Positions 1 through 64,000 of a DNA stretch of 64,000 nucleotides are shown here, in pieces. Numbering within the stretch: position 1 is the first letter of the stretch; each line of letters begins with the position of its first letter. The notes under the pieces were generated by a model. The model saw nothing but the letters and a program-made list of their open reading frames with translations. It was not told the origin of the DNA and searched no databases. Source of the DNA: an uncultured virus (IMG/VR IMGVR_UViG_3300037512_002166) (taxonomy: Duplodnaviria > Heunggongvirae > Uroviricota > Caudoviricetes); IMG/VR virus record IMGVR_UViG_3300037512_002166. The stretch is one strand, 5' to 3'. The translations under genes were made by a program, and so were the position numbers.

Positions 1-2261
1 TTCGACGTGGTGTCCTGCTGGTTAGGCTGGATGTTGCCCTCGTCGATCACGCCGTAGCCGTCGACCTTCTTCAGGGTTCCGTTGGCGTTCTTCTGGACGG
101 GGTTCTTGCCGTCTTCGGTCACGAGGATGCGGAAGTGGCAGCCGGCGCAGGGGCCGTCAGACATCACCACCGCCATCTCGCCGTCCTCGATGGCGCAGTC
201 GAAGATGTTGAACCCGAGGGCCTTCAGCTTGACGAAGAAGTGGCTGTAGCGGAGGTTGCCGTCGGCGTCGGTGTCATCGATGTTGTAGCCGTCGTCGAAG
301 TAGACGTCGGAAAGGACGTTCAGGGGGTTGCCCTGGCCGTCCTGCAGGTTCTTTATCGTCGGTTTGACGTCATCGAAGTCCTCAACGTGCTCGTGGGGCT
401 CCAGGGCGTCGTACTGATGCTCGAAATCGTAGTTCTCGCCCGTCTCCGGGTTGACGTATGCCTGTGCATAGGCCTCCGGCGGCGTGTCGGTCGCCTCGTA
501 GAAGCGGGAGGCGCCGTCGGTGTCGACGTAGATCGACGGCATGATGCAGCCGGTCGCGGGGATCTTGCGCGTCACGACCTGGGTGATGGTGTCGCCTACC
601 TCGGGCTCGCCCTCGATGGAGAGGCCGACCTCGGCAAGGGTCATCCCCAGCGGGCTGCCGCCGACATACCACCCCATCGGGGTGTAGGACTCCTTGCTTA
701 CCTGGAGGCGCTCGGCGACGAAGTCGACGTTCTCCCACCCGGAACCCTGTCCGTCCGGCGGAAGCATCCACAGGACGTGGGTCTGCAGGTGGCCGATGAC
801 GACGAGCGTAACCCTTGACAGGTCGGAGCCGGCGGGCAGCGACTCGACATACGCCCTCACGGCGTCCGCGGACACCCTCACGCCGACTACCTTCTCGTCG
901 GCGAACAGGCCCTTGTCCTCGGGCGCCACGTCGTTGCTGACGGTGACGGTGTCGAAGTCCGAGACCTCGACCTCGTGCGGGTTCGAGAGCGACATGCCGT
1001 CGCCCAGGCACAGCTTCACGCGGTCGACGACGATATCCCAGCCCTTGTCGCAGACCAGGGACGCGGCCCGGATAGAGCCGGCCTGCGGCGTCGAAGGATC
1101 GTCGTCCTGGCTCCAGAAATGGCGTATGGGCGCGTCGGGGTCGATCCCGGCGGCGCATCCCATCGGAGCGTAGAGCCCCATTTCAAGGGCCCCGACGTAG
1201 CCTCCTGACAGGTCAGAGGTAAGCCTGGCGCCGAAGGTCTGCTTCTTCCCGGAAACGACGGAAAGGTCCTCCAGCGCGGCGGTGGTATCGCTCCCCTGCG
1301 AGGTGCTCGTGGCGTAGCCGCCCGTGACGGACACGGAGACATACTCCGCGTCGCGGCCCATGTAGGTCAGGACGTCGGACAGGCCGATCCACTTCGCGAA
1401 CGCCTTCATGTCCACCACCTCGACGCCCTCGGCGGTTCCCCCGGCGGAGAGCCAGCCCTTGGGCGTAGGGTTCGGGTAGTAGTACGGTACGTTCTCGGAG
1501 GAACCCTTGCCGGTGATCCTCGTCACGATCTTGGCGTTCTGGTTGTTCTTCTGGACGGAGAGAAGCTCGTCGTCCGGGCCGTACTGCACGGGAAGGGGCA
1601 CGGCGCCCCCGTCGCCGAACACGGCGGAATCCCCGGAGAAGTAATACGGCACCTTCCAGACGCTGTAGGCCTCCGAAAGCGCCTCGGCGAGCGTCTTCTT
1701 GTCAAACGAAAGCTCCTTGCTCTCCGTGGTCCCCTGGTAGGCGGACTCGACGGAAACCGAGAAGCGGCTCTGCAGGCCGAGGGATGTAAGGACGTCGCTG
1801 AAGCGGGCGACAAACTCGTCCAGGGTCCCGAAGAAGGTCACCTTGTAGTCGTCGGAGGAGAACTTCCCCGCGCTCGCGGAGCCTGCGGCCACGCTGTCGC
1901 GGAAATACACGCCCGAGAGCAGGATGTCGCGCCGGGACTTGAACTCCAGGGTGTGGACGTACCGGGAATCCGTGTTGTCCTTGCTCGAAGACGGCGTGTG
2001 CGACAGGAAGAAAGCCTCCAGGCTCCCGACCGGCGTGCCGCCCTGCAGTGATGCCTCGTCGAGAACGACAAACTCCCTGCCGGTCCAGTAGCTGTCAAGG
2101 CACTTCGCGTGCTTGAGCGTCGCCGTCAGGGAGGTGGACCCCATACGCTCCGACACATAGTCGTAATCCAGCAGCTTCACGGGCTCGCCGTCAACCAGGA
2201 ACTGGCTGAAGGTCTGCCCGTCAGCAGAGAGCGTATAGATCGTCAGAAGTTCGATGTTCAC
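1..2261 (-). CDS. Tail tip/hub-like structural protein, runs off the left edge (not in ORF track)
   Basis: GTG at 2261 begins VNIELLTIYTLSADGQTFSQFLVDGEPVKLLDYDYVSERMGSTSLTATL; same frame is open at the window start (GYGVIDEGNIQPNQQDTTS); resembles Bacteroidales phage tail proteins; promoter directly upstream. Confidence 0.7.
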   Translation of the reverse strand, partial: MNIELLTIYTLSADGQTFSQFLVDGEPVKLLDYDYVSERMGSTSLTATLKHAKCLDSYWTGREFVVLDEASLQGGTPVGSLEAFFLSHTPSSSKDNTDSRYVHTLEFKSRRDILLSGVYFRDSVAAGSASAGKFSSDDYKVTFFGTLDEFVARFSDVLTSLGLQSRFSVSVESAYQGTTESKELSFDKKTLAEALSEAYSVWKVPYYFSGDSAVFGDGGAVPLPVQYGPDDELLSVQKNNQNAKIVTRITGKGSSENVPYYYPNPTPKGWLSAGGTAEGVEVVDMKAFAKWIGLSDVLTYMGRDAEYVSVSVTGGYATSTSQGSDTTAALEDLSVVSGKKQTFGARLTSDLSGGYVGALEMGLYAPMGCAAGIDPDAPIRHFWSQDDDPSTPQAGSIRAASLVCDKGWDIVVDRVKLCLGDGMSLSNPHEVEVSDFDTVTVSNDVAPEDKGLFADEKVVGVRVSADAVRAYVESLPAGSDLSRVTLVVIGHLQTHVLWMLPPDGQGSGWENVDFVAERLQVSKESYTPMGWYVGGSPLGMTLAEVGLSIEGEPEVGDTITQVVTRKIPATGCIMPSIYVDTDGASRFYEATDTPPEAYAQAYVNPETGENYDFEHQYDALEPHEHVEDFDDVKPTIKNLQDGQGNPLNVLSDVYFDDGYNIDDTDADGNLRYSHFFVKLKALGFNIFDCAIEDGEMAVVMSDGPCAGCHFRILVTEDGKNPVQKNANGTLKKVDGYGVIDEGNIQPNQQDTTS

Positions 2262-2301
2262 AGTTCAAGCGCTTTTGTGTACATTCTCGGTGGCATCGGG
2301 A

Positions 2302-2313
2302 CAAATATAACCC
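2302..2313 (-). promoter_or_regulatory. Bacteroidetes -7 promoter element (GGGTTATATTTG) for tail gene
   Basis: TAnnTTTG consensus; 17-bp direct repeat GGGACAAATATAACCCA at 2298-2314 and 2477-2493. Confidence 0.7.
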
Positions 2314-2384
2314 AATTTTTGACCAACTCCAAATTTTTTGCGAAATTTTTCACATGCGCGCATCATGCACACGCACATACGGGC

Positions 2385-2475
2385 AAAAAACAACCCCGGA
2401 GTCCTTCACAGGTGTCCGGGGCCGCGAACTCTCATCAAAGTTACGCCGTTTGATTATGAAAAAGTTAAAAATGTC
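2385..2475 (-). ncRNA. Candidate antisense sRNA E (anti-start-codon guide plus GTGA-loop terminator)
   Basis: Promoter at 2481-2492, U-rich segment complementary to TTTGATTATGAAAAAGTTAAAAA, then hairpin CCCCGGA..CCT-GTGA-AGG..TCCGGGG and U-tract. Confidence 0.5.
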
Positions 2476-2480
2476 AGGGA

Positions 2481-2492
2481 CAAATATAACCC
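2481..2492 (-). promoter_or_regulatory. Second GGGTTATATTTG promoter
   Basis: Identical copy of the 2302-2313 element. Confidence 0.7.
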
Positions 2493-2789
2493 ATTCCAAG
2501 CAAATAAGCAATACCCGGCGGAGATTTTTTGACTATTCTTGCATTTTCGATACAGATAGGCCCCATCCGGCAGATCTATCAGTAACGGATCCCTTTCTTC
2601 TGGATCCTGGCAGAAAATGGCGGGAGTTTTTCTTTTGCAAATAAGAATTCCCACACAGACATTCCCATACTCCAGTTCTTTTTCTTTCCTGGAGAAGAAA
2701 AATAAAAAAAAATTATAAAAAATAAAAAAATCGCAAAGGGGCACCCCGACCCTCCCTTCGTCCGGTAGCGGGGTGGGGTATCACTCAAA

Positions 2790-2936
2790 CAAGCCAAGCC
2801 AAGCCAAGCCAAGCCGGAAAGAATTGTATCTAATACGGACGTATTGCAAGCATACCAAGCCAAGCCAAGACAATAGGCCGGAAAGGGTGCAAGCCAAGCA
2901 AGCCAAGCCAAGCAAGGAAAAAACAAGCCAAGCAAG
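2790..2936. repeat. CAAGC/AAGCC short tandem repeats
   Basis: 5x AAGCC at 2791-2815 and further clusters to 2936, next to A-tracts and a GC hairpin at about 2740-2780. Confidence 0.85.
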
Positions 2937-3190
2937 CGCGAAAATGTCCACCCTCTTTCCATGTATTGCAGAGATTCAACAACACACAATCATAATACAT
3001 GAAACAATACACAACAATACACACAACCAAAGAGATACACTAAAAGAGATTCAAAGTATGTATTTACTCTTTCTTTCTTTCTCTCTCAAATAGTATCAAT
3101 ATCAAAGAATAGAAAGAGAGTAAAAGAGAGAAAGAAAGGGACTGCAAATGTAGGGTTTGAAAAAAGATTGCAATTTTTTTTGATGAAGTA

Positions 3191-3251
3191 TTGCAATATT
3201 AAAAATTGTTTGTATCTTTGCGGTGTACGATAGTACTTTGAAGTTCTTTGA
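3191..3251 (+). promoter_or_regulatory. Early promoter (TTG..TATCTTTG) followed by boxA-like AAGTTCTTTGA
   Basis: -7 TATCTTTG at 3213-3220; boxA-like motif at 3241-3251. Confidence 0.65.
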
Positions 3252-3888
3252 GTGGTCGCGGTGAAAAGCCTTGCAAAGGGTCTGCCTTTAGGCTTTCCGG
3301 CTCGCAGTGATGCAAGCCGGAAAGCGCAGAACCTTACAAGGCGAAGTAACCGCAGCGGTAACGGCTTAGGCCGTGACGTGGAATCACTAGTCTTGCTATT
3401 TGGCCGTAGTTCCATTAGATAGGAAAACGGCACGATAACGGCACAATGAGAGCAGCGGAAGCAATTACATGCAGCAAGAGCAAACAAAGAAAGCGAAAGC
3501 GAGTATTTGAGGGTTTGCATATAGGTCGCATTTTTTAACGTTTGAGCAAGTACACGTATTTGCAACACGTGTATACTACACAATCAGTCCCTTTGGAGAT
3601 AGCATCAAAGCAAGGGCGCAGCACCGATAGACAAAGCAAGCAGAAAGCGATGGAAAGGTCTGCAAGGGCATTGAAAGGGCCGTTATTTGATAGGACTGCA
3701 AGAGCAGCGCATCAGCGCAGCCGTAAACACTTTTACGGCTCTTTCTCTTGCAGTGATTCGGCATGTACATTTACTTGCTGAATCGGGTTTTATTTTGGAT
3801 TGAATAACGGCCTATCTATATTGATTTATAGATAGGTTTCAAAATACCTTTTATTCCTTTCATTTTTAACACTTTAAACCCTATCAAC

Positions 3889-4524
3889 ATGGAGAAAAAA
3901 TTTAGTATTGCAAAGGTGCGTAGCGCATACTGCAAGCAGATTGAGAAAGACCACCGCAGCCTTTCCGAGTATTTGCGTTTAATCAATGCCGATTTTGAGG
4001 CCTACACGGCTAAGAAACCCGCAGCGAGCGAGCGAGCGAAAGATAGTTACACCTTCTTTAGCGAGAGCAACACAAAGAAAGAGTACTTGTCTTTGTCTTT
4101 CATCAAGCAGTGGTACACGGGTATCGATGCGAAAGGCCGGATTTGCGATTTTAGAAAGGTCGCTTTGGCCGAAGAGCCGGAAGCACGCGAAAAATTCACC
4201 GACTACGATTTTATCGTAGACGATTCCGGAATCTGCAAAATGCTCGTACCCGTCAACCTTTGGACTGCTGCCAAGACTCTTTCTAAGATTGCAGCAGCAA
4301 TCAAAGCCAAGAAAGAGAGCGAGAACGCAGCGAGCGCAGCCGAGAGAGAGCAGCAGAAAGCCGAGCGAGAGCGCAAACAATATGAGAGCGCGCTAGCAAG
4401 GGTCAAAGCCTATGAGAGCAAGCAAGTCGCAGCAGCACCGCAGCCGAAAGCCGAGCCGAGCAAGCCGAGCGAGAGCAAGAGCGAGAGCAAGAGCGAGAGC
4501 AAGGCGAGCAAGGGCGAAAAGTAG
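3889..4524 (+). CDS. First early protein, hypothetical, low-complexity ESKS C-terminus
   Basis: 211-aa ORF with A-rich initiation region. Confidence 0.8.
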   Translation: MEKKFSIAKVRSAYCKQIEKDHRSLSEYLRLINADFEAYTAKKPAASERAKDSYTFFSESNTKKEYLSLSFIKQWYTGIDAKGRICDFRKVALAEEPEAREKFTDYDFIVDDSGICKMLVPVNLWTAAKTLSKIAAAIKAKKESENAASAAEREQQKAERERKQYESALARVKAYESKQVAAAPQPKAEPSKPSESKSESKSESKASKGEK

Positions 4525-4609
4525 GCGCAGCACCTTTGGCAGTGGGACGTCCGGTCTTCGGGCGTCCCGCTGCTGCATTATCTGAACTGATCAAGGAATT
4601 CAGATTGAT

Positions 4610-4652
4610 TCAAAGGGCCGTGAGTCGAAAGATTCGCGGCCCTTTTTGAATT
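4610..4652 (+). terminator. Intrinsic terminator-like hairpin
   Basis: AAAGGGCCG..GAAA..CGGCCCTTT followed by T-rich tract. Confidence 0.6.
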
Positions 4653-5280
4653 TATTTCGGTTCGAATCCGAATTCGGGTACACTTGCCGGTGGTTTGACA
4701 AACCGGCGCGAATCAATCCATGTAAAACCCGTTCCGAATCATACGAAATCAACGCATCTGCCCGAGCGAGCAAACGACAGAAATCGGGCAGTGAGCGCAG
4801 CGAAGTGATCACGAGCTGATCACGAGTATGTGACCGAACTACGGTCACGGATAGAACGGCGCGAAGTGGGGCGAGCCGGAGAGTGGAATCTCCGAGTCTT
4901 TTGAACCATCGTGCGTCCCGTAGCAGAACGCATTCCTGCGACGGAAGGGACTAACTGCGCAACAACGGCAAGAATGATTCATAATTTGAAAATTTTCCGG
5001 GCGAACTATGCCCGGACGAAGGGCCTGCATCTTCGGGTTGAAAGCAGGATAGCGAAAGACGGCGAACCAGTCTGCGCCTCCCATGGGCGGACAAATCATG
5101 GCTGCGTAATCCGGCGTACGGGACAACTGTACCCTGCCGGTTAGATGTTAACCACCACGTGCTTGGTGGACGGCGTAAGATTGCACTGGGATTTCCGAGA
5201 TACCCCAATTATCGGTAGTTCTTCGAACCGGCGGCGAGCGATCGCGGCCGGTTCTCCATTAACCAACAAATCATCAAATC

Positions 5281-5547
5281 ATGGACAATTACACCTACAA
5301 TCGCATCCGCCGCTCGAACGGCGGCCTCTGGTTCAAGCTTCGAATGATCGTCACGGGGATACTGCGCCCTGCCGTCTTCGAACGGAAATGGCAGCAGCAC
5401 GTGAACGAGTTCCAAGCCGAGCTGAACGCGAACAACTGGAACCGGCACGGGTTCAGAGTGGACCCGAGCGACCACAAGTATCACTTCGACCGGTTCGTCT
5501 ACGTCGAATTCGAGGACTTCGCGTACTCCGACGTCTGCGGCCGGTAG
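5281..5547 (+). CDS. Hypothetical early protein
   Basis: ORF with hairpin/AACC leader. Confidence 0.75.
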   Translation: MDNYTYNRIRRSNGGLWFKLRMIVTGILRPAVFERKWQQHVNEFQAELNANNWNRHGFRVDPSDHKYHFDRFVYVEFEDFAYSDVCGR

Positions 5548-5611
5548 CGAGTTATCTCGGGGTGGGTTGAGACCTGCCCCGGGGTGCAATCAACCTTAAA
5601 AACGAATCATC

Positions 5612-5755
5612 ATGAAACGAATTATCGAATTTGTACGGGAGCATTGGCTCCGGATGGGTGCCACGTGCGTCCTCCTCTTCCTTGCCTGCTGGTGGGGCAT
5701 CTGCGACCTGGGGTTCATCCCGGGCGCCGTGGCCATTATTCTCTGGACACGCTGA
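5612..5755 (+). CDS. Small membrane protein (47 aa, not in track)
   Basis: MKRIIEFVREHWLRMGATCVLLFLACWWGICDLGFIPGAVAIILWTR between two leader units. Confidence 0.7.
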   Translation: MKRIIEFVREHWLRMGATCVLLFLACWWGICDLGFIPGAVAIILWTR

Positions 5756-5820
5756 CACCATATCCCGGGGTGGGTTCCGACCGAACCCGGGGTACATCAA
5801 ACCTTAAAAACAATCGAATT

Positions 5821-6066
5821 ATGCTTTACGTCATCTGCACTGACAAGCGGGAGTCCGAGATGGGCCCTCGCGGTATCATCCTCCACAAGCTGATCATCGA
5901 ATGCACCGACTCCGACCAAGCGAACCGGGCGAAGTGCGAGCTGGAGAAGCGAAGCGAGCGATACAAGGCCATTCAGCTGGCCATGTACGAGCCGAACTTC
6001 GACAAGAGCCGGGGATGGTACACGTCGAACAAGATTGCCGCGCCCGCCTTCCTGCAGGGCCGCTAA
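5821..6066 (+). CDS. Hypothetical early protein
   Basis: Start chosen at ATG after leader (MLYVICTDK). Confidence 0.75.
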   Translation: MLYVICTDKRESEMGPRGIILHKLIIECTDSDQANRAKCELEKRSERYKAIQLAMYEPNFDKSRGWYTSNKIAAPAFLQGR

Positions 6067-6130
6067 TGAGTTATCCCCGGGTGGATTGTACCCAGCCGGG
6101 GATGCCAAAACAACCAAAAATCAAATTATC

Positions 6131-6463
6131 ATGATCACGAAAGAAAAAATCGATGCTCGCATTGATGAGATCAAGCGCGAGCTGAGCGGCGTCTACAACA
6201 ATCTCGAACGTGTTTGGGACGCGGCCAGGGCTGGGGACCTCGGGAAAGTTATGAACGAGGTGGATTCGCTGCAGAACCTCGGACGGAACTCCATATCCGG
6301 GGCGAAGTCCAAGCTCGACCTGCTGAACGATGACCTGTACGAGCTGATCGAGCAGCAGGAGAAAACCAAAGACCTGCCGAAACTCCTCGACTTCCAGATG
6401 GCCTTCGACCAGATCCAGTCCACTGTCAAGCGGTGGGACAAACAGCTCCACCCTGAAAAATAG
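6131..6463 (+). CDS. Hypothetical coiled-coil protein
   Basis: ATG after leader (MITKEKID). Confidence 0.75.
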   Translation: MITKEKIDARIDEIKRELSGVYNNLERVWDAARAGDLGKVMNEVDSLQNLGRNSISGAKSKLDLLNDDLYELIEQQEKTKDLPKLLDFQMAFDQIQSTVKRWDKQLHPEK

Positions 6464-6523
6464 ATGATTCGGATGCACCCCGGGAGGAGTGTATCCGGAC
6501 CACAAACCTTAAAACACCAAATT

Positions 6524-6865
6524 ATGTTACAAGTAGATTACAACATCGAGCTCGGTCGCATCCGCATCGAGCAGAACGGGAAAAAGTTCGACCTCGGGAT
6601 TTATCCTGCCAACTGCGAGTTCGGAGCCGTCGTGTGGCGGGGCAAGAACGAGAAGGGCAAGGACGTCGCTACGCTGATGACCTTCTGGGCTGACGAGCAG
6701 CACTGCAAGAACATCATCAAGAACGAAGGTTCGCTCATGTGCGGCGAGAAGGTCCTCTCCGTCGAGCTGAACATGTACTACAAGGAGAACTACAAGCTGC
6801 TGAAGTACATGATGCTCTCTGGCTACGAAGTCAAGTGCTACCACAAGGAGCCGGCGAGCGAGTAG
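6524..6865 (+). CDS. Hypothetical early protein
   Basis: ATG after leader (MLQVDYN). Confidence 0.75.
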   Translation: MLQVDYNIELGRIRIEQNGKKFDLGIYPANCEFGAVVWRGKNEKGKDVATLMTFWADEQHCKNIIKNEGSLMCGEKVLSVELNMYYKENYKLLKYMMLSGYEVKCYHKEPASE

Positions 6866-6928
6866 GCCGAACCATGCCCTGGGGCGAACCATGCCCCCGG
6901 GTGTGCCACAAACCAACACAAACGAATC

Positions 6929-7156
6929 ATGACCATTTTCGACCTCACGTGGCACCCATCGCGAATCAGCGAAGGGATGATCGCCAAACAAAAGCTCGCA
7001 GACGGGACGATTGTATTCGTGCGTTTCGAGGACAACACGTACCACCTCACGCTCTTCGGTAAGGACAATCGCGTAACTGAAGACTGGACCCATTTGAACC
7101 GGCAGCAGGTTAACGCGCACCTCGCATCGATTGAGTTTGTCGCAAGCCACTCTTGA
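6929..7156 (+). CDS. Hypothetical early protein
   Basis: ORF with leader. Confidence 0.7.
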   Translation: MTIFDLTWHPSRISEGMIAKQKLADGTIVFVRFEDNTYHLTLFGKDNRVTEDWTHLNRQQVNAHLASIEFVASHS

Positions 7157-7216
7157 ATCGTGCCCCGGGATAACCACGCCCCGGGGTGCGCCATCAACCA
7201 AAAAACACATCGAATT

Positions 7217-7813
7217 ATGTACGAGAAAGAATCTTTGAACTACCGTGGTATGACTATCTCGGTATTCTACGACGAGTGCCCGGATTCCCCGGATACGTGG
7301 GACAATCCGGATTGCTTCCTCTGCTCCGACTATCGCGACCTACACGTGAACTCGGAGTCCATCTCCCCGGACGAGTGTCGGCGAGCGATCGAGGGCGGCA
7401 AGTATTTCCTCAACGGGTTCTACATCTTCCCGGTCTGCATCTATGACCACTCCGGACTGGCCCTGCATCTTGGCACGAGCCATGGCTGGGACTACTCGAA
7501 CGGATGGGCCTTCGTGTGCGTCCGGCGCCAGAAGAAATGGAGCTGGGAGAAGGAGAAGGCCGCGAAGATTGCGCAGAACGTGCTGGACGAGTGGAATCTC
7601 TATCTCTCCGGCCAGGTCTTCTGCGTTTGCGCGGAGGACAAGTACGGCGAACTGATCGACTCGACTTGCGGCTACTACGGCGAGGAGGGCATCAAGGACG
7701 GGGTCGCCGAGGCGAAGAGCATCATCGACTACCGGCTGAAGTGCCGGCTGAAGGCCCACATCGCGAAACGGAAGTCGCAGATCAAGCACCACGTCCCGCT
7801 GTACGCGAGATAG
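7217..7813 (+). CDS. Conserved phage early protein (YDHSG..WD motif), possibly anti-defence
   Basis: ORF with leader; DSPDTWDN / YDHSGL motifs. Confidence 0.7.
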   Translation: MYEKESLNYRGMTISVFYDECPDSPDTWDNPDCFLCSDYRDLHVNSESISPDECRRAIEGGKYFLNGFYIFPVCIYDHSGLALHLGTSHGWDYSNGWAFVCVRRQKKWSWEKEKAAKIAQNVLDEWNLYLSGQVFCVCAEDKYGELIDSTCGYYGEEGIKDGVAEAKSIIDYRLKCRLKAHIAKRKSQIKHHVPLYAR

Positions 7814-7886
7814 GCCTATTCCTGCTGCTGACGAACTATCTCCGGGGGCATTGCGCCCGGAGGTACCACAACCAATCAGAATCATT

Positions 7887-8234
7887 ATGAGAACATTCAA
7901 GTACAAGACCCTTATGGGACTACTGCGCGCCAACCACTTTGGCCAGTTCACATTTCAGCAGTTCATCAATGGCCGGTTCTGCCACAAGACACGCGGGTTG
8001 TGCCGCTACGTCTTGAGCGACGAGGCCCGGGATGAGGCAGCTCGAAAGTTCGCCGGCGTATTGTACAGCCGGCCGAGCGAGGAGAAAGTGTCTCTCGTAC
8101 GAAGGTATAGAGGACGCGAATATGGCATACTCGGACGGCTGTGGATCAACCGGAACGGACGTGCGGAGTACTGCGCGGGCCAGGACTATCCGGGCGAGAT
8201 CCGGACAATCCAGCGCATCATGCGCAGTTGGTAG
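7887..8234 (+). CDS. Hypothetical basic protein (YCAGQDY motif)
   Basis: ATG after leader. Confidence 0.7.
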   Translation: MRTFKYKTLMGLLRANHFGQFTFQQFINGRFCHKTRGLCRYVLSDEARDEAARKFAGVLYSRPSEEKVSLVRRYRGREYGILGRLWINRNGRAEYCAGQDYPGEIRTIQRIMRSW

Positions 8235-8294
8235 AATCGGGCCGGCCCGGGGACGGGCCAACCCGAACCACATCAACCTTTAAACATTTCAATT

Positions 8295-9134
8295 ATGGCT
8301 TATTCACATTACGATGTCGCCCATCGTTGGGCGACCGGCATCGGCGAAAGATGCAAGGGTGGCAACATGTTCTTCGAGGGGAATTATATCTTCTCCTATG
8401 GCTATCACTTTGTGATTGCGGTCAAGTACAACGGAAAGGTGCTCTTCAACGACGACACCTATTCGAACTCGACGAGCAAGCATCAGAGCATAACCCGGGG
8501 AGCGTGCCGCCAGTACGACCTCATCCACTGCGCGCACCTGTCCTATCGCGACACGATTGGCGACAAGGCATTCATCAAGTCGAACCTCGACTCGTGGCGC
8601 GGCCAGATCGAGTGGGTTGTCGAGAACAAGCTTGGCAAGGCCCGCAAGCCGGAGAAGTACTACGCCGAGATCCTCGAAATTGTCAGATTGGCCGAGGAGT
8701 TCTGCGAATTCTTCAAGGTCAAGCTCCCGAAGGAGTTCATTTCCTATAAGGCGTACACTCCGGACCGGAAGGTATGGATGGAGAAGGTGCTGGCCGACAT
8801 GAAGAAACGCGCCGAGGCGGCCGCCCGCAAGCGGGCCAAGGCCGAGAAGGAGTCAGCCGAGAAGTTCATGAAATTCGAGTCGAACTACTTCAACGGCAAC
8901 TACCAGATCGTGCGCCTTCGCACCGACAAGAACCGATTCGAGACCTCACTCGGGGTGCAGATTCCGTTCGAGATCGGCCGCGAGTTCTACGAGAAGCTGC
9001 GCGACGGCCTGCTCCACGTGGGCGACCAGGTGTTGTACTACACCATCCGCGCACTCGGCAACGAGATCAAGATCGGATGCCACACGTTCAAGCGGAGCTA
9101 CTTGCTCGAGTACGGCAAGAAGGTCTTCGCGTAG
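8295..9134 (+). CDS. Conserved phage early protein (YSYG..YSxSTSKHQ motif)
   Basis: 279-aa ORF with leader. Confidence 0.8.
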   Translation: MAYSHYDVAHRWATGIGERCKGGNMFFEGNYIFSYGYHFVIAVKYNGKVLFNDDTYSNSTSKHQSITRGACRQYDLIHCAHLSYRDTIGDKAFIKSNLDSWRGQIEWVVENKLGKARKPEKYYAEILEIVRLAEEFCEFFKVKLPKEFISYKAYTPDRKVWMEKVLADMKKRAEAAARKRAKAEKESAEKFMKFESNYFNGNYQIVRLRTDKNRFETSLGVQIPFEIGREFYEKLRDGLLHVGDQVLYYTIRALGNEIKIGCHTFKRSYLLEYGKKVFA

Positions 9135-9196
9135 CAGAATCATTCCGGGGCGGGAGAACCGGCCCGGGGTACGAACAACCAAAAACACAACGAATC

Positions 9197-9436
9197 ATGG
9201 AACCATTGAAAGAAATTGCGGCCTACTGCGCCGCGCACATCGAAGACTATGAGGTCCGGGTGCAGCTCGCGCTGAAGCAGATGGACCACATGCGCTGCCC
9301 GTTCAACATGGCTGACGACGGCCGACTTAGCAACGAGATCGAGGAGTGTGCCCGTGAGTGGTGTGACGATCACGATGTCTCCATCGACTTCTTTGACGAC
9401 ATTGACGTCGAAGAGATTGTCTTCGCCGGAGCGTAA
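9197..9436 (+). CDS. Small acidic protein
   Basis: ATG after leader. Confidence 0.7.
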   Translation: MEPLKEIAAYCAAHIEDYEVRVQLALKQMDHMRCPFNMADDGRLSNEIEECAREWCDDHDVSIDFFDDIDVEEIVFAGA

Positions 9437-9493
9437 CGCCTTCCCCGGGATGAACCACGGGGTTGGTTCTAACAACCAACAAATCAAAGAATT

Positions 9494-9874
9494 ATGACAA
9501 CAAGGCAAATCGAGGCGAGGCAGCGGGAGCTGAACCGCCTCTGGGCAGACCGAAACGGAGGCGAGGTCTGCGGATGCGCAAAGTTAATCACGCCCGAAGA
9601 ACAACGTGAGTACGAAGAACTGAGCCTGCGTCGGATGATCATCAGCGACTTCTGCTACGGCGGAGCCAGCTGCAGCGGCATCTACGACGAGCGGACCGGG
9701 AGGTGGCACGAGCGGTACGGATACCCTTATGCTGAGAAGATCGGATTCGAGCGGGCGCTCGAGGTCTTCAAGGAGCAGCGCGCGTTTCTGCAGAAGCACG
9801 CCACGGTCCACTACAACGTCCACACCGACCACGAGGGTTGCAGCTACAACAGCATCTCGTGGGATGTCTATTGA
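9494..9874 (+). CDS. Hypothetical early protein
   Basis: ORF with leader. Confidence 0.75.
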   Translation: MTTRQIEARQRELNRLWADRNGGEVCGCAKLITPEEQREYEELSLRRMIISDFCYGGASCSGIYDERTGRWHERYGYPYAEKIGFERALEVFKEQRAFLQKHATVHYNVHTDHEGCSYNSISWDVY

Positions 9875-9932
9875 TGCCACACCCCTGGGAGACCCGGGGT
9901 ATGGTGCCATTAACCTCTAAAACACACAAATT

Positions 9933-10148
9933 ATGGCAGTATTTATTGAAGTACACACTATCGATGGGGCGCGTCGGGTCAACATCGACCACATTGTTTA
10001 TTATGCGCCGAACACAGACCAGGACAACGATAAGTATCCCGGCTATGTCCTCTGCGATCGTGCGATGATGCACGGACTACACACGGCTGAGTCCTACAGA
10101 GAAATCTACAAGATGATTTACGAGGCGCAAACCGGATGTAAACTGTAA
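9933..10148 (+). CDS. Hypothetical early protein
   Basis: ORF with leader. Confidence 0.7.
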   Translation: MAVFIEVHTIDGARRVNIDHIVYYAPNTDQDNDKYPGYVLCDRAMMHGLHTAESYREIYKMIYEAQTGCKL

Positions 10149-10204
10149 CACTGCGCCCCGGGGAGACCTGGGGCATAGTGCGAATCAACCAAAACTCAAG
10201 AATT

Positions 10205-10597
10205 ATGTTTATCAGCGAAATTCAACTGCGGCTGATGGATAGCATCGGCCGCGAAGGGTACCCGAAGTACAACCGAGCCCTGGGGCTTGCTTTGTATCGT
10301 GGTGCGAATCCGGATGAGATGACGGACGCATACCACCTCGCTCTCTGGTTCGAGGGTGCGGACTATAGTGTCAAGCGCGAGTTTCTCGACGCCTTCAATG
10401 AGCGAAACAACGACCTGCGGGTCTGCGACCATTGCGGTGTGTTCATGACCGAAGGATACCTCATCAACGGCCACAACCACGCATGCTCGAAAAGGTGCGC
10501 GCTCCAGATCTGGGGCGAAACAGAGAAGAGCTTCGACGAGGCGGTACGAGCGAGCGTGGAAGACGACGCAGGCGAAACCTTCTGGACCGAATGGTAG
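10205..10597 (+). CDS. Zn-finger-containing hypothetical protein
   Basis: CDHCG and CSKRC motifs. Confidence 0.7.
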   Translation: MFISEIQLRLMDSIGREGYPKYNRALGLALYRGANPDEMTDAYHLALWFEGADYSVKREFLDAFNERNNDLRVCDHCGVFMTEGYLINGHNHACSKRCALQIWGETEKSFDEAVRASVEDDAGETFWTEW

Positions 10598-10660
10598 AAT
10601 CTTCCCCGGACTGACCTCCGGGGCGGGTTCCATGTTTAACCAATTAAAATTCAAATTATT

Positions 10661-11605
10661 ATGAACACATTTCCTATCATTCTCTCCGACACCATCAAGA
10701 GCACGCACAGTTCGTTCTACCCCGAGCACGCGCTCCCGCTGTTCAACTACGGCAAGAAACTCTACATTGAGTACGAGGGCAAGATACGGGCCGCAATTCC
10801 TTTGTATTCGGCTTTCGTCTCCGTTCCCGGAGAGGTATACGGGCGGAGAACCACCAACCTGACCGGGTTCAATATAGCCGGTATCGGCAAGAAGGACATC
10901 GAGTGCGACATGCACTTTGACGGCCACGAGATCAAAACCGGATACTCGTTCCCCAGGCTCTTCAAGACCCTCGAAGACTACGACAGGTTTATCGAGGACA
11001 AGGGCGGAGCATATCGCCCTGACGCCGTTTCCGTGCCGGACATCCTCCGTGTGAACGGATATTCCGTTTTCTCTGAGGTCGGGACATGGGAGAAAGGCAT
11101 CGTGGGGTACTTCTATCACCACAATGAAGTAACCAAGGGCACGATGCCGTTCTGCGACATGTTCGTCGATGCGGACGGCGCCCATGTGACGGTGCTGCAT
11201 CGCGGAACCAGCTGGGCCGAGAACAAAGTAGCATACCTTACCCGTGAAGAATGCCTCGCCGCGAACCGCAAAGAGGTCGAAGAGTTCGACGAGCCGGCCC
11301 GTGAGCCGGAAGGCATTATGGACGAGACAAACGGGCATGAGGCAGAGCTGGTGCGCCGCATCAACGATGCGTGGAACAAGTACCGGGAGGAGTTCTATCC
11401 AATCCTCTGCGCCCTCTATGCGCGTGACATCGAGGAGATCTGCGACTCCGATGCTTTCGCCTTTAAGGCGGACGACTCTATGGAGACGAACCTCGAAGAG
11501 ATGAAGGCGAACTGGGACTACTACGCCTATGCGTACCTGCAGCACATCGCCGACAACAACGATCTCTCGACCATCCTTCATTTCCTCAACTACGGAAACC
11601 GGTAG
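10661..11605 (+). CDS. Hypothetical multidomain early protein
   Basis: 314-aa ORF with leader. Confidence 0.8.
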   Translation: MNTFPIILSDTIKSTHSSFYPEHALPLFNYGKKLYIEYEGKIRAAIPLYSAFVSVPGEVYGRRTTNLTGFNIAGIGKKDIECDMHFDGHEIKTGYSFPRLFKTLEDYDRFIEDKGGAYRPDAVSVPDILRVNGYSVFSEVGTWEKGIVGYFYHHNEVTKGTMPFCDMFVDADGAHVTVLHRGTSWAENKVAYLTREECLAANRKEVEEFDEPAREPEGIMDETNGHEAELVRRINDAWNKYREEFYPILCALYARDIEEICDSDAFAFKADDSMETNLEEMKANWDYYAYAYLQHIADNNDLSTILHFLNYGNR

Positions 11606-11669
11606 CAAATCATCCCCGGGCCGCTCAGATGCGACCCCGGGATCTTCGTTTAACCAAACAACAAAGATT

Positions 11670-11864
11670 ATGAGCAATACGTTATTCGATCCCGTCATTG
11701 ACGGGGAGCAGTATTACACGTACCACCGCAAGCCGACCGAGTCCGAGATCAAGCGAGGATTCGGCGCGACCCACTACCGGGACTTCCCCGAGAGCCAGGT
11801 GCGCAAGCCCGGCTTCCGGATCAAGAAGTGGCTGAAGGCCGACGGCCTCCGCTACTACCGATGA
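11670..11864 (+). CDS. Small conserved phage protein (GFGATHYRDF)
   Basis: ATG after leader. Confidence 0.7.
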   Translation: MSNTLFDPVIDGEQYYTYHRKPTESEIKRGFGATHYRDFPESQVRKPGFRIKKWLKADGLRYYR

Positions 11865-11926
11865 ATCACTCCGGGGCCACCTTATCGTGACCTCGGGATC
11901 TGCAAACCAACTAAAACAGAATCATC

Positions 11927-12133
11927 ATGAACGTACGAGAATTATCCCGCGAGCAGCTCATCGAGCTGAAGCAGGGCTACCTTACGCAGAACGGCAACCC
12001 GTCCTACGGCGAACTCGCTGCAGCCGACGAACTTGTGTCCGACGAGACGATCTTCGAGGAGTACTCGGCCACCGAATTCGTGCCGGACGACTTCGCCTGC
12101 ACAGCCGACCTCCCCTGGTGGGAGAAGCCTTAA
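11927..12133 (+). CDS. Small acidic protein
   Basis: ORF with leader. Confidence 0.7.
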   Translation: MNVRELSREQLIELKQGYLTQNGNPSYGELAAADELVSDETIFEEYSATEFVPDDFACTADLPWWEKP

Positions 12134-12193
12134 TCCCGCAGGCAGGAGAGATCCTGCCACGGGGCCAGTTTAACCACCAAAAATGAAACAGTT

Positions 12194-12385
12194 ATGAAAC
12201 GGATTCCCAAAATTGACGAACGCGTCGAGGAAAAAGAGAAGACACAGAACGAGAAGGAAAGCGAAATTCGTACCCTCTTTGAGAAACTCTCACAGGAGAG
12301 CCGAACGGACCTTATGGCTGAGTTCTACGATAACCTCAGCGACTACTGGAAAGACGAATTCCTTCGCAAGATTGATTGCGAGTAA
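12194..12385 (+). CDS. Small hypothetical protein
   Basis: ORF with leader. Confidence 0.65.
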   Translation: MKRIPKIDERVEEKEKTQNEKESEIRTLFEKLSQESRTDLMAEFYDNLSDYWKDEFLRKIDCE

Positions 12386-12424
12386 CATTATCTCCGGGTG
12401 CCTGACCGCGCCCGGGGGTACAAT

Positions 12425-12505
12425 TTCCCGCTGTGAAGCGGGCCCATAACTAAGTGTTTAAAGTGTAATGAAAGGCCCGGCCTCCATGATCGGGGGTCGG
12501 GTTGC
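12425..12505 (+). ncRNA. Candidate antisense sRNA A targeting the start region of gene 3889
   Basis: CCCGCT-GTGA-AGCGGG hairpin, guide 12444-12475 complementary to 3856-3892, 3' GC hairpin. Confidence 0.6.
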
Positions 12506-12549
12506 TAAACAAACCTTGAAAATATCAAAAGAATCTTTAACTTTGCGTC

Positions 12550-12801
12550 ATGGAAATAAGCAACACAGTTAAGTCTGTCGCGAGGAAGAACGGGTTCGAC
12601 CTCCTGGACATTGCGAAGAAGATAGGGATTACCTATACCGCTCTCTGGTCCCGATTGAAAGACCCGAAGCTCTCGACGCTCGAAGAGATCGCCGGCATCA
12701 TCGGGGTGCCGGTGTCTGCCTTCTTCACCGAGTCGAATTACTCCGGCGGAGACTTGGCCTGCCCCCATTGCGGGGTCCCTATCAAGATCTTCCTCGGGTA
12801 G
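12550..12801 (+). CDS. XRE-family HTH regulator with C-terminal Zn ribbon
   Basis: IAKKIGITYTALW..PKLSTLEEIA, CPHCG; TAACTTTG immediately upstream (near-leaderless). Confidence 0.85.
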   Translation: MEISNTVKSVARKNGFDLLDIAKKIGITYTALWSRLKDPKLSTLEEIAGIIGVPVSAFFTESNYSGGDLACPHCGVPIKIFLG

Positions 12802-12883
12802 ACCCGGGAGATGCCATTGCAGGGCGCAGTCAGTTGATTCTGGCTGCGCCTTCTTCGTTTAACCAACAAAACACTTTCAAATC

Positions 12884-13615
12884 ATGGCTACTAAATCATT
12901 AACCGGCAAGCACAACTATGCCGAATTCAGCGCAGAAACGATCAAGGCCCGCGTCCAGAAGATGCTGGCGTTCCGCGACCAGGTGGACGTAGAGAAGGAG
13001 CACGTCAAGTTCTCCTACGAGAACCGCAAGACCGGCGCCCTCGTCCCGTCCGTGTCGCTAATCCCCGTCGCCGATTGCCGCAACTGTCGGGTATGCTCCC
13101 GTGGGTGCTACGACGTGCGCAACGTCTGCCTCTGGTCCACGGTCCAGAAGAACCGAGCGATCAACTCCGCGATCTACCACCGGGCGCCCGAGAAGTACTG
13201 GGATGAGATCCGCCAGCGAGTCAAGTCGCTCCGTTTCTTCCGATACCACATCGGGGCGGACATCCAGAACTCTCTCTATCTGCATCAGATCGTGACGATC
13301 GCCCAGGAGACGCCCACGTGTGAATTTTTGGTGTTCACGAAAATGTATCACCTCGTGAACGAGTTCCTCACTGACTACCCGGCCCACGAGTTCCCGAAAA
13401 ACATGCACGTGATCTTTTCCGACTGGCGCGGCGCCGAGTTCGAGAACCCGCACAACCTCCCGATCTCCAGCCCCGTCTGGAAGAACGGAGAGCGCGGGCC
13501 GCACTGCACGGAAGACTGCATCTGGTGCCCGGGAGATTGCTCCGCCTGCGCCGAGACCAACGGCGGATGCTGGGGCCTGAAGAAGGGACAGACCGTCCTC
13601 TTCGAGGCGCACTGA
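12884..13615 (+). CDS. Gp88-like Fe-S/radical-SAM-related protein
   Basis: CRNCRVC..CY, FRYHIGAD, C-terminal CPGDCSAC..GCW. Confidence 0.7.
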   Translation: MATKSLTGKHNYAEFSAETIKARVQKMLAFRDQVDVEKEHVKFSYENRKTGALVPSVSLIPVADCRNCRVCSRGCYDVRNVCLWSTVQKNRAINSAIYHRAPEKYWDEIRQRVKSLRFFRYHIGADIQNSLYLHQIVTIAQETPTCEFLVFTKMYHLVNEFLTDYPAHEFPKNMHVIFSDWRGAEFENPHNLPISSPVWKNGERGPHCTEDCIWCPGDCSACAETNGGCWGLKKGQTVLFEAH

Positions 13616-13673
13616 ATCATGAGGCCGGAGACGAACCTCCGGCCCCGTGCAAACAACCAATCAACAAGTCATT

Positions 13674-13910
13674 ATGAAAAAGATCCTCGAAGTCTTCCAG
13701 ACGTACTGCGACGCGTATCTCGAGTACCTGAACAACTTCATTACCGCCGAGGCTTTTGAGAGCTTCTACAACCTCGACCCAAATGAGGTCAACTCGCTTC
13801 TTGTCGCCGCCAGGGCAACCCGCTCTGAGGGCGGATCGTATCGAGAAATCGACTGGTCCATGAACCGGACAACCAACACAAAGTACACGGAGAAGAACAT
13901 TCACCACTGA
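13674..13910 (+). CDS. Hypothetical protein
   Basis: ATG after leader. Confidence 0.7.
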   Translation: MKKILEVFQTYCDAYLEYLNNFITAEAFESFYNLDPNEVNSLLVAARATRSEGGSYREIDWSMNRTTNTKYTEKNIHH

Positions 13911-13969
13911 ATCATCCGGCCGGGGATAGATCCCGGGCCGGATGCCAGTTCAACCAATAAATCAACATT

Positions 13970-14269
13970 ATGGCAAAAGAAAGAATAATTAGCTTTTACT
14001 TCCTACGGAAGCATGGATTCAAAAAAGATGGTCTGTCGTTTACAAAGCGCATAAGAGCCGATAAAGACCATAAGACTACAGTCGGCGTATTCTTTAGGTT
14101 TGACGCAGACAGAGATGAGAAATTCATCCCTGAAAGAATCTTTGTCAGGTCGAATTTTATGTACACGGACAACGGTCGCACAACGGTCATCGATGAGAGC
14201 GGCGGAATTACGCAGCAGCAGCTCGTGGACCTCTGTGCCGAGTTTGGAATCGACCTGCTCCGGGATTAG
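13970..14269 (+). CDS. Hypothetical protein
   Basis: ORF with leader; lower GC than neighbours. Confidence 0.7.
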   Translation: MAKERIISFYFLRKHGFKKDGLSFTKRIRADKDHKTTVGVFFRFDADRDEKFIPERIFVRSNFMYTDNGRTTVIDESGGITQQQLVDLCAEFGIDLLRD

Positions 14270-14316
14270 GATTGGCCCCATCCCGGGGCGCCACTCAACC
14301 AATAAACACTCACATT

Positions 14317-14550
14317 ATGTACAACATCATTTTATCAACAATCCTGCAAGGACTCCAGAACGCAGGAGACATCGTGACGATCACTTGCTACCGCGACAAA
14401 GAGAAGATGACCAGAAAAGACGCCGTCGAGAAATACCTCGACTGCATGGCCAACTCCGATGGCGCCGAGCACGAGCGATACGAGACGATCTTCCTGCAGC
14501 TGCTCGGTGGCAGCACGACTCCTTCTGACATGAAAGATTGGAGGGAGTAG
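14317..14550 (+). CDS. Hypothetical protein
   Basis: ATG after leader. Confidence 0.7.
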   Translation: MYNIILSTILQGLQNAGDIVTITCYRDKEKMTRKDAVEKYLDCMANSDGAEHERYETIFLQLLGGSTTPSDMKDWRE

Positions 14551-14552
14551 CC

Positions 14553-14813
14553 ATGAGGCAGATTAGAAACTGCAAGATCGGGCACTTTGTAAAGTACAAC
14601 GGTGTCCTCTGCCAGGTGAACTGCTTCTACACGAACGCAAGGGGCAAGCACGCGACGCTTACCGAGGTGTGCCACGGGAAGAGGCGGCTGTTCACTCCGA
14701 AGGCAGACGAGAAGGTCGAATATCTTGGCGATTCTGCTACGGACGACAACGGGAATTTCTGGTGCTTCCGCAAGCACGATCCCGTCGAAGAATGGAACAG
14801 ACAACACCGATAG
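14553..14813 (+). CDS. Hypothetical protein
   Basis: TAGCCATG junction with previous gene. Confidence 0.65.
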   Translation: MRQIRNCKIGHFVKYNGVLCQVNCFYTNARGKHATLTEVCHGKRRLFTPKADEKVEYLGDSATDDNGNFWCFRKHDPVEEWNRQHR

Positions 14814-14815
14814 CC

Positions 14816-15136
14816 ATGGAACAAGATCAGGAAATTAGCATTCAGATCCACGACTACGAGAACGGGATCTACCGCATCGTCGAGGATCGCAAGGCGACCT
14901 GGGCCGAGGTGCAGGAGCTGAAGGAGAAGGCCAGAAGCTCAGTCAAGATTGACTGGGATAATCTCCCTCCGAAGGCTACGCATGTCGTGTTTTACGCGGA
15001 GCTTCTCGACGAGAACGGCGACGTTTGGTTCGCCGGCATCTTCATGCACGGGGAGGCCTACGGGGACTATGACTTCGACATGATCTTTACGGCAAAGAAC
15101 GTCGGGTATGTAGGCGCATTCCACAAGCGCGTGTAA
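14816..15136 (+). CDS. Hypothetical protein
   Basis: TAGCCATG junction. Confidence 0.7.
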   Translation: MEQDQEISIQIHDYENGIYRIVEDRKATWAEVQELKEKARSSVKIDWDNLPPKATHVVFYAELLDENGDVWFAGIFMHGEAYGDYDFDMIFTAKNVGYVGAFHKRV

Positions 15137-15200
15137 TCACGGCCGGCCGGGATTTACCTCCGGGCTGGCTGCCAAGTTTAACCCTTAAAAATCACGAATT

Positions 15201-16250
15201 ATGAACAAAAGAAATGAATGGAAAGAGCTGCTCGAGCAGGCGAACGTGGACCTCAAAAAGTACAACATCTGGATAAAGATCTCCGAGGAAGACGGGTTCT
15301 TTACGCTCTACCTCATGCAGGGTGGCAAGCAGCCATACACCTTCGCCGAGAACTACTACGAGAACGAGCTCTGCGAGCTGATCAACGAGGCCTGGGCACA
15401 TGCCCGGGCAAAGGGAAAGCACGAAAAGCGGCAGGAGGAGTACAGGATCCCCGCTCTCGACAGGAAGATGCACCTTCTCGGCGAGAGCATCCAGGAGGTC
15501 ACGCTTGCCGCGTGGCCGGTCATCTGGGCGGACAACAAGTACGACCAGGACTCCCGCGTTGTGCTCGAGACCATCCGCAGGTGGGGCTGGGCGTTCGAGA
15601 ACTGGTGGCTCGGCCACACGGACGAGTGGATTGGGACCCATGACTACATCGAGGAAATCGACAAGTTCACGGAACGCAAGTGCAAGGAGTACCTCAAGGA
15701 GCTGGGCGTCGAGCCCGGGGCCATCGAGATCGTGGACGAGCAGACCGGCAAGGTCATCGCATCCAAGCCTGCAGCCGAGGACCGGGGCCATATGGAGGAG
15801 ACGATCGACGTGATGCTCGACATCGCGAGCTACGCCGAGGACCGCTTCAACGACGAGGTCTGCGACAGAGACGTTGAGCGTACACTCAACAAGGAGTGGG
15901 CCCGCGAGTTCTCCAAGTGGTGGTATTGCGAGCTGACCGACGACGAGCGGATGGAGCGTGACTACTGGCTGGAGCTTGTCCACTTCCTCGACGAGAAGTT
16001 CGAGGAGTACAAGAACGGCGGCGCAAAGGACTACATCGTCCACATCACCCGCACCGAGAAGTACGAGGCCGACGTCCTGGTGTCCGCAACCTCAGAGGAG
16101 GAGGCGGAGAAGAAGGTCGAGGAGGCCTGGGGAGACGGAAAGCACAACTGGCTCTACGAGAAGATGACCGAGAACATCAACTGCGACTCGCAGACCTACA
16201 AGGCCAGACAGGCCTACTCTACCGAGGAGCACTATGACTTCTCCATCTGA
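15201..16250 (+). CDS. Acidic multidomain protein with internal repeat
   Basis: 349 aa; two W..F..WW..DY.E..F blocks. Confidence 0.8.
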   Translation: MNKRNEWKELLEQANVDLKKYNIWIKISEEDGFFTLYLMQGGKQPYTFAENYYENELCELINEAWAHARAKGKHEKRQEEYRIPALDRKMHLLGESIQEVTLAAWPVIWADNKYDQDSRVVLETIRRWGWAFENWWLGHTDEWIGTHDYIEEIDKFTERKCKEYLKELGVEPGAIEIVDEQTGKVIASKPAAEDRGHMEETIDVMLDIASYAEDRFNDEVCDRDVERTLNKEWAREFSKWWYCELTDDERMERDYWLELVHFLDEKFEEYKNGGAKDYIVHITRTEKYEADVLVSATSEEEAEKKVEEAWGDGKHNWLYEKMTENINCDSQTYKARQAYSTEEHYDFSI

Positions 16251-16311
16251 CACCTGCCCTGCCCCACCGACCTGGGGCGGGGTGGCTACAAACCCTTAAA
16301 ACAAATAAATC

Positions 16312-16473
16312 ATGAAACATTACACCGCATCCTATGTCAATGGGAAAGATGAGTGCTGGGACGTGATTCTCGGAGCCGAGAACTGGAAAGCAGCACGGAA
16401 AGAAGCCCGCAGGCATCAGAAAGAGTACGGCAAACTCAGGAGCGTCCGCGTTAGGAAGACCAAAACAGAATAG
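16312..16473 (+). CDS. Small basic protein (not in track)
   Basis: MKHYTASYVNGKDECW.. after leader. Confidence 0.6.
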   Translation: MKHYTASYVNGKDECWDVILGAENWKAARKEARRHQKEYGKLRSVRVRKTKTE

Positions 16474-16475
16474 CC

Positions 16476-16784
16476 ATGGCAAAGACTGAATACGAACTCT
16501 ATCTCCGCACCTGGTCCCACCTCAACCCGAATGCCGAGAGGGATCGGGATTATGAGACCATCGACTTCGACCCCTGCGTCAACTATCGCGACGCCGTGAA
16601 GAGAGCGAAGGAGCTCTCGAAGAAAGTCCCCTACCGGGACGCACACGGCATCGAGATCGTCCAAGTCCAGATCGCCGCGTACATCGATGGCGAGGAGGAG
16701 AAGTATGGTACATCATACTATCTTCTCTGGAAGGAGACGTACGAGAACGGAAAGAGACTGGGGCGAATCTGGTACAAGCTCTGA
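16476..16784 (+). CDS. Hypothetical protein
   Basis: TAGCCATG junction. Confidence 0.7.
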   Translation: MAKTEYELYLRTWSHLNPNAERDRDYETIDFDPCVNYRDAVKRAKELSKKVPYRDAHGIEIVQVQIAAYIDGEEEKYGTSYYLLWKETYENGKRLGRIWYKL

Positions 16785-16840
16785 CTACGTGGCCGGCGGC
16801 ATAACACCACCGGCTTCGCCACAAACCAACAAATCACATT

Positions 16841-17308
16841 ATGAAAAAGTACAGACCTATTGCAGTGTATAACAAGGCAGAGGACATCGTCGACCTCTTC
16901 CCTTGCGACGCAATCAAGCCCGACATGGGCGACATCATCTACAAGCATTACATGGCCGGCCACGGCTCGCCCAGGCAGCTTAATTGTGGCGACGATCCAG
17001 AGAGCTGGTGGACCGAGAAGGAGGTCAAGTCAGACAAGAATTTCGTCCTCACTTCCGACAAACGGCACGGCGTGCGGTTCACTCGCGGATTCAAGCAGCA
17101 CGGATTGCCGATGGGTTACTTCATCGACATCTACGGACTCGTCGGCGAGGACGAACCGGCGCCAAAGGGCGTGACCCTCTACGAAGTCCGTTCCCTTGCC
17201 ACGCGCCAGGACGTCGGCTGCGAGGCTATGGATGCCGAGACGCTGGCTATACGTCTTCCGGATCTCATCGAGAAGAACGGCAGCGTCATCGTGCTTCAGC
17301 ACGAGTAG
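16841..17308 (+). CDS. Hypothetical protein
   Basis: ORF with leader. Confidence 0.7.
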   Translation: MKKYRPIAVYNKAEDIVDLFPCDAIKPDMGDIIYKHYMAGHGSPRQLNCGDDPESWWTEKEVKSDKNFVLTSDKRHGVRFTRGFKQHGLPMGYFIDIYGLVGEDEPAPKGVTLYEVRSLATRQDVGCEAMDAETLAIRLPDLIEKNGSVIVLQHE

Positions 17309-17367
17309 CACCATGGGCGCAGGACATTGGTTTGTCCTGCGCCCGCACGAACCAATCAATTCACATC

Positions 17368-17652
17368 ATGACTATCAGCTTATTCAACGCGGAAAGGCTC
17401 AACTATGGACGGCCTTTCACGATTACCATCGGCGGCAAAGAGTACAAGGGCACCTTCTTCGAGGACTGTCGAATCTCGGAGATCTACAAGAATGCGCACG
17501 CCTACGGCATCCGCCACTCGGACGAGGATCTCTGCGAGCCGGTTTCGGTCGCCAAGGGCTATCCGATGGTGAACTTCTTCGGCACCTTCATCACGAAGAA
17601 GCCACTGCCCATCGAGCGGGAGACAGACATCGACTCCTGGAGCGAGGAGTAG
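17368..17652 (+). CDS. LPD28-like domain protein
   Basis: YGIRHSDED..P....VNFFGTFIT motif. Confidence 0.65.
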   Translation: MTISLFNAERLNYGRPFTITIGGKEYKGTFFEDCRISEIYKNAHAYGIRHSDEDLCEPVSVAKGYPMVNFFGTFITKKPLPIERETDIDSWSEE

Positions 17653-17713
17653 CGAACATGGGCCGGTGGCATTGAGTTACCTCCGGGCCCGCAATAAACC
17701 AAAATTACAGATT

Positions 17714-17944
17714 ATGGCATACACTATCAAATTCACAACGAAGGAAGACACCGAGAACGGCGTCACCCTCAAATTGAAAAGGGACAAAACAAAGCCCCTG
17801 CACGAAGACATTGCAGACATTGCGAATGTCAACAAAGCCGAGCTTATCAAAAAGTTCGGGTACAGCACGCTCAATGCCTACGTAAAGCTTAAGGACAACA
17901 ACGGCTGGCAGCTGATCTGCGACATGAAACTCTCACTGCACTGA
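17714..17944 (+). CDS. Hypothetical protein
   Basis: ATG after leader. Confidence 0.65.
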   Translation: MAYTIKFTTKEDTENGVTLKLKRDKTKPLHEDIADIANVNKAELIKKFGYSTLNAYVKLKDNNGWQLICDMKLSLH

Positions 17945-17947
17945 GCC

Positions 17948-18241
17948 ATGGAGACAAGAAAGATCACCCCGGACAAGAACGGGAAATGGCGGTACCAGAT
18001 CACGCTCACCAGAAAGCAGCTTGATGTCCTGCGCGCCCTTGCGTGGACCGTGCAGAACACCATCAAGGAGAACGACGACGTTGCCGAAGAGTACGAGGAG
18101 AACCTCAAGTATTTCGGCCACCTCAACCGGGACACCGACTATCCGGCGGCCGGCCTGAAGCTCACGTTCCGAAAAGTGATCGACGGGCTCGAGCCGGTAG
18201 ACAGAGAACGAGAATTCACAATCACAATCACAAACTTATGA
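17948..18241 (+). CDS. Hypothetical protein
   Basis: TGAGCCATG junction. Confidence 0.65.
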   Translation: METRKITPDKNGKWRYQITLTRKQLDVLRALAWTVQNTIKENDDVAEEYEENLKYFGHLNRDTDYPAAGLKLTFRKVIDGLEPVDREREFTITITNL

Positions 18242-18513
18242 ACGCAAAACGCAAAAAACGCACAGAGAAAGCCCTGGACCAGGTCCGGGAGCTCAAGGAC
18301 AAGGTCGAGGCGATCAAGAACGAGGTCGAGACGCTGAAGGACGAGGAGCAAGAGTCCCACGACAACCTCCCCGACTCCCTGCAGTTTTCCGAGAAAGGGG
18401 ACGAAATGCAGGAGATAGCGGATTCGCTCGACTCCGCAGTCGACAACCTCGGGTACGCTATCGACTCGCTATCTGACGCCGTCGACTCCCTGAACGAGGT
18501 TGTCGACCGATGA
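18238..18513 (+). CDS. Acidic coiled-coil phage protein
   Basis: EEQESHDNLPDSLQFSEKG motif; ATGA overlap. Confidence 0.7.
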   Translation: MNAKRKKRTEKALDQVRELKDKVEAIKNEVETLKDEEQESHDNLPDSLQFSEKGDEMQEIADSLDSAVDNLGYAIDSLSDAVDSLNEVVDR

Positions 18514-18636
18514 CACGTAAAGGTTAAATATTTAACCATCAGGTGTTGCCAAATAGAAATATTTGACTACCTTTGTACCAGACCATTCCCGGCCAACCCC
18601 GGGGGTGGTCACAACAAACCAAGTTACGCAAAAGTT

Positions 18637-19377
18637 ATGAAGAAGTATGCAATCTACATCAGAGTCAGTACGACCCGCCAGGGCGAGTCGGGACTCGGTC
18701 TGGAGAGCCAGCTCGCGAACTGCGAACGCTTCATCAGGCAGGAGGGCGGAGAGAAGACAATGGTGTTCAAGGATGTGGACAGCGGCCGTAATCGTTCCCG
18801 CCCGGGACTCTGGGCGGCGATCAGCCACTGCGAGAAAACCGGAGACTCCCTCGTTATCGCAAAACTCGATCGTCTTGCCCGCGATGTCGAATTCACATTC
18901 AAGGTGATCAACACCGGAATCGACATCAGATTCGCGGATATGCCGCAGGTCAACACCGTTATCCTCGGCGTTATCGCGTCCGTCAGCCAGTACGAAGCCG
19001 AGCTCATCTCATCCCGTACGAAATCCGCGCTTGCAGCCAAAAAGGCCAGGGGCGAGAAGACGGGAGGCACCAACTCACTTTGGGGAAGTAAGACCGGCGC
19101 CAATCGCTCCGAAGCTCTCGACAAGGCACGGGAGGCGTCAGCTGCAGCGAAGCGCGACAGGGCGAAGAAAGACCCCAACAATGTCGCCTTCCGTGAATTC
19201 ATGGAGGACTGGCGGGAATCTGGTAAGAAGCTCGATTGGGACGCCATCTCCGCCAAGCTCAATGAGCGCGGCAAGCTGACATCTTCCGGTCTTCCTTTCA
19301 CGCCGGCCAGGGCAAAGTCCATGGACCAGAACGTCCGAAGAATCTTTTCAACCAAACAGGTATTATGGATAAATTGA
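18637..19377 (+). CDS. Serine recombinase (resolvase/invertase family)
   Basis: YIRVST catalytic motif, DSG..R.RPGL, AKLDRLAR; own promoter TACCTTTG at about 18568 and palindrome GGTTAAATATTTAACC at 18522-18537. Confidence 0.95.
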   Translation: MKKYAIYIRVSTTRQGESGLGLESQLANCERFIRQEGGEKTMVFKDVDSGRNRSRPGLWAAISHCEKTGDSLVIAKLDRLARDVEFTFKVINTGIDIRFADMPQVNTVILGVIASVSQYEAELISSRTKSALAAKKARGEKTGGTNSLWGSKTGANRSEALDKAREASAAAKRDRAKKDPNNVAFREFMEDWRESGKKLDWDAISAKLNERGKLTSSGLPFTPARAKSMDQNVRRIFSTKQVLWIN

Positions 19378-19486
19378 CAGAGAGAATAAAGCACCTCGAG
19401 AGCATCGACAGGTGGCTCACGGCTGGCATCCTGCTCTGCTGTGTGTGGATTCTCGTATTCGCAATCTTACTCGGAGGAGGTAGCCT

Positions 19487-19681
19487 ATGATGATGAGTGA
19501 AATGCAGAAGCTGGACCTGTACTATTACCTTGCGTGTGCCGGCGTAGTCGCCTATCTGATCCTGCTCGTGATCAAGATCATCGTCCGCAAGATCCTGCTC
19601 GACCAGACTATCCACGATAAGCTCGCCATGGAAGATGATGACCCGGACTTCGATCGGGAAAAATACGAGAACTGGGTATGA
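19487..19681 (+). CDS. Small membrane protein
   Basis: Single hydrophobic segment; preceded by a similar 41-aa TM ORF at 19365-19490. Confidence 0.6.
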   Translation: MMMSEMQKLDLYYYLACAGVVAYLILLVIKIIVRKILLDQTIHDKLAMEDDDPDFDREKYENWV

Positions 19682-20046
19682 TTCTGAACATCGACCTCCT
19701 CGGCATCCCGTGTGCCGAGTATTGCGAGAAAAACGGAGTAAAGGGCATCTTCATCCCGGAGGTGCCCAACTTCCGTTTTGACCCCGGGGACGGCGGAAAA
19801 CGCGGCGGAAAGCCACAGCGGGCCATGATCCGCATCGGACTGCTCAAGACTACCCGGAAGTCGCAGAAATACGACTTTATGGGCCGCATGAGCATCTGGC
19901 CGGAATACCGCGACGCCTACATGGCGAATCCAAACACCGTGAACAGGAAAAGGTTCATGGCGTATGGGTATAACTTCGTTGGTAAGGATGACGCGCCGGC
20001 GCCCGTTTCTACTTCAGAGGACTTCGAGAATCTCCTCAAAGACTGA
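19678..20046 (+). CDS. Hypothetical protein, possible paralog of 23987-24370
   Basis: NIDL..GIFIP..N motif. Confidence 0.7.
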   Translation: MILNIDLLGIPCAEYCEKNGVKGIFIPEVPNFRFDPGDGGKRGGKPQRAMIRIGLLKTTRKSQKYDFMGRMSIWPEYRDAYMANPNTVNRKRFMAYGYNFVGKDDAPAPVSTSEDFENLLKD

Positions 20047-20698
20047 GGCTTGCCCGGAATTGAACCTCCGGGCGGGCTCAAAAACCAAACTAAAATCAGA
20101 CATTGATAAATTTCTGGGCATTAAGCCTGTCACATTTACGCGATAGGCGATTCACCCAGTCAACATCAAAAATTATCTACACGACGGTGCCTTTACCTCC
20201 CTCCAAACTCTACCAGACAAAGCTGGAGATTTTGAGAAAAATACTCCAAAAATATAATTTTGGCCTTCTTTCGAGCTGTTTTGCCTCAAGAAGCGTTATC
20301 GCGTCACCGTCGGAACGCGTGCTTCATGGCCCCTCCCGGTAGCTTGCGTCGGCGCTACATCGCTGTTTTGGAGGTCGCCAGTCGTCAGTTGGACGTTGCT
20401 GGCACTATTCATCGCGATGCACTCTAATCACGCCGAAACAAAGGCGGCACACTTTGGTTGTGGGATTATTTGGAGCCACGGCCGTGAAAACGCTCCAGCT
20501 TGAAAGATCTATATGGACCTTCTATAAAAGAAAATCCGCACCAGTTTCACGGCTCCTGGTGCGGACTATATGATATTAGCCCCGTCGGGCGCATATCCCA
20601 TGTGCGAAGTCTTATATGCACCGTGCCGTTCGGTACGGTACAAAGGTAACCCAATATTTCGGAAAAACAAACAATTTGGGTAAATATTTCACAAAATT

Positions 20699-21337
20699 TT
20701 ACTCAACGCCCGCGTGGCCGACCACAATGCCGACCGCAAGTACGTCCGACATTGGGATAGAATAGTCCGGATAGGCCTCGTGATTCTCCGAGTGGCAGAT
20801 GATCCTGTCCTCGGCCGCCGGGTCCGGCAGGAGCTTCTTTACGACGCATCCCTGGGTCGTGCTGAGGACGTACACCTTTCCCCATTGGAAGAACGAAGGG
20901 TCCTTGATGATCCGGACCGCCAGGATGTCCCCGTTGCTGTAGCGCGGGTACATGGAGTCGCCGTCCACGCGGATGGCGCAGTCGGCGCCACGGGCCGAGA
21001 AATCCTCGAAAACGACAGCGCTGCGGCCGAACGCGTCCTCGCGGTTGTTATCCGTAAGGAAGCCGGCCACAGCGGAGAAGGGCAGGAGCGGGATATATGA
21101 GTATTCCTCGGTGTTTTCCGGTTTACTTCTTAAACCGCTACCTCCCCCTCCACCTTTGTCGGTGAGTATAGAAGTGTCCCAGTCGGGGTTCTCGAGGATT
21201 TTCCGGAGCTTATCCTCGGGGATACTTCTTGACTCGTTGATGAGCTTTGTGATGAAAGAATTGCTAACTCCAAGATATTCAGCCATCTCGGACTTTTTTA
21301 TCCCGTTCGTGAACAGGAATGTGTCAAATTTTTTCAT
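20699..21337 (-). CDS. CI-like repressor (HTH plus S24 peptidase)
   Basis: N-terminal HTH; AG cleavage site, GDSMYP and VKK motifs. Confidence 0.92.
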   Translation of the reverse strand: MKKFDTFLFTNGIKKSEMAEYLGVSNSFITKLINESRSIPEDKLRKILENPDWDTSILTDKGGGGGSGLRSKPENTEEYSYIPLLPFSAVAGFLTDNNREDAFGRSAVVFEDFSARGADCAIRVDGDSMYPRYSNGDILAVRIIKDPSFFQWGKVYVLSTTQGCVVKKLLPDPAAEDRIICHSENHEAYPDYSIPMSDVLAVGIVVGHAGVE

Positions 21338-21458
21338 AAAAAGGCGTAAATTTTTGTCCTACCTATTGTTTATGTCAGGATAAGTTTATACCTTTGTCTT
21401 GGGTTAAGGTTAAACCTCATCCTACTATTAAAGATGTTAATTTACTCAAAAATGATGC

Positions 21459-21719
21459 ATGGGCTACGAAGTTAACTCAAATATTTCAATAGACAAGCGC
21501 TCGATCAAAGAAATTTGGGACAGCTGCAGTGCCGGCGAGAAGGAATCTATCCGCCGTGCGATCAAGGAAAAGTTCAAGAGATCCAAGGTGACCATCTGGC
21601 ATTGGGTTAATGGCATCACTGCCCCGACGTCAATCAATGACCGCGAGCTGATCGCCCGCATCATCAAGAAGAAGATCGGGGTCAACGCAACACCGGAGAC
21701 GCTGTTCGCCGGAAAGTAG
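21459..21719 (+). CDS. Cro-like regulator
   Basis: Divergent from CI; HTH-like TIWHWVNG..P; TACCTTTG promoter at about 21389. Confidence 0.65.
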   Translation: MGYEVNSNISIDKRSIKEIWDSCSAGEKESIRRAIKEKFKRSKVTIWHWVNGITAPTSINDRELIARIIKKKIGVNATPETLFAGK

Positions 21720-22024
21720 CAAGGATGCGGCGCCTCGGCGGGTAACCAGCGGGATCGACACCCGCAGTCGCACAAGTCAGAAGTTCTTTCGCCGTGCTTG
21801 CACGGATCGGGTGGGGCCACCGAATCAGCCCCCCGGCGGGAAGACGGGCCGTGAAATCCGGCGACTTTCCCCTGGACGTTGACGAACAACGATCCCAGGA
21901 TATGCCGCCCCGATGAGGGGTCGGTCCGTCGGCAGGCTCTCGAGGTACTAACGGTCAAATCAAACAACGGTAAGATTCAAGAAACTTATAGCCGGGCGGG
22001 CCTGACCGCCTTCCCGGCTACCAC

Positions 22025-22141
22025 CTGCCCTACCGCAGCGATGCGCGGGCGCCACGGACTCTTTTCTCTTTGTTTAGGAAGTTTCTCATAGGAAGTGTTT
22101 TAATGGTTTAGTTTGTCACGTCGGAGCTGTCCGTCTCCGGC
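22025..22141 (+). ncRNA. Candidate antisense sRNA B
   Basis: CGCA-GCGA-TGCG hairpin, U-rich guide antisense to ..AAACCATTAAAACACTTCCT-ATG-AGAAAC.., 3' hairpin. Confidence 0.5.
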
Positions 22142-22145
22142 AAAC

Positions 22146-22233
22146 GGAGGTTTACCCAAGTGGTGAAGGGGCCACATTGCTAACGTGGTAGGTCCGAAAG
22201 GGCGCGAGGGTTCGACTCCCCCAGCCTCCGCCA
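22146..22233 (+). tRNA. tRNA-Ser(GCT)
   Basis: Cloverleaf with long variable arm, loop TT-GCT-AA, encoded CCA. Confidence 0.92.
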
Positions 22234-22236
22234 GGT

Positions 22237-22298
22237 ACCGCAGGGATGCGGGAATTTTGCTTCTACTTAACTTGTCAACGCCGGGCGTCGTCCCGGCA
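22237..22298 (+). ncRNA. Candidate sRNA D between two tRNAs
   Basis: CCGCA-GGGA-TGCGG hairpin, 27-nt U-rich linker, GCCGGG/CCCGGC hairpin. Confidence 0.4.
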
Positions 22299-22301
22299 CT
22301 T

Positions 22302-22388
22302 GGAGAGATGGCAGAATGGTTTAATGCATCGGTCCAGAAAACCGCTGGTCGCGAAAGTGGCCTGGGGGTTCGAATCCCTCTCTCTCCG
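22302..22388 (+). tRNA. tRNA-Ser with AGA anticodon (atypical C33)
   Basis: Ser body GGAGAGA/TCTCTCC-G, long variable arm, loop CC-AGA-AA. Confidence 0.8.
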
Positions 22389-22404
22389 CAGATTTTTGAA
22401 TTAT

Positions 22405-22763
22405 GGGGCTGTTTTGGTTTTGACTTGCATGATGCAGGTACTGACTTACGCTCCGTGTGGTGATCACGGGTAATAAAAGCACCGAAAACACAAACGGCAA
22501 GAACATCATCAGCAGTGTCGCGAACAAGGTTCGTAGCCTGCGCAGCGCGATCGCGAACTTCTTCGCTCCTCGTGATATCGACGAGTTCGCCCTGGCTATT
22601 GCCTAAGATTTCCGGGTTAGATTAAACCCGGTGGTGGAGATGGGCAGAGTTGATACCTTCTGTCCTCGGTCCTGGAGCCGGACCTAAAAGGCTATCCTAA
22701 GCGTATGAACAAAGTCAGTATGGGCGCGTGTATAGGACCCGGATTCGACTTCCGGCAGCTCCA
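22405..22763 (+). ncRNA. ssrA: tmRNA
   Basis: GGGGCTG/CAGCTCC-A acceptor with G3-U, T-arm, tag ORF 22496-22606 ending FALAIA-stop. Confidence 0.92.
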
Positions 22764-22894
22764 CTTGTACGCAGTGAGGTATGCCCTCTAAGGAACAACA
22801 CTCCACTTGCCGATTTATTGCGGCCGGAAAAGCATAACGCCGGTCGTAATGCGGGGTGCCGAAGAGCCAGGTAGCGCTGGCCGCTGTGTAAAAT

Positions 22895-22967
22895 GGCTTT
22901 GTAGCTCAACGGGCAGAGCGACTGCTTTGTAAGCAGAAGGTTGTCGGTTCGATTCCGGCCAAAGCCT
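22895..22967 (+). tRNA. tRNA-Thr(TGT)
   Basis: Cloverleaf, loop TT-TGT-AA. Confidence 0.9.
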
Positions 22968-22973
22968 CAGTTT

Positions 22974-23045
22974 ACGGACTTAGCTCAGCGGCAGAGCGCC
23001 AGGCAAGAGGTCTGGAGGACGGGGGTTCGAGTCCCTCATTCCGTA
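22974..23045 (+). tRNA. tRNA-like gene with aberrant anticodon loop (CAAGAGG)
   Basis: Canonical D and T arms; acceptor has one mismatch; no U33. Confidence 0.6.
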
Positions 23046-23047
23046 CT

Positions 23048-23170
23048 AATCGCTGTGACAGCGAGACGGGGTTTCTTTCCAATGAGTAGTTTTCATGTGT
23101 TGGTTTATAACCTGGGGCACCCCATACTCTCCGCCCCTTACCGCCAGGGGCTCCCCGACCCTGGCTTTTT
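23048..23170 (+). ncRNA. Candidate antisense sRNA C plus terminator
   Basis: TCGCTGTGACAGCGA hairpin, guide antisense to ATAAACCAACAC-ATG-AAAACTACTCATTGG, GC hairpins and U-tract. Confidence 0.5.
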
Positions 23171-23179
23171 TATTTGAAT

Positions 23180-23464
23180 ATGGATAAAGACTTTATAATA
23201 ATCAAGTTCTATGAGCAGTTCGCTCTGAAGGTGCCCGGAATTCCGGACTCCTTCACTCAGTGGGCCATCATATCGGCCCGTAAAGACAGATCAGGCAACC
23301 CGAAGCTCAGATTTAAGCGGCTGGATCATCGCGAGGCGATGGGCCTTGTCCGCGAGAATGGCCTCGTAGAGGTCCTCCGCAACAAGCAGGGAGTCATCTT
23401 CGACACGAAGAAGATGACCTTCCAGAAGCGGTATCACGGGCTTCCTCTTCCGGAGATCCGATAA
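23180..23464 (+). CDS. Hypothetical protein
   Basis: ORF, ATG at 23180. Confidence 0.6.
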   Translation: MDKDFIIIKFYEQFALKVPGIPDSFTQWAIISARKDRSGNPKLRFKRLDHREAMGLVRENGLVEVLRNKQGVIFDTKKMTFQKRYHGLPLPEIR

Positions 23465-23484
23465 CAACCAACACAGCGCAAGAA

Positions 23485-23694
23485 ATGACAGAGCAGGAAT
23501 GTATGGCGCTACCCTGGTGGAAGCGCGAGAAGATGCTGACCGACAAGGATCGGGCGGCAATCGACCTTGCGAAAGGACAGGACTGGACGGAAATCAACGA
23601 GTTCTCCGCCGAGACAGTCGCCGGTCGCGTAGAACTGAAGCTTATCGCACAACGCCGGTACCACAACGAAGAGCGTGCGGCCGGCATGGAATAA
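23485..23694 (+). CDS. Hypothetical protein
   Basis: ORF with A-rich leader. Confidence 0.65.
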   Translation: MTEQECMALPWWKREKMLTDKDRAAIDLAKGQDWTEINEFSAETVAGRVELKLIAQRRYHNEERAAGME

Positions 23695-23705
23695 CAACAA
23701 ATCAC

Positions 23706-23990
23706 ATGGACAACATCGGAATGGAGGCGCAGCGCCTTACGCTGCTTCTTGAACCGCTCGCCGCGATGATGGTGAAGAAGATCCGCCCCGTCGAGGACGA
23801 GCTCTCCACCAACGCAGCCTACAAGGCTTTCGGCCGGGCGTGGGTAGAGGACCAGCGCCGGCGCGGGAACCTGTCCCCTATCGTGAAGGGGCAGCGCCTC
23901 GTCTGGTCAAGGTCCGAACTCGAGACGCTCCGGGCTGTGGACATGCAGCATCCGAAGGTCGTCGCGAGACAACAGCGCGGGACGAAATGA
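23706..23990 (+). CDS. Excisionase-like winged-HTH protein
   Basis: LSTNAAYKAFGRAWV..RLVWSRSEL pattern. Confidence 0.55.
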   Translation: MDNIGMEAQRLTLLLEPLAAMMVKKIRPVEDELSTNAAYKAFGRAWVEDQRRRGNLSPIVKGQRLVWSRSELETLRAVDMQHPKVVARQQRGTK

Positions 23991-24370
23991 GCAATCTCTT
24001 CGCAAACATAGACTTCGGAGCCTTCTTCGGCGCCGAGGTAAGAGTCCTCGAAGGGCAGGACTGCCTTTTCATTCCACTCCGCTACAATCCGTCCATCCGG
24101 ATGATAAACCGGCGCCCGACGGCGCTCGTCAACATCAGCGAGATGAAGCGGCCGGATGCCGATGGCAATACCCACGAGATCTATCCGCACATTCCCAGGG
24201 CGCTCATCCCCGGCATTGCGGATGCCGATTTCGTCAAGATGACGCGGCCTATCGGAAGGGCAAGACTCCTCGGCTCACCGGTTTCGAATCCGGAGCCGCA
24301 GCAGCGGCCGGTCCTCGATCACAACACACTCGCTACACGCGCGGTGAAAGACGACGATATCCCTTTATAA
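23987..24370 (+). CDS. Putative ssDNA-binding protein with acidic tail
   Basis: C-terminal DDDIPL. Confidence 0.55.
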   Translation: MSNLFANIDFGAFFGAEVRVLEGQDCLFIPLRYNPSIRMINRRPTALVNISEMKRPDADGNTHEIYPHIPRALIPGIADADFVKMTRPIGRARLLGSPVSNPEPQQRPVLDHNTLATRAVKDDDIPL

Positions 24371-24388
24371 TAACTTAAAATCAACGAT

Positions 24389-24871
24389 ATGCATTTGAAT
24401 ATGGTGGCCCCTTATCAGGGCATCCTTGACTGGGTCGGCACTCCGAATGAGTGGTCCTCCCAGACTACGGGCGAGACCGGCAAGACGGTCTCCTTCAACC
24501 TCAAGTATCTGGATCACCAGATGCAGGAACGTCTCATCACCTTCGAGCTCTCGTCTTCGAGGCTCGTCGATCGGCTTCTCTCCCTTCCCCTCGGCACCGA
24601 GATCCGAGTCGCCTGGCGGCCGACTACGAAGCGCTACGAGAAGGACGGCGTCTTGAGGTATTTCCCGGCCTACTCGGCCTTCGCCTTCAGGGTTATCCCT
24701 CCCGAGGAGCGGACCAAGCCGCTTCCGGACCAGAGACCCGCACAGCGCGCGCCGCAGCAGCCGCAGTATCAGCAGCAGGCCTATCAGCAGCCCGCAGAAT
24801 ACGGGCAGCAGCCGGCCTATCAGCAACAGCCTCCGTTCGACCAGGGGCCGACCGACGATCTTCCGCTCTAA
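24389..24871 (+). CDS. SSB-like protein (DUF3127-like)
   Basis: OB-fold-like N-terminus, Q/P-rich linker, C-terminal DDLPL. Confidence 0.7.
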   Translation: MHLNMVAPYQGILDWVGTPNEWSSQTTGETGKTVSFNLKYLDHQMQERLITFELSSSRLVDRLLSLPLGTEIRVAWRPTTKRYEKDGVLRYFPAYSAFAFRVIPPEERTKPLPDQRPAQRAPQQPQYQQQAYQQPAEYGQQPAYQQQPPFDQGPTDDLPL

Positions 24872-24888
24872 CCAAATAATCGATCTAT

Positions 24889-25743
24889 ATGGCAAATCAG
24901 CAATCGCAGCAGACGCAGTTGACGCCACTGCAGAACTTCAACCGGTACATCACCAATCCCAGGACGCAGGACTATCTCCAGAGCGTTCTCCACGAGAAGA
25001 AATCCTCGTTCATCAACAACATCACGGCGCTCGTCTGCAACAACACAATGCTGCAGCCGTGCAAGCCGGACTCTCTCATGTTCGCGTGCCTCAAGGCCAC
25101 AGCTCTCGACCTTCCGCTCGACCCGAACCTCGGGTTCGCCTACGTCCTTCCTTATAAGGACAACAAGGCCGGCGTGACCGTCGCCCAGTTCCAGATGGGA
25201 TACAAGGGCTTCATCCAGCTCGCGATCCGCACCGGCCTGTTCAAGACCATCAACGCCAAGGACGTACGCCAGGGCGAGCTTGTCAGCGAGGACTTCATTA
25301 CCGGCGAGTACACCTTCAAGAAGGCTGAGAATCGCGATAGCCTTCCCGTGATCGGCTATGTCGCATACTTCCGTCTGTTGAGCGGCTTCGAGAAGAGTAT
25401 GTACATGACGAAGCAGGAGATGGATGCCCACGCTAAGCGTTACTCCCAGACCTACAAGAAGGGCTACGGCCTTTGGGCCGACAAGGACATGTTCGACAGT
25501 ATGGCGCTGAAGACGGTCCTCAAGCTCCTCATCAGCAAGTACGCTCCCTTATCCGTCGAGATGAAGAGCGCGCTGCAGTCCGACCAGGCCGCGTTCGACG
25601 AGAACGGAAATCCGAACTACATCGACCGACCCGAGGACCAGGAGCAGCCGAAGGACCTCGAGGAGGCTGTCGAGAAGCAGAAGAAAGACATGCGGCAGCG
25701 CAACGCCGACGGCCACGCGCCCGCCGAGGATCCTATGCCGTAG
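24889..25743 (+). CDS. recT: RecT-family single-strand annealing protein
   Basis: LDPNLGFAYVLPY, QFQMGYKG, MALKTV motifs. Confidence 0.92.
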   Translation: MANQQSQQTQLTPLQNFNRYITNPRTQDYLQSVLHEKKSSFINNITALVCNNTMLQPCKPDSLMFACLKATALDLPLDPNLGFAYVLPYKDNKAGVTVAQFQMGYKGFIQLAIRTGLFKTINAKDVRQGELVSEDFITGEYTFKKAENRDSLPVIGYVAYFRLLSGFEKSMYMTKQEMDAHAKRYSQTYKKGYGLWADKDMFDSMALKTVLKLLISKYAPLSVEMKSALQSDQAAFDENGNPNYIDRPEDQEQPKDLEEAVEKQKKDMRQRNADGHAPAEDPMP

Positions 25744-25746
25744 CCT

Positions 25747-27822
25747 ATGAGCAAATACGAGAATCTGACTGGAGAGGCGCTCAAGCAGCACCTCTCCAAT
25801 TATCTCGTAGACTCCTGGTCGTACTCGTCCGTGTCGCAGTTCGCCCGCAATGAGAAAGCTTTCGAGCGCCAGTACATCTACTGCGAGAAGGACACGAGCG
25901 GCGCCGCTGCCGTGGCCGGCAACGCCTACCACTCCGCGCTCGAGCTCTTCTTCCGGAACATGATGGAAGGGAAGCCGACGCCGGACATCATCGAGATGCA
26001 GCAGACCGCCTACGAGTATATCGACCGGTTCCCTGGCAACCTCTGGAAGCTGCAGAAGACCACGCCTACGGTCGACGAGGCCAAACAGGCCGCCTACAAG
26101 GCCGTGAACGTCCTCATCGAGAACTTCTTCAAGGAGCAGGACGTCTACCTCTCCGACGTGGCCGAGGTTCTCTTCGTGGAGGAAAAATGGGAAGAATGGC
26201 TGTCCGTCAACGGCGTCGACATCCCGCTCCCCTGCCACCTTCGCATCGACGTGGGCTTCAAGCTGAAGGATGGCCGGCGAGTCATCTGCGACCACAAGTC
26301 TGTTGCCTCCTTTACAGACGACGAGGAGGTCGCCCTGACGCGTGGCCGTCAGTGCATCACGTACTTCCTCGCAGACCTCAAGAAGAACGGCCAGAAGACC
26401 GACGAGGTCTGGTTCATAGAGAATAAGCGGTCCGTCAACAAGGATGGCTCCGCGCAGCTCAAGAAGTGCGTCATCGCAATGGACGCCGACACGCAGCGCC
26501 TCTACGAGGCCATGCTCTACGACAACCTGCGGCGCATGATCCAGGCGGTCGGAGATCCCGACTATGTCTACACCATCAATGATTCCGACCAGCTCACTGA
26601 CCGCGCGGAACTCTACAACTTCTGGACGCGCACGATGATCGCCGAGGTCGACGCCTTCCCGAACATTCCGGAGGGACGCAAGGAAATGATCTCGAAGCGC
26701 CTCAAGAAGGTTCGCGACTCCTCCCTCGCGATGATCAATCCGCGAGTCATCACAGCCTTCCGCAAGAAGGCATCCTCATTCATCGAATTCGACTATTCCA
26801 CAAAGGATATGACAAACGCAGAGAAAATCGAACACGTGCTCCGCACGTTCGGGAAGCCCGTCCAGGTCTTCAAGGAGATCGAAGGCTTCTCTTCCACAAC
26901 CTACCTCCTGGAGGTCTCGGCCGGCGTCAAGATCAGCGACATCAAGCGCTACATGCTCGACATCGCCAAGGCGCTCGATGTGGATTTCGTCCGCATCCCG
27001 GACCGCCTCAGCATGTATGAGGGCAAGGCCTACCTGCCGATCGAACGCAGCCACCCGAGAACCAAGGACTGCCTCTGGGACGAGAAACTCCTCGTCGACC
27101 GGAAGATCCCGCTCGGCATGGACAACTTCGGCAACATCATCGTCTGGGACCTGGACAACAATTCTACCCCGCACCTCCTCGACTGCGGCGGCACCGGTTC
27201 CGGAAAGTCCGTTCTCATCAAGTCCACGATCGCCTACGCCGAGAAGCTCGGTATGCGCATCGTTATCTTCGACCCCAAGTACGAGTTCACATCCTTCTCC
27301 GGAAAGCACGAGGTTGTGCAGGACATAGAGAATATCGAGCAGCGGATGAAGGAGCTTGTGGCTGAGATGCAGGACCGCAAGGGCCAGTTCCTCGGCTATA
27401 CGCTCATCATCTTCGACGAGTTCGCCGACGCCGTCGCGTCCGCCCGCTCCGGCAAGGAGCTCGACCTGTACGAAGAGGAGGAAGTTGGCCTCACCCGCGA
27501 CGGACGCCCGAAGATTCAGAAGATACTCGTCGGCCGCGACAAGTCGCTCGAGGAGAACCTCAAGATGATCCTGCAGAAGGGCCGCTCGCTCGGCTACCGG
27601 GTTCTGGCCGCCACGCAGCGCGCCTCCGTGAAGGTTATCTCCGGCGACGCGAAGGTCAACTTCCCTGTGCAGGTATGCTTCAAGGTCCAGAAAGCCGTCG
27701 ACTCCAAGGTCGTCCTCGACGAGGAGGGCGCCGAGACGCTCATCGGCAAGGGTGACGGTCTCATCAAGTCGCCCGAGTACCTCGACCGCACGGTACGTTT
27801 CCAGGGTTTCTACAAGCCATGA
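25747..27822 (+). CDS. PD-(D/E)XK exonuclease fused to FtsK/SpoIIIE-like ATPase
   Basis: N-terminal SYSS..G.AYH..ID..DHK; C-terminal PHLL.CGGTGSGKS, IFDEFAD, ATQR, GAETLIGKGDGL. Confidence 0.88.
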   Translation: MSKYENLTGEALKQHLSNYLVDSWSYSSVSQFARNEKAFERQYIYCEKDTSGAAAVAGNAYHSALELFFRNMMEGKPTPDIIEMQQTAYEYIDRFPGNLWKLQKTTPTVDEAKQAAYKAVNVLIENFFKEQDVYLSDVAEVLFVEEKWEEWLSVNGVDIPLPCHLRIDVGFKLKDGRRVICDHKSVASFTDDEEVALTRGRQCITYFLADLKKNGQKTDEVWFIENKRSVNKDGSAQLKKCVIAMDADTQRLYEAMLYDNLRRMIQAVGDPDYVYTINDSDQLTDRAELYNFWTRTMIAEVDAFPNIPEGRKEMISKRLKKVRDSSLAMINPRVITAFRKKASSFIEFDYSTKDMTNAEKIEHVLRTFGKPVQVFKEIEGFSSTTYLLEVSAGVKISDIKRYMLDIAKALDVDFVRIPDRLSMYEGKAYLPIERSHPRTKDCLWDEKLLVDRKIPLGMDNFGNIIVWDLDNNSTPHLLDCGGTGSGKSVLIKSTIAYAEKLGMRIVIFDPKYEFTSFSGKHEVVQDIENIEQRMKELVAEMQDRKGQFLGYTLIIFDEFADAVASARSGKELDLYEEEEVGLTRDGRPKIQKILVGRDKSLEENLKMILQKGRSLGYRVLAATQRASVKVISGDAKVNFPVQVCFKVQKAVDSKVVLDEEGAETLIGKGDGLIKSPEYLDRTVRFQGFYKP

Positions 27823-28019
27823 TAACGGTATCCAATACAGATTTCGCGCAAGCGATAGCGCTTCTGAAGGCATTCAGCTCCTCTCCAGGCAAGACCAGGA
27901 GGGAGCTGAATGACCGGCGGAAGGCCTCCCTCATCGTAAAGAAATGGAGCAAGCAACTCTGCACCACAAAGGAGACCGCGTCTCCTGGAAAGGCGCCAAC
28001 GGCGTCGAATCCGGAATAA
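27819..28019 (+). CDS. Hypothetical protein
   Basis: ATGA overlap. Confidence 0.5.
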   Translation: MITVSNTDFAQAIALLKAFSSSPGKTRRELNDRRKASLIVKKWSKQLCTTKETASPGKAPTASNPE

Positions 28020-28109
28020 TCACCGAAGATATGGGCCGGGGGCGGTACATAGTACGGCTCAACAATGGCCGCGATATGATCGTTAACATTAAATCAATCA
28101 TCGAATAAA

Positions 28110-28325
28110 ATGGAAGCATTGAAAGTAGGAGATAAGGTGCATTTCCGCACCGCCGACGGCAAGAAGCACTTCGGCACCATCGATTCCCTCGTCCCGAGCA
28201 TCGACGGCTGTGACATATACTCCGTCAAATGCCCGGCCCTCGGTACGTACGTTACCGTCGAGAAGCCCGAGAAGACCAAGCGAAAACCCCGCTCAAAGAA
28301 GAAGAAAGAGAAGAAATCAGAGTAG
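28110..28325 (+). CDS. Small basic protein
   Basis: LKVGDKV SH3-like start, Lys-rich tail. Confidence 0.65.
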   Translation: MEALKVGDKVHFRTADGKKHFGTIDSLVPSIDGCDIYSVKCPALGTYVTVEKPEKTKRKPRSKKKKEKKSE

Positions 28326-28380
28326 TCTTCTTCGCTTTCTTCACAAAGTCAATAATTATCCCTTGTATTTTACCAAAAAA

Positions 28381-28518
28381 GGGTTAAATTTGTCGCGTTT
28401 CCCTTTGTGACTATCGGGACGAGACATATAGGAATAACGAGAAATACATACTGGTTATCCGCTCCTCTCTCTTGATAGTCACCCGCTTTTGCGGAAGAGA
28501 AGGGGCGGATAACTTTTT
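28381..28518 (+). promoter_or_regulatory. Promoter and attenuator-like leader of replication operon
   Basis: GGGTTAAATTTG; terminator 28454-28518 whose loop pairs with 28407-28419. Confidence 0.6.
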
Positions 28519-28524
28519 ACCACA

Positions 28525-29337
28525 ATGAACGAAGGTTATATAAGACTACACCGATCGATAGAAGACTGGGAATGGGCGAACAACCCAACCATGTACTACT
28601 TCTGGGTCAGACTCCTCGTAGTGGCAAATTATGAGGACAGAGAATGGCAGGGTAGGATCGTCGAGCGCGGCTGTATAATAACCTCGATCGCGAAGCTCGC
28701 TGCCGATTTTTCCTTATCCGTGAAACAAGTTAGAACCTGTATAGAACGGCTAACAAAGAGCAAGCAAATAGTCACACAAACGGCAAACAAATGGACAAAG
28801 ATAACTATCTGTAATTATGATAATTACCAGTGGTGTCCGGAAACAAAAAGGCAAACAAACGGCGAGCAAAATGGCAGACAAACGGCAAGCGAAAGGGCAA
28901 CAACTAAAGAAGTCTCTACTTCATCAGAACCTAACGGTTCTTCTGAAGATAGAGACAAGAATAATATAAAAATAATAAACAACGCGCCCGTGCGCGATGG
29001 TGTCTCTGACTCTGTCGAAAGGCTTTACAATCTATATCCGACAAAATGCCCCATAAGCAACCGGAGAACCGAGAAGGGTAAGGATAGCAAGCAGATCATC
29101 GCCCGGCTGTTAAAGTCGAGGACCGAAGAGAATATAGCAAAGCTTATCAACAAGTACCTTTCCGACTGCATCGAGAGCAAAACGTATATCGCAAACTTCG
29201 CGACCATGCTCCGAAAGATCGAGAGCGGAAAACTCGATGACCTCGAGCTTCCATACGAACAGAAACCGGAAACCGCAAACCGGCCAAAGATACACTACTA
29301 CGATCAGAATGACGATCCCAACTACAAAGCGCAATGA
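28525..29337 (+). CDS. Phage replication initiator (replisome organiser)
   Basis: GYIRLHRSI..WEW N-terminal wHTH, upstream of DnaB, internal iterons. Confidence 0.85.
   Translation: MNEGYIRLHRSIEDWEWANNPTMYYFWVRLLVVANYEDREWQGRIVERGCIITSIAKLAADFSLSVKQVRTCIERLTKSKQIVTQTANKWTKITICNYDNYQWCPETKRQTNGEQNGRQTASERATTKEVSTSSEPNGSSEDRDKNNIKIINNAPVRDGVSDSVERLYNLYPTKCPISNRRTEKGKDSKQIIARLLKSRTEENIAKLINKYLSDCIESKTYIANFATMLRKIESGKLDDLELPYEQKPETANRPKIHYYDQNDDPNYKAQ
28773..28981. repeat. Putative replication origin: AAAYGGCA iterons plus AT-rich tract within initiator gene
   Basis: Repeats with about 12-bp spacing at 28773-28902; lambda O-like arrangement. Confidence 0.6.
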
Positions 29338-30650
29338 AAGAGAAAGTAATGACCATGGCGGAGCTTCCGCCGCCGAATAGCACCGACATTGAGCGCCAGA
29401 TCCTCAATGAGACCATCTTCAATGCGGACGCCATCATGCCGGACCTTATCGGCATCATCACGCCGGATATGTTCTCGGATGATGACCGCCGCGAGATCTG
29501 GAACGTCCTCGTCGGCATGTTCAACAAGGGCGAGGAAATCGACCTTATCTCGGTCAAGCAGAAGACGAGATTCGACGTCCTGTTCCGGGAGGCTATTGGT
29601 CCGAAGATCGAGACCGGCGGGGCGTACTCTTCACTTCAGCATGCCGCACTCCTTCGGGACATCGCCTGTCGGCGCCGCATGTACTACGCATCGCTCAAGA
29701 TGCTTGAGGCGAGTACCAACCCGAGCCTTTCAGAGGAGGATGTGTGCGGTATCTCGGAGAGTGTCATTAAGGAGGTCCAAGGCGAGCCCCTTACGAATAA
29801 GGAGGTCAATATTGAGACATCCATCAATAGGGTGGCTGACGAGCTTGAGGAGCAGCAGAAGCAGGTTGCCGCAGGAAGGGCCGTAAAGGTTCCGTCCAGC
29901 ATTCAGGCTATCGAACGGCTGACATACGGCGGATTCGGGCCGGGACAGCTCGTTATCCTGGCCGCCCGCCCTTCGGTCGGTAAGACCGCACTGATGCTCC
30001 AGATGGCCAAGGCTGCGGCCTCGGCCGGCGTGCCTTCGATTATCTTCTCTCTCGAGATGACGTCATCCGAGCTAACCAAGCGGCTCATGTACTCAACCGG
30101 ATTCGTCGGCCCAGAGCAGCTGTCCGCTGTCCGGGGTGTGGACTGGAACATGTTCGAGTCCGCCGCGAACAGGCTGACACCACTCGACGTCCTCATCAAC
30201 GACAAGTCCAGGAGCCTTACGGAGATCTGTTCGAGAATCAACGTGCTCCATCAGAGGGGCCGGTGCGGAATCGCCTTCATCGACTACCTCTCGCTGATGC
30301 GTGTAAACAATAAGCTCGACCGGAAGATGGAGCTCGGCCTCGCAACCCGCGAGCTGAAGCTTCTCGCCATGCAGTGCGGCATCCCCATCGTGGTCCTGGC
30401 ACAGCTGAACCGCGACTCCGCCAAGGACGGCCGGCCACCGATGCTCTATGACCTCAAGGACTCCGGAGACATCGAGCAGGACGCCGACATCGTGATGATG
30501 CTCGAGAATGCGAGCGAGCCGATTGGGGACAACCCGCCGGACATCAACCTCTGGCTCCGCAAGAACCGAGGCGGCCGCCGCGACATCTGCATCGCCCTTC
30601 GGCCGAATATGACTTACTCAGACTTCAGAGAACTTGGATCAAGCGAATAG
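29334..30650 (+). CDS. dnaB: Replicative helicase
   Basis: AARPSVGKT, IDYL, AQLNR, SGDIEQDAD. Confidence 0.95.
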   Translation: MKEKVMTMAELPPPNSTDIERQILNETIFNADAIMPDLIGIITPDMFSDDDRREIWNVLVGMFNKGEEIDLISVKQKTRFDVLFREAIGPKIETGGAYSSLQHAALLRDIACRRRMYYASLKMLEASTNPSLSEEDVCGISESVIKEVQGEPLTNKEVNIETSINRVADELEEQQKQVAAGRAVKVPSSIQAIERLTYGGFGPGQLVILAARPSVGKTALMLQMAKAAASAGVPSIIFSLEMTSSELTKRLMYSTGFVGPEQLSAVRGVDWNMFESAANRLTPLDVLINDKSRSLTEICSRINVLHQRGRCGIAFIDYLSLMRVNNKLDRKMELGLATRELKLLAMQCGIPIVVLAQLNRDSAKDGRPPMLYDLKDSGDIEQDADIVMMLENASEPIGDNPPDINLWLRKNRGGRRDICIALRPNMTYSDFRELGSSE

Positions 30651-30652
30651 AC

Positions 30653-30922
30653 ATGAACTGCAAAGATTGCCACTACTACGATTGCGCGTTCAGGACACCT
30701 CTTGGCGGATGTAATGACACGGCGCCTATGTATATCTCGCCGGCGCCACAGAAAGAGCCGCAGGCCGTTATTGTAATCCCGGAGGATTATGTAAGACTCG
30801 TGAATAAGGTCAAGGATCTGCGGAACGCACAAAAGAAGCACAAGGAAACACTCAACTACGGATATCGATGCCTGGCGATAAGGCTCGAGAAAGAAGTGGA
30901 CGAGATTCTCGAAAAACTTTAA
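30653..30922 (+). CDS. Hypothetical protein
   Basis: ORF in operon. Confidence 0.6.
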   Translation: MNCKDCHYYDCAFRTPLGGCNDTAPMYISPAPQKEPQAVIVIPEDYVRLVNKVKDLRNAQKKHKETLNYGYRCLAIRLEKEVDEILEKL

Positions 30923-31180
30923 TCACAATCCAATATTATGAAACAGATTCACACACAGGCCCGCAAGGCCAACAGATGCTCCGGCTTCCGGAAGCATGGT
31001 GCCGTGGACTCCCCGTCCCGTATGCGCATGTTCAAGCGGTCGGAGATGCAGCCCAAGCGCAATCACAAGATCTTCGGATGCCAGGTCGTCCGCATTCAGC
31101 GCATCTTCTTCAAGATGGATCGCTTCGGCGCCCCAATCTATCGCCTCGTACCTCACGCCATCCAGAGAATGCAGTAGGTC

Positions 31181-31789
31181 ATGAGGAAGAAACGCTTCGC
31201 ATGCTGCAGGAACTGCGTGAACGCTTTCGCCAATGACTGCTACCTTCTCAAACGTGGTCTCCCCTGCGAGTTCAAGCCGCTGAACGAGGAGCCGGACAAT
31301 CGCGTCGGGACGGCGATCGCCATTGCCATCATCATCCTGTTTGCGACCGCGCTCTTCATCTGGGGGTGCAAGCCGCAGGAGGCGACGCAGGAGCCCGTCC
31401 AGCACGTGTCCGCCGTAAAGCTGCTGCATCAGCAGCACCACGAGCTTACCGAATGGGAGGAGCTTCAGATGGCCATCATCTGGACGGAGTCGAACTTCAG
31501 AGCGAACGCCGTCGGCGCGACCTCGGATTTCGGCCTTTACCAGATTACGCCGATCTACATCTCCGAAGTGAACCGCGTCGCAGGCACCGAATACGCCCAT
31601 GAGGACGCCTTCGATCCGGAGAAATCCGTGGCGATGTTTGCGGCCATGCAGGATCATTACAACCCCGGCAGGGATCTCGATCTCGCCATCTATTACCATA
31701 ACAAATCATCCGAATACAAGGCAAGGGTCCTCAAGAACCTCGAGATGGTCCGCCGGTATGAGGAAGTCAGAAAATTAGTGAAAAAATGA
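31181..31789 (+). CDS. Membrane-anchored lytic transglycosylase (SLT-like)
   Basis: TM segment, AIIWTES, GLYQITP. Confidence 0.75.
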   Translation: MRKKRFACCRNCVNAFANDCYLLKRGLPCEFKPLNEEPDNRVGTAIAIAIIILFATALFIWGCKPQEATQEPVQHVSAVKLLHQQHHELTEWEELQMAIIWTESNFRANAVGATSDFGLYQITPIYISEVNRVAGTEYAHEDAFDPEKSVAMFAAMQDHYNPGRDLDLAIYYHNKSSEYKARVLKNLEMVRRYEEVRKLVKK

Positions 31790-32118
31790 ATAAAGAAAAG
31801 AAAACCAATGATGTCGGCGACATGGGAGCCGCCTTCAAAGAGGCCGCAGAGGCCAATGATGGGTTTGCGAAATCTGTCATCAACGAGCTTGAACACATGA
31901 CGGTTCTCGTCCACGCTGCTGCTGTGGACGATTTTGTCCGGTGCTCCAGGAAATTATCCAGAGCAAGCTTCATCACGCGCAAGTATTGGAAGCGTCGCCT
32001 TTCCCATGCGGCCGAAACCATGGTCGCCGCCAATGACATGCTGAAGCGTTTTGTCGGAATTTTTGGCGCGGACCTCGAAGAGGTGAAGAAGGACAACAAT
32101 CCGAAGCCGGAGGAATAG
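31786..32118 (+). CDS. Hypothetical protein
   Basis: ORF in operon. Confidence 0.6.
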   Translation: MNKEKKTNDVGDMGAAFKEAAEANDGFAKSVINELEHMTVLVHAAAVDDFVRCSRKLSRASFITRKYWKRRLSHAAETMVAANDMLKRFVGIFGADLEEVKKDNNPKPEE

Positions 32119-32227
32119 CGCATGGATATCTTCTACCATATCGCCGGAGTAGTGGTCACGATTATCGGCATTGTCGCGATCGGGCACAACCTGCACGGAA
32201 AGTCGAAATATTGTATGGGATATAAGT

Positions 32228-32869
32228 ATGTGTACGAATGAGGAAATAAACAATTCAATTTTGCTTCATAAAGGGTATTCGTTATATGAAGGAAACAAAC
32301 AAAACTTATCTTGCTGCATGTATTTCTTCCTCATGGATGCGGCGAAGCAGGTATTCGACAGCTCCGTGAGTAAACAGGAGTGTTCCGGCCAGCAGAAGGT
32401 TATGATGACCCGCATGCAGGACGGATTCCACTTCTTCTTCAAGGACTTCTTCTCTGCCTTCAACCAGGAACAGACAGATTTTATCATCGACAAGGCTGAC
32501 GAATTCGAGGAGCAGATCGCACACCACCTCGAGATCGCCGAGATTGCTATCCAGGAGTGTGTGAATCACCTGCCGATAGAGCGACAGCGCGAGATCTCGA
32601 AGGTCTGGCTGTGCAACCTGCTCGCAGCCGACGCCCAGGACTTCCACGGCGAATGCTGGAAGACCGGCGGCAAGCAGCCGCTCAAGGACCGCTATATCGA
32701 GCAGGTCGTGAACGCCAGCAAGCTGTACTCGAAGTATCGCTTTGGCGATGGCCCGATCATTTCCGAAAAGCAATTCAGTCGGGTCCAGGCGTCTGTCCAG
32801 GTCATCGCGAAGAAGACGGTCAATTTCCTTTACCAAGACTATCTCAGAGAGATCGGACAACATGAATAG
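32228..32869 (+). CDS. Hypothetical protein
   Basis: ORF in operon; start uncertain. Confidence 0.65.
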   Translation: MCTNEEINNSILLHKGYSLYEGNKQNLSCCMYFFLMDAAKQVFDSSVSKQECSGQQKVMMTRMQDGFHFFFKDFFSAFNQEQTDFIIDKADEFEEQIAHHLEIAEIAIQECVNHLPIERQREISKVWLCNLLAADAQDFHGECWKTGGKQPLKDRYIEQVVNASKLYSKYRFGDGPIISEKQFSRVQASVQVIAKKTVNFLYQDYLREIGQHE

Positions 32870-33170
32870 GAAAATCCTCATTGCGGATTCGAGGCGTAGG
32901 ATAAAGGAGGAGCTCTGCGATAAGATGCTCGAAATTTCCGGCTTCGACCCAAGGGAACTGACCAGGAGACGACCGGTCGTCATGGCCCGCGTAATCGTGT
33001 GCTATGTGCTCACGTCACGGCATAGGTTTACCGAAGATGAAGTCGCTATCCTTTTTGGGATCGATCACGCGACGGTAAATCACTACAAGAAAAGAATGGA
33101 GGACATCTTCTTGTTGCCAGGCTACGAGGCAGAGGATGAACTCTGGGACAAATTTAAAGCTATATTATAA
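32862..33170 (+). CDS. DnaA C-terminal-like HTH protein
   Basis: RRPVVMAR..IDHATVNH. Confidence 0.7.
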   Translation: MNRKILIADSRRRIKEELCDKMLEISGFDPRELTRRRPVVMARVIVCYVLTSRHRFTEDEVAILFGIDHATVNHYKKRMEDIFLLPGYEAEDELWDKFKAIL

Positions 33171-33475
33171 TGAGCCAGGTTTTAGAATCGCAAATCTACG
33201 CTGACGCCATAAGGACCTACGGCGTAGACGGTCAGGTGGACATGCTCCACGAGGAGGTTGGAGAGCTGCTCTCCGCCATCAATAAGTTCAAGCGCGGAAG
33301 AGTTCCCGCGAGCGAGGTGGTCACCGAGATCGCCGACGTCATGATCATGTGTGGCCAGATGGCACACATATTCGGGCCGGAAGAGGTCCGCAAGGAGAAA
33401 GAGCGCAAGCTCGCAAGACTTTGGAAAAAAATCAGAGAACACCATGACAAAGCAAGAGAAAAAGGCGGTCAATGA
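33170..33475 (+). CDS. MazG-like nucleotide pyrophosphohydrolase
   Basis: EEVGEL..EIADV. Confidence 0.8.
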   Translation: MSQVLESQIYADAIRTYGVDGQVDMLHEEVGELLSAINKFKRGRVPASEVVTEIADVMIMCGQMAHIFGPEEVRKEKERKLARLWKKIREHHDKAREKGGQ

Positions 33476-33603
33476 TTATCTCGCCGCCATCTACCTCCGC
33501 ATCAATAAGGCGAAGGCAGCAATCGATGAACAGAACTACGGCATCGCCCGCCGCATCCTCGGCGAGGCGTATCCGAAACTTGACCTCAAAGAAGACTGAT
33601 ACC

Positions 33604-33906
33604 ATGTTCGGAATCAAGAAACTGAAGCGAAGAATCGCAGAGCTCGAGGCTGCCCTCGAGGAGCGTGAGGGCGCGCTGCGTAAGGCGGCCCACTTCTCCC
33701 TCACATACACACTCACGGAATCGGACCTCATCAAGCACAAGCAGCAGACGGCCCGAAAGAAAGACGCCACCGAGCGGATGGCCTGCTCGCTCGGCTACAA
33801 GATCTTGAAGCGGTTCCCGCCGCATGAGATTATCGATGACGGGGTCGTCGTCGGCTACCATGTGGAAATCGACGCCCGGCGCCCGTACACCTGGCCAGAA
33901 GTTTAA
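33604..33906 (+). CDS. Hypothetical protein
   Basis: ATG MFGIKKLK. Confidence 0.6.
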   Translation: MFGIKKLKRRIAELEAALEEREGALRKAAHFSLTYTLTESDLIKHKQQTARKKDATERMACSLGYKILKRFPPHEIIDDGVVVGYHVEIDARRPYTWPEV

Positions 33907-33926
33907 CCCATAACACATAATGCACA

Positions 33927-34286
33927 ATGAAAGGATTTAGATCTGAAGACGTGCCCTCCTGTGGCATCGCACGTTCCGTCAACCGTACTGTCGGTAAACA
34001 GGTCGTGGGTTACCGCGACGTTCTCAAGAAAGCCTCCGAGCTTGGTATCACGTTCCACACAAACCAGTGGGGTTCCCTGTGCTTCTCCGCGCACCAGGCT
34101 GAGCGAATCCGCCAGGAACTCCTCAAGGACTTCAAGGAAGAGAAGCCGGCAGAAGACCCGCAGCCGGAGGTGGAAGCCGAGAAGGCCGTGTCCGGTATTC
34201 TTTCCCAGTTTGAAGACAAGGCCCTTGTCAAGGAGCTGCGCCGCCGTGGCTGGGAGGTCGAATGTAAGAGACTCGAGACGCTGTAG
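33927..34286 (+). CDS. Hypothetical protein
   Basis: LVKELRRRGW C-terminal motif. Confidence 0.65.
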   Translation: MKGFRSEDVPSCGIARSVNRTVGKQVVGYRDVLKKASELGITFHTNQWGSLCFSAHQAERIRQELLKDFKEEKPAEDPQPEVEAEKAVSGILSQFEDKALVKELRRRGWEVECKRLETL

Positions 34287-34288
34287 CC

Positions 34289-34564
34289 ATGGCAGAAATG
34301 AAAGCGCAGGACGGGTATCAGCCGTCCGAAGAAGAAAAGAAGAAGATCAATGAGTTTGCGACCTACCTCCAAGAGCAAGGTTACGACGGCTTTCTGATGG
34401 TCAAAAAAGGCGACGTTGGTGTCTCGTGGGCGAATGTCAAGGATGCTGATGAGGTTCGTCATATCATCATCAATTCGCTCGGTCATATCATGGAAGAATC
34501 AGAGGATTCCGCTGCGGAAATTGCCGGCGGAATCATCCTCGCGTCAAATCAAATCACATCGTAG
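34289..34564 (+). CDS. Hypothetical protein
   Basis: TAGCCATG junction. Confidence 0.65.
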   Translation: MAEMKAQDGYQPSEEEKKKINEFATYLQEQGYDGFLMVKKGDVGVSWANVKDADEVRHIIINSLGHIMEESEDSAAEIAGGIILASNQITS

Positions 34565-34565
34565 T

Positions 34566-35099
34566 ATGGAAGATCCTATCATCAATATCAAACAGGCAAT
34601 CCGCCAGCTCGCGGAGTGCGGCGTGAATACCAGCGAGCTGATGTCGGCAACCCTCAAGGCCGCAGATATGTTCCGGGAGATCAAGGATAGCGACGGCGAG
34701 TGGACGAGGAGGGAGATTGTGGACGTTGTCGAGAACTTTGTTGCCAGCGAGGACCGCAGGAATAGAATGTTCGCCTGGCTGGAAGACCACAAGGCTCCGG
34801 AGGGGTCCGACAAGCAGGTTTCCGTCAAACTCTCCGAGAGCGGGGATAAGGAGGCACGAAAGCAATTATCGGAATTCCTTTTTGAAGTGATGGTTCACGG
34901 CAAGAACGCGAATTTCGACAGATTCGGCAAAGCAGATTGTGCCAAGTGGATCGATTTGGTTAACCATGGTCATAAGTCCGCCTGGAAACCGACCGATGGG
35001 CAGCTAAACACATTGAGGCTTTTCGTGCTCAATCAGCCGGTTGGTTTGAAAGAACTCAGAGTCCTTGAATCCCTTTATGATGAACTCAAAAAGTTGTAA
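34566..35099 (+). CDS. Hypothetical protein (WKP..LYDELKKL)
   Basis: Shares C-terminal module with next gene. Confidence 0.65.
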   Translation: MEDPIINIKQAIRQLAECGVNTSELMSATLKAADMFREIKDSDGEWTRREIVDVVENFVASEDRRNRMFAWLEDHKAPEGSDKQVSVKLSESGDKEARKQLSEFLFEVMVHGKNANFDRFGKADCAKWIDLVNHGHKSAWKPTDGQLNTLRLFVLNQPVGLKELRVLESLYDELKKL

Positions 35100-35101
35100 A
35101 C

Positions 35102-36139
35102 ATGGGAATGGAAAATAAAAAGATCGTTGCGCCTGCCGGCGTTGATGTGAAATCCTTTATGGAGGGTGGACTCAGAATCCCCGAGGGCTACAAAGGGGTT
35201 ATTGAGGATGGCGTATTTCGTCTGGTTAAGCAGGAAAGCGAGGACGAGAGGATAAGGAAAGAGTTGATTGAAAAAGTTGGATGTATTATTCCCGAAGAGG
35301 GAGAATATAATGATGATGGGTTTATTTTGCCTGCCTACTACAAAAGAATTGAACGATACCGTGCCTACCTCGAAAAGCAGAAAGAGCAGAAGCCGGTAAA
35401 ACTCAATGATGATACAGAAGTAGGTCTTGACCGCGCATTGCAAATTGTCAAGGCTGCGAAGGGGAACCTGTATGGTTATCAATCGGATGATGGTATTTAT
35501 GAGTGTGACCATGCTATTCAGACATTGGAGCGCATCTTGAAGAACGGAATTGAGCAGAAGCCAGCAGACCTTGAAGTTGAGTCAGAGAGGTTCTTAAAAA
35601 TCCTTTCCGAAACCCCGTACAATAACACACCTATTACAAATGCTCAAGTAGTCGTTAAGGAACTTGTCACATTCTTAAGGTCGCCAGAGAAGTATGACCC
35701 GAATCACATTTCGCAGCAGCCCGCCGAGTGGAGCGAGGAGGATAAAGATATATTGGATAGTTTAATTCGCTTGTATAGTAAAGAATATTGCGGAGAAAAA
35801 TGGCCGTGGAGTAATGGCAACTTTACTTTTGGTGATGTGGTTAATTTCCTCAAATCCCTCCGTCCCCAACCGAAGCCAGAATGGTCGGAAGAAGATGAGA
35901 CTATGTGGTCAAATCTGATTGGGTACCTGGAAGGCAAAGTCGGTATGCTACCCTCCGGAAAAGAAAGATACATCAAATGGCTAAATGAGCGATTCGTGAA
36001 GCTCGTGTATCCGAAGTCAGGCTGGAAGCCCAGCGATGAGCAGATTCGTCCACTTGGGTATGCTATTGATTATTTCAAAAAGAAAAAGAACGACACAACT
36101 TATCTTGAATCGCTTTACAACGACCTCAAAAAGTTATAG
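35102..36139 (+). CDS. Modular EWSEED-repeat protein
   Basis: ESEDERIRK, EQKP, 2x EWSEED, WKPSDEQ, LYNDLKKL. Confidence 0.75.
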   Translation: MGMENKKIVAPAGVDVKSFMEGGLRIPEGYKGVIEDGVFRLVKQESEDERIRKELIEKVGCIIPEEGEYNDDGFILPAYYKRIERYRAYLEKQKEQKPVKLNDDTEVGLDRALQIVKAAKGNLYGYQSDDGIYECDHAIQTLERILKNGIEQKPADLEVESERFLKILSETPYNNTPITNAQVVVKELVTFLRSPEKYDPNHISQQPAEWSEEDKDILDSLIRLYSKEYCGEKWPWSNGNFTFGDVVNFLKSLRPQPKPEWSEEDETMWSNLIGYLEGKVGMLPSGKERYIKWLNERFVKLVYPKSGWKPSDEQIRPLGYAIDYFKKKKNDTTYLESLYNDLKKL

Positions 36140-36141
36140 TT

Positions 36142-36588
36142 ATGGAAGAAAAGGTTAAGTTCGGATTCGGCGTGCGCCAGGAAATATGCGAACCCGAAAC
36201 GTTTGACAGCATAGATGATCTCCTCGCATACGCGCAAGAGTCTTGGAAATCAAAGGACGGGAACCCGTTCGATGACGACTGCGATTATTCCGGTGTTATC
36301 TTCGTTGGTGTGGTTAGGCATTATGCACCCTCCGACTTCGCACCGTCTCTTGACCGTATCGCAGACGCAATGACAGACAGCTTCTATTGCGAGTGCAATA
36401 TTGATGATGATGGAGAAGTTTGCATCAACAAGAGAGAGGAAGCAGATAAGGCTTTGTCTGAGTTTATCAATGAATACTTTGAACTGCCGTGCACTTATGT
36501 TGGATCGTGGTTCGGAGAGTATTCTCTCGTTGATCGCAAATGGATTGAAAAGGGATCGGGGTTCGACAAATATGTAAAAAGCGAGTGA
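36142..36588 (+). CDS. Acidic hypothetical protein
   Basis: ORF in operon. Confidence 0.7.
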   Translation: MEEKVKFGFGVRQEICEPETFDSIDDLLAYAQESWKSKDGNPFDDDCDYSGVIFVGVVRHYAPSDFAPSLDRIADAMTDSFYCECNIDDDGEVCINKREEADKALSEFINEYFELPCTYVGSWFGEYSLVDRKWIEKGSGFDKYVKSE

Positions 36589-36589
36589 G

Positions 36590-37102
36590 ATGAAACGAGT
36601 ATACCAAAGAATAAACTCACCGGTCACTGGCGACTGCTTTAAGTGCTGTTTGTGCTCCCTTTTAGAGCTGGATTATGACGAGGTCCCTAATTTTTCCGAG
36701 CTGTATGGTTCCGGGGATTGGTTCGTGGAGGCGTATAATTTTCTCGCAAGGAATGGGTATGAATATTCCGCCGATTCTCTGTGGAACCCAAATGTTCCTT
36801 TCCTTGAGAATCCTACCGAATCATGCTTCGCTGATAAGAAGATAGATAGGGAACATTCGCTTCTCGCGCTTAAACCGGAGGATGGTATAGATGGATTGTT
36901 CCTGGCCGGAGTGTATTCACCGAAATACACCAACCCAAACGAACATCCCATGAACCATCTTCACGCGGTTTTGTGTGACGAACATTTCAATATAGTCTTC
37001 GACCCGCAGAAAGATTACGAAGGAATCCTCCACTATCCTTACGCGAATATCATCGGCTTCAACGGGATCCGCGTTATTGAAACGCTAAGGAGAATCAAGT
37101 AG
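36590..37102 (+). CDS. Hypothetical protein, possible papain-like fold
   Basis: Q..GDCF..HAV..FDP pattern. Confidence 0.6.
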   Translation: MKRVYQRINSPVTGDCFKCCLCSLLELDYDEVPNFSELYGSGDWFVEAYNFLARNGYEYSADSLWNPNVPFLENPTESCFADKKIDREHSLLALKPEDGIDGLFLAGVYSPKYTNPNEHPMNHLHAVLCDEHFNIVFDPQKDYEGILHYPYANIIGFNGIRVIETLRRIK

Positions 37103-37110
37103 CGAATAGT

Positions 37111-37449
37111 ATGATGAGACTTATTTGGCACCACAACACCTGGCCCTGGGGCAAGACGGTCCGAATCGTCACGTCCGATGGTAGCGCCATCGTGGAAATG
37201 TCCTTCGAGGACATCAACCCCGGTGTGTGCTACCTGTCGGGCCTGTCCGTCATTCCGCCGAAGCGAAGGAAGGGCATCGCGAAGCTTCTCATGTTCGCAT
37301 GCGAATCATACTGCCGGGAGAATGGCATCTTCCGGATCGACCTCAATTCCGTCCTCACCGATTGGGTGCAGGAATTCTACAAGAAATGCGGCTATGCGCC
37401 CATCAAAGAGGAGAATGGATTCATGCAGATGTATAAGATTATCAAGTAG
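37111..37449 (+). CDS. GNAT acetyltransferase
   Basis: RRKGIAKLL, FYKKCGY. Confidence 0.85.
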   Translation: MMRLIWHHNTWPWGKTVRIVTSDGSAIVEMSFEDINPGVCYLSGLSVIPPKRRKGIAKLLMFACESYCRENGIFRIDLNSVLTDWVQEFYKKCGYAPIKEENGFMQMYKIIK

Positions 37450-37485
37450 TTGCAATATGTTGATGCAAAAAATATGTAGTAAGAT

Positions 37486-37902
37486 ATGAAAGCAGACGAA
37501 TTGATGCTTGGCAATATCATCCAGTACGAGTACGAGGGAGAGCGATTCGTAGCCCGCGTGAAGGAAATCCACAAGGACTCTGTTCTCGTGGAGGAAGTTA
37601 ATGGAAAGTATGAGGAGATCGAGATACCGATGCGGGACATCCATCCAATTACTCTTAATCCGGGATTTTTTTGCAAAAACGGATTCCAAGGAAAATACTC
37701 ACTCTGGGACGGGATGATGTATGTAATGCTCTATATACCAGCAAATTTTGCTGACACGCATGATACCGTGGTTGAATATGATGGTGAAAACATTTTTGTC
37801 GACCATAGGGGCGTCTCAAAATTCTGTGGACATATCAGTTATGTTCATGAGCTGCAGAACGCTTTTAAGCAATGTAAAATCGCAAGGGAGATAGTAATAT
37901 GA
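37486..37902 (+). CDS. YopX-like phage protein
   Basis: ELMLGN..PITL..YVHELQN. Confidence 0.6.
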   Translation: MKADELMLGNIIQYEYEGERFVARVKEIHKDSVLVEEVNGKYEEIEIPMRDIHPITLNPGFFCKNGFQGKYSLWDGMMYVMLYIPANFADTHDTVVEYDGENIFVDHRGVSKFCGHISYVHELQNAFKQCKIAREIVI

Positions 37903-38343
37903 ACGGGCCGCTAAGACCAATTAAGCCAGGAGAGGAATTCTACCTGCATCACGAAAAGACTCATTGTGTCGGTGTTGTAACAACCGGAGACGAGCCAGTA
38001 CACGTCTTCTGGGAGTGGGCAAAGCACAGGAAGCGTCGTATGTATCGAGCGGTCCCGGAATGGCAGCTCGAAGTTCAATGGGAATTCATGAAGAAAAATG
38101 GATAGAGTTATGAAACACATTGACGCAGAAAATCTTTCCGACTATGAATGTAGAAAAACTTATTGAGAGCCTTAAAAGAATGCCTCAAGATGCAGAGGTG
38201 GCAACTGCGGGGGCGGTAGGACTTACAAGCATCATCAACGTCATATCCTACACATTTCATTCAACGGTACTCGGTGATGCGAAAATGGTTATTTTAGAAA
38301 ATGGGGCATATATCACCAGGCTTCCAGAACAGGAGGAAACGAA

Positions 38344-38799
38344 ATGAAATACATTGACGCAGAAAAACTGATTGCCGAGATAGATAATATTATCGAAATG
38401 GCGGTAGAAAGGTGGGATAATGAGCAAGTAACTGGAGTCAAGAAACTCCGCGATTTGCTTGACGCTAAAATCGCCTCTCTCCAGCAGGAGCAGCCGGAAT
38501 TTCCAAATGGTAAATTTGTCTTTCCAAAATACCTATATGCGAGAACAAAAGACAACAAGACCATTGATATGTCTTATGCTCCGCAAGATATGACCGCAGT
38601 AGAATATATCCGTAACGACTTTGTTGAGCAGGAGCAGCCGGAGGTGGAGTTGAAAGAATACCTCTCTGCAAAATTGTTTTCTCTTGGGGCCGACCTCATC
38701 AGACATAAGCCGTGTTCGTTCAATAGGGGCTTGAATGTCGGTATGACAAAAGCCTACGATGATATTCTTAAAAAGATTAACACAAGAAAGGAGGAATAA
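38344..38799 (+). CDS. Modular hypothetical protein (MKYIDAEKL, QEQPE)
   Basis: ORF; repeated QEQPE junctions. Confidence 0.65.
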   Translation: MKYIDAEKLIAEIDNIIEMAVERWDNEQVTGVKKLRDLLDAKIASLQQEQPEFPNGKFVFPKYLYARTKDNKTIDMSYAPQDMTAVEYIRNDFVEQEQPEVELKEYLSAKLFSLGADLIRHKPCSFNRGLNVGMTKAYDDILKKINTRKEE

Positions 38800-38997
38800 A
38801 ATATGCCAGAAGATATTAAAAATGTTATTGACAGACTGAAAGACGACATCGCTACTATTGAAAAGTGGGACAGGTCGTATTGGAACAAGAGTCTCGGAAC
38901 AAGCCATTTGAAATCAATGGCCACAATGTTAACAAACGATGCTAACACTATTGCTGCATATCTAAAGAACTTTTAACGCAAGAAAGGAGGAATAGAT

Positions 38998-39546
38998 ATG
39001 AAGAAGATAATGTTCAATGACAGGTGTGGTCTGACGCAGGCCGTGCTTGAAGGCCAGAAGACCATGACGCGGCGCATTGCGGAGAAGGAACTCGTCGAGG
39101 ACGAGAACTGCGAGCTGCGCTGGAACGGAAAGTTCAGGCCTGCGAGATTCAAGGTTGGCGAGGTGGTAGCTGTGGCCCAAAGATACTGCGACATATACAA
39201 GGGCGCTATGGTGAGTTATCAAGACGAATCTACTTGGGATATTCCAATGTTCCACCCGGGTTGGAATAATAAAATGTTCGTCCAGGCAGACCTTATGCCG
39301 CACCATATTCGCATAACCGATGTTCGTGTAGAGCGGCTGCGAGACATTAACAGCGAAGATTGCTTAAAGGAGGGGATTGAGGCACGCATCGTAGGTTGCC
39401 ATACCTTCTACTTCGCTCCCGGGATAGATTGGCCCTTCGATTTCCCCAAGCCCGCCTTTGCCGCCCTCATTAAACGCATATCCGGCAAAGGAACATGGGA
39501 ATCCAACCCCTGGGTGTATGTGTACACATTTGAATTGGTGAAGTGA
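38998..39546 (+). CDS. ASCH/PUA-like domain protein
   Basis: G.KTMTRR, VERL.DI..EG, W..NPWV..YTF. Confidence 0.75.
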   Translation: MKKIMFNDRCGLTQAVLEGQKTMTRRIAEKELVEDENCELRWNGKFRPARFKVGEVVAVAQRYCDIYKGAMVSYQDESTWDIPMFHPGWNNKMFVQADLMPHHIRITDVRVERLRDINSEDCLKEGIEARIVGCHTFYFAPGIDWPFDFPKPAFAALIKRISGKGTWESNPWVYVYTFELVK

Positions 39547-39638
39547 TATGAAAAAAAGAGCAGGCTTTCGCCCACTCCTAAGAACAAATGTGCTTGGCCA
39601 GAATCAGTGTTCGGAACAAAGATACAAAAAAAAGCGAT

Positions 39639-40031
39639 ATGACAAAAGAACAAGCAATCCAGGAACTATGTTCAATTAGCGTTCCGTCTGGAGATTTTGC
39701 ATTGATTACAGAGAATACAATCGAGGCTCTCTCTGTGGCGATCGATGCGCTTCGTGAGCCATCTCTCCCGGAAGGCCTGGATGAAGCGTCGAAAGAATTT
39801 GCCAAGAACTGGTATGGCAGGAAGAATGGGTTCATTCCCGACACGTGTCGCGGGTGCTACGCTCACATACAGGCTGCGGTCGAGTTCGGAGCTAAATGGC
39901 AGGCCTCGCAAGGGCACACCATCAATGCTGTCGTGAATGTTGATGGTTTCTATCGGCGTTTTATACAGCCGGATGGAGAGTTTCCGTTTGAGTATGGAGA
40001 CAAGTTGGTTGTTCAGATTCGTAAAAGGTAA
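39639..40031 (+). CDS. Hypothetical protein
   Basis: EPSLPEGLDEA..GAKW. Confidence 0.6.
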   Translation: MTKEQAIQELCSISVPSGDFALITENTIEALSVAIDALREPSLPEGLDEASKEFAKNWYGRKNGFIPDTCRGCYAHIQAAVEFGAKWQASQGHTINAVVNVDGFYRRFIQPDGEFPFEYGDKLVVQIRKR

Positions 40032-40034
40032 GAT

Positions 40035-40313
40035 ATGGTAATAAGAGACCTGGATGGAGAGGGAAATTCCCTCACGGTTTTTCGGCAGAATGACGGAGAT
40101 ATTATAGTCTCCATTAGACACGACGGGAAATCCTACAAGGACACCATGATTTTAGGTGTTCGTGTGGGAAGCGTTGGTAGTGGTCACTCTATCCCGCCGA
40201 AGATATTCAGCCTCCTCGATCAACTGGCCACGGAGTTTGAAAAGTACAAAGACTGCAGGAATGAAAATGACGCATACGACGCGTATGCAAGAGAATCTTC
40301 AAAAATCCAATAA
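40035..40313 (+). CDS. Hypothetical protein
   Basis: ORF in operon. Confidence 0.6.
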   Translation: MVIRDLDGEGNSLTVFRQNDGDIIVSIRHDGKSYKDTMILGVRVGSVGSGHSIPPKIFSLLDQLATEFEKYKDCRNENDAYDAYARESSKIQ

Positions 40314-40315
40314 CA

Positions 40316-41086
40316 ATGAATGCTATTATTGACATTGTCTGCATCGTGGCCCTCATGGCCATTGCAGCGTTTTTCGGATGGTCCGCGAGGAAGTGTGCGG
40401 ACGAGAACAAGATCCGGCGAGTCATCGCAAGGATCAAAAAGAGGGTCGACGACAGGATGACCGGCAATCTTGCCGCCGAGGAAAGGTGCAAGACGGCACA
40501 TTTCGGCGCGGCAGCCAAAGAGGATCTGGACATCCTTTCCATCCTCGATAGATTCGAGGCTGAATGCGGTCGCGATGAGTGTATCGTGATCGAGCCATCA
40601 AAGGATGGTGATGCCTGGTGCTATCTGCTCGGGCGGGATCTTCAGCGCGGCATCGTCGGTTTCGGCGGATCTCCGGCCGACGCCAAGAAAGAATTCTTCG
40701 CAAACCTCGCACTCGCCCTTGACAAGATCGAGCGATATGACAACCTCGTGCGCCTTCGTAGCTACACGGAGAAGCTCGGGTCCTTCAAGGTCGATGGCCT
40801 CAGGACCATTCCGGAAATCGTCGAGGCCTGGGGCAAGCAGCATGCGCTATACAGCAACCCGCTCCTCAATCGCGATAAGATCGAGGCATACAGCCAGGGC
40901 GTCCAGCGCGGCATCGAGTGGATTCTGTCCCAGGGGTTCAAGATGAGCGCCACATTTCGCAAGAGTAGAAGGATTGGCGTCGACTGCGCGTGGATCGACT
41001 TTGACGACAAAGCCGCCTCGAAGGCAATCGCGAGCGGAATGTTCGATGATGGGGAAAGGATAATCGTTCAAATCAGAAAGGCATGA
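40316..41086 (+). CDS. Membrane-anchored hypothetical protein
   Basis: N-terminal TM. Confidence 0.65.
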   Translation: MNAIIDIVCIVALMAIAAFFGWSARKCADENKIRRVIARIKKRVDDRMTGNLAAEERCKTAHFGAAAKEDLDILSILDRFEAECGRDECIVIEPSKDGDAWCYLLGRDLQRGIVGFGGSPADAKKEFFANLALALDKIERYDNLVRLRSYTEKLGSFKVDGLRTIPEIVEAWGKQHALYSNPLLNRDKIEAYSQGVQRGIEWILSQGFKMSATFRKSRRIGVDCAWIDFDDKAASKAIASGMFDDGERIIVQIRKA

Positions 41087-41313
41087 ATACGATTATCAAG
41101 ATGGTTCTATGGCTGTATATTCTGCCGGCGCTGATACTCGTTGCAGATATTGTTGTCCGGATAATAAAGGACCCAAGATCCTTTCGCGCAGACAGGTTCT
41201 TCAGTGGCATTATAGCATGCTTCGTTCCGTTCTTCAACATATTCCCGGCGGCGCTTATCGTGCTTGATTTCATACACGACTCATTGGAGAAATTACTTCA
41301 CAATAAAATATGA
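41083..41313 (+). CDS. Small membrane protein
   Basis: Two hydrophobic segments. Confidence 0.55.
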   Translation: MNTIIKMVLWLYILPALILVADIVVRIIKDPRSFRADRFFSGIIACFVPFFNIFPAALIVLDFIHDSLEKLLHNKI

Positions 41314-41882
41314 GCAAGACAGACAGTTTACATTATCAGCTTTGCCTAGAGGGCGCCAAGTGGCTCCATCGGAACAAGCGCGGAACGGATGCGTGGAAAA
41401 AGTGCCCGCTGAAGCCGTGCCACAAGCCGGAGTTCTGCCGGGTCTGCCGCCCGTATCTCTATGTGGCCGTCGAGCTCTGCACCTGGGGCTCCGAGAACAC
41501 AGACGTTTGGGGGCTTGGCGCCTTCGGAGATAGCGCCGTGATCGAAGTTAAGACCTCTCACGCCGACTTTGTCGCAGACCGGAAGAAATGGTGCCGGAGC
41601 GATACTGCAACGGATGAGGGTTATGCTGCCGGACGCCTCCGCTGGTATCTATGCCCGGAAGGAGTGATCAAGCCGGAGGAGCTACCGGAAAAGTGGGGAC
41701 TCCTTTATTGGAACGGGAAGAAGGTAATCCCAATCATAGCCCCGACTCCATTCAAGAATACGGGGCGAGGTGACATAGCAATTCTTATGAGCCTTCTCCG
41801 CCGGGAGGACTTCCCGAAGAAGGTTTTCAACTATCGCGGCGCACCGACGACCATTCATCCAAAAACTACCGGAAATGAATAA
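41310..41882 (+). CDS. PD-(D/E)XK (MmcB-like) nuclease
   Basis: TDVWG..IEVKTSHADF.AD.KK. Confidence 0.7.
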   Translation: MSKTDSLHYQLCLEGAKWLHRNKRGTDAWKKCPLKPCHKPEFCRVCRPYLYVAVELCTWGSENTDVWGLGAFGDSAVIEVKTSHADFVADRKKWCRSDTATDEGYAAGRLRWYLCPEGVIKPEELPEKWGLLYWNGKKVIPIIAPTPFKNTGRGDIAILMSLLRREDFPKKVFNYRGAPTTIHPKTTGNE

Positions 41883-42030
41883 CGAAAAAGACGAAGATGT
41901 TATCATTATCCACCTTGGGCGCGTTCTGAGCGAAGAGCAGTTTAGCGAGGTGGAGAAATCGATAGTCGCATTTATGAACAAGAGATGGCCAGACCTGCAA
42001 CCAAATAGATTCAGCAACTAAACAACGATC

Positions 42031-42279
42031 ATGAATAAGAAGAAAAAACTTGCGCCGGAGGACGTGTATCACGCGGACGAGGCATACCGGAACGGCCAGC
42101 GCGCCGGTTATGAGAAGGCGAAAAAAGAGCTGGAGATTTCCTGGGAGGATGTCCAATGGATCGACGACACCATCATCGATCTCGCCCAGACCGACCTTCC
42201 CAGGCAAGGAAAGGAGGCGTTCTATTCCGAAGTGCTTAAGAGATTCAAGGAGAAAAAGAATGGGACCAGTAGAAACTAA
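42031..42279 (+). CDS. Hypothetical protein
   Basis: ORF with A-rich leader. Confidence 0.6.
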   Translation: MNKKKKLAPEDVYHADEAYRNGQRAGYEKAKKELEISWEDVQWIDDTIIDLAQTDLPRQGKEAFYSEVLKRFKEKKNGTSRN

Positions 42280-42610
42280 AGTCAAGCTCTTTGCGTCGCC
42301 GGACAGGAGGGAGGTCCTCTATGCCAGATTCGACACGAGACTGGTTGGCGCCGGCGAAGGAGATCCGAAGAGGGCAAAGCACGTGGTCTACAAAGACCCG
42401 AACGGCGAATGCTACGTGCATTACGTCCACTATCTCGTCCCGGAAAGCATTCCGCCAACGGACGAGCCTGGCTTCCATGTTTCCGAGCGCGTGTTCTTCG
42501 GGAAATGGCGCATTGTCGAGGAGTCCGAGGCGCACATCCCAGAGACATGGATAACCATCGGCGACACCGTCAACAAGATGGAGTCGATCCGGAGAATGAC
42601 TGGGCGATGA
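42260..42610 (+). CDS. Hypothetical protein
   Basis: Overlapping start. Confidence 0.55.
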   Translation: MGPVETKVKLFASPDRREVLYARFDTRLVGAGEGDPKRAKHVVYKDPNGECYVHYVHYLVPESIPPTDEPGFHVSERVFFGKWRIVEESEAHIPETWITIGDTVNKMESIRRMTGR

Positions 42611-42813
42611 GGCAGTCGTACGCAATCCGGAAGGCAAAAGCCCTCCACCAGCATTGGACCAACAAGCGCGGCAAGCTCGTTCCGAAGGTGGCCTACAAGA
42701 CGCTCGACGAGGCCCTGGCCTTCATGGACAAGAACCACGTCAACAAGAACAAGTACCACCCGTACGTCTGCCCGGACTGCGGAATGTGGCATATCGGGCA
42801 TCACAAGAGATAG
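42607..42813 (+). CDS. Small Zn-finger protein
   Basis: YVCPDCGMWHIGH. Confidence 0.7.
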   Translation: MRQSYAIRKAKALHQHWTNKRGKLVPKVAYKTLDEALAFMDKNHVNKNKYHPYVCPDCGMWHIGHHKR

Positions 42814-42817
42814 CACT

Positions 42818-43105
42818 ATGATCGAAAGAATTGAACAAGTCGTCGCCGACCATTTCGGCATCACGGTCGACCAGATGAAGACGGGCAAGAGCCGGTCCGA
42901 GCTGGACGCCCGGCACTTCCTCTGGTATTTCCTCCACTTCATCTACGGATACAGCGGACAAGACGTCGCTAATCGCTACGGCACAACGCGCCGCGTGATC
43001 CTGCACTACTCGGCCCTTGTCCGGGACCGCCTGGGCCGCGAGCCGTTCTTCTCGAAGAACTGCAGCGAGATCCAGGGCAAACTGAAGGAAATCGAGGCCC
43101 TGTAA
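42818..43105 (+). CDS. DnaA C-terminal-like HTH protein
   Basis: VADHFGIT..DARHFLWY. Confidence 0.7.
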   Translation: MIERIEQVVADHFGITVDQMKTGKSRSELDARHFLWYFLHFIYGYSGQDVANRYGTTRRVILHYSALVRDRLGREPFFSKNCSEIQGKLKEIEAL

Positions 43106-43139
43106 GAAATAGGGAGGGTTCATCGCCCTCCCTATTTCT
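43105..43139. terminator. Bidirectional terminator
   Basis: 14-bp perfect stem AGAAATAGGGAGGG/CCCTCCCTATTTCT between convergent genes. Confidence 0.85.
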
Positions 43140-46100
43140 ATGCCATCTCGGTGATGACCTTCAGCGCTCCGGCGCCCTTCGGGTGGCCGCCCGGATAGTA
43201 CACCGCCGATGCGATCCTCGCGATGTCGGCCAGGTACCGCGTCTGGGACTTCAGCTGGGTGAGAATCGTGTTCTCCCCCTCACCTGTCAGCGCGGTCTCG
43301 ATGTTCGTCACCTTGGCATTCGTATCCGAGACGTTGTAGCTAGTCGTATTGAGGATGGACTCGACGGCGGAGGCCGTCTGTTCCGTCACCGTCTGCACGC
43401 CCCGCTGGAGCGTATTCTCGGAGACGGAACCAGAGGAAACCCCAAGCCGGCGAGCCTCGCCCTCAAGCTGGCGATTCCAGTCGTACAGCATCTCCTTGTA
43501 GGACCGGATGGTCTCTGCCTCCATGTCGGAGATTCGTCCGTCCGCAAGGGCCTTTTTTATCGCATTCTGGACCTCTTCGATATGGTCTCCCATCACGGAA
43601 CTCCAAAGCTGGCCGACAATGATGTCATCATACAGCTTCTCGAAGTCGTCACGCAGGGACTTCAGCCCGTTGCCGGTCTCCTTGAAGGCGGACAGCCAAT
43701 CAGAGGACCAGCTCTTCGCCGTGCCCTGGGAGTCGGTAGACAGGCCGAGCATCTCATAGAACTCGTCCTTCAGCTCGACAAGCTTGTCCTTGACCTCGGA
43801 AAGCTGCTCGGACAGCTCCTCGGTCTCCTTCTTGACCTCATCGGTCTGCTTCCGCTGGCCGTTGGCCGCAATAGCCTCTTCCAGCTCTTTCCGTTGTTTG
43901 ATGAGGTTGGCGTTCATCTCCGCGAAGGAGGAGCGCAGCCGCGAGACGTTGATGGCCTTGTCCATCGCCTTCTGGAGCCGGTCGTAGGCCTTCTCCAGCT
44001 TCTCGACGACATCCTTGTGCTCCTCGACCTGCTTCTTCAGCCGGTTCTCCTTGATCGTGATGGCGGCGATGATGGAGCCGACAACGGCGAAGGCGGCGAT
44101 GAGCGGGCCGATGAACGGGGTCAGCGTGGCGATGAGCTTCTCTCCGGTCTTCAGCGTGATGGTCTCCATGGTGTTATATGCAGCCATGGCGGCCGTAGCC
44201 AGAGAGATGGCCTGGCCTACAAGCTTGAAGCCCTTCGTGAAGCCTTCGATTCCGTCCTTTACATCGTCTGAGATCGGAAGGCCGAAAGCCTCCGCCATGT
44301 CCTCCACCAGTTTAATGGTGTCGTCGATGGTATTGCCGACCTGACTGTACGCGCTCTCGATCTGCTGCATGCGGGCGGTCGAGTTCTTAACGGCCTTGTT
44401 GGCGCGCGTCTGGGCGGAGTTGAAGTTGTTCGTCGCGTCGGTGAGATTCTGCTCGGCGATGGCGGATTCCTGGACCGCTGCGGTCATCTCGATGAAGTTC
44501 TCGTCGGTCTGTTCGGCCGCATACGCCGCCCGGGCCTCACGCTCGCGGTTCAGGGCCTCGAAGTATTCCTTCTGCGCCTCGGCGACCTTGCCGGACAGCT
44601 CGGGCAGATCCTTCAGCGCGGAGCGCGCCTCGCCGATCTCGCGCAGACCGGTGGCAATAGCCTCGAAGAAGCTGGAAACCTCGTTGTTTCCGGCCTGGTC
44701 CTCGATACGCTTGATGTTCTTCACGATCGCCTGGATCTCGGTCGGGTTCAGCGCGCCTTCCGGCAGCTGGAGCCAGTATTCGAGATTGGCCTTCAGTGAG
44801 GCGAGCAGCTCGTCGGACATGCCGGACAGGTCGCCGAACGCCAGGGCGTAAGCCTCGGTGCTCTTATAGGCGTCCCATTGGGCATCGGCGATGTCGCGCG
44901 TAGACTTGGCGATCTGGTTGTTGATGGCCACCGTCTTCTCCTCCTCGTTGTCCCAGGTCCGGATCTTGGAGACGTTCTCTATCATCTCCTTGTAGGCCTG
45001 CTCGATCTTGTCGAGAGACTTGGTGTTCGCATCGTACATGATCTTCGCGACCTCCTCCTGCTCCGTGCGGGCAATCTGGACGCGCTTCTCGGCGATGTCA
45101 TTCGCCAGCTTCACCGCCTCGTCTCCAAGGCCGGAATCGCGCAGGTACTTCTCGAGGGCCTTGATCTCGTCCATCACCTCGGACGTGGTACCCTCGGTCG
45201 GCGAGAGGCCCCAATCCTGCATCTTCTTGCTGTTGTCATAGCGGTCCCAGAGATCGGAGACCAGGTCTGAATAGGCCTTCAGCTTATCCTCGGCCTTGTC
45301 GGTGATGAGGTTCAGCTCGATGTCGATGCGATCCTTCGTCTCCAGCTTGCTCTTGTACTTCTCGATGAGGGCCATAATCTGCTCGTCGGTGGCCTTGAAG
45401 TCGTCTCCGAGGCTGATGCTGACCTTCTTCCCGAGGGCGGCCAGCTTCTCCAGGTACTTGACGTCACCCTCGTCAGAGAGCTTGTCGAGCTCCTTGCGGG
45501 CGTTGCGCAGGGCGGTGAGGAAGGTGTTCAGGTCGGTCTTGTAAGAGCTGGCACCATTCTTCTCTGTCTTAACATCCTCGGTCGCGCCAAGTTCGGTGCG
45601 AAGCTCCTTGAGCATGTTGATGTACGTCTGGAGCTCTTCCTTGGAGCCGAACTGATGGAGCAGCTCGACCATGCGCGGGGCTGCGCCGGTCGTCTTCCCC
45701 TGCTTGATCAGCTCCTGGAGCTTGACCCACTCCTCGGCGGCTCCGATGGCCTGCTCGAGTTCCTTGTCGATATTCCCGATGTAGTCGGAGACGGTCTGGC
45801 CGGTCTCGTACTTGAGAATACCCTCGCCGATGACGGAGGTTCCGACCTTGCCGAACTTCTTCGCCACGCGGTCCTGCACGTCACGGATAGCCTTCTCGAC
45901 GTCACCGCCCTCGTTGGCGGCCGCCTTGAACGCATTCTCGAGCGCCGTATTCAGCTCGTCCTTCATGAAGTCCTCAATGTCACCCAGGGCGCCGTTGTCG
46001 ATCTGTTTCTTGATGCCATCGCGGACACCCTTCAGATACTCGATGAAGTCCTTCTCCTTGAGCGCCGGATTGAACGAGTACTCTTCCTTTTTGTTGTTCT

Positions 46101-48699
46101 TGTCGAACTCGGCCTTGGCCTGGGAAAGGGTCTTGATGAGGTCAAGATACGGCAGCTTCGCCTTGGCGATCGTTTCGCCGGGGACCTTCGCAATCGCGTC
46201 GTCGATCATCTTCGCCTGCTTGATGACGTCACCGAAGGCGCCACCGATCTGGCGGATGAAGTATTCGGACAGGCTGTCGATTCCGTTCTTGATCTCTTCC
46301 TCGGAGCGGCCGGCGATGGTCCAGGCCTCCTTGAGCGCGAACTTGCCGGCCTCCAGGGTACCCTTTACCGTTCCGTCAAGGATGGCTGCAGATACCTTGT
46401 TCTCGATATGCTCATAGTCGCTGTCTTCGAGGAGTTGCACGCCGATGTCCACCTTATCGCGGTCGAACCCGTAGCCCTTGGCGTTCCCGCTGACCATCTC
46501 GTTGCGCAAGGACTTTGCGCGCGACTCGGCCTTCTTCTGGGACTCTGACATGGCCTCGTTGATGGCCTTTGCCCGGGCCTCCTCGTACGCCTGGACGCGG
46601 ATCAACTCGATCTGCTCGCGGCGGGCGTCGTTGAGCTCCTGGACGTTGTCCAGTTCAAGCTTCTGGATATTGAGGATGTTTCCGTATTCAGCCTTCAGCT
46701 TGTCGAGCGCGGTCTGCCGGTCCTCCAGCTTGTTGTTGGTGTCGGCAGCGATGTCGAGCAGCTTCTCGAAGCGGGTGATCTGCGAATTGAGGTTTGTTGC
46801 AGCCTCGGCGCCTATTTCATTGAGCGTCTTGCGGAGCTGGTTCGCCTTGGCGATAATGTCAACGAGGACCATTCCGATGTAGATGAGGATTCCGAGCCAG
46901 TTCTGCTTGATGATGGCGCCGATCGAAGCAACCGTACCCCTAAACCCGATAGCCACCCGGTTCAGCGCCGTGAGCTCGTGGCCCATGGCGATGAACTTAC
47001 CCTGCATGTTCGCCACGGTCGCAGTGATCATCTTGCCAGCCCTGGTAAGACCGATAAGGCCGGCCGTACCCTTCACAAGCATGAAGACGATGAGCGGCTC
47101 CATGATGGACGCTAGCGCCTGCCAGTGGCTGATGATGTTCTCCAGGCCGGTGATGACACCCTTGATGAAGGCGTCGTGGCCCTTGCCGATATTGTTGAAC
47201 ATGATCTGGATGCGGTCGTTCAAGTTGGAAATGCGGCCCTGGATCGTGTCCGCCTGTATCTCCTGCATCTTGTAGAACGCGCCGCCAAGCTCGGTAGTCT
47301 TCTTGAGGACGGCCTCCACGTCGGCAAACTTGACCATACGCTTGGAGACCATCTGCATGACCTCACCGACAGACACCGTGCGGTTGTAGATTTCGGTGAA
47401 ACGATCCGCCAGGCCGCCCAGCATGTTCACGCCGGCTTCCGAGAACTGACGGAGTTCGGTTCCCTTCAGGAACTCGGCCGCTTTTACCTGGCCATATGCG
47501 AGTATGAGCCTTTGCATGTCGACGCCAACACCGGCGCTGATGTCGCCGAGCATCTTGGTGGTCTCGATCAGCTTGTTGGTCTCGATACGGTACGCAGCCA
47601 GCTGCTTGGTCTGTTGGAAGAGCTCCTGCACGGAGAACGGAGACCGCACGGCGATCTTCGTAATCTCGTTGAACATGGCGCCGGCGGTGTTCGCGTCCTG
47701 GATGATGACGGCGAGGGAGCGCTGGGCGAGCTCGAATTCGCCGCGCACCTTGATCATCTCGGACAGGAAACGCTGGACGATGAACGGAGAGAAAGCGGTC
47801 ATGAGGAGCGTCCGGACCATGCCGGCGCTCGTGCTCGTCTCCCGGAGGGTGGCGTTGACCTGCTTGATGCCGGCGGTGGTCCTCGCAATCTGGGCGTTCA
47901 CCTGCTGCAGGTACGTCGGATTGATGAGGCCCTTGCCGTTCTGGTCCTTCTCCAGCTCACGCTTCACGGCCTTCAGCTGACGGAGCTTCTCGAGCATCTG
48001 GTCAACATTCGACGGATTGACCCCGAGGATACCGGAAGCCTTCCGGGCGATCTTGCCGGCCGCATCCATCTCCTTATAGTATTTGTCCTCCTCCTTCGCG
48101 AGCTTCGTGGCCTCCTTCTCAAGATCCTTATAGTAGGTCTTCATCTGCTTGAGGCCGTCGTTCGCTGCGGTGAGGCTCTTGATGTATTCGTTGAATTCCC
48201 CGACCTGCTGCTTCGTCAGATTGCCGCCCAGGGCCGCCTTACGCGCATCGAGCAGCTTGCCGAGCTGCTCCTTCAGGGATTCGATCTCCTGCTTGTTGCG
48301 CTCGATATCCTCGGGCGACATGCGGATAAGGCCCTGCTTCTGGAGGCTGGCATAGTTATACAGGTCGGACAGCCGATTTCGGATGTCGTCAATCTTCGTG
48401 GTATAGTCTGCGATGGACTGCTTCACGGCGCTCGACCTCTGGGCCACCTTGGTGACCGTCTCGCCAATGAGGCTGATGCTGCGCAGTGCGCCGGACGCAT
48501 CGAACGCCGCGCTGAACGTGGCGCCGGTACCCTTCATCTTCTCGGCCATCGTGGTTACGCTGCCGGACACCTTTTCGAAGCTTTCCGCGAGCTTCACCGA
48601 AGCGTCGCTCATCTTCTCGATGGAACCCTGTGCGGTCTTGAGATCTTCTATGATTTTGCTGTCAAGCTTGAGAGCAGCAGCTACGCCTTCCTGTGCCAT
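43138..48699 (-). CDS. Tape measure protein
   Basis: 1853-aa helical protein, tape-measure domain (SPF..LGD..LAYGQV..G.ELRQF.EAG), after tail chaperones. Confidence 0.92.
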   Translation of the reverse strand: MAQEGVAAALKLDSKIIEDLKTAQGSIEKMSDASVKLAESFEKVSGSVTTMAEKMKGTGATFSAAFDASGALRSISLIGETVTKVAQRSSAVKQSIADYTTKIDDIRNRLSDLYNYASLQKQGLIRMSPEDIERNKQEIESLKEQLGKLLDARKAALGGNLTKQQVGEFNEYIKSLTAANDGLKQMKTYYKDLEKEATKLAKEEDKYYKEMDAAGKIARKASGILGVNPSNVDQMLEKLRQLKAVKRELEKDQNGKGLINPTYLQQVNAQIARTTAGIKQVNATLRETSTSAGMVRTLLMTAFSPFIVQRFLSEMIKVRGEFELAQRSLAVIIQDANTAGAMFNEITKIAVRSPFSVQELFQQTKQLAAYRIETNKLIETTKMLGDISAGVGVDMQRLILAYGQVKAAEFLKGTELRQFSEAGVNMLGGLADRFTEIYNRTVSVGEVMQMVSKRMVKFADVEAVLKKTTELGGAFYKMQEIQADTIQGRISNLNDRIQIMFNNIGKGHDAFIKGVITGLENIISHWQALASIMEPLIVFMLVKGTAGLIGLTRAGKMITATVANMQGKFIAMGHELTALNRVAIGFRGTVASIGAIIKQNWLGILIYIGMVLVDIIAKANQLRKTLNEIGAEAATNLNSQITRFEKLLDIAADTNNKLEDRQTALDKLKAEYGNILNIQKLELDNVQELNDARREQIELIRVQAYEEARAKAINEAMSESQKKAESRAKSLRNEMVSGNAKGYGFDRDKVDIGVQLLEDSDYEHIENKVSAAILDGTVKGTLEAGKFALKEAWTIAGRSEEEIKNGIDSLSEYFIRQIGGAFGDVIKQAKMIDDAIAKVPGETIAKAKLPYLDLIKTLSQAKAEFDKNNKKEEYSFNPALKEKDFIEYLKGVRDGIKKQIDNGALGDIEDFMKDELNTALENAFKAAANEGGDVEKAIRDVQDRVAKKFGKVGTSVIGEGILKYETGQTVSDYIGNIDKELEQAIGAAEEWVKLQELIKQGKTTGAAPRMVELLHQFGSKEELQTYINMLKELRTELGATEDVKTEKNGASSYKTDLNTFLTALRNARKELDKLSDEGDVKYLEKLAALGKKVSISLGDDFKATDEQIMALIEKYKSKLETKDRIDIELNLITDKAEDKLKAYSDLVSDLWDRYDNSKKMQDWGLSPTEGTTSEVMDEIKALEKYLRDSGLGDEAVKLANDIAEKRVQIARTEQEEVAKIMYDANTKSLDKIEQAYKEMIENVSKIRTWDNEEEKTVAINNQIAKSTRDIADAQWDAYKSTEAYALAFGDLSGMSDELLASLKANLEYWLQLPEGALNPTEIQAIVKNIKRIEDQAGNNEVSSFFEAIATGLREIGEARSALKDLPELSGKVAEAQKEYFEALNREREARAAYAAEQTDENFIEMTAAVQESAIAEQNLTDATNNFNSAQTRANKAVKNSTARMQQIESAYSQVGNTIDDTIKLVEDMAEAFGLPISDDVKDGIEGFTKGFKLVGQAISLATAAMAAYNTMETITLKTGEKLIATLTPFIGPLIAAFAVVGSIIAAITIKENRLKKQVEEHKDVVEKLEKAYDRLQKAMDKAINVSRLRSSFAEMNANLIKQRKELEEAIAANGQRKQTDEVKKETEELSEQLSEVKDKLVELKDEFYEMLGLSTDSQGTAKSWSSDWLSAFKETGNGLKSLRDDFEKLYDDIIVGQLWSSVMGDHIEEVQNAIKKALADGRISDMEAETIRSYKEMLYDWNRQLEGEARRLGVSSGSVSENTLQRGVQTVTEQTASAVESILNTTSYNVSDTNAKVTNIETALTGEGENTILTQLKSQTRYLADIARIASAVYYPGGHPKGAGALKVITEMA

Positions 48700-48707
48700 A
48701 GTTCAAG

Positions 48708-49050
48708 TCAATTTTTAGTTTTTCCCCCGAAGATCGGGATGCCAAGGTCGGACAGCACTCCCATGTTGTTGCCCGTAAATCGCACAGCGCTCTGGCGGAT
48801 CTTCTCCTGCTTCGCCTGCTCTTCCGTCAGGTATTCGATGTGCGTGTTGTCACAGATGGACAACTGGATTTGAGGTATGGTCCATTCCCAGAGATAGGCA
48901 TCCTTGGTTACGCCGGGATGAGCCTTGAGGAAGTCGATCATTTGTCCCCACTCCGTTCGGGAGACAACTGTCTTTGTTCTTCCGTCGTCTTCTTTCTTTC
49001 CAAAAGTCTCTGGCGCAAGATCTGTATCGAGCTGGTAATCGAAAAAAAAA
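48708..49050 (-). CDS. Tail assembly chaperone frameshift extension (gpT-like)
   Basis: -1 frame entered at T9 slippery run (49042-49050). Confidence 0.75.
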
Positions 49051-49471
49051 CCTCGATGTCGAGCATTTGGAGCATCTCGACGAGCAGTGACAGCCAGCAA
49101 TCCTGCGACGTGTCCCACATGATGGTGTCGTAGGTACCCTTGTATTCATCGCTGAATTCTCCGTCGCGGCCGTTGGCGTAGATGCGCCGGCGGTCGTTCA
49201 GAAGTCCGAGCGTGATGACCTTCACGACGGAAGGGATGTTCACGGCGAACTGCTTAACCACGTCCTCGAAGTTCGCGGATTCGGCCTTCTGGATGGAAAT
49301 GGCCTCTTGGGCGATGAGCCACTGCGTGCCCGGCTTGAGGGCGCGCACCTCCCACTTCGTGCCGTCAAAGCTCTTCACTCGCGGCGAATCGTTCATTATC
49401 TCGATGAGGCGCTCCTGGGCCTCGATGCTCGGCTCCTGCTCGAGCGGCTTGCGTTTCTTCTTTTCTGCCAT
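48938..49471 (-). CDS. Tail assembly chaperone (gpG-like)
   Basis: Between major tail gene and TMP. Confidence 0.8.
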   Translation of the reverse strand: MAEKKKRKPLEQEPSIEAQERLIEIMNDSPRVKSFDGTKWEVRALKPGTQWLIAQEAISIQKAESANFEDVVKQFAVNIPSVVKVITLGLLNDRRRIYANGRDGEFSDEYKGTYDTIMWDTSQDCWLSLLVEMLQMLDIEVFFSITSSIQILRQRLLERKKTTEEQRQLSPERSGDK

Positions 49472-49538
49472 CTTTTGGAAAGAATAAGGGGCAGGGCGCA
49501 CAGCCCCGCCCCCGGTTCATAGTTCAGTTTAGGTTCGA

Positions 49539-50378
49539 TTAGGAACCGGCCTGGGTCACAGGGATCTCCACGGCGTCGTCGCCGGTACCGACGGTGAGCG
49601 TAGCGGTACGGGCGGAGGTGCCTGCGTTGTTGGAGGCAACCGCAGAGATGACGCCGTTGTCGAACGTGGCGGTCAGCCAGTTCTCGCTCGGAGTCAGGGT
49701 CGGGTCGTCGCCGCCGCCGTAGACGAAGACGGCCTTGGTGCCGCCAGCCTTCGGGAAGGACAGGGCGGTCGGGTCGACGATGATCGTGGAACCGGTGTCC
49801 TCGTACGTGCCAGCACCCTGGCCCAGCGCGGAGATCGTGCCGAGAGTGGTGCCGCTCTTCACGAACGTGAACGGGGTGGCGATCTTCTTGCCGGCGGTGG
49901 TGGCGATGTCGACGGAGTACGCGGAACCAGCGATGGTACCACGTGCGATTCCGGTCTTCAGGCTCTCGATGTTCAGCTTCGGACCGAGCAGAACACGGGG
50001 AACGATGAAGGAGCCGTCTTCCATCTGGACCTCGATATGGGCGTACGTCTTTGCGTACGCGGCCGGGGCGTAGGCGATGGTCTTGGCGGCGTTCATCGCG
50101 AAGCCCATACAGACGTGCAGGAGCTCCGGGTTGATGTCGCCGGACTCCATGGACACCACGTACTTGCCGAGCTTGATGGCCTCGTAGAGAGGCTCGTCAC
50201 GGGTCTCGCAAGGCACCTCCGTGGTCTCGTTGTCGTCCTGGTTGATCTGCACGGTGTCACCGACAAGGTTCTGCAGATCGTAGCGATCGCCGGTAAGATC
50301 CAGCGTGTCGCCGACCCACGGGGTGAAGAGTACTTTCTTCACACCCGAAAGGATGATGGGGGAAAAAGCTTTCTCCAT
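49539..50378 (-). CDS. Major tail protein with C-terminal BACON-like domain
   Basis: Position; WL..N..RTATLTV..VTQAG. Confidence 0.8.
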   Translation of the reverse strand: MEKAFSPIILSGVKKVLFTPWVGDTLDLTGDRYDLQNLVGDTVQINQDDNETTEVPCETRDEPLYEAIKLGKYVVSMESGDINPELLHVCMGFAMNAAKTIAYAPAAYAKTYAHIEVQMEDGSFIVPRVLLGPKLNIESLKTGIARGTIAGSAYSVDIATTAGKKIATPFTFVKSGTTLGTISALGQGAGTYEDTGSTIIVDPTALSFPKAGGTKAVFVYGGGDDPTLTPSENWLTATFDNGVISAVASNNAGTSARTATLTVGTGDDAVEIPVTQAGS

Positions 50379-50392
50379 AATTGTAAGATTTA

Positions 50393-50803
50393 TTAGGTTA
50401 TTACAAGGTTAAGTTGGATGAGCACGAAGAAGTAGTCATTGATTGCGTTATAGCTCGAGTAGCGGCCACGGAAGCTGATGTGGTAGTAAGGGTCGGAACT
50501 CTCCCGGACGATCCGATTGAGCGCCTTCTCCATCTCCTGCAGCGTCTTGACATCCTTGATGCCCTTTGCGTTCTGCTTGGTGTAGAGGATCACCCTCACG
50601 GTGCCGGAGCCATAGGCGTCATCGTCGCGGATCGGATTGCCGCAGTCTACGACCGCGAACTTCGTCCAGTCCTTGCCGATGTCGGTAGGGAGCTCGCCGA
50701 AGAAAAGGTTCTTCGTGAGCTTGTCGTCCCCTCTCAGGAGCGTGTCGAAAAACGTCTCTATCGAGGAAACCGTCATCCTATCGAGTCTTTCAAGAGGTGC
50801 CAT
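50393..50803 (-). CDS. Putative tail terminator
   Basis: Size and synteny. Confidence 0.6.
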   Translation of the reverse strand: MAPLERLDRMTVSSIETFFDTLLRGDDKLTKNLFFGELPTDIGKDWTKFAVVDCGNPIRDDDAYGSGTVRVILYTKQNAKGIKDVKTLQEMEKALNRIVRESSDPYYHISFRGRYSSYNAINDYFFVLIQLNLVIT

Positions 50804-51363
50804 TACTTCTGTCCGTTATACAAAACATCAACATATACGCTTACGCCAAAATCCCGTTCGATCTCACCGACCGTCTCGAGGATCTCCTGGGTGATGATCC
50901 GAAGCGCTTTGTGCTGCTGCCCGTTGCGCATCGTCCATCCTTTCTCGTGGATCGCGGAGTACCACATCGCGTTCGTGAGGTAAAGCTCGTAACCATTCGT
51001 GTCGGACTTGTGGTCGCGCAGCTCGTGAAGAGCCATGCTTCGCCCCATCCGCCCGCGCTTCGGGTCCGGCTCGGCGCTATCCACGTCAGCATTCTTCCGC
51101 GAGGAATAGTGAGTGCCGCGATACTGCGCCTTGTCGAGGAATTTCGTACGTATCTTCTTTCCGTTGAAGTATACGGCGCAAGCGAACGCCTCCATCTGGT
51201 TGAGCGTGATGTTGCCGGTTTCCTTGCTCTCGGCCGCGCGGACAAGAGCCGCGTATCCGATCTCAAGCAGTCGCTCGACAACGGTCATGTCAACCGTCGG
51301 ATTCTCTATCTCACTCTTGATGAGATTAAGAACCTTATCAAATGGAGCCGTCACTTGCGTCAT
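50803..51363 (-). CDS. Putative neck/tail completion protein
   Basis: Synteny; AMWYS motif. Confidence 0.55.
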   Translation of the reverse strand: MTQVTAPFDKVLNLIKSEIENPTVDMTVVERLLEIGYAALVRAAESKETGNITLNQMEAFACAVYFNGKKIRTKFLDKAQYRGTHYSSRKNADVDSAEPDPKRGRMGRSMALHELRDHKSDTNGYELYLTNAMWYSAIHEKGWTMRNGQQHKALRIITQEILETVGEIERDFGVSVYVDVLYNGQK

Positions 51364-51700
51364 AGTCCTTCACGTATGCGACGAGGCCGTCGACCTGGGA
51401 AAGAACTACGTTCGTGACCATCCCCGTGACATCAACGCCGCCCATAGAGCCGGAGAACTTCATGCCCCTGTGGATAGGGACTTCATTCTTCAGATCGAAC
51501 GGCATGAACACGGAAAACGTCGCGATCAGCACGGGGTTCGCCGCCTTGGAGACCTCCTGTATGTCGCATTTGGTCTCGTATACAAGGACAGGGTCAACCG
51601 TCCGCTGGTCGAGCGGCTTGGTCAGGTCCGGGTCCGCAATTTCAAAGAACTGTCCTCGGTAAGGATAGTCTACAACCCTATTTCGCTTGGTGTAGGCCAT
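51338..51700 (-). CDS. Putative head closure protein
   Basis: Synteny; CDIQE motif. Confidence 0.55.
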   Translation of the reverse strand: MAYTKRNRVVDYPYRGQFFEIADPDLTKPLDQRTVDPVLVYETKCDIQEVSKAANPVLIATFSVFMPFDLKNEVPIHRGMKFSGSMGGVDVTGMVTNVVLSQVDGLVAYVKDYDASDGSI

Positions 51701-51704
51701 ATCC

Positions 51705-52058
51705 TTAATCCATCCATTGGAGGCAAGAAGTAGGGACGAGCTCCAGCTTCTCGTCCTTATACTTGCCGTAGATATTCCGCAGGATATCAATGATGTCGTC
51801 CTTGCTCTTGATGGTCTGCTGCCCAGTAGAGGTAGAGAACTGGCCGTGCTGACGCTGGAAGCTCGGGATGTTGTCCCCAGCCAGCACGACGGTCAAGAGA
51901 ATGTCTGCCCGGAGGAGATCCTTGTCGCGCTGCGTAAGCTGCGTGAACTCGGTGACCTCCGACACGCCCCGTTCGAGAGCAATCGTTTTCAGACTGCTCT
52001 CGTCCAGGACGAAACCGGTCAGGCCGGACATGTACTCTATGATATCGAATGCGGCCAT
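51705..52058 (-). CDS. Putative head-tail adaptor
   Basis: Immediately downstream of capsid gene. Confidence 0.6.
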   Translation of the reverse strand: MAAFDIIEYMSGLTGFVLDESSLKTIALERGVSEVTEFTQLTQRDKDLLRADILLTVVLAGDNIPSFQRQHGQFSTSTGQQTIKSKDDIIDILRNIYGKYKDEKLELVPTSCLQWMD

Positions 52059-52060
52059 GA

Positions 52061-53218
52061 TTAGTCAGCGGTGGTGGTTGCGACGATCACGTGGTCCAGG
52101 AACTCCTCGAGAACAGGGACGGCGGACACGAAGAGGTCGGTGTGCCACTCCTTGAAGTCGCCGTTGTTCAGCGTGGTGTTCATGATGGTGAAGATGTCGA
52201 GGTTCGCGAACACCTTGTCGATGATCTTGGAACCGTACTTCTCCGCCATCTTTCGGTCGAGCAGCTCGGCGCGCTTCACCGTGCCGGCGAAGCCGACAGG
52301 GCGAAGGACAGCCTTGTTGGCGGCCCAGCCGTGAACCGGAGTACCCTCGTTGTACTGCTTCTCCTCGACGATCTCGATGGGGGAGATCTTCGGGTTGTCG
52401 GTAGCGAAGGCCTCGTTGAACATCTTCTCGTTCATGCTCCAGCCGGCCACGTTCGGCTTGTCGTTGACAGTACGCCAGTCGGTGATGTAGGCGATCACCT
52501 GAGCGTTCTTCAGAACGTAGTTGTGGAACATGTCGCGGGTCATCTGCCACTTGAGGGCGCCGGCATAACCGGTGCGGTCGCGGAAGTCCTGCTCGATCTT
52601 CTCCATCTGGTCCAGGAGCTTGCAGTTCGCGTTGTCGGCCCAGGACACCGTGCCGGCCTTCACGAAGTTCTCCGTAGGGATCGGAGCCTTGTAGATAGGC
52701 CCGGTGATACCGGAACCCTGGTTGTAGATCACGGAACCGGTGGAGAGGGCCATCGCAGCCAGATGGCTGAGGGTGCTGTCGGCCTCGCGGACCATCTGCT
52801 GGATGTCGTCGGCGTAGGCAGACAGGATCTGGGCGTCGTTGCCGAAGTATTCCTCGAACATGCGCTCCTTGGCCTCGCGCTCCATCGCCTGCTCCACGAA
52901 GCCACGGGCCGCGAAGTCAGGGATGGTACCCTCGTAATGCTCCAGACCGTTCTTGTCGCGGACCTGGGTCTCGCCAAGAGGGGCACGCCAGTCGAGCATG
53001 TTCTCCAGAACATTCTTGCGCATGTTCGCGGAGAAGAGCGCCGTACCGTCGTTGTTGCGGGGCGTGAGGGTCGGATCAACAGAGAACTGGCCGCGCCAGA
53101 AGGACGGCAGCCGCTTGATGATCACGGGGTCGTTCACGAAGAGGGTGAGAGCCTGACGAGCGTCGCGGCTACCCCAGAACTTCGCGTAAGTAGAGAGGTT
53201 GAAGTCATATTTTGCCAT
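52061..53218 (-). CDS. Major capsid protein
   Basis: 385 aa, strong codon bias, position after scaffold and decoration genes. Confidence 0.8.
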   Translation of the reverse strand: MAKYDFNLSTYAKFWGSRDARQALTLFVNDPVIIKRLPSFWRGQFSVDPTLTPRNNDGTALFSANMRKNVLENMLDWRAPLGETQVRDKNGLEHYEGTIPDFAARGFVEQAMEREAKERMFEEYFGNDAQILSAYADDIQQMVREADSTLSHLAAMALSTGSVIYNQGSGITGPIYKAPIPTENFVKAGTVSWADNANCKLLDQMEKIEQDFRDRTGYAGALKWQMTRDMFHNYVLKNAQVIAYITDWRTVNDKPNVAGWSMNEKMFNEAFATDNPKISPIEIVEEKQYNEGTPVHGWAANKAVLRPVGFAGTVKRAELLDRKMAEKYGSKIIDKVFANLDIFTIMNTTLNNGDFKEWHTDLFVSAVPVLEEFLDHVIVATTTAD

Positions 53219-53237
53219 AGTTCTGTCCTCCTATTGA

Positions 53238-54206
53238 TTAAGCGCTGGGAGACATCTTGGTCCAGGTGTAGGTCGGCGTTTCACCCTCGGTGATGGCCGT
53301 ACACACATACAGGGCCTCGGAACCGGTTGCAGTAACGGTGTACTGAGAACCGATCTTACCGACCGTAGCGGTGGTAGGAGCCTCGGCACCGGACTGGTTC
53401 ATGATGTCGAATTCGTCGTCGATGTCTTCGAGCTTGCCGTTGATCTCGTCGATCTGCTCCTGCAGCTCAACGACAGAAGCGACGGCACCTTCCGGAGCCG
53501 CCAGGCCGTCGACCTTGAACCAGCCAGGGATGTCGCACTTGTTGATGCGGGCCACGCAGGCGGGCAGCGGGGACATACGGTTGACGTACATCAGGCCAGC
53601 CAGGGCCGGGGTCAGCAGGTAGCGAGCGCCCTCGAAGTCGTCAGCGCCGCTGGCGGGATCGTAGAAGCAGTCGTAGTCGCACGGAGCCACGCAGTTGATG
53701 CGCTTGACGAGCATCGCCTTGTTGGCGCCGGAGCTTTCAGCTTCAACGAGAACGTCGCCGTCGGACACGGAGTCGATGGCGGTGGAGAAGGTGAGCTCCC
53801 AGTTGCCGTCGTCGTCGAGAGCGATGGCGGTAATGGCGTAAGCCTTACCCTTGCCACCGATCTCGCTCGGGGCCTTCATGAGAACATCGCCGACAAACGG
53901 GACGTGCTTGAAGCCGTCCTTGTAGATGACCACCTTGGTGGAAGCCTGGGACTTCACCTTGAAGGTCTTGAGGAGGTAGATGGCCGGATGGATGCCGTTC
54001 CCGTCGGGACGATACTCCATCAGGTCACCGGCGAAGATCTTGGCCTTGCCCTTGAAGGGGTTGGCAAGCTTGCCGCCGTGGGTCGGGAAGACAAGATCGT
54101 TCTTCACGCCCTGCAGTTTCACGAACACACTGCGAGCGCCGCCGATGGTCTCGTGACGCTGAAGCATCGTGGTGCCCATGAACACTCCATTAGGATAAGT
54201 AGGCAT
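53238..54206 (-). CDS. Head decoration/capsid-associated protein
   Basis: Between scaffold and capsid genes. Confidence 0.6.
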   Translation of the reverse strand: MPTYPNGVFMGTTMLQRHETIGGARSVFVKLQGVKNDLVFPTHGGKLANPFKGKAKIFAGDLMEYRPDGNGIHPAIYLLKTFKVKSQASTKVVIYKDGFKHVPFVGDVLMKAPSEIGGKGKAYAITAIALDDDGNWELTFSTAIDSVSDGDVLVEAESSGANKAMLVKRINCVAPCDYDCFYDPASGADDFEGARYLLTPALAGLMYVNRMSPLPACVARINKCDIPGWFKVDGLAAPEGAVASVVELQEQIDEINGKLEDIDDEFDIMNQSGAEAPTTATVGKIGSQYTVTATGSEALYVCTAITEGETPTYTWTKMSPSA

Positions 54207-54237
54207 TGTCTTTCACAGTTTAAGGTTAAACAATAAG

Positions 54238-54891
54238 TTACTTGCTCGGCTCCTCGGGATCTTTGCGCAGCGCACGTACACCAGCGAAAGCATCGTTCGG
54301 GGAGGTGCCATCACCAGGCTTCGGAGTGATAGGAGTGATCGATTCCTCGGGGGAGTGGGACTTGTTGTAGAATTCGAGATAGGTCTTGCCTTTCTCTTCC
54401 GCATCGTCGTCCTTGCCGATGTTCGCGATGGAAAGGATGGAGTCGATCCACTTCTCGTCCTTGACGTTGTTGTCCGTAAGATACTTGCGGATCTCGGAAC
54501 GCTTGGCCGCGATAGCTTTCTCATCTTCCTCTTTCGCACGCTGCGCCTTGATAAGGTCCAGCTCTTCGCGCATCTTCTCGATCTCGGATTTCTCACCGGG
54601 CTTCGGTTCGCCAGGCTTGGGTTCGCCAGGTTTCGGTTCAGTCGGGTGGTTCTTCTCGTACTCCTTGATGAAATCGGAACGATCCTTCTCCATGTTGGAG
54701 TTCACGTTTTCAAGCATAGGCTTGACCTTCGTGATAAAATCGTCCAGCTCCATCTCATCGTCAGCAACAAGCGACATCAGGTTTTCTGTGTGCTCGTTCA
54801 AGGTCTTCGTTGACATGCGCAAGGGCTTCTTGCCGCCGTTCGTCAACTGCTGGTTGAGTTTTTCAACCGCTTGTTCCTTAGTGAATTTCAT
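54238..54891 (-). CDS. Capsid scaffolding protein
   Basis: Charged coiled-coil, EPKPG repeats, first gene of head operon. Confidence 0.7.
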   Translation of the reverse strand: MKFTKEQAVEKLNQQLTNGGKKPLRMSTKTLNEHTENLMSLVADDEMELDDFITKVKPMLENVNSNMEKDRSDFIKEYEKNHPTEPKPGEPKPGEPKPGEKSEIEKMREELDLIKAQRAKEEDEKAIAAKRSEIRKYLTDNNVKDEKWIDSILSIANIGKDDDAEEKGKTYLEFYNKSHSPEESITPITPKPGDGTSPNDAFAGVRALRKDPEEPSK

Positions 54892-55126
54892 AGATGATGA
54901 ACATTTGTTGCAACAAAAATGTGGACTCTTTTATAATATTATTTGTATTTGCCAAGCGGAGTTTTTCACCTTTTCCAAAAAGTGAAATACTTTCCCACGT
55001 TTTCGGCCTCAAAAGCCGGAAGAAGCCCTTATTTTCGCATCCGAGGGGATAGCCGCACGGCGATACGGGGCTTTCGGCATCTTTACCCCTTCCCCTTATT
55101 TTCGATGCCGCTTAAACTATAGGAAG

Positions 55127-57991
55127 ATGCCTGAGACTAAAGAGATCCGGCCCCAGGCCGGCATGCAGGAGAAGTTCGTCCGAAGCAATGCGGACGTCAC
55201 CTTCGCCGGTGGAGTGCTGAATCCGCAGCCTGCCACGTCCAAAATCCTCACGCCATTCGGCTTCAAGCCAATATCCGACATCCAGGTTGGAGACGTCGTC
55301 ATGGGCGCGGACTACAATGTCCAGCGCATCACCCACGTGTCTCCGTGCGGCGAGCACGACTGTATACGGCTCATCCTCGACGACGGCAGCAGCGCGGAAA
55401 GCGCGCTCGACCACAAGTGGTGGGTGATGAAGGACGGCCAGGAGATGACGGCCATATCCTTCGAGCTGCTCGAATCATTCCAGACGGCCGTGAAGATGGG
55501 CATCGACTACGAGGTATACGCGTTCCGCTGCATACTCGGCCAGCCCGTGCCGGTCAAGATCCGCGAGGTCCAGGACATCGGCAAGCGGGACGTCATCTGC
55601 ATCGGCGTATCCAACGACGACCAGCTCTACATCACCGACGACTACATCATCACGAAGAACTGCGGCAAGGCGCAGCCGCTCGACGCGCTCGTGCTTGCTC
55701 CCGGCGGATGGCGCCGGATGGGCGACCTTAAGGAGGGCGATGTGATCTGCAACACGGACGGCTCCTCGCAGTATGTCGTCCGGGTCTATGACAAGGGTGA
55801 GCGCGATGTCTACAAGCTGAAGTTCGACTTCGGCGAGGTGGAGGCCTGCGCGGAGCACCTGTTCCTCGTGTGGCAGGACGGCCGCGTCAAGACGATGACC
55901 GTCGGTGAGATGATCGGAAGCGGCGGCGGGCGCATATCCGTGCGCTGCCCGGGTCCCGTATTCCTACAAGGAAGCGGCCCGCTCCCAATGGAGCCGTACC
56001 TCTTCGGCCGGTGCCTTGCGTGTGGCCACCTCGGATCGAAGAAGCTCAGCAACGAGATGCGTAAGGCCCTTCGCGCCGTCGGTATGGAGGACAACTTCTT
56101 CATTCCGGAGGCCTACAAGATGGGGACGGTCCAGCAGCGCAAGGATCTGCTCCGTGGATACATGGATGCCAAGGTGAAGGGATTCCAGCCCGGACACGCG
56201 ACTGTACGCGACGTCCCGGTGCCGAAATACCTGGCAAAGGACATCGCCGACGTGGCGGCATCCCTGGGCGGCTGCCCGACGATACACTGCGAGAACGAGA
56301 ACGGCATCATCATGCGCATCGCCATGCCGAACATGGACGAGTATTACTCCCCGAACGCGGCCCAGGCCGGCATCTGCCAGGCCAAGCTCTACCGGCCGGT
56401 GCGCGGCATCGAGTTCTCGCGACGGACGCAGACGCGCTGCATACTCGTCTCGAGCGAGAACCACCTCTACGTGACCAACGACTTCGTTGCGACACACAAC
56501 ACCTTCGCCGCCATCCTGATGGTCGCGGAGCCGTCGCTCGACCCGCTCTTCCGCGCCGTGTTCACCAGACGTAACCTGGGCAACCTCAAGGCTGGTGGTG
56601 GTATCGTTGATGACTTTACCAGTGCGTACGGCGACTACGTAGACGTGAAGACGTCCGAGAACCCGCGCATCCAGTTCCCGAGCGGCGCGTTCGTGGACTG
56701 CCAGCATATCGCCGACGAAAGCCCGGGCAAGCTGCTTGAGCGTATCAAGGGTTGGCAGTACGACCTGGCATACCTCGATGAGCTCACGTCCTACGAGTTC
56801 ACGACCTTCTCGCTGATCGGCACCCGTGTCCGTGGAAAGGCGAAGTGGACCGGCAAGCGGCGCGGCACAACCAACCCGAAGCGCACGCACTGGACACGCA
56901 AGATGCTCGACTGGTATATCGGCTTCGATGGATTCCTGTTGCCTGATCGTGACGGCATCGTGCGCTACTACTACCAGACTGGAGAGACCGTCGACGACCT
57001 TGTCTTCGGAGATACGAAGGAGGAGGTGTACGAGCTGTGCAAGATCGACATCGACCGCAAGCTGAAGAAGGCCGGCGTATCCGGCGCCACCTACAAGCAG
57101 ATGATCCAGTCCTTCGTGTTCTATGCCGGAAGGATGGGAGAGAACAAGGCGAGTATTCAGAACAACCCGTCATACGTCGGCTCCGTGACGGCTGTCGGCG
57201 GCCGGCGCGCGCAGCAGCTCATCGAGGGTAACTTCAACGTGGACGAGGACGAGGAAGACAAGATCCCGATTCCGAATGACAAGGCCAGGGCGGTGTTCTC
57301 CAATGATGAGGCCCGCAACGGAGACAGATGGATCACTGTCGACCTTGCTGATGTCGGCACCGACAACGTGATTGCTCTCTTCTGGGACGGCTTCCATATC
57401 GACGATGTGATGATCATCACATCTTCCACACCCCGCATGAACTACGAGCGGATCAAGTTGTTTGCGACGAAGCACGACGTTCCGGACAACCGCGTGATCT
57501 ATGATGCCATGCACGCAGCCTATATGATCGACTACATGCCGAACGCCATCGGCTATCAGTCGTCCGGCTCGTCGATCGGCCTCTACTCCCTGCAGGCCGA
57601 CCGCCTCAAGGACGAGTGCTACCTTCGGCTTGTCGACGCCATCAACCGTGGCCAGTTCTCCTGTTCCGAGTACGTCGCGAAGCAGCGCTACATCCACCAG
57701 GGTATCAAGGAGGAGTTTACGATCCAGACGGAATTCCTGGAAGAGTGCTCCGTGGTCCGCTTCAACGAGACACCTCGCGGCAGGACAAAGCTGATGACGA
57801 AGAAGGAAATGAACAAGGCCCTCGGCAAGGGCCGCTCCATGGACTTCCTCGACCCGTGCGCCATGCGTATGCTGCCGGTGCTTGACCTGCAGTACGGCGA
57901 GGAGCTCGACAAAACCTCGCTCAAGACCAGGACACAGGAGGCGGAGGACGTGGATTCCGTAGACGTGTACGACGAGACCTTCTGGTCCTAA
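55127..57991 (+). CDS. terL: Terminase large subunit with two inteins
   Basis: Spliced Walker A GGVLN-CGK-T, Walker B YLDE, TTNP, nuclease VDLA..G.D. Confidence 0.92.
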   Translation: MPETKEIRPQAGMQEKFVRSNADVTFAGGVLNPQPATSKILTPFGFKPISDIQVGDVVMGADYNVQRITHVSPCGEHDCIRLILDDGSSAESALDHKWWVMKDGQEMTAISFELLESFQTAVKMGIDYEVYAFRCILGQPVPVKIREVQDIGKRDVICIGVSNDDQLYITDDYIITKNCGKAQPLDALVLAPGGWRRMGDLKEGDVICNTDGSSQYVVRVYDKGERDVYKLKFDFGEVEACAEHLFLVWQDGRVKTMTVGEMIGSGGGRISVRCPGPVFLQGSGPLPMEPYLFGRCLACGHLGSKKLSNEMRKALRAVGMEDNFFIPEAYKMGTVQQRKDLLRGYMDAKVKGFQPGHATVRDVPVPKYLAKDIADVAASLGGCPTIHCENENGIIMRIAMPNMDEYYSPNAAQAGICQAKLYRPVRGIEFSRRTQTRCILVSSENHLYVTNDFVATHNTFAAILMVAEPSLDPLFRAVFTRRNLGNLKAGGGIVDDFTSAYGDYVDVKTSENPRIQFPSGAFVDCQHIADESPGKLLERIKGWQYDLAYLDELTSYEFTTFSLIGTRVRGKAKWTGKRRGTTNPKRTHWTRKMLDWYIGFDGFLLPDRDGIVRYYYQTGETVDDLVFGDTKEEVYELCKIDIDRKLKKAGVSGATYKQMIQSFVFYAGRMGENKASIQNNPSYVGSVTAVGGRRAQQLIEGNFNVDEDEEDKIPIPNDKARAVFSNDEARNGDRWITVDLADVGTDNVIALFWDGFHIDDVMIITSSTPRMNYERIKLFATKHDVPDNRVIYDAMHAAYMIDYMPNAIGYQSSGSSIGLYSLQADRLKDECYLRLVDAINRGQFSCSEYVAKQRYIHQGIKEEFTIQTEFLEECSVVRFNETPRGRTKLMTKKEMNKALGKGRSMDFLDPCAMRMLPVLDLQYGEELDKTSLKTRTQEAEDVDSVDVYDETFWS
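55223..55660 (+). mobile_element. Intein 1 (146 aa mini-intein, Pro1, class 3 WCT)
   Basis: PQP start, DHKWW, VICIGV, ITKN|C. Confidence 0.85.
55670..56500 (+). mobile_element. Intein 2 (277 aa, Ala1, class 3-like, degenerate LAGLIDADG)
   Basis: AQP start, EHLF, TRCILV, ATHN|T; PYLFG and LLRGYMDA remnants. Confidence 0.85.
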
Positions 57992-59214
57992 TCTGGCCAG
58001 TCGAACAGCGCGAGCACCTTCGCGTTGGCCTTCCAATACCGACTCCAGTCCTTCCGGATGTAGATGTCGGCCATCCGCATACTCCGGTTGACGTGACACA
58101 TGCACTCGTCAACCGTAACCGGGTCGATTCCGGCCTCATTCCTTGCGACGGTGCCCCATGAATGCCTGGCTGAATATACGTCGATTTTAGGCACGTTTAT
58201 TCTTTCGCAGAAGGCCTTCAGCCCGACATTGGCCGCCCTGCCCAGGTTCTCGTATCTCGAGTATCTGTTGTGAAAGTTGAAAGCCCGCGAAATGTCCCCG
58301 TACTCATCGATCAGCGGCCGTACGCACGGCTCGATTCTGACATGCATCTCTGCGCCGTCATCCCGGCGCTCCTTGGTCTTCGTACGCCGGTAGACGATGA
58401 CTCCGCCCTTTGGCCTGGGGCAGCCGTAGATGTCCGGCGTGTTCATACCCATGAGCGCGAAGCTGATGAGGAACAGGTCGACGCCCAGGCGCTCCCGGCC
58501 AGTCAGCTCATCACGCCGGCGCAGCATCTCCCGGATGATCTCCATGTCGATGTCGCGGTGGCCGGCCTTCGCCGCCGCCTGGCGAGGTGGATGGTAATAC
58601 TCGAACGGGTTCCGGATGGGGATCTGGTCCGACTCCTCGTTGTTGAATTCTTCCCGCGCCCTACGGTGGACGTAAGCGACCGCAGACGTATAAAGACTCA
58701 CCGCCCTGGCGGAATCTCCGTATTTGGCCCGCAGATGCTTCTCGTACCGGCGCATCATGGACGATGATATGGAGGAGATGTCGAAATGGTCGGCGCCCAT
58801 GAAGCCGCACAGCGAATGTAGCGCGCACAGGTAGTTCGTCCTTGGGTTTTTCTTCTTCTCGTCCGCGATGCGCTGGAAGTAGTCCGGGAAGTCAAGCTTG
58901 AACGCCTCGTCGCCGCCGGACAGCGCCCGCCCGATGTGGTATGCGATGTCGGACACACCCATCGACTCCATCTCAAACGGATCGAGCGCGTTCGCTGCGG
59001 CACGCATATTGCGGACAACCTGGGCGATGGCCTCCGACACAGCCGGGTCCTTGATTTCAAAGCTGCGCGTCAGCTGGCTGCGGTCGACGAGGAAATTCGT
59101 GGACACGACCTTCTGCTTTCTCTTGTATGTGATGCGGATTCGGACCGGATACGTGCCGTCCTTCTTCTTCTCGCCCTCACGGACGACAGGCGTAATGGAG
59201 ACTGATGATGGCAT
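57988..59214 (-). CDS. int: Tyrosine integrase (Bacteroidetes arm-binding type)
   Basis: KKDGTYPVRIRI N-terminus; R.KT, YSARHSW, MCH..IY catalytic motifs. Confidence 0.92.
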   Translation of the reverse strand: MPSSVSITPVVREGEKKKDGTYPVRIRITYKRKQKVVSTNFLVDRSQLTRSFEIKDPAVSEAIAQVVRNMRAAANALDPFEMESMGVSDIAYHIGRALSGGDEAFKLDFPDYFQRIADEKKKNPRTNYLCALHSLCGFMGADHFDISSISSSMMRRYEKHLRAKYGDSARAVSLYTSAVAYVHRRAREEFNNEESDQIPIRNPFEYYHPPRQAAAKAGHRDIDMEIIREMLRRRDELTGRERLGVDLFLISFALMGMNTPDIYGCPRPKGGVIVYRRTKTKERRDDGAEMHVRIEPCVRPLIDEYGDISRAFNFHNRYSRYENLGRAANVGLKAFCERINVPKIDVYSARHSWGTVARNEAGIDPVTVDECMCHVNRSMRMADIYIRKDWSRYWKANAKVLALFDWPD

Positions 59215-59344
59215 AGGAGGTGAGTTTGTTTCCCCAAATTTACAAACAATTCTCAAACTATTTTCAAACATTTTACACGGAAACCGTGTTTTTTATCGTT
59301 TGTCGATATGGAGATTTCCGCCGAAAATTCGCCAAATAGCAACG

Positions 59345-59380
59345 AAAAAAGCCCCTCCAGGACTACTGGAAGGGCTTTTT
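59345..59380. terminator. Intrinsic terminator after tRNA-His fragment
   Basis: AAAAAGCCC..GGGCTTTTT. Confidence 0.8.
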
Positions 59381-59386
59381 GCCTTT

Positions 59387-59434
59387 TGGGGTGCGATGTG
59401 GGGCTCGAACCCACGACACCCAGAACCACAATCT
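59387..59434 (-). pseudogene. 3' half of tRNA-His(GTG) (attP core)
   Basis: AGATT-GTG-GTTCTG..GGTTCGAGCCC..CCCA; no 5' half. Confidence 0.85.
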
Positions 59435-59548
59435 TGACATCATATCCCCCGTAACGGCCGAAAATCAGGCAATTAACGAACAATCGAGATAATTTTTCTC
59501 AAACTATTTTCAAACATTCAGAAAATGTTGTATATTTGCAGTCAACAT

Positions 59549-59620
59549 TGCGAGGTGGAGCAGCGGTAGCTCGCCGGGCTCATAACCCGGAGGCCGAGGG
59601 TTCGATCCACTCTCTCGCTA
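59549..59620 (+). tRNA. Initiator tRNA-fMet(CAT)
   Basis: 1:72 mismatch, three G-C pairs in anticodon stem; TATATTTG promoter at 59531-59538. Confidence 0.88.
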
Positions 59621-59687
59621 CGAAATTTCATTGCGCGGACGTTTCGCCCCTGGATTACCGGAACAGGTATTCTGGGGGCGATGATTT

Positions 59688-60191
59688 TTACTTCTGCCCG
59701 TGGAGGTATCCCCAGATCTTCTTCTTGCCGAATGGAGAATCCTCGTCGGAGAGGAAGTTCACCGCCAGGTCCGAGAGGCGCACGGCCAGCTCTTCCGCAT
59801 CGATCTTCGGGAACCAGTCCTCGAGCAGCATCCGATACCTCGACATGCACCAGTTCATGGTGACATAGAAGTCCCACTCGTTGTAGCAGGACGGAATCCT
59901 GTCCTTCACCGACTCGTAGACGTCGCTCACTTCCGGGATGGTCCAGTACGGAGCGGAACGCTTGTCACCATCCTTGTCGACGTAGCACATCTTGGACACG
60001 GCCTCGACGGCGTGTTCCTCGTCAAAGTGGCCACCGGAGAGCATCCCGTAGATCCTGGCCATCAGGGCTTCCTTGTCCTTTTCTGACATGCCGGCCTCGA
60101 CAGCCTCGGATACAGCCTTCACGGTGTCCCACATCATTCCTTCGCCCTGGCCCTTGCCGAGGCGAACGGTCATTTCATAGAGTGTTTCCAT
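59688..60191 (-). CDS. Conserved gut-phage helical protein (WDFYVTMN motif)
   Basis: GHFDEEHA, PYWT, WDFYV, KIW.Y. Confidence 0.75.
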   Translation of the reverse strand: METLYEMTVRLGKGQGEGMMWDTVKAVSEAVEAGMSEKDKEALMARIYGMLSGGHFDEEHAVEAVSKMCYVDKDGDKRSAPYWTIPEVSDVYESVKDRIPSCYNEWDFYVTMNWCMSRYRMLLEDWFPKIDAEELAVRLSDLAVNFLSDEDSPFGKKKIWGYLHGQK

Positions 60192-60196
60192 ATTTC

Positions 60197-60577
60197 TTAC
60201 CTTTGTTTTGCCCGCACCTCGGACACACCGGGACGATCCTTACGGGCCTCGGCTTTACGCCGGCGCCCCTTGCCGGAACCATCCTTGGCGCCCGGGCCGG
60301 AGAGTTGTTTGCATAGTTCATTGTACTTTCTGTTGAGCATCGACAGGCCAAGGTCGGCCCACAATGCGGCGTAAGAGAAAAGGAAGGAGGCTCCGACAGC
60401 CGTGAGTATGCGGCACCCGCTAAATACCAGATAGGTGACGGTCAACCAGAATACGAGGCATTTCGGGCAGGAGGCGATTCTTGAGCGGATGCCTATCGTC
60501 TCCTGTATGGCCTCGGACAGACCCATGTTCACAAAAAGGACGCAGCTGGCGGCGAGTAAGATAACCTCCTTCCACAT
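60197..60577 (-). CDS. Membrane protein with CPKC motif
   Basis: Three hydrophobic segments. Confidence 0.7.
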   Translation of the reverse strand: MWKEVILLAASCVLFVNMGLSEAIQETIGIRSRIASCPKCLVFWLTVTYLVFSGCRILTAVGASFLFSYAALWADLGLSMLNRKYNELCKQLSGPGAKDGSGKGRRRKAEARKDRPGVSEVRAKQR

Positions 60578-60580
60578 ACG

Positions 60581-61063
60581 TTAGTCTCCGTTTGCGGCAG
60601 CGCCGGCGGTGCTGGCCAGGTTGAACGACCCTACCAGGGAGACGGCATTCGTGACATTGCAGCAGTCGCGCATGTTCGTCGGGCTGGCGATGACTTCACC
60701 GGCGGTGACCGTCGGGGCGGTGGCCGACCCGCAGGGGACGCTGACGGTTGCATACACGTTGTCCGTCTTCGGACATGCACACTCGCAGCCGCACTGGTTC
60801 TGGCCGTTGCGGTACGGCATATACTCGACGGTACCAGTGATGAGGATGTCGATCACGTAGGCGTCGTTGCCGACGGCCTGCGGGGCTCCAAAGGCGCGGT
60901 ACTTCAGGTCGCCGGCGATCGGGAAGGCCCCGTTCGCGCAGACCTTGCGGTTGCCGCAGAGATAATGGGTGAGATCCACCACATAGGTGGCATCGGTGGC
61001 GGTGGCGCCAGGGGCAGGCACGCAGGTGTTGACGTACGTCTGCCCATTGTTGTAACAAGCCAT
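60581..61063 (-). CDS. Cys-rich beta-rich protein
   Basis: CGCECACP and other Cys clusters. Confidence 0.75.
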   Translation of the reverse strand: MACYNNGQTYVNTCVPAPGATATDATYVVDLTHYLCGNRKVCANGAFPIAGDLKYRAFGAPQAVGNDAYVIDILITGTVEYMPYRNGQNQCGCECACPKTDNVYATVSVPCGSATAPTVTAGEVIASPTNMRDCCNVTNAVSLVGSFNLASTAGAAANGD

Positions 61064-61074
61064 AGTTTTTGAGA

Positions 61075-61302
61075 TTAGATAGTTTCAGGCCCCTTATTCT
61101 CTGCACCGGGGCCCCTCTGTGCTTCATCTTTCTCAAGTGGATTGATGATGTTGGCGTTGCCGAACTTGGTTTCGAGCCGGTCGAGCCGCTCGATGATCGC
61201 AGGCATGAACGCCATGATTGCGTGGCCGTGTTGCGCCGCGCAGTATACCTGCTGCTGGAACGAGCACTTGATGCACTCGCCATTACACACTCTGTCTGCC
61301 AT
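61075..61302 (-). CDS. Small Cys-rich protein
   Basis: CNGECIKC..YC. Confidence 0.7.
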   Translation of the reverse strand: MADRVCNGECIKCSFQQQVYCAAQHGHAIMAFMPAIIERLDRLETKFGNANIINPLEKDEAQRGPGAENKGPETI

Positions 61303-61303
61303 A

Positions 61304-61492
61304 TTACTTGAAATAGTTGGTTACGAAATAGTTATCCTTCCACTTATTGACCGCTTCAGCAATCTTGTTCGCCGTGACGGCCACGCCCTTCTGCGCCATG
61401 CCGGAGATGAACGCCTTGATGGCGCCGGCCGCCACGTCCGCCTCCTCCTGCGAGTTCGCGTAGACGTTGAATTTCAGCTCGAATCCGCTCAT
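61304..61492 (-). CDS. Small hypothetical protein
   Basis: Tightly packed in operon. Confidence 0.7.
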   Translation of the reverse strand: MSGFELKFNVYANSQEEADVAAGAIKAFISGMAQKGVAVTANKIAEAVNKWKDNYFVTNYFK

Positions 61493-61496
61493 GGTC

Positions 61497-61835
61497 CTAT
61501 CCGTTTATGGGAGGTAGCGGCTGCGCTGGCGCAGCCTTCCTGCCCTTTACGATACCCTTGATAAATTCCACTCCCTGGCTCAACATATCCTGGTTCTCGC
61601 GGAGCCATCCGAAGACACCGTTCGCCTGTTCGCCGAGGTCCTGCACGAACGTCCTCGAGGCCGGCTCGACATCCGGAATGGAATCCGCCACGTCCTTGAC
61701 GAGGAAGTCATACATCTTCTCGGCCTTCGCAACATCGAAGCGCGAGAGGTAGAGGCATTGCTGCTTCAGGGCAGCCTTGCTGGTTGGTTTGATCATAGAA
61801 GCCATCTCCAATAGCCGTTTCTTGCTCTTGAACAT
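61497..61835 (-). CDS. Hypothetical protein
   Basis: In operon. Confidence 0.7.
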   Translation of the reverse strand: MFKSKKRLLEMASMIKPTSKAALKQQCLYLSRFDVAKAEKMYDFLVKDVADSIPDVEPASRTFVQDLGEQANGVFGWLRENQDMLSQGVEFIKGIVKGRKAAPAQPLPPING

Positions 61836-61897
61836 ACGTTCGCGGTCATTGATAGAAAATCGGTAGGACGAGACACGCCCGCCCTACCGAAGCCACA

Positions 61898-62401
61898 TTA
61901 GGCGCCGCACCCAGGGCATCCGCAAGGCTGCGGAGCACTGTAGATCTGGACAGGCGTGGCGTTAAGCGAGGAACGACCAGTGACCGCGTCAGAGAAAGTC
62001 TGCTGCATGATCTGCTGAATCGTGTTGTCAATCGCAGTTGTCTGCGACTGGCTCTGGCTGCCGCTCTGCGTGCCAGCAATGGAGTCGGTGATCGTCTGGG
62101 TCATCGTGACTCCCTGGGCCACGCGCTCGGCGCGCTCGGTACCGAGCAGGTTAGCCAGGCTCGCGATCTGGGCGTTGTTGGCCTGGAACTGGGCGTTCGC
62201 CAGGTCGCGGATGCCGTTGGCCTTCGCGTTCGAGAAGATCGGAGCGAAGATCCAGGCACCTACGCCAAGGGCGGCGCCGACGGTACCAAGCACGAGACCG
62301 GCGACGGCCGTGCCGGACGGGCGGCGGGACGACATCTCAGAGACCTTGAAGCTCTCGTACGGGGTCAGCCCCATGTGGTTCATCATTTCATCTGCTGCCA
62401 T
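61898..62401 (-). CDS. Membrane/coiled-coil protein with C-terminal PCGCPGC
   Basis: Gly-rich TM, Q/T-rich coil; A-rich leader before ATG at 62401. Confidence 0.75.
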   Translation of the reverse strand: MAADEMMNHMGLTPYESFKVSEMSSRRPSGTAVAGLVLGTVGAALGVGAWIFAPIFSNAKANGIRDLANAQFQANNAQIASLANLLGTERAERVAQGVTMTQTITDSIAGTQSGSQSQSQTTAIDNTIQQIMQQTFSDAVTGRSSLNATPVQIYSAPQPCGCPGCGA

Positions 62402-62521
62402 AGCAAATAGGATTAGGGTTAAACAAAATGTACCAACGACTCGATCGAATCGTTGGTACAAAGTTGCTACTATATGCTACGGGGAACGAGGTTTGGGTAA
62501 AACTAAACCCAACCAGTTGAT

Positions 62522-62821
62522 TTATTGCTTTTTATGGAGCCAATTCTTTGGTACAGCATCTCTGAACTTCGAGAAGGAATACATGACGATGTTGCGCCTT
62601 GGCTTCCCCATGTAATTACGCTTGATCACGCCGTATATCGCCTCCTTTGGCTTGTCGTAGAAATCAGCCAGCTCATCTATCGTGGCAAGGACGTCCGAAT
62701 CTTTGTCTATTGCGTTAAGAATGGCCATCTCCTGCTCGCGCGTGCATCCGCCGTGCTTGATCTTCTTGATCCAGAAGCGCAGCGTGGTTATGAGAATCTC
62801 TTCAACAAAATTTTCCTCCAT
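62522..62821 (-). CDS. Putative DNA-binding protein
   Basis: ATIDELADFY HTH-like segment. Confidence 0.55.
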   Translation of the reverse strand: MEENFVEEILITTLRFWIKKIKHGGCTREQEMAILNAIDKDSDVLATIDELADFYDKPKEAIYGVIKRNYMGKPRRNIVMYSFSKFRDAVPKNWLHKKQ

Positions 62822-63233
62822 CGGTAAAGAAAACCCTATAAATTGCTATCAGAAATAGTATCAGCGTGATCGTGATCGTAATGACGGCCACGAGCCATGC
62901 GCAGCGACCGAAATGATACACGTACGTGTCAAACAGATCCACCGATTGCGGCAGAAGTGGAAGGGAACAGGCAATCCTGTGCCACCTGCACATCATCAGC
63001 ATCCTCGAGTAGATCAGGTGCGCGGCAATGACGGCCGGCGAGACAAAGAAGAAGTAGTCGATGATGTCGAGCCAGACTCCATGGCAGAAGGAGTATGCCG
63101 CAAACAGGAAGACAAACATTCCGGTGTACACGAAAGGAAGCACCTGTACGGCCATCGTTATCCGCCTCAGAATCTCGACAAGGGACCTACTCCTCGGTGT
63201 CGGGCTTCTTCTCGAGATTCGTCTCATTCTCAT
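62802..63233 (-). CDS. Multi-pass membrane protein
   Basis: Several hydrophobic segments; start uncertain. Confidence 0.6.
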   Translation of the reverse strand: MRMRRISRRSPTPRSRSLVEILRRITMAVQVLPFVYTGMFVFLFAAYSFCHGVWLDIIDYFFFVSPAVIAAHLIYSRMLMMCRWHRIACSLPLLPQSVDLFDTYVYHFGRCAWLVAVITITITLILFLIAIYRVFFTDGGKFC

Positions 63234-63326
63234 TGTTGTCCGGAACTATTCTCGGGCGCGGACCGATATGCGGCGGTTTGACACCTTTTGTGGATGCGCC
63301 TCCCTTTTTCTTTCTCTTCTTCGGTT

Positions 63327-63692
63327 TCATATTTCTACAATCTTAAATTCAACCCTGGGGTTATTCTTATCCACGAACTTCTCGGCCACGATCTTCACGC
63401 ACTTGTTGTCGTTCTTGATTGTCTTCGTGTACTGCAGGCAGTCAAGCAACGTCTTGAGGCTATTGTCGAGGTCTGGGCTGAGAGTCTCGAAATAGACGCG
63501 CACGTGCAGCTCGAAGAAGCCGCTGATCATCATATTCCGATACTTGCCCACCTGCATGAAGAAGTCCTTTTCGTACTTTTCCGTCGCGTTGGTCTTCTTC
63601 AGTGAAGCGTGCCCTCCGATGTAGACAATCTTGTAGTTGTTGGCTTTTGCCGGGCAATGCCCGATGATTGTTTGCCAATCGTGTTCTATCAT
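63327..63692 (-). CDS. rusA: RusA-family Holliday junction resolvase
   Basis: PDLDN.LK..LD.L..I.ND..PRVE. Confidence 0.88.
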   Translation of the reverse strand: MIEHDWQTIIGHCPAKANNYKIVYIGGHASLKKTNATEKYEKDFFMQVGKYRNMMISGFFELHVRVYFETLSPDLDNSLKTLLDCLQYTKTIKNDNKCVKIVAEKFVDKNNPRVEFKIVEI

Positions 63693-63768
63693 ATTTGCAT
63701 CTTTATAAAAGGCACCCGGATGCCGGCCCGATTTTCAGACAATCTGCAGGTAGAGCCGGGCGCCAATA

Positions 63769-64000
63769 TCATGGTTCCTGTACAGGAGCGAATTTCTCCT
63801 CAATCATGGCCTTGATCTCGAGCGCCGCCGCCATCAGAGCCGGGGCCACCTGGTCGTTGTCCGGCTCCATCCTGTACATCATCGAACTGGCCGTCTTCGA
63901 TGCACTGAAGCGGCCGAGGCCAGGAACAGCACCGCTGAAAGAGTTGATCGCAAAATCAGCCACGAGAGCATATTCGCCGGCGGCATTAAAGTCGCCCTCG
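63769..64000 (-). CDS. Partial hypothetical protein (start beyond right edge)
   Basis: Frame stays open to window end. Confidence 0.5.
   Translation of the reverse strand, partial: EGDFNAAGEYALVADFAINSFSGAVPGLGRFSASKTASSMMYRMEPDNDQVAPALMAAALEIKAMIEEKFAPVQEP

Follow-up and report, generated by a model that had tools for sequence, protein, structure and literature searches.

Promoter, terminator and tail-fibre gene

The locus lies near the left end of the 64,000-nt stretch of viral DNA that we analysed (the window), where a long minus-strand ORF is preceded by two copies of one promoter core with a terminator hairpin between them. The window is itself part of an 81.8-kb metagenome contig (L001, 100% identity). 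The features at the locus, together with three genes that help to place the phage, are as follows.

2509..2511, minus strand: −33 element TTG of the predicted promoter P2, 20 nt upstream of its −7 box
2477..2493, minus strand: second copy of a 17-nt exact repeat (TGGGTTATATTTGTCCC), containing the P2 −7 box
2481..2488, minus strand: P2 −7 box TATATTTG, of the Bacteroidota sigma-A type
2385..2476, minus strand: predicted non-coding transcript ("sRNA E"), 88-92 nt, with its start at about 2476-2474 and its end in the U-tract
2449..2476, minus strand: A/U-rich 5' part of the RNA, unpaired or weakly paired
2391..2425, minus strand: terminator hairpin with a GUGA loop (11 outer pairs, a 2x2 internal loop, 3 inner pairs)
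2385..2390, minus strand: U6 tract of the terminator
2298..2314, minus strand: first copy of the 17-nt exact repeat, containing the P1 −7 box (2309..2302)
3..2261, minus strand: 5' part of the tail-fibre gene (ORF of 1722 aa that runs off the window), GTG start at 2261
2456..2644, plus strand: 62-codon ORF (MKKL...), judged not to be a gene
20699-21337, minus strand: cI-like HTH+S24 repressor
43138-48699, minus strand: tape-measure protein
52061-53218, minus strand: major capsid protein

Judged from its predicted genes, the phage is a temperate siphophage of Bacteroidota. A Pfam scan of the ORFs gave RecT, a DnaB-like helicase, a DnaD-like loader and RusA; the phage also encodes a tyrosine integrase with Bacteroidota-type arm and SAM domains, a BACON-domain protein, one tmRNA and five tRNAs. 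The host very probably belongs to the Bacteroidota, because the promoter motif of that phylum is enriched in the window and the gene starts that we read have no Shine-Dalgarno sequence; none is present upstream of the starts examined at 3889, 13674 and 16841. The public runs found to contain the stretch 1500-5500 (n = 24) include bovine gut metagenomes (X3, X5), and none of the 24 is listed as an RNA data set.

Several other parts of the window bear on the phage as a whole. The tmRNA lies at 22405-22766 (Rfam 71.8 bits, E 5.9e-26; not called by ARAGORN), flanked by three tRNA-Ser genes and one tRNA-Thr gene (window 22146-23046). The tyrosine integrase gene (Arm-DNA-bind_5, Phage_int_SAM_5) adjoins a complete tRNA-Met with its own TATATTTG promoter and a terminator of −27 kcal/mol; this region, 57988-59682, is a possible attachment region. 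A 954-aa ORF at 55127-57991 on the plus strand, opposite to that of the head genes, has terminase-large-subunit-like and P-loop matches and a weak match to a Hint domain, and may encode an intein-bearing terminase.

The 1722-aa ORF starts 36 nt downstream of P1. Its homologues begin with MNIELLTIY at the same point, with N-termini 93-67% identical to that of the fibre protein in P0002-P0004; four of them carry PF13884, and one is named a tail fiber domain-containing protein; given these starts and names, the label "tail-gene promoter" that a sequence-only reading of this DNA had attached to P1 is correct. At seven distant fibre loci (L003-L009, about 30% identity), the gene lies within a co-directional tail operon with gaps of 0-43 nt in every case, and the promoter-terminator unit is absent from all seven. 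In the window lineage, a 40-kb plus-strand block stands between the fibre genes and the tape-measure gene, and the arrangement upstream of the fibre gene is, judging by these loci, peculiar to that lineage.

The sequence-only reading had also described a duplicated promoter on the minus strand. Indeed, positions 2477-2493 hold an exact copy of the fibre-gene promoter core: GGGTTATATTTGTCCC is found exactly twice in the window, at 2298-2313 and 2477-2492, both on the minus strand, and allowing up to three mismatches yields five matches where 0.33 are expected (0 of 100 shuffles reach five). The two copies of the 17-nt repeat are 179 nt apart, and the sequences that flank them are unrelated. P1 has TTTG at 2333..2330, exactly 20 nt upstream of its −7 box TATATTTG, and P2, with a spacer of 20 nt, is a full match to the Bacteroidota sigma-A consensus (−33 TTTG / −7 TAnnTTTG) given in the available text of PMC6847099. 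In the window, 13 sites carry the full motif (TTG, 17-23 nt, TAHHTTTG), compared to 0.8 ± 1.0 in dinucleotide shuffles, a 16-fold enrichment; the maximum across 200 shuffles is six.

The position of the start can be estimated in two ways. The G of the Bacteroidota −7 box sits at −5, according to the accessible part of PMC6847099, and the tRNA-Met provides a calibration within the phage: its box, of the TATATTTG type, lies at 59531-59538, and the tRNA 5' end, at 59549, is 11 nt past the box. Together these place the predicted P2 start at about 2476-2474. Since the same type of box drives the tRNA-Met, this class of promoter appears to run small stand-alone RNA units in the phage.

The terminator hairpin begins about 50 nt past the predicted P2 start. 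Its outermost pair joins G2425 to the first U of the tract (2390), and the hairpin passes directly into the U-tract, as in an intrinsic (Rho-independent) terminator. At −24.1 kcal/mol it ranks fifth among the 72 hairpin-plus-T-tract candidates in a scan of both strands. A simple terminator scan did not list the hairpin (2425..2391), probably because the internal loop interrupts the stem. The terminator should work on the minus strand only, because the plus strand has no T-run after the hairpin; the stem-loop has no second copy of at least 12 nt within the window. Both elements of the minus-strand unit of about 90 nt that the sequence-only reading saw ending in a GUGA-looped terminator just before the tail-gene promoter are therefore present.

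The predicted 92-nt RNA has a folding energy of −30.6 kcal/mol (z −3.21), a stability matched by 2 of 200 shuffles. We found no credible ORF between P2 and the terminator, and the longest minus-strand ORF within the unit has nine codons (AUG 2435 to UGA 2406). A leader-peptide attenuator built on this mini-ORF, whose stop codon lies in the terminator loop, was considered and rejected: in the X6/X7 relative described below, codon 2 is changed to a stop. The segment 2385-2493 has no match in Rfam, either at the gathering threshold or at E ≤ 10. The in silico evidence gives good support to a stand-alone transcription unit of about 90 nt, and we think it probable that a discrete RNA is made from P2. 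In B. thetaiotaomicron, eight of nine Northern-validated sRNA candidates (11 tested) have a start site and an intrinsic terminator, according to the part of PMC7366714 available to us.

A second orphan promoter-terminator unit lies at 20525-20648 on the minus strand, just downstream of the cI-like repressor gene. It consists of TTG, 19 nt and TACCTTTG, followed by a 112-nt RNA with a 12-bp terminator; the fold of this RNA has a z of −3.49, and 0 of 200 shuffles are as stable.

Relatives of the locus and the plus-strand ORF

The sequences from four public runs that were compared with the locus are all DNA contigs. Only two relatives of the locus were found, L002 (98% identity) and the X6/X7 contig (95%). 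L002 is identical to the window over 2214-2600, the whole unit included; this identity reflects a recent shared block and not selection, because identity also holds across the 1.2 kb that reach up to 4196, a stretch that includes coding sequence. Between 4196 and 2214, L002 matches the window exactly outside a few patches, and from 2213 leftwards it differs by 3.5%, mostly at synonymous sites; this mosaic joint at 2213 lies 48 nt inside the fibre ORF. Upstream of P2, a minus-strand hairpin at 2585-2605 reads GGAUCC-N9-GGAUCC in the window and GGAUUU-N9-GGAUCC in L002, a variant in which pairing is kept in the minus-strand RNA through two G-U pairs and is lost on the plus strand. The same hairpin stretch is replaced in X6/X7.

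The X6/X7 contig shows 54 differences in 1085 nt (1500-2584); the changes described here come from the 37 of these 54 that were listed, with 2433-2584 (the seed and P2) seemingly outside that set. Those listed in 2385-2432 are at 2390, 2413, 2426 and 2432. The change at 2390 affects the outermost G-U pair, and with it the first U of the tract, and is the only one among the listed changes to hit a stem pair; the others fall in the internal loop (2413), on an unpaired base (2426) and in a weak 5' hairpin (2432). That at most one of the four listed changes falls on a paired base has a P of about 0.2, with numbers too small for a test. Among the listed changes, five fall in the 63 nt of 2370-2432 (about 8%) versus none in the 108 nt around P1. 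Because the 3' half changes faster than the P1 region, the hairpin rather than its sequence looks constrained. In addition, X6/X7 has a T inserted after 2448, replaces 2584-2606 and skips 2764-2889.

Searches of wider collections brought no further relatives. There was no match to the locus among GenBank phages and nothing close to it among GTDB genomes, and IMG/VR gave no match for the fibre protein, its 211-aa neighbour, an exact piece of 29 nt or a degenerate hairpin pattern; a search with the 17-mer gave five loci, all in unrelated contexts. A 26-nt exact identity was seen between window 2446-2471 and G001:C1:24141-24162 (L017, L020), in a 37-kb viral genome of 26% GC, where it covers codons 3-11 of a 109-aa ORF preceded by AGGAG (Shine-Dalgarno). 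We rejected this identity as a sign of relationship and judge that it arose by chance in a phage with another host.

The plus strand of the unit could instead encode a small protein, of 62 aa from ATG 2456 or of 96 aa from 2354, in which case the minus-strand features would be incidental. The start site itself looks good: its score is 8.3 bits on a matrix derived from 70 phage gene starts, whose own median is 5.4, and only 47 of 2038 ATG sites reach 8.3 bits; in addition, each of the five ATGAAAAA sites of the window begins an ORF of 43 codons or more. However, the plus strand of 1-3212 is free of TAnnTTTG boxes, and neither a homologue of the ORF nor a hit to itself was found among 5.8 billion proteins. 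Of the four nucleotide changes that L002 has in the ORF, none is synonymous, and together they alter three amino acids (L>P, D>N, W>R); in contrast, 15 nucleotide changes in the fibre gene of L002 alter two amino acids in 144 codons. The ORF is broken in X6/X7, where 101 nt take the place of 21 nt and the net gain of 80 shifts the frame. Translation of this ORF was the outcome that the sequence-only reading had named as fatal to its own proposal, and the promoter, homologue, substitution and frameshift evidence all goes against it; we consider a plus-strand protein extremely improbable. With the opposite-strand ORF judged not to be a gene, there would be nothing for the RNA to repress in cis.

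Complementarity to start codons and readings of the unit

Two folds of the predicted RNA differ over the 5' part: nucleotides 1-23 are unpaired in a 101-nt fold, and in the 92-nt fold nucleotides 11-17 of the supposed seed pair weakly. The core of the 5' part, 2465..2453 (ACUUUUUCAUAAU), is complementary to the start-codon context AUUAUGAAAAAGU. The sequence-only reading presented the 5' part as complementary to TTTGATTATGAAAAAGTTAAAAA, an "MKKL start"; the letters agree, but as a target this sequence is merely the opposite strand of the unit itself. Two candidate targets lie elsewhere in the window.

16838..16850, plus strand: 13-nt identity with 2453-2465, spanning the ATG of a 155-aa ORF (MKKYRPIAVY...)
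13671..13682, plus strand: 12-nt identity with 2453-2464, spanning the ATG of a 78-aa ORF (MKKILEVFQTY...)

The 13-mer ATTATGAAAAAGT occurs at 2453-2465 and at 16838-16850, both on the plus strand, and the copy at 13671 matches it at 12 of 13 positions. The match at gene 16841, also pointed out in the sequence-only reading, is real and covers the ATG, but it is not exceptional, as 18.5% of 3000 random 91-nt segments have a 13-nt repeat elsewhere in the window. The 12-mer ATTATGAAAAAG has three copies in the window, far above shuffles, and two of them are at real gene starts. These two of the three copies are explained by the phylum's own preferences, since A at −3 and A-rich codons after the ATG are selected at Bacteroidota starts (PMC6847099, in the portion available).

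Ranking by energy leads to a similar reading of the candidates. For the 24-nt 5' end, the duplex with 16841 (−13.3 kcal/mol) ranks second and that with 13674 (−11.7 kcal/mol) fourth among 72 curated gene starts, and shuffled seeds reach the best energy in 174 of 500 cases and the second best in 79 of 500. When a 32-nt seed is set against 802 ATG sites, shuffles equal the best energy in 44 of 100 cases and the second best in 29 of 100. The fibre mRNA leader is not among the eight best of the 72 starts for pairing with the RNA. Local A/T richness (GC 0.447 in 2001-4000) inflates the resemblance of the site to a start context. Complementarity to phage gene starts is within chance, and that the RNA is an anti-start-codon riboregulator is possible but doubtful.

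Our preferred reading, held tentatively and with the whole statement read loosely, is that the unit encodes a functional sRNA co-regulated with the fibre operon. RNA polymerase would start at about 2476-2474 and stop in the U-tract at 2390-2385, giving an RNA of 88-92 nt. Because P2 and P1 share the promoter core, this RNA would be made while the fibre operon is on, and the terminator would stop transcription from P2 from running over P1. A weaker step is that the RNA may act in trans through its A/U-rich 5' end, the complement of a well-formed Bacteroidota start context (AUUAUGAAAAAG); such pairing would mask mRNA start codons in the manner of GibS, and the only candidates that can be named are phage genes 16841 and 13674. 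A promoter core that is duplicated and then terminated is the build expected of a fibre-coupled RNA that spares P1, and it is for this reason that we favour the co-regulated sRNA. The enrichment of the promoter motif, the tRNA-Met precedent, the rank of the terminator, the z of the fold and the second orphan unit argue for it; the points against it are that conservation does not extend beyond relatives of 95-100% identity, that the targets are at chance level, that part of the supposed seed pairs weakly in the 92-nt fold, and that the unit is absent at seven of seven distant loci. A "timer" riboregulator, in which the sRNA appears with the late genes and would shut off translation of the early-region genes gp16841 and gp13674, and perhaps host MKK-start envelope mRNAs, we regard as quite unlikely.

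The function proposed in the sequence-only reading was silencing of host MKK... envelope or receptor mRNAs, leading to superinfection exclusion. The RNA 5' end is the complement of an MKK-type start context, and repression by sRNAs at translation initiation regions does work in Bacteroides (PMC7366714, in the part available), but seed pairing with phage gene starts is not above chance, and a promoter in common with the fibre gene would suggest that the RNA is made late in lytic growth, whereas exclusion requires expression in the lysogen. We consider this version very unlikely; the observation on which it was built is real and the transcription unit plausible, and the function speculative. An idle RNA fits the same chance-level target signal, and with it the conservation of the unit in close relatives only. 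In such an account, a serious rival if on the unlikely side, the 179-nt unit would be a by-product of module shuffling at a shared promoter, a recombination relic or "empty cassette" that may still be transcribed and whose terminator at most shields P1 from upstream transcription. The sequences on either side of the 17-nt repeat are sharply unrelated, as at a recombination joint, and the region is mosaic: the L002 fibre gene differs by 3.5% from position 2213 on, patches are replaced at about 2940-3017, and the replacement of 2584-2606 and the skip of 2764-2889 in X6/X7 point the same way. Composite promoter-terminator shuffling motifs are known in T4-type phages (PMC2839356 and PMC4122927, in the excerpts available). 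A dead relic should decay, however, and here the two promoter copies carry no defect, few terminators in the window are stronger, and promoters and terminator are intact in two relatives among the listed differences; moreover, the hairpin is not repeated in the window, unlike those of the PeSL cassettes of T4-type phages.

The remaining account is that P2 and the terminator form a leader of the lambda 6S / StxS type. Here the pair would be a cis checkpoint for the late fibre operon, in which polymerase from P2 halts at the terminator unless a phage factor gives read-through, and the short RNA would be a by-product. The anatomy is the same, in that late structural genes of a temperate phage are immediately preceded by a promoter, a short leader and a strong terminator; the available text of PMC7547250 lists short late-promoter RNAs for lambda, 21, phi80, 82, P22 and Stx phages and states that StxS acquired a function in trans. 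But P1 is an exact copy of the promoter core placed between the terminator and the fibre GTG at 2261, and therefore the fibre operon is independent of read-through. No Q-type antiterminator, sigma factor or known late regulator was found by Pfam among 92 ORFs, where about 18 kb of the contig is outside the window (about 5 kb of that readable) and regulators of Bacteroidota phages are largely uncatalogued. The predicted folds likewise have no alternative anti-terminator pairing. We consider a leader of this type unlikely.

Likeness to known small RNAs and neighbouring features

As a whole, the unit comes closest in anatomy to the lambda 6S and StxS RNAs, with which it shares a short RNA, a late-type promoter and a strong terminator upstream of late genes in a temperate siphophage; membership fails on one defining point, the presence of P1 after the terminator. 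Those RNAs are also 194-258 nt long compared to about 90 nt for the window unit, whose promoter is of the Bacteroidota −33/−7 type. P22 sar and lambda OOP are small cis-antisense phage RNAs. As in these RNAs, the 5' part of the window RNA is fully complementary to a start-codon context of the other strand, but unlike in sar and OOP, the opposite-strand ORF in the window has no promoter, homologue or conservation. To our knowledge, Bacteroidota lack Hfq. The prophage "moron" sRNAs AsxR and AgvB of EHEC lambdoid phages are likewise small autonomous RNA units beside late genes; they are 51-60 nt long, bound by Hfq, arranged as convergent pairs downstream of PR', and act as sponges of host sRNAs (PMC4104026). 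The PeSL cassettes of T4-type phages, as described in the accessible parts of PMC2839356 and PMC4122927, also combine a compact promoter with a stem-loop at a mosaic boundary; unlike in the PeSLs, the repeat in the window is a 17-nt promoter core only, in two copies, and the stem-loop is unique in the window.

Within the Bacteroidota, the likeness is to GibS and other sRNAs of B. thetaiotaomicron. In the text available from PMC7366714, these have their own start site, which for the window unit is predicted, and a Rho-independent terminator, and GibS pairs through a single-stranded 5' seed with translation initiation regions. The window RNA has an A/U-rich 5' part, unpaired or weakly paired in the predicted folds, that could pair with initiation regions that have no Shine-Dalgarno sequence. 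Unlike GibS, the window unit is encoded by a phage and is conserved only in near-identical relatives; it has no sequence similarity to GibS, no Rfam match and no validated target. A full-text literature search found no characterised small RNA from a Bacteroidota phage in the portions of papers that it covered.

If the unit is functional, temperate phages of the gut and rumen would use the same device as lambda and the Stx phages, a short late-promoter transcript, in this case built on the phylum's own promoter and on its rules of translation without a Shine-Dalgarno sequence, and it would allow the action of sRNAs at A-rich start contexts to be studied in a simple case. Should it act as a timer between late and early genes, it would be the first sRNA described from a Bacteroidota phage, with a generic "anti-start-codon" seed. 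If it is a relic, the unit would mark a recombination joint at the tail-fibre (host-range) gene.

Other sequence features around the unit were also considered. A candidate operator palindrome, ATGCGCGCAT (2354-2363), was rejected as chance level, since 64 of 100 shuffles have equally many matches. An imperfect 26-nt inverted repeat lies at 2459-2484 and 3850-3875, with weak arms; CATTTTTAAC is present twice (2 of 100 shuffles), and there is an invertase gene at 18637. We rejected an invertible segment between these arms on account of their weakness and the absence of strand-switch joints in the compared contigs.

Upstream of the unit, the 1.4 kb at 2494-3888 has no convincing ORF. It contains a 32-nt A-tract at 2700-2731, clusters of CAAGC/CCAAG pentamers at 2786-2935, and a patch at about 2940-3017 that differs between the window and L002. 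Divergent promoters at 3152 (minus) and 3213 (plus), with terminators at 2729 (minus) and 3742/3789 (plus), would yield non-coding RNAs of about 410 and 520 nt, and the region could be origin-like or an island of non-coding RNA genes.
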